From an uncultured Pirellulales bacterium (GTDB lineage Bacteria; Planctomycetota; Phycisphaerae; Sedimentisphaerales; Anaerobacaceae), in assembly GCA_964562575.1 (NCBI GenBank), contig CAZLTY010000033.1:2279-26278 (forward strand): DNA of 24,000 nucleotides, in the 5' to 3' direction. Shown here one piece after another: positions 1 through 24,000 of the stretch; within the stretch, counting starts at the first letter, position 1; each line of letters opens with the position of its first letter. The position numbers and the translations under genes are program-made. Below the pieces are notes generated by a model. It saw only the letters and a program-made list of their open reading frames with translations, ran no database searches and was not told the origin of the DNA.

Positions 1-1
1 G

Positions 2-331
2 ATATCGGGGTACTTCGCGAGGTCTCAAGCATTCGAGCTGATCGAAGAGACGAAGAAAGACGATGAGAACTCAAGGAGTCCCGATGTTCGCTTCCCCGCT
101 CACGTTGTGGCGCGATACTCCGACACGGTGCTTCTGGAGAGCGGATGGATCAGGGGAGCCGAACTGATAGCCGACAAGCCGGCGATTGTCGAGGTGCAGT
201 ACGGCCGCGGAAAAATCATTTTGCTTGGATTCGCTGTTCAACATCGAGCACAGCCGCACGGGACTTTCCGCCTGCTGTTCAACTCGATCCTCTCGGCCAC
301 AATGGCCAAGGGCGCCGGAGGCAGAGGCTGA
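2..331 (+). CDS. 3' end of a gene cut by the window edge (hypothetical protein, C-terminal ~109 aa)
   Basis: The frame is open from nt 2 to the TGA at 329-331. The ORF-track start at 107 is an internal GTG. The C-terminus reads ...AIVEVQYGRGKIILLGFAVQHRAQPHGTFRLLFNSI. I cannot assign a family by eye. Confidence 0.5.
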   Translation: MSGYFARSQAFELIEETKKDDENSRSPDVRFPAHVVARYSDTVLLESGWIRGAELIADKPAIVEVQYGRGKIILLGFAVQHRAQPHGTFRLLFNSILSATMAKGAGGRG

Positions 332-373
332 CGATCTCAGATGCTCCGGTCGCGGCGCATCGTGCTGCGTCGC

Positions 374-1120
374 TTAGTTCTTGTCAAGCGGATCGTAATA
401 GCGTTTGGGTATTTCCGTTCCCAACGTTTCGTTGATGGTGGTGACGTGTCCGTCCAGCCAGAGACAGTTGAGTTTTCCGCCCGTCTCATCGTCGGCGGCG
501 TTCTTTACGGAATGTCTGAAGATGCCGCGATACCAGCTCGTACGGCCGCCGGTCCTGTAATGATCGAAATTCCTGCCGCTCGAGTTGGCATAGAGCATAT
601 CGTTTCCATTCTCGATTCTCGGCTCCATGTGGTCGTGAGCGACGACAACTTCCGCATGTTGTTTGATCGCGCTGGTTCTCTCCTTGGTCAGCCAACCGTT
701 CATCGAATACGCCGAGTTCTCGATTTCGCCGGTGGTATACAGCAATTCCTGCGCTACAACCTGAGAGAAGTTCTTGAAGCTCGGGCAGCCGAAAAGGTCC
801 GGCTCCTTCACGTAGTCATTGTAGATTACGCCCCAGTATGAGCGGTTGTCGCGTGCCGTGAGCAACCTTCCGTCAGAAGCGTACCAAAGATGACCGTTAC
901 AGGGGGTCGAGTGCGTGTGGAAGTCGGGCATCGTGCGTTCATTGTCATCCAGGTACATCACGATGGCAAGGCCAATACTCTTGAGATGGGACTTGCACAC
1001 TTGTTCACGTGCCTGCTCTCTTACCCTCTGCAACGCCGGCATAAGTATCGCCAATAGCAGAGCGATAATAGCAATAACCACCAGAAGCTCGATTAACGTA
1101 AAGGCTCTTCTTCTGTGCAT
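374..1120 (-). CDS. prepilin-type N-terminal cleavage/methylation domain protein, DUF1559-like pseudopilin
   Basis: ATG at 1120-1118 is preceded by AGGAAAGG. The N-terminus [30 protein letters not shown] is the classic type IV pilin-like signal plus hydrophobic helix. The C-terminal motif is [12 protein letters not shown]. It is a paralog of the 10543-11349 gene. Confidence 0.85.
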
Positions 1121-1368
1121 TTGTAACACCTTTCCTGCAATGTTTAGTAATCTGCCAACTCGATCGAGGCCCGTTTTATAGCTACGGTTCAAGGGTATTT
1201 CGAAGGCCTTGGACAACATCCCCAAGAATCATCAACTGCCCACCTTTCACAATATACCCCCTACTTATAACATATCAGCAGACATAATCCAAACAAAAAC
1301 ACACCCTTTTTCAAGCGGTGGTCATCAACGGTCCGACAATAGAAATAGCGAATGACTCGAGGTGAGCG

Positions 1369-1470
1369 ATGTTTGAGCGTTTTACAGACCGTGCACGCAA
1401 CGTCATGGCGCTGGCCAACCAGCAGGCCCAACGCTTCGGCCACAATTGCGTCGGGACCGAACACATCTGA
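1369..1470 (+). pseudogene. truncated N-terminal fragment of a ClpC/ClpA-type (Clp_N domain) chaperone gene
   Basis: GAGGTG sits 4 nt upstream of the ATG at 1369. The translation [33 protein letters not shown] then hits TGA. This matches the highly conserved ClpC N-terminus ([33 protein letters not shown]) from memory. No AAA+ body follows. A +1 frame continues weakly ([13 protein letters not shown]...). Confidence 0.55.
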
Positions 1471-1472
1471 AA

Positions 1473-1625
1473 TCACTGGTCCTGTATGGCGAAACTGGCT
1501 CCATCGTCGGTCGACGGAATGTAAGCTCCTATAGGGCACAGCACCTTACTGTTCTGATCGCAGCGGACAATGGTCTTCCACAGCGAATCGAGGCTCTCTT
1601 TTTCGTGTTCGCTTTCCGGAATCAT
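1473..1625 (-). CDS. small hypothetical ORF (50 aa), possibly not expressed
   Basis: The ATG at 1625-1623 lies at the same relative position after the nupC-3'-end repeat as the EEP gene's ATG in copy B. The product is MIPESEHEKESLDSLWKTIVRCDQNSKVLCPIGAYIPSTDDGASFAIQDQ. There are no recognisable motifs, and it overlaps the decayed clp fragment region. Confidence 0.15.
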   Translation of the reverse strand: MIPESEHEKESLDSLWKTIVRCDQNSKVLCPIGAYIPSTDDGASFAIQDQ

Positions 1626-1707
1626 TTTGATCCGTGTCGGCCTTTCAATCCCGCTCGACACATCAGATCAACATTCCAACAACACACGCGGCTGTCATTG
1701 CCGGCTA
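1623..1707 (-). repeat. direct-repeat copy A: orphan duplicate of the nupC 3' end plus downstream intergenic spacer
   Basis: Positions 1639-1686 are identical over 48 bp to 16314-16361. Flanks are similar but imperfect out to 1623 and 1707. On the minus strand it encodes ...PAMTAACVVGMLI*, versus the ...AGFTTACVVGMLI* end of the intact transporter. There is no upstream transporter body. Confidence 0.85.
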
Positions 1708-2523
1708 TTTCTTAGCTACGCGGGCTCTGGACAAGTGGTTCACTTCCACAACGGCACTTGCCTCGGACCTCGAGGCGACTAGCAGCGGAAAGTCCAATTC
1801 CACGCCGGTTCTTTCAAAGCTGCTCTCGGCCTCCTTCAATGCGATATCCGGTCGATTCCTTATCGAGCTGAGATGGCCGAGCATGACTGCCTGCGGCGGC
1901 CTTCTGCTGTGCTTTCTGGCAGTGCACAGCAATTTGCCCGCCTCTGGATTGCGCATGTGAAACCGGCTGTTGGGATTGAAATGGCGGGCGAGCAACTCGG
2001 TGTCGTGATTACTTTCAACAAAGATGAAATCTGAGTCAACGAAATGTTCCAACGAACCATTCCAATCGTTGAAATCCGTTGCGATCACTATTTTGCTTTT
2101 CTTGTACTTGATTACGAATCCGTAGGTCGGATACCACGGATTGTGCGGCACTTCGAAAGCCTGAAAGCTCAGCTCGCCTACCTTAAAGCCGCTGTCGGCG
2201 AAGGGCCTTAATTTGAGTGAGTTGAACCGGCGTCCGTTGAAGTGCTTGTCTTTGAGCTGCGACAAGCAACTCTCATGCACCCTCACTTTGACGCCGAGAC
2301 TGTCAAGGACTCTCAGAGAGTAGTAGCCTATGTGGTCGCTGTGCATGTGAGAGACAACTACCGCATCGACATCAAGTTGATCGCCCAGGTTCTTTGCGAG
2401 GACGTCTCTGGTTCTCTTCATAGAGCCGAGACCACAGTCAATCAGTACCCTGGTGCGGTCGGTCCAGACAAGCAGGCAATTGCCGCTGCTACTGCTGCGC
2501 AAGCTCTTGAAGTATAGAGACAT
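1705..2523 (-). CDS. MBL-fold metallo-hydrolase (YycJ/WalJ-like)
   Basis: ATG at 2523. The N-terminus MSLYFKSLRSSSSGNCLLVWTDRTRVLIDCGL and the HxHxDH motif (VVSHMHSDHIG) are present. The stop codon TAG (1707-1705) lies inside the last 3 nt of repeat copy A. Confidence 0.85.
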   Translation of the reverse strand: MSLYFKSLRSSSSGNCLLVWTDRTRVLIDCGLGSMKRTRDVLAKNLGDQLDVDAVVVSHMHSDHIGYYSLRVLDSLGVKVRVHESCLSQLKDKHFNGRRFNSLKLRPFADSGFKVGELSFQAFEVPHNPWYPTYGFVIKYKKSKIVIATDFNDWNGSLEHFVDSDFIFVESNHDTELLARHFNPNSRFHMRNPEAGKLLCTARKHSRRPPQAVMLGHLSSIRNRPDIALKEAESSFERTGVELDFPLLVASRSEASAVVEVNHLSRARVAKK

Positions 2524-2600
2524 AGTTGTTCGGGGTCTTTTTCGCTTGATTCTACTGCGATTTGTCCTTGTTCACAATACAATCGTGCCGGCGAAATATG

Positions 2601-4556
2601 TCATCTGTCTTCGGCCACCAGAATCGAATAGACGCCGAGTCTTGGGATTATCCATTCGCCGCGCGTTGGGCCTCTTATGATCCGATCGCAGCCCTGGGTC
2701 AGGGCAAGAAGGCGAAGTTTCCCTCCGCCTTCGCAGCGCACACGCACATTCTCCAAGGTGTGCTTGCGATAGTTGAGCAGGTGCACGACGAAACTGCCAT
2801 CGCCCGATTGGGTGACGGTGAACAGGACATACGGGCAGTCGACGACCTCGAACGACGGCATCATGTTCTTGCCGATAAAATCCATGAGAGCCGCCTCGTT
2901 GCCGGCCCTCCTCCACGGACCGTCAGCAAGCATCGGATTCTTCTGCCGCGATTGGCCCCACCGATCCATCGCGCCGGCCTGGCCGTAGACGATCATCCGA
3001 CCGCCCTGGCGAGCATGGCGAGCCAGACTCGCCAGTGATTCGTCTGAAATAAGCTTCGCGTCATAAACGACTACACACTCGTATCGACGCAGATTCTTCT
3101 CGGATATGCGATCTTCGAAGACGACGTCGAACTGCACATTCGCCCGCACGAGATCTGTCAGGAATCCTTCTCTGGGGCGCTCGCCGGCGAAGACGCCCAA
3201 CCGGTCGTCGGTGACGAACGCCACGTCCGCCCTGTAACTGGCGCCAACGAAATGCCGCTCGTGCTCACTCACAAACCGATGGGCCTTATTCGCAGCCTCA
3301 GCAATCTTCATCACTTCGGGTTTCCGCTCGTACAGATGCAGCAGGGCCAGCCCCTCCTGGAATCCCTGAAGCGAGGCCAGCGCCGCGTTGCATTCGCCGA
3401 CAGCGAGCTGGAATCCAAGTGGCGGATAATGATTGAGAAAGCGATGCCCGTTGCGTCTGCCGCCGAATTCAACGATAACCGGCTTGAAGCCTTCGTCGAG
3501 CCCCTTGAGCACACGCAATCGACCAAGATTGGTGACCATCTTTTCGGCGTCGAACGGCTCGGTGTCGATATCGACGAACTCATCTTCCCAGACGCCCTTC
3601 AAGGCATCCGTCGACCGGATCTCGTGCCCCCGCTCGAAACGATAATAGCCCGGCTCGTAACCGTCTTCGGTCGAGATAACATTGCAAGCGCGGCTCATCG
3701 TGTACTTGGGACGGTTCGAATTGACCATAATCACCATGTCACCTTTGCGCTTCCGCGCGTAATCGAGCATCTCGAGACACAGACGTTTCATCACTTCGAG
3801 CTGAAATATGAACCGCGCTTCGCGTGTATCGACAAACTTGTTTTTGGCGAGAAACTCTGCGAACATTGCCTCCGATTTCTTTCCTCGTATCACCCACCAA
3901 GTATTGTCATATTCTATCGCATCGAAACCGGTGTCAATAACCGCGTCGATGCGTCTTTTCATATACTCCTTCCATTCGGGATTCGTAATGTCCGCCCGCA
4001 CGCGCGTTATCCGGCCTATCCGCGCATATGATGCCGATCCGTAGGGAACGGGCTCGTCTTTCTCGTCGAGGAGCTGCCAATCTTTCGAGCGAGGTTCGCG
4101 CGCGAACATGTCGTCGACGAACATATTGGTCGAGGACAGGTACGCGGCCACCTTGATGCCTCGTTCGTGACAGGCTTTCACGTAGTCGCCGAGCAGGTCC
4201 CACTGGTGACGTTCTTTCTCGATGGAGTAGCCCACGTTGAATGTGAGCCAGATAAAGTTGAAGCCCATCGCCTCAACAAGCTCGACGGTTTCAGGATCGT
4301 ACCACCGGCTCGTCGCATCGACCACATTGGGCCAGGGAGCGTTGAAATAGGGCCACCCCGAAAGCATGCCCTTGCACACTTCGAGCGGACCGCCGTCCCA
4401 TCGTGAAAAATTGAGCTTTTGGTTTAACAACCACGCCGGCGCCGAGGCCTTTTCGGGTTTCGGATACTCAGGCCCGGGCCACCAGAGATCGCCGGCGGGA
4501 ACCGGCACTGCGAAAACCAATATCAGAACTACCACAATGAGAAACCGACATCTCAT
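2601..4556 (-). CDS. secreted glycoside-hydrolase-like protein (TIM-barrel-like N-terminal part plus beta-galactosidase-trimerisation/GATase1-like C-terminal part); function putative
   Basis: ATG at 4556-4554 is preceded by AAAGGAGG. The signal-like N-terminus is MRCRFLIVVVLILVFAVPVPAGD. The segment WYDPETVELVEAMGFNFIWLTFNVGYS...CHERGIKVAAYL looks like GH42/GHL-type barrels. The C-terminal YECVVVYDAKLISDESLASLARHARQGGRMIVYG resembles the trimerisation domain. The ORF-track start at 4619 is an upstream TTG. Confidence 0.7.
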   Translation of the reverse strand: MRCRFLIVVVLILVFAVPVPAGDLWWPGPEYPKPEKASAPAWLLNQKLNFSRWDGGPLEVCKGMLSGWPYFNAPWPNVVDATSRWYDPETVELVEAMGFNFIWLTFNVGYSIEKERHQWDLLGDYVKACHERGIKVAAYLSSTNMFVDDMFAREPRSKDWQLLDEKDEPVPYGSASYARIGRITRVRADITNPEWKEYMKRRIDAVIDTGFDAIEYDNTWWVIRGKKSEAMFAEFLAKNKFVDTREARFIFQLEVMKRLCLEMLDYARKRKGDMVIMVNSNRPKYTMSRACNVISTEDGYEPGYYRFERGHEIRSTDALKGVWEDEFVDIDTEPFDAEKMVTNLGRLRVLKGLDEGFKPVIVEFGGRRNGHRFLNHYPPLGFQLAVGECNAALASLQGFQEGLALLHLYERKPEVMKIAEAANKAHRFVSEHERHFVGASYRADVAFVTDDRLGVFAGERPREGFLTDLVRANVQFDVVFEDRISEKNLRRYECVVVYDAKLISDESLASLARHARQGGRMIVYGQAGAMDRWGQSRQKNPMLADGPWRRAGNEAALMDFIGKNMMPSFEVVDCPYVLFTVTQSGDGSFVVHLLNYRKHTLENVRVRCEGGGKLRLLALTQGCDRIIRGPTRGEWIIPRLGVYSILVAEDR

Positions 4557-4640
4557 GACAAGACCTCCTTTTCTGCATATTGACAGTCCTATGATGCCAG
4601 AGTCTCTCCGGATATGCAAGCGTTTGAGGTGTGCATTTTG

Positions 4641-4846
4641 TACCCTTCAGGGCAGTAAATTTCCGCGAGCAGAACTATGAAATGTTATACCCTTCAGGGT
4701 AGTAAATTCTCGCGAGCAAAACCATACCCTGTTATTGTGAGGCCACTTACCCGCGCAAGAACGGGAATTTTAAGTCGGGAACACTATATTGTAAAGCCGC
4801 CTACCCACGCAAGAGCGGGAATTTTCAATCGGGAGCACCATACTTG
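4641..4846 (-). repeat. tandem array of four ~47-54-nt units (order on minus strand R2b-R2a-R1b-R1a); R2a+R1b is one full copy of the bipartite element also found upstream of udk
   Basis: R1a 4641-4687 and R1b 4688-4734 have a 47-nt period. R2a (from 4748) and R2b (from 4802) have a 54-nt period. The minus-sense consensus for R1 is TGCTCGCGRRAATTTACTRCCCTGAAGGGTA. For R2 it is TAKRGTGYTCCCGAYTKAARATTCCCGYTCTTGCGYGGGTARG. The array lies 85-290 nt upstream of the GH-like gene start. Confidence 0.8.
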
Positions 4847-4928
4847 GGCAAGCCCAGGCGAATAAGCGAAGATTCTTGGGGTGACTACCTGCCGACCCGG
4901 TTCGATGGTACTCAGCGTCCGTGCTTTT

Positions 4929-5243
4929 TCATTGGCCCGCGTGTGCGAAATGTCCAACAGCCATCAATCTATGGTCTTCTTCCAGGTGTCTGTGGCGAAG
5001 GAACAGCGCCCGGCGATTGTGCCACAGGATACTCGCCGCTCTGTTCAGACTGCACTGCTGGACCTTTCTTCTGGCATCGGCCCAGTGAGATCCGCAGCGG
5101 TTGCAGAGATCGAGCTGTTTGTCATACCACCAGAGCTGAAAGCCGCCAAAGGACCGAAATTGATCGCCCCTTAACCCGAAAACACTGCCGGTATAGAGCA
5201 GTTGTTTTATCTGCCGTCTGTCTTCGACATTGACCTTTTTCAT
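4929..5243 (-). CDS. hypothetical Cys/His-rich small protein (104 aa)
   Basis: ATG at 5243-5241 is preceded by GGGAGGA with 7-nt spacing. The product is MKKVNVEDRRQIKQLLYTG...LCNRCGSHWADARRKVQQCS...WHNRRALFLRHRHLEEDH. There is a CxxC...C...H pattern but no family recognised. It competes with plus-strand ORFs that lack an SD. Confidence 0.45.
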   Translation of the reverse strand: MKKVNVEDRRQIKQLLYTGSVFGLRGDQFRSFGGFQLWWYDKQLDLCNRCGSHWADARRKVQQCSLNRAASILWHNRRALFLRHRHLEEDHRLMAVGHFAHAGQ

Positions 5244-5425
5244 TTTTATGTCCTCCCTGAAAAATCTCAGCGGTTGCAATTGACGTCTTAGCCTTTACTA
5301 ATAAAAGGCAGTTGACGAGCATTAGGTAACGTATTCTCCTGGAGGCAGCCTCGGGAAATAAGAAATGTGCTCACTTGAATTCTCCGAGCAGAGCGAGTAG
5401 GATGACAGAAAAAGGAGAACATATC

Positions 5426-6298
5426 ATGGCACGAGTAATTATTGGAACTGTGTTTGGAACGTTGATACTGCTCGCTGCGACGAGCAGGTTGAGTGCTCAT
5501 GCAAATCCAAGTGAGAACGAAGAGAAGCCCGGTGCCGGCAACGGCGTGATTGACTTTCCGCTGGCCGACCTGCACATACATCTCAAGGGGGGGCTGACGC
5601 TCGAGGAGGCGATCGAGAACTCGAAAAAGCGAGGTGTCAAGTTCGGTATCGCACAGAACTGCGGCCTCAATTTCCCTTGCCGCGACGATGAGGGCCTGCG
5701 CGAGTTCTTGAAGATGCTCGAAAGCAAGGGCGTTTACGCGGCAATGCAGGCGGAGGGTCGTGAGTGGCTGACGATGTTCTCACCCGAATGGATGGCAAAG
5801 TTCGACTACATCTTTACCGACTCGATGACGTGGACCGACGACAAGGGCAGGCGAATGCGGCTGTGGATGCCCAATGAAGTGCACGTCGACGACGAGCAAC
5901 AGTTCATGGATATGCTGGTTCGCAAAACGGTCGGCATCCTGAGCAGCGAGCCGATCGACATCTACGTCAATCCGACGTTTCTGCCCAGGATCATAGCTGA
6001 CAAATACGACGAGCTCTGGACCAAAGATAGAATGGCAAAGGTGATCGCCGCCGCGGTCGCCAACGACGTGGCGATTGAAATCAACGCCCGGTACAAACTG
6101 CCCAGTATCAGATTCATCAAGCAGGCCAAGAAGGCCGGGGCCAAATTCACTTGCGGAACCAACAACGGGAACAAGAACCTCGGGACTCTCGAATATTGCA
6201 AGAAAGCTATCCGCGAATGCGGCCTCAAAGAAGACGATTTCTTCAGGCCGCGCCCGCCCGGCAAGAGAGCCGTCGACCGCTGGAAGGCCCGGCGATGA
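5426..6298 (+). CDS. secreted PHP-like / metal-dependent phosphoesterase (putative)
   Basis: ATG at 5426 is preceded by AAAGGAG 8 nt upstream. The signal peptide is MARVIIGTVFGTLILLAATSRLSAHA. An N-terminal DLHIHLKG (DxHxH) and a late VAIEINARY motif resemble PHP domains. The final GxDxH motif is degenerate (GTNNGN). Confidence 0.6.
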   Translation: MARVIIGTVFGTLILLAATSRLSAHANPSENEEKPGAGNGVIDFPLADLHIHLKGGLTLEEAIENSKKRGVKFGIAQNCGLNFPCRDDEGLREFLKMLESKGVYAAMQAEGREWLTMFSPEWMAKFDYIFTDSMTWTDDKGRRMRLWMPNEVHVDDEQQFMDMLVRKTVGILSSEPIDIYVNPTFLPRIIADKYDELWTKDRMAKVIAAAVANDVAIEINARYKLPSIRFIKQAKKAGAKFTCGTNNGNKNLGTLEYCKKAIRECGLKEDDFFRPRPPGKRAVDRWKARR

Positions 6299-6418
6299 GG
6301 ACCAAACGCTTTGTTCCAACTGTGTTACCGACGGCAAACATGCATTGAACAACTTTCTCGGTCAATTGTCTGATCTGGCTCTTATTCAAATCTGCGTCCA
6401 TCAGCGTTCGTCTGGTGC

Positions 6419-6444
6419 GTCAGGATAAGCCTGACTTCTCTATT
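6419..6444 (+). terminator. weak candidate intrinsic terminator downstream of the PHP-like gene
   Basis: The hairpin is GTCAGG-ataag-CCTGAC followed by ttctctatt. The stem is short and the U-tract is interrupted. Confidence 0.3.
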
Positions 6445-6581
6445 AGCTTGAAAGGTAGTTGACGTGTTAACTGAATGTCTAACATGTAGTCGAATCGGCA
6501 CAGAAAGGAGTAATCCCCAACGTGAAGCCAACCTCTCCGGTGGTCGATGATTAAGGATGAATAGACTCCCCGCCGCCCGCC

Positions 6582-8249
6582 TCACGAGCAGATTGGCGCA
6601 GAACTGTTTCTCGGCATGATAACTGTGAATTTGGTGCCCTGGCCCTGTCGGCTTTCGACAGATATTTTGCCGGCATGTCTTTCCACTATCTGCTTTACTA
6701 TCGACAGGCCCAATCCCGTGCCGTCTCGTTCGGATTTGCGCGCGTTGCTGGCTCTGAAGAACTCATCGAACACATTCGCCAGTTCGTCTGAGGGTATGCC
6801 GATTCCCGTATCGGCTATGTCTATCTGAACATGGTCGTCATAGCCCCTGGCTTCGAGGTGGACTGTTCTTTTCTCTGGAGTGTACTTGACAGCGTTGAAC
6901 AGCAGGTTGGTGATCATTTCGTTGATAGAGAACTCATGGCCGACAATCTGTCCCAGTGACGAGTCGACATTGGAGCTTACAGTAATCGACTTATCTTTGG
7001 CTTTTCCGGCAACGCTGGCCAGCGCTTCCGATACGCTGTCCGGCAAAGAGAATAATTCCATCTGGAGCTGGCCGCTGAGCCTCATCTGCGTCAGATCCAG
7101 CAGCTCCTTGACGAAGGCGGCAAGCTGGAGGGTGCGGTCAAGTGCCCGGCTCGAGAATTCGTCTCGTTTCTCTTTGGGTAGCTCCGTGGATTCGTCGGTC
7201 GCCACGTAAAGCCAACTGCGTATGGTAGCCAGATGACCCTTGATATCGTGCGTTACACGCGAAACGTACTCGTCCTTTATGCGGTCCTTCTCTTTGAGCT
7301 GGACATTGGCTTCTCTGAGCGATTTCTCCTGCTTTTGCAGTTCGGTGAAGAACAGATTCTTTTGCACAAGGTCTATCTGGCGTGCGGCTGCTTCCACAAA
7401 GTCGAACATCTCCGTCGAGGACCTGTTCTGGAGAACGTCAACATAAAGGGCATCGACGGTTTCACCCAGATCATGTACGCGGGCGCAAAAAACCACATGG
7501 GGTTTGTGCTCGTCGACGATTGTCAGCGCTATGTCATGGTCTGAAGACCTTCCGCTGCTTGCCATCACCGGAGCATTCGTCGAGCGGATCCTATCAAGCA
7601 CGCGTTTGGAAAGATGCAGGGATGATGCCTGATCGACCGACATATCTGTCTGGCCGGCTCCGAAGTGACAGGCAAGGATATTCGGGACCGTTGGTAGGGG
7701 CTCGGAGCTGCAGGGCAGTCTCACGATGGCAACAAGCGTCTCGAGCATCCCGGCCAAACACGAACACGCCTGATCATACAGATCTGACGGGCTAGACAAC
7801 GTGAGCAGGTGATCCGTTAGTTTGTTGAGATCCTGCATGAGAACGGGAGACAGGACGGCGGCCTGGTCTTGGCGGGATACAATTTCCTCCTCGGCAGTTT
7901 CCTCGACAATGGAAATCGTGCTCTGGATGGACGTACCCGGGAGAATCTCCTGGTCGCAGTCCTGTGAGAGGCTCATGGTGAACGGACGTATGCTGATTCG
8001 ATGTCCGGGCACCAGCGCCTGCGCCCTGACTCGTTGGCCATCCACGAACACACCGTTATGGCTGCCCAAGTCCTCGATGATCCACCGCCCGAAAGAATCT
8101 CGGGATATCCTGGCATGATGTCGTGAAACGGCTGCGTCGTCCAGAACAACGCTACAGTCCAAATCTCGTCCGAGCGTCATACCGCCGGGATCGAGCAAAA
8201 TCTCATTGGTCTCTGTCGGCCCGGATACAGTCAGTTTTGCCTCGCCCAT
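6582..8249 (-). CDS. cytoplasmic sensor histidine kinase with N-terminal FHA domain
   Basis: ATG at 8249-8247 is preceded by GAGAGGAA. The FHA signature is MTLGRDLDCSVVLDDAAVSRHHARISRD..WIIEDLGSHNGVFVDG. The H-box is SRVTHDIKGHLATI, the N-box NLLFNAVKYT, G1 DTGIGIP and G2 GTGLGLSIVKQIV. No TM segment was seen. Confidence 0.9.
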   Translation of the reverse strand: MGEAKLTVSGPTETNEILLDPGGMTLGRDLDCSVVLDDAAVSRHHARISRDSFGRWIIEDLGSHNGVFVDGQRVRAQALVPGHRISIRPFTMSLSQDCDQEILPGTSIQSTISIVEETAEEEIVSRQDQAAVLSPVLMQDLNKLTDHLLTLSSPSDLYDQACSCLAGMLETLVAIVRLPCSSEPLPTVPNILACHFGAGQTDMSVDQASSLHLSKRVLDRIRSTNAPVMASSGRSSDHDIALTIVDEHKPHVVFCARVHDLGETVDALYVDVLQNRSSTEMFDFVEAAARQIDLVQKNLFFTELQKQEKSLREANVQLKEKDRIKDEYVSRVTHDIKGHLATIRSWLYVATDESTELPKEKRDEFSSRALDRTLQLAAFVKELLDLTQMRLSGQLQMELFSLPDSVSEALASVAGKAKDKSITVSSNVDSSLGQIVGHEFSINEMITNLLFNAVKYTPEKRTVHLEARGYDDHVQIDIADTGIGIPSDELANVFDEFFRASNARKSERDGTGLGLSIVKQIVERHAGKISVESRQGQGTKFTVIMPRNSSAPICS

Positions 8250-8614
8250 TCGTATGTTCCTCTCATCAAACCATCCGGCCAGCACCACGGCCAATGTTTG
8301 TCAAGTCGTACCTGCCCCCCGGCAGTAGGAAATCTGAACTGATAGTACATCGTCTGGAACGAGCAGGCAAGTCTTTTGTTGAGTTTGCCCTCTGCGCCGT
8401 TTATGCGCCGGCACACGGGCGAATCCTCGACGCTGTGAATCCGCTGCTCTTGGCCCATACTCAAATAGATATCGCGTTATTCAAGGGCAAATCAGTCGTT
8501 TGGCGGCATTTTGAGTATTACTCCTTGATCAAGGACCCTGGTTTCTGGTAGACTTGTTGGAAGGCATCTCAACATTTCTGAGGTTTGCGAGAGTCTGTCT
8601 TGGGACAGTAAGAC

Positions 8615-10537
8615 ATGGGCGTCTGTTTGAGTCAGGAATTGGTTGAACGGTATATAGCTGGAACTTGTTCGGATGACGAGCTACAGGCGATAGAGGTCCA
8701 TCTGGCCGAATGTGAAAGCTGCCGAGAGCAAACCGAATCTGCCCGGTTGAGGATCACCTTGGCGAGCAAGTTAGACTCGGCCCACTTCTCTGGGGCCGCG
8801 AGGGGCGGTTCAGTTGAAAAGACACTTGCGCTTGATGAGTACCCTGTCCAGGCAGAGCCAACAGGGCCGGCAGATCACAGACGGCCCAGCTCATCGCCAG
8901 ATGAAAAGACACGTGTGCTTGAGGATGAACATGCGAATCCGCCGCCGGCCGGACACAACCGCGCCGGGCCAACTGAGCAGACGCTTTCGCTCGACGATGC
9001 CAGTTCGGGCCAAGCCGCATCGCAGTTGACGACGCTCCCATCTGACGGGCAGAACTTTGCCAAAGCGCTGGAGTCTATGATTGCCGGTTACGAGGTCCTG
9101 GAGGAGATGCCGCGAGGAGGTCAGGCGGCGGTTTATAAAGCCATTCACACAGCCACCAAGACAAACGTTGCGATCAAGGTATTACTGCCTACGCTGTTGG
9201 CTTCGGCCAGGGCACGCCACTACTTTGAGAGAGAAGCTGAGCTTATCGCCAGCCTCGACCACCCCAATATTGTCAGCATCCGCGACAGTGGCATCATCAA
9301 CCATCAGTACTACTTTGTGATGCAATACATCGACGGCCAGCCATTGGAGCGATATGTGCGCTTACATAAGCTGTCGTTTCGGGAAACAATCGTGCTGTTC
9401 AACAAAATCTGCGCTGCCATAACTTATGCTCATCAGCAGGGCATTATGCACCGTGACCTCAAATTTGCCAACATTCTTGTGGACAAGCGAGGCGAGCCCC
9501 ACGTGCTGGATTTCGGGCTGGCAAAGGCGGTGGGCCTGAGTGAGAAGTCTCCGGACAAAGCCGTCGCCACGATGACAGGCCAATTGGCCGGAACGCTCTC
9601 GACGATGTCACCGGAGCAGGCAGCCGGTCGGCCCGATCAGATTGACGTGCGTACGGACGTTTATTCTCTAGGTGTTATGCTCTATCGCATGTTGACGGGT
9701 CAATATCCGTATGAAGTTGGCGGCTCTACTCTCGAGGCGCTGCAGAACATCCAGAAGGCCGATCCGGTCAGACCCCGGCAACTTGATCGCAAATTCGACT
9801 CCGATGTCGAGGCCATTCTGCTGACGGCTCTTGCTAAAGATCCTGCTGAGCGATACCAGTCCACTGCCGAGTTGCAGAGTGACACCCAGAACTGGCTTGA
9901 GGGTCGTCCCATTCGCGTAAAGTCGATCAGCACCCTATACCTCTTGCGCAAGATTGTTGCCCGGCATCGATACACAAGTACGGTCGCCGCTTTGCTACTC
10001 TTGATCGTCCTGGGTTTTGCGTACACGTGCCTTGATTTGTATCTAACGGCCGAGAAGGCCCGAAAAGAACAGGTGGCCTACGCTGCGCAGCTAACGGCCC
10101 AGACGGACAGGGCCAAAACGTTGACGCGGTCACTCGTTTTCACCTGTTTCCTGAACGCCTGGAGGCAGGAGAACAGTTTCTTAACCAGGCTGGTGTTTGC
10201 GTACCTATCCGAAGGTTCCAAGGAACGGCAGGCAGCAGTGTTCCTGCTCAGTTCCAAACCTGTGGCAGAGAAAGAGGCTGGTTTTCGCCGGGGTCTGTCG
10301 GAAAAGGACGGCTGGTTCGCAGATTTTATTGTTGGCGAGAATCACCTGCACAGCGGCGACCGAAAAGAGGCGATTGAAGCGTACAGACGCAGCTATGAAA
10401 CCATCCGACAGTTATCGCAGCATGATGACATGAATGTTGGCGGCGTGCTTGTCAATCAGGTCAGGCAGAGATTGGACGAGCTTGATGCCACTGACAAACC
10501 CCCAGAGGAAGGCCAGCAGCGACAGACAGAGATGTAA
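8615..10537 (+). CDS. Ser/Thr protein kinase with N-terminal zf-HC2 (anti-sigma-type) zinc finger, one TM helix and a C-terminal extracytoplasmic helical domain
   Basis: The zf-HC2-like segment is [15 protein letters not shown]. Kinase motifs are [33 protein letters not shown] and SPEQAAG. The TM helix is [22 protein letters not shown]. Confidence 0.9.
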
Positions 10538-10542
10538 GAGCC

Positions 10543-11349
10543 ATGCACTTTCGCGATTCGACATCAGTCAAACGACGCAGAGGTTTTACCCTGATAGAAC
10601 TGCTTGTTGTAATCGCGGTCATTGCGCTGCTTCTGGCTATTCTCCTACCTTCCCTGCGCAAGGCCAAGGCGCTCACAAAGCGTATAAGCTGCCAGAGCAA
10701 TCTCAAACAGATCGCAACCGCGTGGAGCATGTACCTTGATGATAACGACGGGCGTTTTTACCAGCACAGGACCGGCCACCTGAACTACGGCGGATGGCGC
10801 GGGATAATGGGCTGGTCTCCTCGTCCGCTCAACAAGTACTTCAACTTGCCTGTCGATCTGCCCGATGACCCCAATACCAAGACTAACGCCAAAATCTTCT
10901 GTTGTCCCGCCGACCGCGGTGGAGTCCCTGGCTATGCGGTGAGAGAGAAGGCTCACGACTATCTCGGAACCAGCTACCAGACCAATATCATGCTGATCGG
11001 ACCGGATCAGGTCCTGGTTCTTCCCGATGCATTCCAACCGCTCCACCTGGAAATCAACAAGCGGCTGAAGAAGCTCACTCTCGACCGCGTGGACAATCAC
11101 TCGCGCATGTTGCTCATAGGCGATTACGGATCGTATAACCAATGGAAACTACCGCCTCATGCCCGCGAGGACTGGAAGGAGCTTGCGGAGTGGCACGATC
11201 GGCCGGATTGGCACAATATGGCCTTCCTGGACGGCCACGTCGGCTTTCTCAATCTCCGCAAGGGAATTTACGTAGCCGACGAATATACGGTGCTGCCCTT
11301 CAATGAACTCTACGGCCTGGCCCATGAGATTCAGGCGACGTTGCCTTGA
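10543..11349 (+). CDS. prepilin-type N-terminal cleavage/methylation domain protein, DUF1559-like pseudopilin
   Basis: The ATG lies 6 nt after the kinase stop. The N-terminus is [32 protein letters not shown] and the C-terminal motif is [14 protein letters not shown]. It is a paralog of 374-1120. Confidence 0.85.
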
Positions 11350-11367
11350 GCGAAATTCAGCCATTTT

Positions 11368-11399
11368 GAAGGCAACAGCCTCCGTTGTTGCCTTCTTTT
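11368..11399 (+). terminator. rho-independent terminator ending the kinase/pseudopilin transcription unit
   Basis: The perfect 10-bp stem GAAGGCAACA (11368-11377) pairs with TGTTGCCTTC (11386-11395). The loop is 8 nt and the stem is followed by TTTT. Confidence 0.8.
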
Positions 11400-11681
11400 A
11401 ACGATTCCGGACTGGGAGCCTGTTGGGCAACTCGATCTGGCTTCGAGTGGCCCTTTTCCGCCTGGCTGTCCCGATGTACATCGGGAGCTGTATCGACGAT
11501 AAGACCAATCCGCCTTCGGCGGACTTCGCCGTCTTTGCCAGGCGAAGAAATTGTCCGCTCTCGGGCCGACGACGGAATTCTCCGACAGCTTCCTATTGCT
11601 GCAGGCCCCGTCTAAGCCTCAGAATTGAGAAGACTGTGCCAATCCAAACCGGAGAATCTTCCTTCTTTTGAGAGAATTATC

Positions 11682-11711
11682 TTGAAATCATGGGTGATGT
11701 GAAGGTATAAT
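11682..11711 (+). promoter_or_regulatory. sigma70-like promoter candidate for the large surface-protein gene
   Basis: TTGAAA (11682-11687), an 18-nt spacer, then TATAAT (11706-11711). It lies ~160 nt upstream of the ATG at 11873. Promoter consensus in this phylum is uncertain. Confidence 0.4.
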
Positions 11712-11872
11712 TAATCGGTCTGTACCGGTAGACTCATTTGTCATTCGGTTGTCCGGGCAAAAGTAGAGAAATCTCTCGGTTTGTGGCAATTGTTACCCTG
11801 AGGAGGTGCCCAATTAACCTTCGCCGAACTGTTTCATACTCTCTGTCGGCACAAAAGAAAGAAGGCTGTAAG

Positions 11873-14851
11873 ATGATCGCCAATCAAGGAGACAGGATTC
11901 TAAGAAAGACTATGCGTTTGTCTGTGGTTCTAATTGCGGTAATGCCTGCCTTGACTGCGTGGGCACCGCCAATCTACACGATTACACCGTCGGCCGGTCC
12001 AAACGGCTCTATATCTCCTGCCAGCGATACTACCGTAAGCCACAGCAGTGATCTTGTCTTTACGGCTGCCGCCGAGACAGGCTATCAGGTGCATAAATGG
12101 TCACTGGACGGCGAGACGGTTCAGAGCGGCGACACCAGTTACACGCTGAGCGATATCCAGTCCAATCACACCGTCGAGGTAACCTTCCGCCAGCTCAAAT
12201 ACGAAGTTACCGGCATAGCCGGCCCCAACGGCTCGATAAGTCCATCCGGCGCCACGACCGTAACCTACGGAAGCGATTTGGCGTTTACGGCTACTGCCGA
12301 GACAGGTTATCAGGTGGACACGTGGTCCGTGGATGGCTCTGTGGTTCAGATCGGCGGCAGCGACTACACGCTAAGCAACATTCAGGCCGACCATGCGGTC
12401 GAGGTGACCTTCCGCCTGTCGGGATACCATGTAACAGGTTCGGCTGGCGCCAACGGCTCGATAAGCCCATCCGGCTCGACGACCGTAACCCCCGGAAGCG
12501 ATTTGGCTTTTACGGCTACTGCCGATGCAGGTCATCAGGTACATAAATGGTCCGTGGACGGCTCTGAGGTTCAAACCGGCGGTACCGACTACACGCTAAG
12601 CAATATTCAGGCCAATCACACGGTCGAGGTAACCTTTCACGCACTTTCGTACACGATAGACGCCACCGCCGGTCCAGGAGGCTCCGTTGATCCTACGGGC
12701 ATTGATGTCCAATACGGCGGCAGCTCTACATTTACGGCAACTCCCGATACCAACTACAGAGTTGACACGTGGTTTCTAGATGGCTCTGTAGCCCAGACAC
12801 GTGGCACTGCCTATTCCACCGGCAACGTCTATACTGATCACACAATTCATGTCACTTTCGTCAAAGTGCAGGTGCTGTCATATTCTCTTGGATCATTTGA
12901 ATTTGAAGACGAGGATGAGTTTAGCAGTCATATTGTCAACAACAACACAGAGTACCCCGATGAAGCTCTGGTTTTCGTCGAGCCGGTGGGTCTCGGACTG
13001 GATCCTGACAACGTCGCGATGGTACTGCACAACCGAAAGGATAATGAGGGCAAGGCGGTCAATGCGCGCGCCAAAGGCATGTTTGTCAAAACGGGCGCTG
13101 ACGAAATCCTGATCTACTTCAATTACTTGTTCAGGACTTCAAACGTTGAGTTAATCGTCTACGTATCAGACTCTCCACTACCGATGGCCCCCGATGATCG
13201 CCTGCGAGAGCAGCACTACATCGAGGTCGCCCGTCTTGCTTCTCCGCCTTTTCCCAGACCGGGTTCAGTTGGGAGTGGGCGCTTTGCAGTCTTTCAAAGA
13301 ATCGTCTGGACAGGCAGCCTGGACTTTGCCAAAGGGCTCTATATCGAACTGGAGCTGGTTGAGCCAGATTTGAACGGTATCCTTTTGGCTAGCCCGGTGC
13401 CGAGGGTACCGGCGGGCAACGGCGGCAGCTCAGTCTACGTTGACAATTGGAGCACCACGGTGCAGTGTTACGGCATCTGTCAGGACATCAACGGGGACAA
13501 CTTTGTCGACGAGGCGGACTTCCTCATGGTTATAGGTGGATGCGGAGGCGATGCATCCGGTGACAGGGCCTGCCTGGAGGGGGCCTTCAGTACCGATGGA
13601 TATACGGATTCCTATGACGTGGCTTCGTGGGACTGGGCCATGAATTCCGATCAGCGTCTCCTGAATTACTGTGGCTTGCCTCTTACAGGTGGGTCCGCAA
13701 GCTTCCAAATGATGAGTGCTCCAATGCTTGCTCCGACAGGTCCCGGTGAGGCTATGGCATTTGCAAACCTGCCCAATGATTTGAGTGACTTGCTGGTACT
13801 AGGCAAGCAGGGGCCTGCCGATGCGCCCAGCAAGCTGAGAGACCGCCTGTACACCTTCGCCAATGATGGCCGATACACTGGATCGTTCGAGCCTGCATCG
13901 GATCGCGGCAACATCAGGCTTATCCAGGGTTCGGAAGGTGGGCTCTACCAACTTAATTCCGAGACGGGTCTGCTTCGGTTGGACAGCACGGACGAAGTGA
14001 TCATACCACCTGGCAAACTCGAGCCCGCCGGCTTCAGGGAACCTCGCTACAATCGGTCCGCTGCGGTCTACATCGGTATTCAGGGCTCGGACGCGGACTC
14101 ATTTGGCCGTCCTATTCTTGACGCGGCTGTGGAGGCGAACCACGTCTATGTTGTTCCGGTTGTGGTCAGTCCTAATGGCGGTCAGGCTTACACGGCGGCA
14201 GCAAAGCTCAAGCTGCTGACCGAAGGGACCGCCCCATACGAACTTGTAGAGCTATACGACGAGCCTCCGCTCTTGCACGATAACCAGTACCGAGACAATC
14301 TGAGAGAGATCGAATTCGACAGTTCAGGCAACCTGTATGTTCTCAACGTGAATTCTCTCAATGAGAGCGACATACTCTGGAGATACAGGCCGGATGGAAC
14401 GATAGATCGCTTGGAACTGGGCAGACCGGACGGCGCCAACTACGTGCCGGATCCTATTGCGATGCACGTCTCACGGACAACTGACGTGCTGTACCTTGCA
14501 TCGGCCGCACTTGATCCGCTGGATCCGGAGTCGACCATTATCTACCGCTTTTCCACTCTGGGTGCCATTACCCTTGAGAAGTCCATTGCGATTCATGGCA
14601 TACAGCATGTGACCAGCATAGCCGAGGATTCGCAAACCGCAGCGATCTGGGTCGCAGGCTTTAATATGCGCAACATCCCTCTGTATCCGAATCCGACCCA
14701 ACCGGCATTCTACTACCCGCGTCTGGCAAGGGTATCATTCGAATACGGCAATGTCTGGCTGGAGTCTCTGTTCGATCCTTCGTCGCATGACCTGGCGCTG
14801 CCGATGTCAATTCTATGGACAGGGGCTGTCGAGCGAAACGCAGTTCAGTAG
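11873..14851 (+). CDS. large secreted/surface protein: 4 tandem InlB-B-repeat-like/Ig-like domains, one dockerin/EF-hand-like Ca-binding loop, C-terminal probable beta-propeller
   Basis: ATG at 11873 follows GAAGG (alternative start ATG 11912). The signal sequence is MRLSVVLIAVMPALTAWA. The repeats read Y.VTG.AGPNGSISPSG.TTVT.GSDLAFTATA.TGYQV..WSVDGS.VQ.GG.DYTLSNIQA.H.VEVTF. DINGDNFVDEADF lies at 13484-13522. The C-terminal part has NHL-like strings (GNLYVLNVNS..., VLYLASA...). Domain names are from memory. Confidence 0.85.
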   Translation: MIANQGDRILRKTMRLSVVLIAVMPALTAWAPPIYTITPSAGPNGSISPASDTTVSHSSDLVFTAAAETGYQVHKWSLDGETVQSGDTSYTLSDIQSNHTVEVTFRQLKYEVTGIAGPNGSISPSGATTVTYGSDLAFTATAETGYQVDTWSVDGSVVQIGGSDYTLSNIQADHAVEVTFRLSGYHVTGSAGANGSISPSGSTTVTPGSDLAFTATADAGHQVHKWSVDGSEVQTGGTDYTLSNIQANHTVEVTFHALSYTIDATAGPGGSVDPTGIDVQYGGSSTFTATPDTNYRVDTWFLDGSVAQTRGTAYSTGNVYTDHTIHVTFVKVQVLSYSLGSFEFEDEDEFSSHIVNNNTEYPDEALVFVEPVGLGLDPDNVAMVLHNRKDNEGKAVNARAKGMFVKTGADEILIYFNYLFRTSNVELIVYVSDSPLPMAPDDRLREQHYIEVARLASPPFPRPGSVGSGRFAVFQRIVWTGSLDFAKGLYIELELVEPDLNGILLASPVPRVPAGNGGSSVYVDNWSTTVQCYGICQDINGDNFVDEADFLMVIGGCGGDASGDRACLEGAFSTDGYTDSYDVASWDWAMNSDQRLLNYCGLPLTGGSASFQMMSAPMLAPTGPGEAMAFANLPNDLSDLLVLGKQGPADAPSKLRDRLYTFANDGRYTGSFEPASDRGNIRLIQGSEGGLYQLNSETGLLRLDSTDEVIIPPGKLEPAGFREPRYNRSAAVYIGIQGSDADSFGRPILDAAVEANHVYVVPVVVSPNGGQAYTAAAKLKLLTEGTAPYELVELYDEPPLLHDNQYRDNLREIEFDSSGNLYVLNVNSLNESDILWRYRPDGTIDRLELGRPDGANYVPDPIAMHVSRTTDVLYLASAALDPLDPESTIIYRFSTLGAITLEKSIAIHGIQHVTSIAEDSQTAAIWVAGFNMRNIPLYPNPTQPAFYYPRLARVSFEYGNVWLESLFDPSSHDLALPMSILWTGAVERNAVQ
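11975..12868 (+). repeat. intragenic tandem repeat, 4 x ~225 nt (75 codons)
   Basis: Units start at 11975, 12200, 12425 and 12650. Units 2 and 3 are very similar at nucleotide level by eye. Units 1 and 4 are more diverged. Confidence 0.85.
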
Positions 14852-14916
14852 GACCGCGTCGGAGACGTAGATTTTGGTGACTTTATCTTCATGACAAAAG
14901 CGTCGCCCGATCACGT

Positions 14917-16308
14917 TCATTTCGCCAAATCTGAAAATTGAAAATCGATGGTCATTAACAGATGATCGCTCAGTTTGCTGTCGGCAGCATCCAGTTTCAG
15001 TTGCCTGCATTCGGTTTGATTCAGGAACTCGGAATCGAGTATGAATCCATTCTTGCCAGCAAGAGTCTTGGCGCTATAGATGACATAATCCAGCTTGCCC
15101 GGTGAAAAGGAGGCACGCGATCCTCCTCGCCAGGTGACAACAGATTCGCCGATCAAGTTAGGTATCAGCCAATCTTTCAGGCCGCAGGTTTTCTCTTCGA
15201 GGATCAAATCCAAAGGCGCCCTGGATCCGACCAAATTGAAATCGCCGACAATCACTACGGCTGGCTTTCTCCCTCGCGCATCATCTTCGAAATACTGCCC
15301 GCTGCAGACTTCCTCGATCGTGGCAACAATGTCACTCGCCTGCCGGATGCGAAGCCGATCTTCACTGCTGTCAATATATCCCATGGCTTTTAGATGAACA
15401 TTTATGATCAGCAGGTTGTTTTCGGCCAATCTGACCAGAGCCGCCGCATACCTGTCATTTTTCGACGGCAATATGTTCAAACGATACTTCGATGCAATGA
15501 CATTGCCGTGTACTTTGTGGATATGCCACCGACCTTTGTCCTCTGGCGGCATCAAATGTTCCAGGATTTGACCGTGACCTTCGGTCTTCCACTCTTCCTG
15601 AAAACAATAGATGTCACCGTCAACAGAATTCAACAGACGCCCCATCGCCCCTGCTCGATCAGGATCGCTCAAACCTTCGAAATAGGTGTTGAAACTCACA
15701 ATTCTCATGTCGGTTCCGGGCTCCCGACGATGGGAACGGCGCTTGGGTGTTTGCGAGGATTGTGAAAATGTAAATCTAACCGGGGCCCTGAGCTGATCGG
15801 AGCCGCCGAATTGAATGCTTACCGAATCGCCGCGGTCTATATCGAATCGGGCAAGGTCAATCTGCATTTCGAATTCATTCTGCGCGTAGGTCGGCCCGAT
15901 GACGTACTTCAAGTGAGTCCAGGCAATTCGTTCTTTTGCGCCGTCGTTTAGAAAGGCTCGCCTGCCTCGCATATCGAGAACCAGTTGTCGACTGTCCGGC
16001 AGACTGATTGTGACTAGCAGAGTCCCTTCTGCTTCCGGGCCGTTCTGGATGTTCAGGAGGTTAGTCGTATCGAATCGAAGATAGAGCATAGAGCCCTGAC
16101 TTGCGGCGCAGACCGTCGTAATGTCAAACGCGCCCTTGGCGTCCCCTTTTGGATCGCGTGCACAAACTCTGACATCTTTCCAGTCTTGAAATGCTCCGTC
16201 AATTCTCATGACCGATGCCGATAACCTGCCTGTCGAGATCAGTGAAAAAGTGGCAGCAAAAAGACAAGAACCAATCCATGTGCGACGAGGCGATTTTGGG
16301 TTCAACAT
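14917..16308 (-). CDS. secreted endonuclease/exonuclease/phosphatase (EEP) family protein with N-terminal beta-sandwich-like domain
   Basis: ATG at 16308-16306, 30 nt downstream of the nupC stop. The signal sequence is MLNPKSPRRTWIGSCLFAATFSLISTG. EEP strings are RIVSFNTYFEG, IYCFQEEW, LLIINVHLKA, VIVGDFNLVG, LDYVIYS and LSDHLLM. Confidence 0.85.
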   Translation of the reverse strand: MLNPKSPRRTWIGSCLFAATFSLISTGRLSASVMRIDGAFQDWKDVRVCARDPKGDAKGAFDITTVCAASQGSMLYLRFDTTNLLNIQNGPEAEGTLLVTISLPDSRQLVLDMRGRRAFLNDGAKERIAWTHLKYVIGPTYAQNEFEMQIDLARFDIDRGDSVSIQFGGSDQLRAPVRFTFSQSSQTPKRRSHRREPGTDMRIVSFNTYFEGLSDPDRAGAMGRLLNSVDGDIYCFQEEWKTEGHGQILEHLMPPEDKGRWHIHKVHGNVIASKYRLNILPSKNDRYAAALVRLAENNLLIINVHLKAMGYIDSSEDRLRIRQASDIVATIEEVCSGQYFEDDARGRKPAVVIVGDFNLVGSRAPLDLILEEKTCGLKDWLIPNLIGESVVTWRGGSRASFSPGKLDYVIYSAKTLAGKNGFILDSEFLNQTECRQLKLDAADSKLSDHLLMTIDFQFSDLAK

Positions 16309-16382
16309 TTTTGGGCCTTTCAATCCCGCTCGACACATCAGATCAACATTCCAACAACACATGCGGTTGTAAAGCCGGCTAA
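16306..16382 (-). repeat. direct-repeat copy B (native nupC 3' end, stop codon and nupC-EEP spacer)
   Basis: Positions 16314-16361 are identical to 1639-1686. Similarity decays in the flanks, including a ~9-nt indel and a shared caaa(a)ATG. Confidence 0.85.
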
Positions 16383-17594
16383 TGTGCCGCCGACCATGGA
16401 GCGTAAACTCAACTGGGCAATGTCCTCCCGACGGGATGGGACCATGGCGCCGATGCCGCCTATCTGGATGGCAACCGAGCCGAAATTAGCGAATCCGCAC
16501 AGCGCGTACGTTGCGATGGTGAACGAGCGCTCATTCAACTGATCACGCATTTCTACAAGATCCATATAGGCGATGAACTCATTGAGCACCGTCTTTTGGC
16601 CCAGGACGGACGAGACTTTGAGTACATCCTCGCTGCGGATGCCCATGACCCAGGCAAACGGGCAGAATATCCACCCCACGATTCTCTCGAATGTCAGCGG
16701 GGCGGCCACCGTCATCTCCACTGCGGCCTCAGTGCTCCGCGTCATGTAAATCACGAAGAACTGACCTCGATCGAGGCCCCAATTGATCAAGGCGATCAGA
16801 CAGACAAAGGCCAAAACCATGGCCCCGACGTTGAGTGCGAGTTTCAGGCCTATTGACGCCCCGTTACAGGCGGCGTCGATGACATTGCGACCCTGGCGCG
16901 GGACTTCAACGCTGACCTGTCCCCTGGTCTTTGAAACCTCTCGTTCGGGGACCATGATCTTGGCGATCACGAGCGAGGCCGGCGCCGACATGATCGATGC
17001 AGCTAGCAGATGCCCGGCATCGATGCCGAGGCCGACATAGGCGGCCATGACGCTGCCTGCGATGGTTGCCATGCCGCCTGTAAGCATGGCCATCAGTTCC
17101 GAGCGAGTCATCGATTCCAGATAAGGTCGAACCATCAGCGGTGCCTCGGTGTGCCCAAGGAAGACGTTGGCTGCCGCAGCCAGTGACTCCGAACCGGAGA
17201 CATCCATCACGCGCACCATGGACCAGGCCAGCACTTTGACAATCTTCTGAATCACACCCCAATGAAACAGAACACCAGTCAGACATGAAAAGAAAACGAT
17301 CAACGGCAACACCGAGAACGCAAAATAATGGTCTCGAAAACCCTCCCCAAAAAGGAAGGTCGACCCCTCGTTTCCACATGCCACGATTCCATTGACGAAT
17401 CGCTGCAGTGCGTCAAAGACCAGGCGCCCGGGAGTTGTCTTGAGGATCACAAGTGCAAAGGTCAACTGAAACAGCATGCCCGTTACGATCAGTCGCACGT
17501 GAACACGCCTGCGGTCCTCCGACAGCGCCCACGCCAGAAGCAACATCACCCACAACCCCAGGAAACTGATCAGTCTGGGCACCAAGCCATGCAT
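16338..17594 (-). CDS. nupC: NupC/CNT-family concentrative nucleoside transporter
   Basis: This is a 418-aa polytopic membrane protein. CNT-family strings include LAAAANVFLGHTEAPLMVRPYL, MLTGGMATIAGSVMAAY, SIMSAPASLVIAKIM and ALCGFANFGSVAIQIGGIG. Confidence 0.88.
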   Translation of the reverse strand: MHGLVPRLISFLGLWVMLLLAWALSEDRRRVHVRLIVTGMLFQLTFALVILKTTPGRLVFDALQRFVNGIVACGNEGSTFLFGEGFRDHYFAFSVLPLIVFFSCLTGVLFHWGVIQKIVKVLAWSMVRVMDVSGSESLAAAANVFLGHTEAPLMVRPYLESMTRSELMAMLTGGMATIAGSVMAAYVGLGIDAGHLLAASIMSAPASLVIAKIMVPEREVSKTRGQVSVEVPRQGRNVIDAACNGASIGLKLALNVGAMVLAFVCLIALINWGLDRGQFFVIYMTRSTEAAVEMTVAAPLTFERIVGWIFCPFAWVMGIRSEDVLKVSSVLGQKTVLNEFIAYMDLVEMRDQLNERSFTIATYALCGFANFGSVAIQIGGIGAMVPSRREDIAQLSLRSMVGGTLAGFTTACVVGMLI

Positions 17595-17617
17595 CCTTTC
17601 ACTTCACAGCACAAGTC

Positions 17618-17643
17618 ACGGGCCGGGCCGCGCGGCCGCCCGT
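17618..17643 (-). promoter_or_regulatory. GC-rich hairpin in the presumed nupC 5' leader
   Basis: In ACGGGCCGGGCCGCGCGGCCGCCCGT, the outer 6 bp ACGGGC pair with GCCCGT and the inner GGCC pairs with GGCC around a GCGC loop. It ends ~24 nt upstream of the nupC ATG, and no U-tract follows. Confidence 0.25.
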
Positions 17644-17816
17644 TGGCAATGCTCGATTGCACGCCGTCGCAGCATACTACCACAAGAGCACGATATTTCA
17701 AGGCCGGTTGCCATAATGACCACAATTTGGTCGCGCAAGGGCAATGTTGGAACCGAAAGTGGCCGATAAAGAGAGGGAGACTTCCAATTAGTGAAGTCTG
17801 AAATAGAGTTATCGGG

Positions 17817-17920
17817 ATATAGTGCTCCCGATTGAAGATTCCCGTTTTTGCGCGGGTGAGTAACCTTACAATAACAGATTATGATCTTGCTCGCGGGAAT
17901 TTACTACCCTTCAAGGGTAT
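17817..17920 (+). promoter_or_regulatory. single copy of the bipartite R2+R1 element, ending 5 nt before the udk start codon
   Basis: It is ~85% identical by hand alignment (about 16 differences in 104) to the minus strand of 4687-4789. It contains a CCCG-tttttgcg-CGGG hairpin, an ATTCCCG...CGGGAAT inverted pair and the palindrome TACCCTTCAAGGGTA (17905-17919). The 3' half of that palindrome, AAGGG, is the likely udk SD. Confidence 0.75.
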
Positions 17921-17925
17921 CAAGC

Positions 17926-18555
17926 ATGAAGAAAGCAATATTAATCGGCATCGCCGGCGCCTCCGGCTCGGGCAAGACGTCTGTCGCAGCCGGCATCATC
18001 AAAGGCCTCGACTCGGACGAGGCGGTGATAATTCAGGAGGATTCGTACTATAAGGATCTTTCCGGCATCCCATTTGCCGAGAGAAAGGGCAGAAACTTCG
18101 ACCATCCCGACGCGTTCGACCACGATCTCCTGGCCAAACATCTACTGCAACTGGTCAATGGTGAGGCTGTCTCACAGCCCATTTATGATTATAAGCTCCA
18201 CACCCGCTCGAAAGAAACGAGGATGGTAGGACCAGGGACCTTGATTATTCTGGAGGGCATTTTGGTTCTTAGCAAGGCGCAACTGCGCGAGCTGATGGAC
18301 TATCGAGTGTTTGTAGAGACACCGCTCGACATCTGCTTAGCTCGTCGCTTGAAACGTGATGTAGAAGAAAGGGGACGGACTGCTGACTCTGTGACCAGGC
18401 AATACGCAGAGACGGTTCGACCCATGTACCGTCAGTTTGTTGAACCCTCAAGACAGTACGCAGACATTACGATCTCCGGAGAGGGGGGAAATTCCGAGAC
18501 CGTTGACATTTTGACAGCTAAGATCAATGCTCTGCTGGACAACAGCCACCAATAG
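17926..18555 (+). CDS. udk: uridine kinase
   Basis: The ATG at 17926 gives MKKAILIGIAGASGSGKTS (P-loop). Other Udk strings are IIQEDSYYKD, NFDHPDAFD, YDYKLHTR, IILEGIL and RRLKRDVEERGR. The ORF-track start at 17881 is upstream. Confidence 0.92.
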   Translation: MKKAILIGIAGASGSGKTSVAAGIIKGLDSDEAVIIQEDSYYKDLSGIPFAERKGRNFDHPDAFDHDLLAKHLLQLVNGEAVSQPIYDYKLHTRSKETRMVGPGTLIILEGILVLSKAQLRELMDYRVFVETPLDICLARRLKRDVEERGRTADSVTRQYAETVRPMYRQFVEPSRQYADITISGEGGNSETVDILTAKINALLDNSHQ

Positions 18556-18575
18556 GGACCACTTGGGAACACACC

Positions 18576-19349
18576 ATGGCTAAAGGCAAGAAAATCACAA
18601 AAGCTTACGACAACAGCGAATTCTTACATGGGCGCTCGGCGAGGCCTCTGCGAGTCCTGGCGGAATTTATCGAACCCGAAGAGCGTTTGAGAAAGCACGA
18701 CATTCGCAACACTATCGTATTCTTCGGTTCGTCGTTGTCTGTCGATAATCGTACTTTTAGAAGGCAAACACCGGGCAGTAAGGTAGTGCCCGAAAAAGCC
18801 CTCCGTGTGAGTAACGCCCATGAATCCTGTATCGAACTGGCCAAACGCATCACCGCTTGGTCGCAGAAGATAAAGGAACCGAACAAGCGATTCTATGTCT
18901 GTTCCGGCGGCGGTTCCGGCATCATGGAGGCGGCAAACAAAGGTGCAAAACTGGCGGGCGGAAAATCCATAGGCCTTAATATTACCCTTCCTCTTGAACA
19001 GTCTCTGAATAGGTATATTTCGCCGGAGCTTCGTTTTAACTTCCACTATTTCTTCATACGTAAGTTCTGGTTCCTGTACTATGCCAAAGCACTGATCGGT
19101 TTCCCGGGCGGGTTCGGCACCATGGACGAGGTTTTTGAGCTGCTCACGTTACTGCAAACCGGAAAGATCCAAAAGCGGGTTCCCGTCGTACTCTTCGACA
19201 AGACGTTCTGGAACGAAGTCGTTGATTTCCAGGCGTTACAGGAATACGGCGTAATCGGGCCGTCCGATCTGAAACTCTTCAAGATCATAGACGATGTCGA
19301 CGAGGCCTTTGAATATATTACAGGACAGCTGAGTAAGCTGTATCTCTGA
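18576..19349 (+). CDS. LOG-family (TIGR00730-type) Rossmann-fold protein, PpnN-like nucleotide 5'-monophosphate nucleosidase candidate
   Basis: Supporting strings are GGGSGIMEAANKGA and the PGGFGTMDEVFE motif. An N-terminal AYDNSEFLHGRSARPLRVLAEFIEPE leader is typical of the long LOG subfamily. Confidence 0.8.
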   Translation: MAKGKKITKAYDNSEFLHGRSARPLRVLAEFIEPEERLRKHDIRNTIVFFGSSLSVDNRTFRRQTPGSKVVPEKALRVSNAHESCIELAKRITAWSQKIKEPNKRFYVCSGGGSGIMEAANKGAKLAGGKSIGLNITLPLEQSLNRYISPELRFNFHYFFIRKFWFLYYAKALIGFPGGFGTMDEVFELLTLLQTGKIQKRVPVVLFDKTFWNEVVDFQALQEYGVIGPSDLKLFKIIDDVDEAFEYITGQLSKLYL

Positions 19350-19378
19350 TTCGCGCAGTGAATCAGAAAGAGCTTAGA

Positions 19379-19513
19379 ATGAAATATTTCTTCACAATTC
19401 TAACCTGGTTATTCTTATTGTTTTGTGCGATTGTTTTCTATAGTATATGCAATAGATTTCACCTCATAAAACGTAAAGAACTGGAAATCCTAAAGGAAGA
19501 ACAACATGTCTAA
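19379..19513 (+). CDS. candidate small membrane protein (44 aa), below the ORF-track cutoff
   Basis: The ATG at 19379 gives MKYFFTILTWLFLLFCAIVFYSICNRFHLIKRKELEILKEEQHV, one hydrophobic helix plus a charged tail. The stop TAA at 19511-19513 overlaps the ATG (19506) of the next gene by 8 nt. The SD is weak (AAAGAG) and the segment is AT-rich. Confidence 0.2.
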   Translation: MKYFFTILTWLFLLFCAIVFYSICNRFHLIKRKELEILKEEQHV

Positions 19514-20495
19514 AATAAGAGTAGAAGGCGTCCTCTTCTGTCTCGGTCTGCTGTGTTTCTGCAATGCAACCTCAATCTGCTGCGCAGATGACAACGTCAC
19601 ATTCCGACGACGGCCAGGCAGAGTCGTTATCAATGTTGACGACAAGACGATAGCGACATACGTTTACGGTGACCCGCAGATCTTGCGCCCTTATTTCACC
19701 GGCCTGAGGGCTCCGTCGGGCGTTCAGGTGACACGTCACCATCCACCTCGAAAGGGTATCGACGCCGACGATCATGCGACCATGCACCCGGGCCTGTGGC
19801 TGGCATTCGGAGACATAAGCGGCAACGACTTCTGGCGAAACAAGGCCCGCGTAAAACATGTGGGCTTTTCAAAAGAGCCCTATGCCGGCGAGAAATGCGC
19901 AGGCTTTGCCGTGCGAAATCGATATATGGCAAACGGAAAAGTCATCTGCCAAGAAACCTGCAAGATCACAATCCTCAATCGTCCTGCCGGTTACCTGATT
20001 CTCTGGGATAGCCAATTCACCTCCGATAGAGAATCCTTCTACTTCGGCGATCAGGAAGAGATGGGTCTCGGCATTCGCCTGGCAACCCCCATCGTCGTCA
20101 AGAACAAAAAGGGCGGCAGAATCCTCGACGATCAAGGCAATATCAACGAGAAGAATATCTGGGGCAAGCCGAGTTTATGGTGCGACTACGCAGGCCCGAT
20201 CGACGAGGTCTTTGCAGGTGTTATGATAATGCCCGATCCGGATAATTTCGCCCCCTGCCGATGGCACGTGCGCAACTACGGATTCATGACGGCCAACCCG
20301 TTCGGCAAAAAGGCGTTCAACTTAGGCGCCCCCGGCAAAGTGCTCGTCAATAAAGACAAGCCCCTGCGCCTGAGCTTCGGCATACTCCTGCACAGTTCCA
20401 GCGACGAGAAGTCAATCGACCTCGCCGCCGCGTACAAGGACTATCTGAAGATCAGCGCAGAATTCAAGCGACGATATGCCGTCTCGTTAAAATAG
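19506..20495 (+). CDS. DUF6807 / PmoA-like family protein, secreted
   Basis: AAGGAAG lies upstream of the ATG. The signal-like N-terminus is MSKIRVEGVLFCLGLLCFCNA. Family-typical strings are LRPYFTGLRAPSGVQVT, DHATMHPGLWLAFGDISGNDFW, WCDYAGP and WHVRNYGFMTANPFG. The family was recognised from memory. Confidence 0.75.
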   Translation: MSKIRVEGVLFCLGLLCFCNATSICCADDNVTFRRRPGRVVINVDDKTIATYVYGDPQILRPYFTGLRAPSGVQVTRHHPPRKGIDADDHATMHPGLWLAFGDISGNDFWRNKARVKHVGFSKEPYAGEKCAGFAVRNRYMANGKVICQETCKITILNRPAGYLILWDSQFTSDRESFYFGDQEEMGLGIRLATPIVVKNKKGGRILDDQGNINEKNIWGKPSLWCDYAGPIDEVFAGVMIMPDPDNFAPCRWHVRNYGFMTANPFGKKAFNLGAPGKVLVNKDKPLRLSFGILLHSSSDEKSIDLAAAYKDYLKISAEFKRRYAVSLK

Positions 20496-20609
20496 CCACA
20501 GATTTCACAGATTTCACTGGGGACACTGAGAAAGGCAAAAGCAAAAAGTGAGAAGGAAAAACAGCCGCAGGTGGCCGAGAAATTTGTGCAGATTCGTGTG
20601 AATTAGTGG
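20496..20609. repeat. short intergenic repeat element: tandem CACAGATTT x2 plus an imperfect inverted partner ~70 nt downstream
   Basis: CCACAGATTTCACAGATTTCAC lies at 20496-20517 immediately after the DUF6807 stop. A partial reverse complement, GTGCAGATTCGTGTGAATTAGTGG, lies at 20586-20609. The purine-rich centre is GAAAGGCAAAAGCAAAAAGTGAGAAGGAAAAA. Confidence 0.4.
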
Positions 20610-20812
20610 CCCGCTTCTATCTCTGTGAATCCTGTCTGAGATGCAGAATTCTTTTCTTATCCGCTATCCGCTGCATGCTAAACGCCATCTTTCTTGCCTT
20701 GTTTCCTCCTGTATTCTGTTCTATGCCTTTGCCTGTTGAGAAACGCCCTTATTGGCAGAAGGGCAAAAGTTGTCCACAAGTGACCTTGCGGAAGAGATTA
20801 CGGCGGAAACAG

Positions 20813-20840
20813 TTGTCCCAAGCGGAACGACTGATATAAT
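20813..20840 (+). promoter_or_regulatory. sigma70-like promoter candidate upstream of the reverse transcriptase
   Basis: TTGTCC (20813-20818), a 16-nt spacer, then a perfect TATAAT (20835-20840). This would give a ~160-nt leader before the ATG at 21008. Confidence 0.35.
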
Positions 20841-20846
20841 ATCGAA

Positions 20847-21007
20847 CAGCAACCTTGAGTGAGCAATAGAAGACGCCAAACAAAGAGGCAGACTATTAGG
20901 GCGGCAGATGGATTTTGCATCGAAAGTGTACCGGATATACGGGATATCTTCTTAATTCGCCGCCTTTTATTCGCCCCGACATAAGAACAAACAAAGGAGA
21001 TGGATCT
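20847..21007 (+). ncRNA. candidate structured leader / RT-associated non-coding RNA (hypothesis)
   Basis: GGCGGC (20900-20905) can pair with GCCGCC (20959-20964), enclosing two small hairpins: GATG/CATC at 20907-20921 and GATAT/ATATC at 20934-20948. TTTTATT follows. An alternative partner CGCCCC lies at 20972-20977. No ORF with an SD occurs here. Confidence 0.25.
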
Positions 21008-22585
21008 ATGTCGCTGTATATATCAGAAAGTTCTCTTGAATGGGCTCTCAGGCACATCGAGAGCTATGGTGACACTGATATCTTTCCTTTGGCGTTCGAG
21101 TTTGAGTCAATACGGCATTCTTGGAATTCTAAGCTTCAGAAATTCCTCTCAACACTGGATCTCCACAACTATAGAACTCGTCCTTACCGCCGCTGTTTAT
21201 CGCCGAAGCATCGCTTCGGATTTCGCATTTCAACACAACTCGACCCGCTTGATACGCTGATTTACACAGCGTTGGTCTACGACATTGGCTCTGATATTGA
21301 AGCACGCCGGGTGCCGGCTATCGAACAGGTTGTGCACAGCTATCGATTCAATGCAGACAGTAAGGGGAGATTCTTTGATCCTAATGTTGGCTACGACTCC
21401 TTCATTCAACAATGCAATTACCTTGCTTCATCTGGGAAATTCGGAGCTGTTGTCGTGGCAGACATCGCTGATTTCTTCCCACGGATATATTCGCACCCGC
21501 TTGAAAACGCTTTGCACGCGTGTACACAACATCACGATCACGCAAAGGCCATCATGAGACTGATTAAGCAATGGAACTTCACCGTGTCATATGGAATTCC
21601 AATAGGTCAGACCGCCTCCAGACTGCTGGCGGAACTAGTCATCTCTGATGTTGATCAAGCACTTCTGAGCGAACGCAAAGTATACTGTCGCTACTCTGAT
21701 GATTTTCGTATCTTCTGCACCGATGACAGGGAGGCATACGAAAGCCTCGCCTTTCTCGCAAACGTGCTTTTTGAAAATCATGGCCTGACATTGCAGCAAC
21801 ACAAAACACACATACTACCGGTCCGTGAGTTTCAGAGGAGATACCTTGAAACGGGCTCCAACAAAGAGCGGAACTCATTGACAGAGAAGTTTGCTGACAT
21901 TCTGGATGGACTTGGCATCGATAACTGGTATGAGGAAATTGACTACGACGACCTTGACCATGAAACTCAAGCAAAGATTGATGCTTTGAATCTCGCCGAA
22001 ATTCTAGGTGACCAGATCAGGCGGGGTGGCGATTTGGATCTCAATGTGACGAGATTTGTTTTACGGCGCCTGGCTCAAATCAATGACCACAGTGCGATCC
22101 AGGTTGTTGGAGCAAATTTGGAAGTTCTGTATCCACTCTTCAAAGAAGTCTTGGCATACATCACTTCAATCAGAAGAATTGATTCAGCGTATCGTCGAGA
22201 GTTGGGAAAGTACCTCATCGATCTAATCGAGGCATCGGTTGTCGGGCACTTGGAGTTTCACAAGTGTTGGATCATGAACACTTTCACTAAGGACAGAGAA
22301 TGGGACAATGAGGCCGAATTCGCGGCTCTCTATAACTCCAATAATGATGAGTTTTCAAGGCGAGAACTCACATTAGCTCTTGGACGGGCTGGGCAAGAAC
22401 ATTGGTTCAAGACACGAAAACGGAACGTATTCCAATTAGGCCCTTGGGAACGACGCGCGTTTCTTGCTGCGATCAGTTCTTTGCCTGGCGATGAAGCAAA
22501 ACATTGGTACGGCTCAATATTCAGACAGTTGGACGAGCTTGAGCAAGCAGTTGTAAATTGGGCAAGAGCGTATCCTTTCCAGTAA
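21008..22585 (+). CDS. reverse transcriptase, UG/Abi (defence-associated, DRT-like) architecture: N-terminal extension + RT core + C-terminal alpha-helical repeat domain
   Basis: AAGGAG lies 8 nt upstream of the ATG at 21008. The RT motifs are in order: RFGFRISTQLDPLDTLIYTALV (1-2), VVVADIADFFPRIYSHPL (A), GIPIGQTASRLLAELVISDVD (B), YCRYSDDFRIFC (C, YSDD), HGLTLQQHKTHIL (D/E). The last ~200 aa are helix-rich and repeat-like. There is no maturase X/EN, no Cas, and no co-directional neighbour ORF. Confidence 0.9.
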   Translation: MSLYISESSLEWALRHIESYGDTDIFPLAFEFESIRHSWNSKLQKFLSTLDLHNYRTRPYRRCLSPKHRFGFRISTQLDPLDTLIYTALVYDIGSDIEARRVPAIEQVVHSYRFNADSKGRFFDPNVGYDSFIQQCNYLASSGKFGAVVVADIADFFPRIYSHPLENALHACTQHHDHAKAIMRLIKQWNFTVSYGIPIGQTASRLLAELVISDVDQALLSERKVYCRYSDDFRIFCTDDREAYESLAFLANVLFENHGLTLQQHKTHILPVREFQRRYLETGSNKERNSLTEKFADILDGLGIDNWYEEIDYDDLDHETQAKIDALNLAEILGDQIRRGGDLDLNVTRFVLRRLAQINDHSAIQVVGANLEVLYPLFKEVLAYITSIRRIDSAYRRELGKYLIDLIEASVVGHLEFHKCWIMNTFTKDREWDNEAEFAALYNSNNDEFSRRELTLALGRAGQEHWFKTRKRNVFQLGPWERRAFLAAISSLPGDEAKHWYGSIFRQLDELEQAVVNWARAYPFQ

Positions 22586-22747
22586 GAGAATGGATTTTGG
22601 CGTTGCGAACTAGACAGGGTGGGGGGAATGACCAATGGGCGTCCAATCTGTTACACGCTGTGCTCGGACCAAGCCTTAGAAACCTACCTATGCTCTCATT
22701 TGGAAGACGTCGAGGTCGCCGTCATACGAATCGTGGTCTGTAAGGGC

Positions 22748-22834
22748 TCAGACGTAGTTGAACATCAGCTTTGTGTTGGGGCTGAAATAACGGTTCAAGC
22801 CGACGGTGACGTCGTTCCCGAATATCCGGCGCAC
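22748..22834 (-). pseudogene. C-terminal remnant (about 22-28 codons) of a phosphate-selective-porin (OprO/P)-like outer-membrane protein gene
   Basis: The minus-strand reading ...FGNDVTVGLNRYFSPNTKLMFNYV* resembles the conserved porin O/P C-terminus (..tlGlNWYln.nvklm.NY..) from memory. The upstream continuation runs straight into a terminator hairpin and is unrelated. Confidence 0.4.
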
Positions 22835-22865
22835 AAAAAAAAGCCTGGCGAGGTGCGCGCCAGGC
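22835..22865 (-). terminator. rho-independent terminator (minus strand), ~250 nt downstream of the TPR gene stop
   Basis: The 8-bp stem GCCTGGCG (22843-22850) pairs with CGCCAGGC (22858-22865) around a 7-nt loop. On the minus strand it is followed by eight T (22842-22835). Confidence 0.75.
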
Positions 22866-23115
22866 AATTGAAAGGAGACCACAGCGATTCTCGCCGGGTC
22901 TCAGAGATCCGATTCCCTTGAGCCCTCAGTCAATCCACATTCATATTGCTGTCGGCATCTCATTGAGGTCGATTACAGTCTCTACAATAGGCTCATCGGC
23001 CAATAAGATTTGAAAACTTGAGAAAATAGCAGCTCATGGGGATAAGCCGGCCCCGGCCCTGACGCCGAACTCGGCCATCCGCGCTCGCAGGCTCTGACCC
23101 GGACAAGTGGTGTGT

Positions 23116-24000
23116 CTAGTTGAGCTTGAGATTCAGCTCGAACTTGTTGGACATATCCTCAACGTCCGTCTTCAACGTGCGATCCAATTCGACTGCTTGC
23201 AGCATTCCGCTTCTTGCTTTGTCATGCTCGGCCAAGTAGGCGTAGCTGATTGCCCGCATGTAGTAGGCCCTGGCAGTGTCCGGATTGAACTCGATGGCCT
23301 TTGTGTAATCCGAGACGGCCCGGGCATAGTGGCTCTCCGCAAGGTGGGCATATCCTCGCCCCATATATGCCTTGGCAAAATCCGGATAGAGTTCAAGGGT
23401 GTTAGTGTAATCCAGGATGGCCCGGGTGTATCGACCTGAGCCCAGGTAGGCGTTTGCCCGGTTGTGATAGGCGCTGCCATATCTCGCATCAAGTTCAATA
23501 GCCTGGTTGAAATTGGAGATAGCCTCGGTGTATTGGCCCAATGCGAGATAGGCGCCGCCTCGATTGTTGTAGGCCTTGGCACATTGTGGATTGAACTCGA
23601 TGGCCCTTTCATAGTCAGATATGGCTTGCGCGCTGCGACCTGACATGTAGTTGACCGTTCCACGGCAGAAGTACACTTCGCCAACTAACTCGTTCTTGTC
23701 CAGGATGTGAATTGTCTTGTTGTTCCTTACGAGGTTGCCTTTGTTCTCGAATCTCCAGAGACTGCCATTTCCTTCGAATTTGGCGTCCGTGATGATGCGT
23801 TCACTGACAAAACCATCTGAACTTGTCAGGTCGACCACGGTCATTGTGCCGTCGGACAAGACAACAATATTGGCTATGTGTTCCGGCATCACGCTCGCGG
23901 GCCAGACTGATAGTCTGATGGAACCGCCCAGGATATACAGTAGTTGTGAATACCCGAAGCAATTAGCTACCTCACTCTCAATTACATCAGCCAAATCAAA
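23116..24000 (-). CDS. TPR-repeat protein (5' end outside the window)
   Basis: The frame is open to nt 24000, and the track start at 23994 is an internal TTG. At least 5 TPR units are present (AISDYERAIEFNPQCAKAYNNRGGAY, AISNFNQAIELDARYGSAYHNRANAY, AILDYTNTLELYPDFAKAYMGRGYAH, AVSDYTKAIEFNPDTARAYYMRAISY ...). They are preceded by an unassigned ~110-aa region. Confidence 0.85.
   Translation of the reverse strand, partial: FDLADVIESEVANCFGYSQLLYILGGSIRLSVWPASVMPEHIANIVVLSDGTMTVVDLTSSDGFVSERIITDAKFEGNGSLWRFENKGNLVRNNKTIHILDKNELVGEVYFCRGTVNYMSGRSAQAISDYERAIEFNPQCAKAYNNRGGAYLALGQYTEAISNFNQAIELDARYGSAYHNRANAYLGSGRYTRAILDYTNTLELYPDFAKAYMGRGYAHLAESHYARAVSDYTKAIEFNPDTARAYYMRAISYAYLAEHDKARSGMLQAVELDRTLKTDVEDMSNKFELNLKLN

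Follow-up and report, generated by a model that had tools for sequence, protein, structure and literature searches.

The window analysed here, a stretch of 24,000 nt, carries the same 48-bp sequence twice in direct orientation. Positions 1639-1686 are identical to 16314-16361 at 48 of 48 nt, the two lie 14,675 bp apart from start to start, and the match is far beyond chance. The preliminary description was right in reporting a perfect direct repeat, in assigning copy B to the end of an intact nupC (the seven last codons, the stop and a 24-nt spacer) and in stating that copy A has no gene body. It also named the genes between the copies correctly (MBL hydrolase, GH-like protein, PHP-like esterase, FHA-kinase, STK, pseudopilin, giant surface protein and EEP nuclease). 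The features of the locus are, by coordinates in the window:

1369..1470, plus strand: remnant (33 codons) of a Clp_N-domain gene of the stand-alone type; weak match to Pfam Clp_N
1473..1661, minus strand: gene X, a small conserved ORF with no family match
1639..1686, minus strand: copy A, the recipient; 48-nt tract identical to copy B, about 38 nt of it unique to B
1650-1643, minus strand: right microhomology of copy A, ATTGAAAG
1687-1691, minus strand: left microhomology of copy A, CCGC(G), just outside the tract
1687..1707, minus strand: imperfect extension of copy A, containing the TAG stop of the MBL gene (1707-1705)
1705..2523, minus strand: MBL-fold hydrolase gene, 272 aa, ending 8-12 codons before the ends of its orthologues
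about 6300..6580, no strand: synteny breakpoint inside the bracketed interval
14917..16308, minus strand: EEP-family nuclease/phosphatase with signal peptide, the conserved downstream neighbour of nupC (G003, G004)
16314..16361, minus strand: copy B, the donor; codons CVVGMLI (16361-16341), TGA stop (16340-16338) and the 24-nt nupC-EEP spacer; single-copy orthologue in G003 and G004
within the spacer of copy B, minus strand: GAAAGG, the SD-like motif of EEP
16338..17594, minus strand: nupC, an intact, single-copy nucleoside transporter of the CNT family

A search of the whole 4.0-Mb genome, which is 82% complete, found the 48-mer at these two sites only. The occurrence at many other loci by which the preliminary description would have recognised a dispersed repeat was hence not seen, and this class is ruled out. 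The genome also holds hundreds of other exact repeats of at least 40 nt, which we read as mostly multi-copy gene families and intergenic elements. A TR/VR pair of a DGR was rejected, as the copies show 0 differences over 48 nt despite the many A's in the tract and no adenine-specific variation; the RT nearby (20915-22585) is of the defence type by its score. A CRISPR repeat was rejected as well, since two copies 14.7 kb apart form no array and the only hit, to CRISPR-DR56, is sub-threshold (17.1 bits against a threshold of 35, E = 0.82). This hit is at chance level. An RNA motif was likewise rejected, as no Rfam family attained its gathering score.

The genome is a metagenome-assembled one of 252 contigs, and 48 nt is near the k-mer sizes of assemblers, so that the repeat might have arisen during assembly. 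Against this, the same structure with identical junctions is found in seven independent metagenome-assembly contigs of this species (ENA, JGI and Logan, at least six samples), among them a 58-kb JGI contig collinear with the window across 20.5 kb, and the junction microhomologies of 4-8 nt are far under any assembler k. Given the seven contigs, we regard the chance of an assembly artefact as negligible. The Logan contig terminates within the repeat, which is where assembly should stop if the repeat is real and exceeds k. It may be added that an exact-pattern search for the A junction in the metagenome contig collection, which may mask records near to the window's genome, gave 0 matches, that an exact look-up of the nupC protein gave no record, and that the plasmid collection gave no match. 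A 48-bp direct repeat could in principle mediate deletion of the interval; all seven independent contigs are undeleted.

We then compared both sites with those of related lineages. At site B, the junction from nupC to EEP is the same in the congeners G003 and G004, where it is single-copy, and the spacer part of it diverges rapidly between species. At site A, the junction from the MBL gene to gene X is common to nine related lineages (G001-G004 and the metagenome contigs L065-L069), none of which has copy A. In its place they carry an unrelated sequence of 32 nt with the SD site, the ATG and the first six codons of gene X. The sequence shared there codes for the MBL C-terminus, an SD site (AAAGGAA) and the start of gene X (MKISIES), and both flanks align well to the present genome. 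The nearest outgroups are only about 85-88% identical, hence the event that produced copy A is poorly dated.

These comparisons bear directly on the suggestion that the repeats are attL and attR, left by an integrative element which once inserted at the nupC 3' end and whose integrase has since disappeared. The outline of such an element is there: direct repeats, of which one covers the nupC 3' end, bracket 14.6 kb of genes that look accessory (surface protein, kinases, pseudopilin). The junctions do not fit it, since nupC to EEP is ancestral in G003 and G004 and MBL to gene X is ancestral in nine lineages without the repeat, and since ancestral site A codes for conserved protein termini and is not a decayed att. 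The old integration/excision substrate proposed for the nupC 3' end is thereby refuted, as relatives have both junctions without copy A. The empty site that was to be looked for in relatives does not exist (in G003 and G004 nupC is followed by EEP), and the interval is not present or absent as a unit. The proposed composition check gave a native profile: the tetranucleotide profile lies at the 20th-74th percentile of the genome, and the GC content is 0.49-0.57 against 0.546 for the genome. That no recombinase lies between the copies holds for the ORFs scanned, as Pfam and NCBIfam detected no integrase or transposase in the large ORFs of 1705-16308, and the interval has no tRNA gene. As judged from gene order, the interval is not a unit but is composed of two blocks, each with a history of its own. 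In G001, G002 and G004, the neighbours differ between its left half and its right half, with a synteny break between the two; orf307 is followed in G001 and G004 by DNA that in this genome is found on contig C153, and in G002 by DNA resembling contig C102. Relatives also differ in the GH-like gene, which some have and others lack. Altogether, we consider the att reading extremely unlikely.

A different possibility is that the nupC end was duplicated into site A long ago and that ordinary gene conversion has recently made the two copies identical. MAFFT does align ancestral site A to site B with scattered matches (GGAA, TTGAT, ATTGAAAG). The likeness is at chance level, however, with 231 of 1000 and 402 of 1000 shuffles scoring equally well. 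By lineage, the best local alignment does not exceed the shuffled ones in G003, G004 and G002 and is only marginally above chance in G001, where 28 of 500 shuffles are equal. The ancestral site is, moreover, coding and SD sequence conserved in nine lineages. Chance-level similarity excludes an old duplicate, and with the shuffle test rejecting it we hold this explanation to be very unlikely. The exceptions to chance-level similarity are two microhomologies, ACAnCCGC and ATTGAAAG, which fall exactly at the borders of the patch.

The explanation we favour, and regard as probable, is that copy A is a derived ectopic copy restricted to this lineage, made by a microhomology-bounded templated replacement from B to A. 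About 38 nt of the nupC tail and nupC-EEP spacer would have replaced the 32 nt at the junction of the MBL gene and gene X, on the same strand and 14.7 kb away. The recipient without the tract is preserved in the outgroups (G001-G004, L065-L069), the donor is intact in the same genome (16314-16361) and conserved as the end of nupC in relatives, and microhomology is found at both borders without extended prior homology, as measured by the shuffles. The patch would be bounded by sequences already common to both sites, ACAnCCGC on the left and ATTGAAAG on the right, so that about 38 copied bases together with these border microhomologies give the 48-nt run of identity. The direction from B to A, the ancestral state, the junction microhomologies and the fixation in the population are established. 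For the enzymology, we infer a double template switch during replication or break repair as the likeliest mechanism: a nascent 3' end at site A would pair with the CCGC microhomology of site B, about 40 nt would be copied from there, and synthesis would return to site A via ATTGAAAG. A microhomology-mediated tandem duplication followed by imprecise collapse would lead to the same product. Precedents exist for templated patches flanked by microhomology (PMC5453318, PMC5120786) and for microhomology-mediated end joining in bacteria (10.1101/2022.03.14.484287). The alternative of a segmental duplication scar, also raised in the preliminary description, was thus right as to a copy scar and wrong as to its being segmental, since only about 38-48 nt moved from site B to site A.

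Templated replacement also accounts for less sequence than the 1623-1707 over which similarity of copy A to copy B had been reported. From 1638 down to 1623 the sequence is that of ancestral gene X, conserved in all relatives, and the similarity there is not homology; the ATG counted as part of copy A (1627-1625) is ancestral codon 13 of gene X. At the other end the extension to 1707 is ambiguous. Positions 1687-1699 match site A of the closest relative, L065, at 12 of 13 nt as against 8 of 13 for copy B, while TAGCCGGC (1700-1707) matches copy B at 8 of 8, but has a near equivalent at site A of L070. By these matches, 1687-1707 is most likely ancestral site-A sequence, that is the 3' end of the MBL gene, with a prior partial similarity to B. 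The left border is not clean, and the 8/8 match of TAGCCGGC makes a second small patch derived from B, or a mosaic tract, possible. The MBL stop had been described as the last triplet of copy A, defined by the junction; the TAG at 1707-1705 in fact sits 18 nt outside the perfect copy and may be a separate GAG to TAG change.

The patch overwrote the ancestral SD site, the ATG and codons 1-6 of gene X, and through it the tight spacing between the stop of the MBL gene and the start of gene X was lost. What remains as a start is an in-register GTG (1661-1659), which would give 62 aa, or the internal ATG at 1627-1625, from which public assemblies call a product of 50 aa. Neither gene X nor the other small ORFs matched a protein family. 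On the far side of gene X, 170 nt from the patch, the genome has a 406-bp deletion found in this lineage only (junction 1467|1468). It cut a stand-alone Clp_N-domain gene, with a TGA stop created at the junction, and is a second lineage-specific structural change beside the patch.

It could be that the patch arose by the same mutation and was kept by selection as a functional cis element, for example as a shared regulatory or translation-initiation signal coupling gene X to the nucleoside-scavenging genes nupC and EEP, or as a hairpin newly formed between the MBL gene and gene X. The 48/48 identity and the fixation in all samples would agree with this, as would the GTG exactly in register with the lost ATG, a hairpin formed by patch and flank (-24.2 kcal/mol, z = -2.35), and the fact that in the distant genome G034 nupC lies next to an MBL homologue. 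On the other hand, half of the tract belongs to the coding region of nupC, site B diverges fast between species in its spacer part, Rfam has no matching family, and only two copies exist. In addition the samples may share one population, in which case fixation says little, and the hairpin is a post hoc observation with a marginal z-score. We consider selection for a cis element unlikely. More specifically, we speculate that the nupC-EEP spacer, once moved before gene X, rewired gene X, bringing its initiation or regulation into line with that of the nucleoside-scavenging genes, and was kept identical by selection or conversion, a proposal that we judge improbable; if true, a natural regulatory region would have been moved by a long-range template switch. 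Selection or repeated homogenisation could, more generally, be behind the perfect 48-nt identity.

The scar left by templated replacement is an ordinary product of DNA repair or replication, not the border of a mobile element. It offers a clean natural case of templated replacement bounded by microhomology, spanning 14.7 kb in a planctomycete-like bacterium, for which the ancestral state is known and in which the stop/start junction between two neighbouring genes was rewritten; unless the patch is functional, no further new biology follows. The locus also calls for caution, as a perfect direct repeat with a gene 3' end around accessory-looking genes mimics an island boundary, and it took the comparison with relatives to reveal a mutational scar of 48 nt.

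The resemblance to the att repeats of islands, ICEs and prophages at gene 3' ends lies in a repeat that carries the last codons and the stop, with one copy on the intact gene and the other orphaned. Unlike in att-bounded elements, the scanned ORFs include no integrase, relatives show no empty site, both junctions are older than the repeat, and the interior is native in composition and composite in origin. With ectopic (non-allelic) conversion between bacterial paralogues the event shares a one-way transfer between two loci of one chromosome, with the donor kept. Classical gene conversion requires extended pre-existing homology, whereas sites A and B are unrelated except for the microhomologies. 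The closest likeness is to templated insertions of the FoSTeS/MMBIR type, short template switches (PMC5453318) and complex insertions (PMC5120786), in which a short tract identical to a sequence elsewhere in the genome replaces the local one. As in template-switch mutations, both borders lie in microhomologies of 4-8 nt, the donor has kept its sequence, and a further rearrangement, here the 406-bp deletion, is found nearby. Template switches have been described as mostly local (<1 kb) and inverted, whereas the present one is a direct copy from 14.7 kb away, and it occurs in a bacterium and is fixed in a natural population.

The 48-bp perfect direct repeat noted in the preliminary description was confirmed, the two copies being identical at 48/48 positions, in direct orientation and 14,675 bp apart, with all genes concerned on the minus strand.

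1639-1686, minus strand: copy A, 3' of the MBL-fold hydrolase (MBL) gene (2523->1705), without a transporter body
16314-16361, minus strand: copy B, the last seven nupC codons (CVVGMLI), the TGA stop (16340-16338) and 24 nt of spacer

The spacer in copy B ends 5 nt before the ATG, at 16308, of a gene for an EEP-family nuclease/phosphatase. The repeat is real and non-random; a 121-nt query around copy A found two places only in the 4.0-Mb assembly (252 contigs, 82% complete). Exact-protein look-ups recovered contigs from independent ENA (ERZ23498668, ERZ23498658 and ERZ23498639), JGI (3300009128, 3300009314 and 3300013119) and Logan (SRR8062346) assemblies, all with copy A and both junctions letter for letter and none with a deleted or ancestral form. 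These identical junctions rule out an assembly artefact. Window 1-20538 lines up collinearly, at 99.95% identity, with a 58-kb JGI contig that holds both copies, and the Logan contig ends within the repeat, as expected of a true repeat longer than k.

The repeat had been proposed as a possible boundary of a 14.6-kb integrative element, or as a segmental duplication scar. The relatives refute the boundary reading: they carry both junctions without copy A, an outcome that the preliminary description had itself named as refuting it. In the congeners G003 and G004 (DNA identity about 86%) the EEP gene comes next after nupC, and the orthologous site-B sequence occurs once in each genome. The left-hand neighbourhood is common to the four congeners G001-G004 and consists of pseudopilin, Clp_N, gene X (a small conserved ORF without family match) and the MBL gene, of which G001 has a remnant of the 3' end. 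In these genomes and in five metagenome contigs (L065-L069, MBL 76-88% identical) site A has one common sequence, quite unlike copy A: ...ACAACCGCGAG TTGAAAGGAACATTGAT ATG AAG ATT TCA ATT GAA AGC CCG ACA CGG.... It encodes the last MBL codons and stop, then an AAAGGAA Shine-Dalgarno (SD) site and the start of the 62-aa gene X (MKISIESPTRIKMIPE...). As this ancestral site is unrelated and the window aligns cleanly with the relatives on both flanks, copy A is the derived state, and the supposed island had both of its junctions before the repeat arose. The ATG at 1627-1625, which had been counted in the repeat pattern, is instead ancestral codon 13 of gene X.

An old nupC fragment at site A can be ruled out, as the similarity of site A to site B in relatives is no better than that of shuffled sequence (231/1000 and 402/1000 shuffles reach the observed score). 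ACAnCCGC and ATTGAAAG were common to the two sites, and exactly there lie the borders of the patch, the tract at site A identical to copy B; about 38 B-specific nt stand in place of 32 A-specific nt, and the identical run reaches 48 nt once the microhomologies are counted in. The 13 nt left of the perfect copy (1687-1699) are ancestral, since they agree with L065, the closest relative, at 12/13 positions of its site A and with copy B at 8/13. Further left, TAGCCGGC (1700-1707) agrees with copy B at 8/8, but L070 has a similar string at its site A; either the likeness was there before the event or this is a second tiny patch. We conclude that copy A is a microhomology-bounded templated replacement. 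Its direction, from B to A, is given by the data along with the ancestral state and the microhomologies. For the enzymology we infer that the most economical route would be a double template switch while DNA was being replicated or a break repaired; a tandem duplication that then collapsed imprecisely would lead to the same result.

Gene X has lost its SD site, its ATG and codons 1-6, all overwritten by the patch. A GTG at 1661-1659 keeps the exact register of the former ATG and would yield MSSGIERPTRIKM...; the product in public gene calls starts at an internal ATG and is 50 aa long. The MBL stop of relatives overlaps the gene X start or sits a few bases from it. In the window a TAG closes the MBL gene 8-12 codons earlier than in relatives, and were this TAG absent the reading frame would continue across the patch and finish on nupC's own ACVVGMLI*. 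The patch forms an imperfect palindrome with its right flank (1625-1700, minus strand), in which TTGATC..GTGTCG pairs with CGACAC.GATCAA. The RNA hairpin predicted from it is marginal (-24.2 kcal/mol, z = -2.35, 4/200 shuffles as good); it may be due to chance or relevant to the return of the switch to site A. Rfam yielded no match at gathering score, the sole further result being a chance-level CRISPR-DR56 match.

Five nt past the gene X stop lies the junction (1467|1468) of a 406-bp deletion specific to the window lineage, which may or may not have arisen together with the patch in one repair episode.

1369-1470, plus strand: Clp_N remnant, a stand-alone Clp_N-domain gene cut to 33 codons, with the 5' part left

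This gene is intact (about 150 aa) in G001, G003 and G004.

The gene content between the copies was as first described: MBL hydrolase, GH-like protein, a weakly PHP-like ORF, FHA-histidine kinase, zf-HC2 Ser/Thr kinase, N-methyl pseudopilin, a 1037-aa protein with InlB-type B-repeats, and the EEP enzyme. The N_methyl/DUF1559 proteins indicate an organism of planctomycete-like kind. The stretch between the copies does not form a single unit. Its composition is native (GC 0.49-0.57, genome 0.546; tetranucleotide distance 20th-74th percentile), and it holds no recombinase among the ORFs scanned and no tRNA gene. After orf307 (5375-6298), G001 and G004 continue into DNA found on contig C153 in the window's genome and G002 into DNA resembling contig C102, which places a synteny breakpoint at ~6300-6580. 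The segment from FHA kinase to giant protein occurs, among the relatives, in G003 only. The FHA-kinase-to-nupC segment was joined at ~6300-6580 in the window lineage only, possibly also in G003. The GH-like gene (region 2601-4842) occurs in G000 and G003; G002 and G004 lack it between the MBL gene and orf307, and in G001 it was undetected.

Upstream of the GH-like gene are tandem 47-55-nt units, which recur ahead of udk (17817-17925) and at numerous G003 loci, where contigs break at them. The GH-like gene of sample ERZ23498658 has an 11-bp indel, and two ORFs are called for it. The giant B-repeat surface-protein gene (11738-14851) is two ORFs (196 + 782 aa) in JGI 3300009128 and one 992-aa ORF in JGI 3300009314; the two forms (L056 and L057) are a 1-bp indel apart, hence a frameshift polymorphism in the population.

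In a genome of another family, locus L059 (G034:C12, 9632-11621) has nupC (53% identical), 55 nt and then an MBL-fold homologue (46% identical to the window's MBL), an adjacency that hints at a functional link of transporter and hydrolase. A Pfam match to Anti-Pycsar_Apyc1 was also obtained, as were weak NCBIfam matches to cyclic-nucleotide phosphodiesterase and RNase Z. The sole compositionally atypical stretch of the window is 17501-22500 (tetranucleotide distance 93rd percentile, GC 0.46-0.49), where a stand-alone reverse transcriptase (20915-22585) sits; its best NCBIfam matches are the defence RTs Drt4, Drt3a and Drt5, all below cut-off.

The repeat is thus a small mutational scar and not an island boundary. 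The kind of event is ordinary and in this case cleanly documented; events comparable to the templated patch have been reported (PMC5453318, PMC5120786), and for bacteria there is documented microhomology-mediated end joining (10.1101/2022.03.14.484287).

Follow-up and report, generated by a model that had tools for sequence, protein, structure and literature searches.

A stand-alone, mobile reverse transcriptase gene of the DRT8/UG7 family from a Planctomycetota-like genome

A single reverse transcriptase (RT) gene in a Planctomycetota-like genome raises the question of which kind of RT it encodes, and of whether such a gene could serve as a defence system of its own. We studied this gene in a stretch of 24,000 nucleotides (hereafter, the window), the features of which are collected in Table 1. 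A previous sequence-only reading had taken it for a horizontally acquired, single-gene defence RT of a lineage that could not be placed and might be undescribed.

Family and fold of the reverse transcriptase

In the ORF list of the window, the RT frame opens with an ATG. As had been read from the letters, this 525-aa frame is preceded by a Shine-Dalgarno sequence (AAGGAG) and contains the full set of RT motifs, namely ADIADFF (motif A, residues 151-157), GIPIGQTASRLLAEL (motif B, residues 196-210) and YSDD (motif C, residues 229-232). The Pfam RVT_1 profile matched residues 138-270 with a score over its cut-off (E=7e-12). A longer frame from a TTG at position 20915 found no support, since the homology with close relatives starts only at 20977. 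Among 78 relatives the residues D152, D231, D232 and K266 were invariant (100%), and dN/dS values of 0.15 and 0.07 were obtained relative to the two closest relatives. Judged by these values and by its intact catalytic residues, the gene is functional and under purifying selection.

Table 1. Positions of the features of the RT locus within the window.
Feature	Position	Strand	Details and basis
DRT8/UG7 reverse transcriptase gene	21008..22585	+	525 aa; ORF, PADLOC Drt8, Pfam RVT_1, dN/dS
Conserved mobile unit	20977..22602	+	RT gene with ~31 nt 5' (ribosome-binding region) and ~17 nt 3'; blastn
Candidate promoter TTGTCC-16-TGnTATAAT	20813..20840	+	Consensus scan, 10/12 matches; weak evidence
Shine-Dalgarno AAGGAG	20994..20999	+	8 nt 5' of the ATG; read directly; kept in L082
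N-terminal family motif SLEWALRHIESYGDTDIFPLAFEFESI	21032..21112	+	Residues 9-35; conserved in 78 relatives
RT palm/fingers core	21419..21817	+	Residues 138-270; Pfam RVT_1
Motif A ADIADFF	21458-21478	+	Within the RT palm/fingers core
Motif B	21593-21637	+	Within the RT palm/fingers core
Motif C YSDD	21692-21703	+	Within the RT palm/fingers core
Acidic flexible linker GIDNWYEEIDYDDLD with Y308	21914..21958	+	Residues 303-317; coil in the AlphaFold2 model
AlphaRep domain	21959..22570	+	Residues 318-521; 12 helices and 0 strands in the AlphaFold2 model; Foldseek

To place the RT, we relied on profile scores. The PADLOC Drt8 profile matched it over practically its full length (its residues 6-520 cover positions 3-490 of the 493 in the profile) with 544 bits and E=1.2e-163, while the second-best PADLOC group, UG21, reached 166 bits (4e-49). 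Drt4 scored 77 bits, Drt6 73 bits and AbiP2 65 bits. Drt8 was also the best-scoring profile for distant family members at 27-33% identity. By the nomenclature of PMC9226505, PADLOC Drt8 is UG7, and the UG7 placement of the RT rests on the profile score. UG7, or DRT type 8, is a Class 1 UG/Abi group that received its name in 2022, when its anti-phage activity was demonstrated (Mestre 2022, NAR, PMC9226505). On these grounds the RT is a member of the DRT8/UG7 family of Class 1 UG/Abi defence RTs, in its stand-alone variant. We counted 926 homologues and 313 species-level genome loci, and the family is patchily distributed over many phyla; the suspicion of an undescribed lineage was thus not confirmed, as the full-length Drt8 match and these hundreds of homologues show.

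The N-terminal region, read at first as an extension, is present as described, but it is no add-on. The residues D22, F26, P27, F30 and E31 were kept in at least 97% of the 78 relatives, and the N-terminal motif was the most conserved peptide pattern, which we used to find DRT8 loci. Since nothing else in the DRT8 family is as well conserved as this region, we regard it as an integral family domain.

The fold was modelled with AlphaFold2 at a pLDDT of 89 and a pTM of 0.88. Residues 318-521 were predicted to be entirely helical (pLDDT about 80-97), consistent with the helix-rich C-terminus noted before. The best Foldseek matches in the PDB were the DRT6 hexamer 9wy8 (TM 0.60), UG15/DRT4, Abi-P2, AbiA and AbiK (TM 0.61). 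Alignments to these Class 1 structures were full-length (about 490-640 columns), whereas the query TM to group II and DGR RT structures was lower (0.38-0.45). According to the model, the RT has an RT, linker and alphaRep fold. The Drt8 profile, the model and the Foldseek matches together uphold the original identification of a UG/Abi (DRT-type) RT with C-terminal alpha-repeats. Its label as class 2 was wrong, since an RT fused to a C-terminal alphaRep domain of HEAT-like helical repeats is the architecture of Class 1 UG/Abi, DRT2 and Drt3a being Class 2 enzymes that depend on a non-coding RNA (ncRNA) and have no alphaRep (PMC9226505).

Mobility of the gene and its unrelated contexts

The closest relatives of the RT were used to delimit the conserved unit. 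In blastn comparisons, the locus L082, with 92% amino acid identity to the RT, aligned with the window solely at 20977-22602, and L081, with 86% identity, solely at 20986-22589, while the DNA common to L081 and L082 was limited to -65 to +6 around the RT gene. The gene therefore lies in three unrelated contexts in the window, L081 and L082. Because homology with these relatives ends at -31 and +17 and the flanks are unrelated, we conclude from the alignments that the RT gene is a mobile single-gene unit. The candidate promoter listed in Table 1 lies outside this unit and is not conserved in the relatives, and the regional count of such sites did not exceed the shuffle expectation.

The base composition of the gene sets it apart from its surroundings. 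Its GC content is 46.7% and its GC3 0.49, as compared to a GC3 of 0.54-0.69 in the neighbouring genes and a GC content of 55.4% in the kinase gene, 56.4% in the GH-like gene and 53.4% in the window outside the RT locus. The GC contrast reported earlier is therefore real, but its size had been overstated. In the closest syntenic contig, L091, the LOG (92%) and DUF6807 (85%) genes are retained and the RT gene is lacking. Homology with L091 ends exactly at the DUF6807 stop (window position 20497), beyond which L091 carries ECF sigma, kinase and Kelch genes. L091 was consequently rejected as a clean empty site and represents a synteny breakpoint, which does not mark the right-hand border of the acquired segment. 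The low GC3, the dN/dS of 0.07-0.15 and the absence of the gene from the closest syntenic relative support horizontal acquisition into a Planctomycetota-like genome and purifying selection. The horizontal acquisition proposed at the outset thus found its signs in GC3, in L091 and in the unrelated contexts.

In the superintegron of V. cholerae, a DRT8 family member forms a one-gene cassette between VCR repeats. The occurrence of the same gene in three unrelated contexts, together with this single-gene cassette in Vibrio, suggests that the DRT8 RT is an autonomous selectable unit. For the window itself an integron cassette was rejected, there being neither an attC-like common 3' sequence nor an integrase; the cassette form was seen in Vibrio only.

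Partner genes, flanking RNA and alternative explanations

The RT locus is surrounded by uridine kinase, LOG, DUF6807, TPR and PASTA genes and does not lie in a defence island. The statement that no co-directional ORF of 60 aa or more lies within about 0.5 kb was found to be false, as + strand ORFs are present at 20606-20839 (77 aa), 22558-22743 (61 aa) and 22619-22921 (100 aa). The last of these is weakly coding-like, and in two metagenome assemblies that contain the same contig it was called as a 97-aa gene (orf97, 22628-22921). Neither orf97 nor the 77-aa ORF had a Pfam or PADLOC match, and orf97 adjoins no other RT locus among the related loci.

A partner gene was sought broadly. Clustering of neighbour ORFs within +/-3 kb by blastp revealed no conserved partner in 80 genome loci, phmmer found nothing recurrent among directly adjacent co-directional ORFs at related loci, and the viral, plasmid, Vibrio, Pseudomonas and Gilliamella loci had no conserved partner either, which brings the total to about 100 loci and agrees with what had been said of the RT before. 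No PD-(D/E)XK or PNP gene was detected among the Pfam-annotated called genes in about 21.6 kb around the RT, nor in Pfam and PADLOC scans of the window ORFs. A nuclease-linked DRT8 was also looked for in viral contigs, plasmids, a Vibrio-seeded protein search and three contexts, and no PD-(D/E)XK partner was encountered; phage records contained no RT match, and blastn against E. coli genomes gave none. The gene upstream of the RT in the locus L090 matches PD-T4-10_B, which is not a nuclease family. Elsewhere, some DRT8 homologues adjoin OLD/Gabija-like (OLD/GajA-like) and Lamassu LmuA genes, and one plasmid homologue adjoins a second RT. The adjacent PD-(D/E)XK nuclease-like effector (cluster 17) of the two-gene form was likewise missing at the window locus, which fits the published stand-alone variant without nuclease that makes up about half of the UG7 members (165 of 358; PMC9226505). 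The stand-alone RT may plausibly be a single-gene defence enzyme.

These observations have to be weighed against the only DRT8 validated by experiment, a two-gene system of an RT and a PD-(D/E)XK nuclease; the protection against T5 that it gives to E. coli depends on the active site of the RT (PMC9226505). The window RT shares with it the RT family, the RT plus alphaRep architecture and the intact catalytic YxDD, but not the nuclease partner, which is missing here and in all of the roughly 100 related loci that we examined. In the validated UG7 system the active site of the nuclease was also required, and the earlier test by Gao of a UG7 RT alone had failed (PMC9226505). Moreover, in some DRT8 members a Cap17 ATP nucleosidase stands in place of the nuclease, which indicates that the effectors are exchangeable. 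Because the validated system needs its nuclease and Cap17 replaces that nuclease elsewhere, the analogy suggests that the killing may not be done by the DRT8 RT, which would rather act as a sensor or activator. The RT of the window could then be a sensor orphaned from a two-component DRT8; it would sense infection or make signalling DNA, while its effector, of the PD-(D/E)XK or Cap17 type, was lost or lies elsewhere and the gene alone gives no defence. We consider this unlikely, though it deserves to be taken seriously, given that about half of the UG7 members stand alone, that a conserved partner was found at none of roughly 100 loci and that neither a PD-(D/E)XK nor a PNP gene occurs in the region searched. 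It is equally at odds with a bare gene that shifts contexts under purifying selection and forms a one-gene integron cassette in Vibrio.

The position of the RT among housekeeping genes, outside any defence island, and the purifying selection on it would also suit a domesticated gene with a housekeeping role in the planctomycete, for example in tolerating DNA damage or in some other process in which the cell would employ untemplated DNA synthesis. Such a role seems improbable to us in view of the atypical GC3 of the gene (0.49 versus 0.54-0.69 in its neighbours), its absence from L091, the patchiness of DRT8 over many phyla and varied contexts, and the family members that lie beside Gabija/OLD-like and Lamassu genes or in integron cassettes, a combination typical of a defence gene that is accessory and mobile.

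A further question was whether the RT could use an ncRNA as its template, like DRT2, DRT3 and DRT9. There is room for one in the sizable non-coding spacers of 510 nt upstream and 530 nt downstream, the former of which has a GC content (0.46) as low as that of the gene. However, these spacers are not common to the 92% and 86% relatives, and neither blastn and nhmmer searches of 80 related loci with both spacers nor an all-versus-all flank comparison revealed any related flank. The Rfam search of the RT locus (E<=1) gave no match, whether to an intron, msr/msd or another RNA family, and with z-scores of -0.2 and +0.4 the upstream region folds no better than its shuffles. Because the DNA shared with the relatives reaches no further than -31 and +17 nt, these comparisons rule out that an ncRNA or accessory gene in the flanks is inherited together with the RT unit. 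DRT2 and DRT9 resemble the RT in being UG/Abi-lineage defence RTs with one protein-coding gene, but they are Class 2 enzymes that lack the alphaRep and require a conserved upstream ncRNA template, and no such RNA is present at the RT locus. The predicted fold of the RT is instead of the alphaRep Class 1 type, of which the characterised single-gene enzymes are template-independent (PMC12783706) and the one known system using an ncRNA is the two-RT DRT3 (UG3+UG8). We therefore judge an ncRNA-templated RT to be very improbable.

An origin from a group II intron, a retron or a diversity-generating retroelement is refuted by the profile, RNA, repeat and fold tests, since the similarity is sub-threshold and confined to the RT core (63 bits against a cut-off of 300 for group II, 39 against 235 for the retron model, compared to 544 for Drt8), no RNA family or TR/VR-type repeat lies near the gene, and the C-terminus is an alphaRep and not a maturase X/thumb. 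In line with this, none of the NCBIfam group II, retron and Drt2-5 models exceeded its own cut-off (Drt2, 28 bits against 390). As the sequence-only reading had held, maturase/endonuclease, Cas1 and DGR parts are missing.

A possible mechanism and its priming tyrosine

We lean towards the view that this stand-alone DRT8, whose gene arrived by horizontal transfer as a unit of its own, works in the same way as the single-gene Class 1 RTs characterised so far. The alphaRep enzymes AbiK, Abi-P2, AbiA, DRT4 and DRT6 are protein-primed and template-independent (PMC12783706), and by analogy with them an oligomeric RT would start DNA synthesis on a tyrosine of its own and then extend single-stranded DNA without a template. 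Upon phage infection the DNA-protein product, or something activated by it, would build up until the infected cell is stopped (abortive infection). DRT7 also belongs to Class 1, yet its synthesis is reported to be protein-templated and not random, so that the type of product does not follow from the class alone. In the literature that we searched, the biochemistry or structure of a DRT8 was not the subject of any study.

Which tyrosine might prime was approached by comparison with these enzymes. DRT4 (UG15) and DRT6 (UG12) are single-gene Class 1 systems that form hexamers and carry out protein-primed, template-independent ssDNA synthesis (PMC12783706). Like the window RT, they combine an RT and an alphaRep in one gene, they include its best structural matches (9wy8, TM 0.60; 9l9s and 9vdo), and their palm motif 'IYSH' aligns with that of the RT, where it includes Y161. 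In contrast, they have only about 15% identity to the RT and belong to other PADLOC families, and DRT8 carries an extra conserved N-terminal motif. The position of the DRT4 priming residue Tyr125 differs as well: in the HMM alignment it corresponds to Y129 of the RT, in a column that holds Y in 38, W in 34 and F in 6 of the 78 relatives. As this column varies between Y, W and F, the alignment indicates that the DRT8 family has no conserved counterpart of the DRT4 priming site. AbiK and Abi-P2 (PDB 7r06, 7z0z and 7r08), the paradigm of template-independent protein-primed synthesis, match the RT in their full-length fold (AbiK Y44F, TM 0.61; Abi-P2, E=1.7e-11), but they are of other sequence families and their priming tyrosines (Y44 and Y61) are in a fingers loop.

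A better guide may be AbiA of Lactococcus (PDB 8oz7), another Class 1 RT with alphaRep, in which the priming residues Tyr298/303 are located in the flexible linker between RT and alphaRep (PMC12783706). AbiA differs from the RT by an extra C-terminal HEPN-type module and has a lower TM (0.41-0.48), but a linker tyrosine is present in both, and a priming role of Y308 would be by analogy with it. Y308 was kept in 76 of 78 loci and in 121 of 121 within the clade of the window RT, and 235 of the 237 DRT8 family members have a tyrosine within the RT-alphaRep linker. This linker adjoins the least confident 10-residue blocks of the AlphaFold2 model (pLDDT 60 for residues 281-290 and 67 for 301-310). 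Y384 and Y161 were each kept at 97% or more in both DRT8 clades. We infer that Y308 is the best candidate for the priming tyrosine, with Y384 as the alternative.

The locus adds one more DRT8 gene, from an under-sampled phylum, and as such leaves current knowledge unchanged. DRT8, however, is a DRT type that still has no published mechanism or structure, and a bare gene that moves between contexts with about 30 nt of flank, no ncRNA, no conserved partner and a near-universal linker tyrosine lends itself to a minimal construct with the point mutants Y308F, Y384F and D231A/D232A. More tentatively, stand-alone DRT8 may be an autonomous one-gene immune system in which Y308-primed DNA, either untemplated or protein-specified, is itself the effector, the nuclease and Cap17 partners being optional amplifiers; we hold this to be possible, though short of probable. 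If true, it would provide the first mechanism for DRT8 and the second case of linker-tyrosine priming after AbiA.

A stand-alone member of the DRT8/UG7 family

The reverse transcriptase (RT) gene at 21008-22585 (+) encodes an intact defence-type RT, as the sequence-only reading had correctly spotted, and belongs to a named, experimentally validated family, DRT8/UG7, in its stand-alone variant. The ORF has 525 codons with an ATG start and a strong Shine-Dalgarno sequence (AAGGAG) 8 nt upstream, and the expected RT motifs were all found in order (see the table), with residues 138-270 scoring over the cut-off for Pfam RVT_1. A TTG start at 20915, taken from a mechanical ORF list, was rejected in favour of 21008 as the real start, since the closest relatives show no DNA homology before 20977 and the alignment with their proteins begins at residue 1.

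Against the PADLOC Drt8 profile the protein scored 544 bits (E=1.2e-163), with residues 6-520 aligned on profile positions 3-490 of 493. The PADLOC groups ranking next were far weaker (UG21, 4e-49, then UG23, UG32, UG19, UG20 and UG22), and none of the NCBIfam models for Drt2-5, group II intron RT or retron RT came near its cut-off. DRT type 8 is UG7, a Class 1 UG/Abi RT; this class is defined by a C-terminal HEAT-like alpha-helical repeat (alphaRep) domain, while the RTs of Class 2, to which UG2/DRT2 and UG28/DRT9 belong, carry no further domain (PMC9226505). Since DRT8 is a Class 1 group already named in the classification, and the match runs end to end, both the earlier class 2 label and the hope of an undescribed lineage were wrong.

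In an AlphaFold2 model built on a 41-sequence alignment (pLDDT 89, pTM 0.88), the N-terminal region is helical and is followed by the RT core; a coil at 303-317, next to the blocks of lowest confidence, then precedes a domain made up of helices only (318-521). The top Foldseek match in the PDB was the DRT6 hexamer 9wy8 (TM 0.60), followed by UG15/DRT4, Abi-P2, AbiA and AbiK (AbiK TM up to 0.61), with approximately the whole chain aligned in all of them, whereas group II intron, DGR and retron RTs gave lower query TM values of 0.34-0.45. The helix-rich repeat C-terminus recognized earlier by eye is thus an alphaRep in both the model and the Foldseek comparison, and not a maturase or thumb-X domain. 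A sequence search of the PDB copy found no DRT8 structure, the best match covering the RT core only (E ~1e-16).

Among the candidates scored, 926 proteins were homologues at E<1e-5, and one-genome-per-species contigs contained 313 loci. These loci are found in Planctomycetota, Bacillota, Chloroflexota, Cyanobacteria, Pseudomonadota, Acidobacteriota and other phyla, with a second subclade (~29% identity) centred on Vibrio, Pseudomonas and Gilliamella. The closest genome matches were Sedimentisphaerales and Pirellulales MAGs (69-73%), which, like the DUF1559/N-methyl proteins encoded in the window, is consistent with a Planctomycete host.

Inheritance, selection and genomic context of the RT gene

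To delimit what is inherited with the RT, we used its two closest relatives. DNA in common with the window was confined to 20977-22602 for L082 (92% aa identity) and to 20986-22589 for L081 (86%), and between these two loci it extended only from -65 to +6; the flanks are unrelated among all three. These limits indicate that the inherited unit is the bare RT gene with its ribosome-binding region, which rules out a DRT2/DRT9-like ncRNA inherited with it in a flank. In agreement with this, an Rfam search gave no match, folding energies were no better than those of shuffles (z -0.2 and +0.4), and flank conservation across loci did not go beyond same-genus pairs.

Nor was a partner gene found at the window locus, where the flanking small ORFs lack a Pfam or PADLOC match. 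No neighbour family recurred across 80 RT genome loci, and none was common to further viral, plasmid, Vibrio, Pseudomonas and Gilliamella loci. The claim that no co-directional ORF of at least 60 aa lies within ~0.5 kb did not hold, as three exist (20606-20839, 22558-22743 and 22619-22921, the third of which contains the 97-aa gene call listed in the table).

Values of dN/dS of 0.15 against L082 and 0.07 against L081, together with invariant catalytic residues, indicate that the gene is maintained by selection. It is indeed lower in GC (46.7%) than the kinase and GH-like genes, but these have 55-56%, a smaller contrast than had been claimed; its GC3 is 0.49, and all neighbouring genes have higher values (0.54-0.69). 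Homology with L091, the nearest syntenic contig (LOG 92%, DUF6807 85% identity), which carries no RT, ends precisely with the stop codon of DUF6807 (window 20497).

The RT neighbours in the window are housekeeping genes (uridine kinase, LOG, DUF6807, TPR, PASTA and sulfatase), and the locus lies outside any defence island. Family members elsewhere adjoin OLD/Gabija-like ATPases or Lamassu LmuA, and Aminobacter plasmid pANY103b carries a DRT8-like RT with 33% identity (L085, 3992-7677). In the V. cholerae superintegron, a member ~29% identical to the window RT forms a one-gene cassette between VCR (attC) repeats.

Other elements in the window and at related loci

Table. Features located in the window, the RT protein and V. 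cholerae loci
Feature	Position	Strand	Detail
RT motif ADIADFF	residues 151-157
RT motif GIPIGQTASRLLAEL	residues 196-210
RT motif YSDD	residues 229-232
~95-100-nt repeat	4696-4789; 17817-17910 (inverted)		85% identity
Tandem 47-nt sub-repeats	4635-4728		with repeat copy at 4696-4789 (region 4635-4842)
57-nt repeat	1639-1695; 16314-16370		96% identical
Three tandem 225-nt (75-aa) repeats	11993-12667		within ORF 11738-14851; 69-71% identity
97-aa ORF	22628-22921	+	43 nt 3' of RT; called as gene on same contig in two metagenome assemblies
Terminator-like hairpin	22843-22865	-	intrinsic type, strong: 8 bp, 7 GC, then T8
VCR-flanked RT cassette	L172 3832-3983 and 5574-5725		V. cholerae; also L171

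Immediately 3' of the DUF6807 stop, at the exact end of L091 homology, lies a direct tandem motif, CACAGATTTCACAGATTTCAC (20497-20517). The 510-nt spacer after it has a low GC (0.46) like the RT gene and has no counterpart in the RT's closest relatives. The putative 97-aa gene is weakly coding-like (codon-position GC 0.63/0.41/0.56), has no family match and adjoins no other RT locus. The minus-strand hairpin overlaps it. This hairpin lies ~250 nt past the TPR stop codon (23116) and suggests either that the TPR gene has a long 3' UTR or that the minus strand carries a small transcript not yet annotated. The hairpin also gave a weak Rfam match, below gathering (E=0.51), to a family of toxic sRNAs, which is probably just the terminator.

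Both short intergenic repeat families sit just upstream of genes, with more copies in L083 (19497-19599, 6810-6913 and 5307-5374), and could be common promoter/5'-UTR elements or MITE-like repeats. The 1037-aa protein of ORF 11738-14851, annotated with Flg_new_2 repeats, is split in two in the metagenome assembly L084. A Ser/Thr kinase that carries a zf-HC2 (anti-sigma-type) finger at its N-terminus and a divergent adjoining FHA-HATPase protein are encoded at 8615-10537 and 6582-8294. This kinase, 10 kb from the RT, strongly matches the PADLOC PD-T4-6 kinase models (E=9e-77), which probably reflects generic kinase-domain similarity and not a defence system.

At related loci, the protein encoded upstream of the RT with 92% identity (L082, 2-586) contains CyanoTRADDas_TM (E=1.8e-7). 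CyanoTRADDas_TM has a link to conflict systems, and if this link holds, the nearest relative has more defence-like surroundings than the window copy. The plasmid RT in L085 lies between a DUF87 ATPase, on its upstream side, and, directly downstream, another gene distinct from it and annotated 'reverse transcriptase family protein'; the group may be a multi-RT defence cluster. The V. cholerae cassette is surrounded by toxin-antitoxin, acetyltransferase and glyoxalase cassettes, and L172 also has another RVT_1 gene, upstream by two cassettes.

A candidate mechanism for stand-alone DRT8

The literature searched contained no work on the mechanism or structure of DRT8, and a 2026 overview gives its "mechanism not yet established". 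The characterized single-gene Class 1 enzymes (AbiK, Abi-P2, AbiA, DRT4 and DRT6) are all oligomeric, protein-primed, template-independent DNA polymerases, in which the priming tyrosine varies in position: Y44 in AbiK, Y61 in Abi-P2, Y125 in DRT4 and Y298/303, in the RT-alphaRep linker, in AbiA (PMC12783706). The DRT4-equivalent position in DRT8, Y129, is occupied by Y, W or F, and was rejected as a universal primer. Across 78 loci, Y308 in the acidic coil GIDNWYEEIDYDD is the only tyrosine conserved at ≥90% (76/78), and a linker tyrosine is present in 235 of 237 proteins from both subclades. Y384 (alphaRep) and Y161 (palm) are each ≥97% conserved in both subclades; DRT4 and DRT6 both have a tyrosine aligned with Y161, which is the primer in neither. 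From the variable Y129, the near-universal linker tyrosine and the Class 1 precedent, we propose by analogy that DRT8 would be primed in an AbiA-like manner on a linker tyrosine (candidate Y308). Template-independent synthesis would follow, and product build-up on infection may then lead to abortive infection, as in DRT4 and DRT6.

In UG7 variant 1 the RT is paired with a PD-(D/E)XK nuclease-like gene, and protection against phage T5 by this validated form needed the active sites of both proteins; variant 2, with 165 of 358 members, is stand-alone (PMC9226505). Some UG7 members have a Cap17 ATP nucleosidase in place of the nuclease. The main rival to self-sufficient linker-tyrosine priming sees the RT as just one half, the sensor, of a modular system that lacks its effector at this locus. 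Against this stand the independent movement of the bare gene, purifying selection on it and its occurrence as an integron cassette, from which we argue, indirectly, that the RT is selectable on its own. The remaining value of this locus lies only in the family-wide gap in mechanism and in the stand-alone variant, the phage-validated form being the nuclease-paired one.
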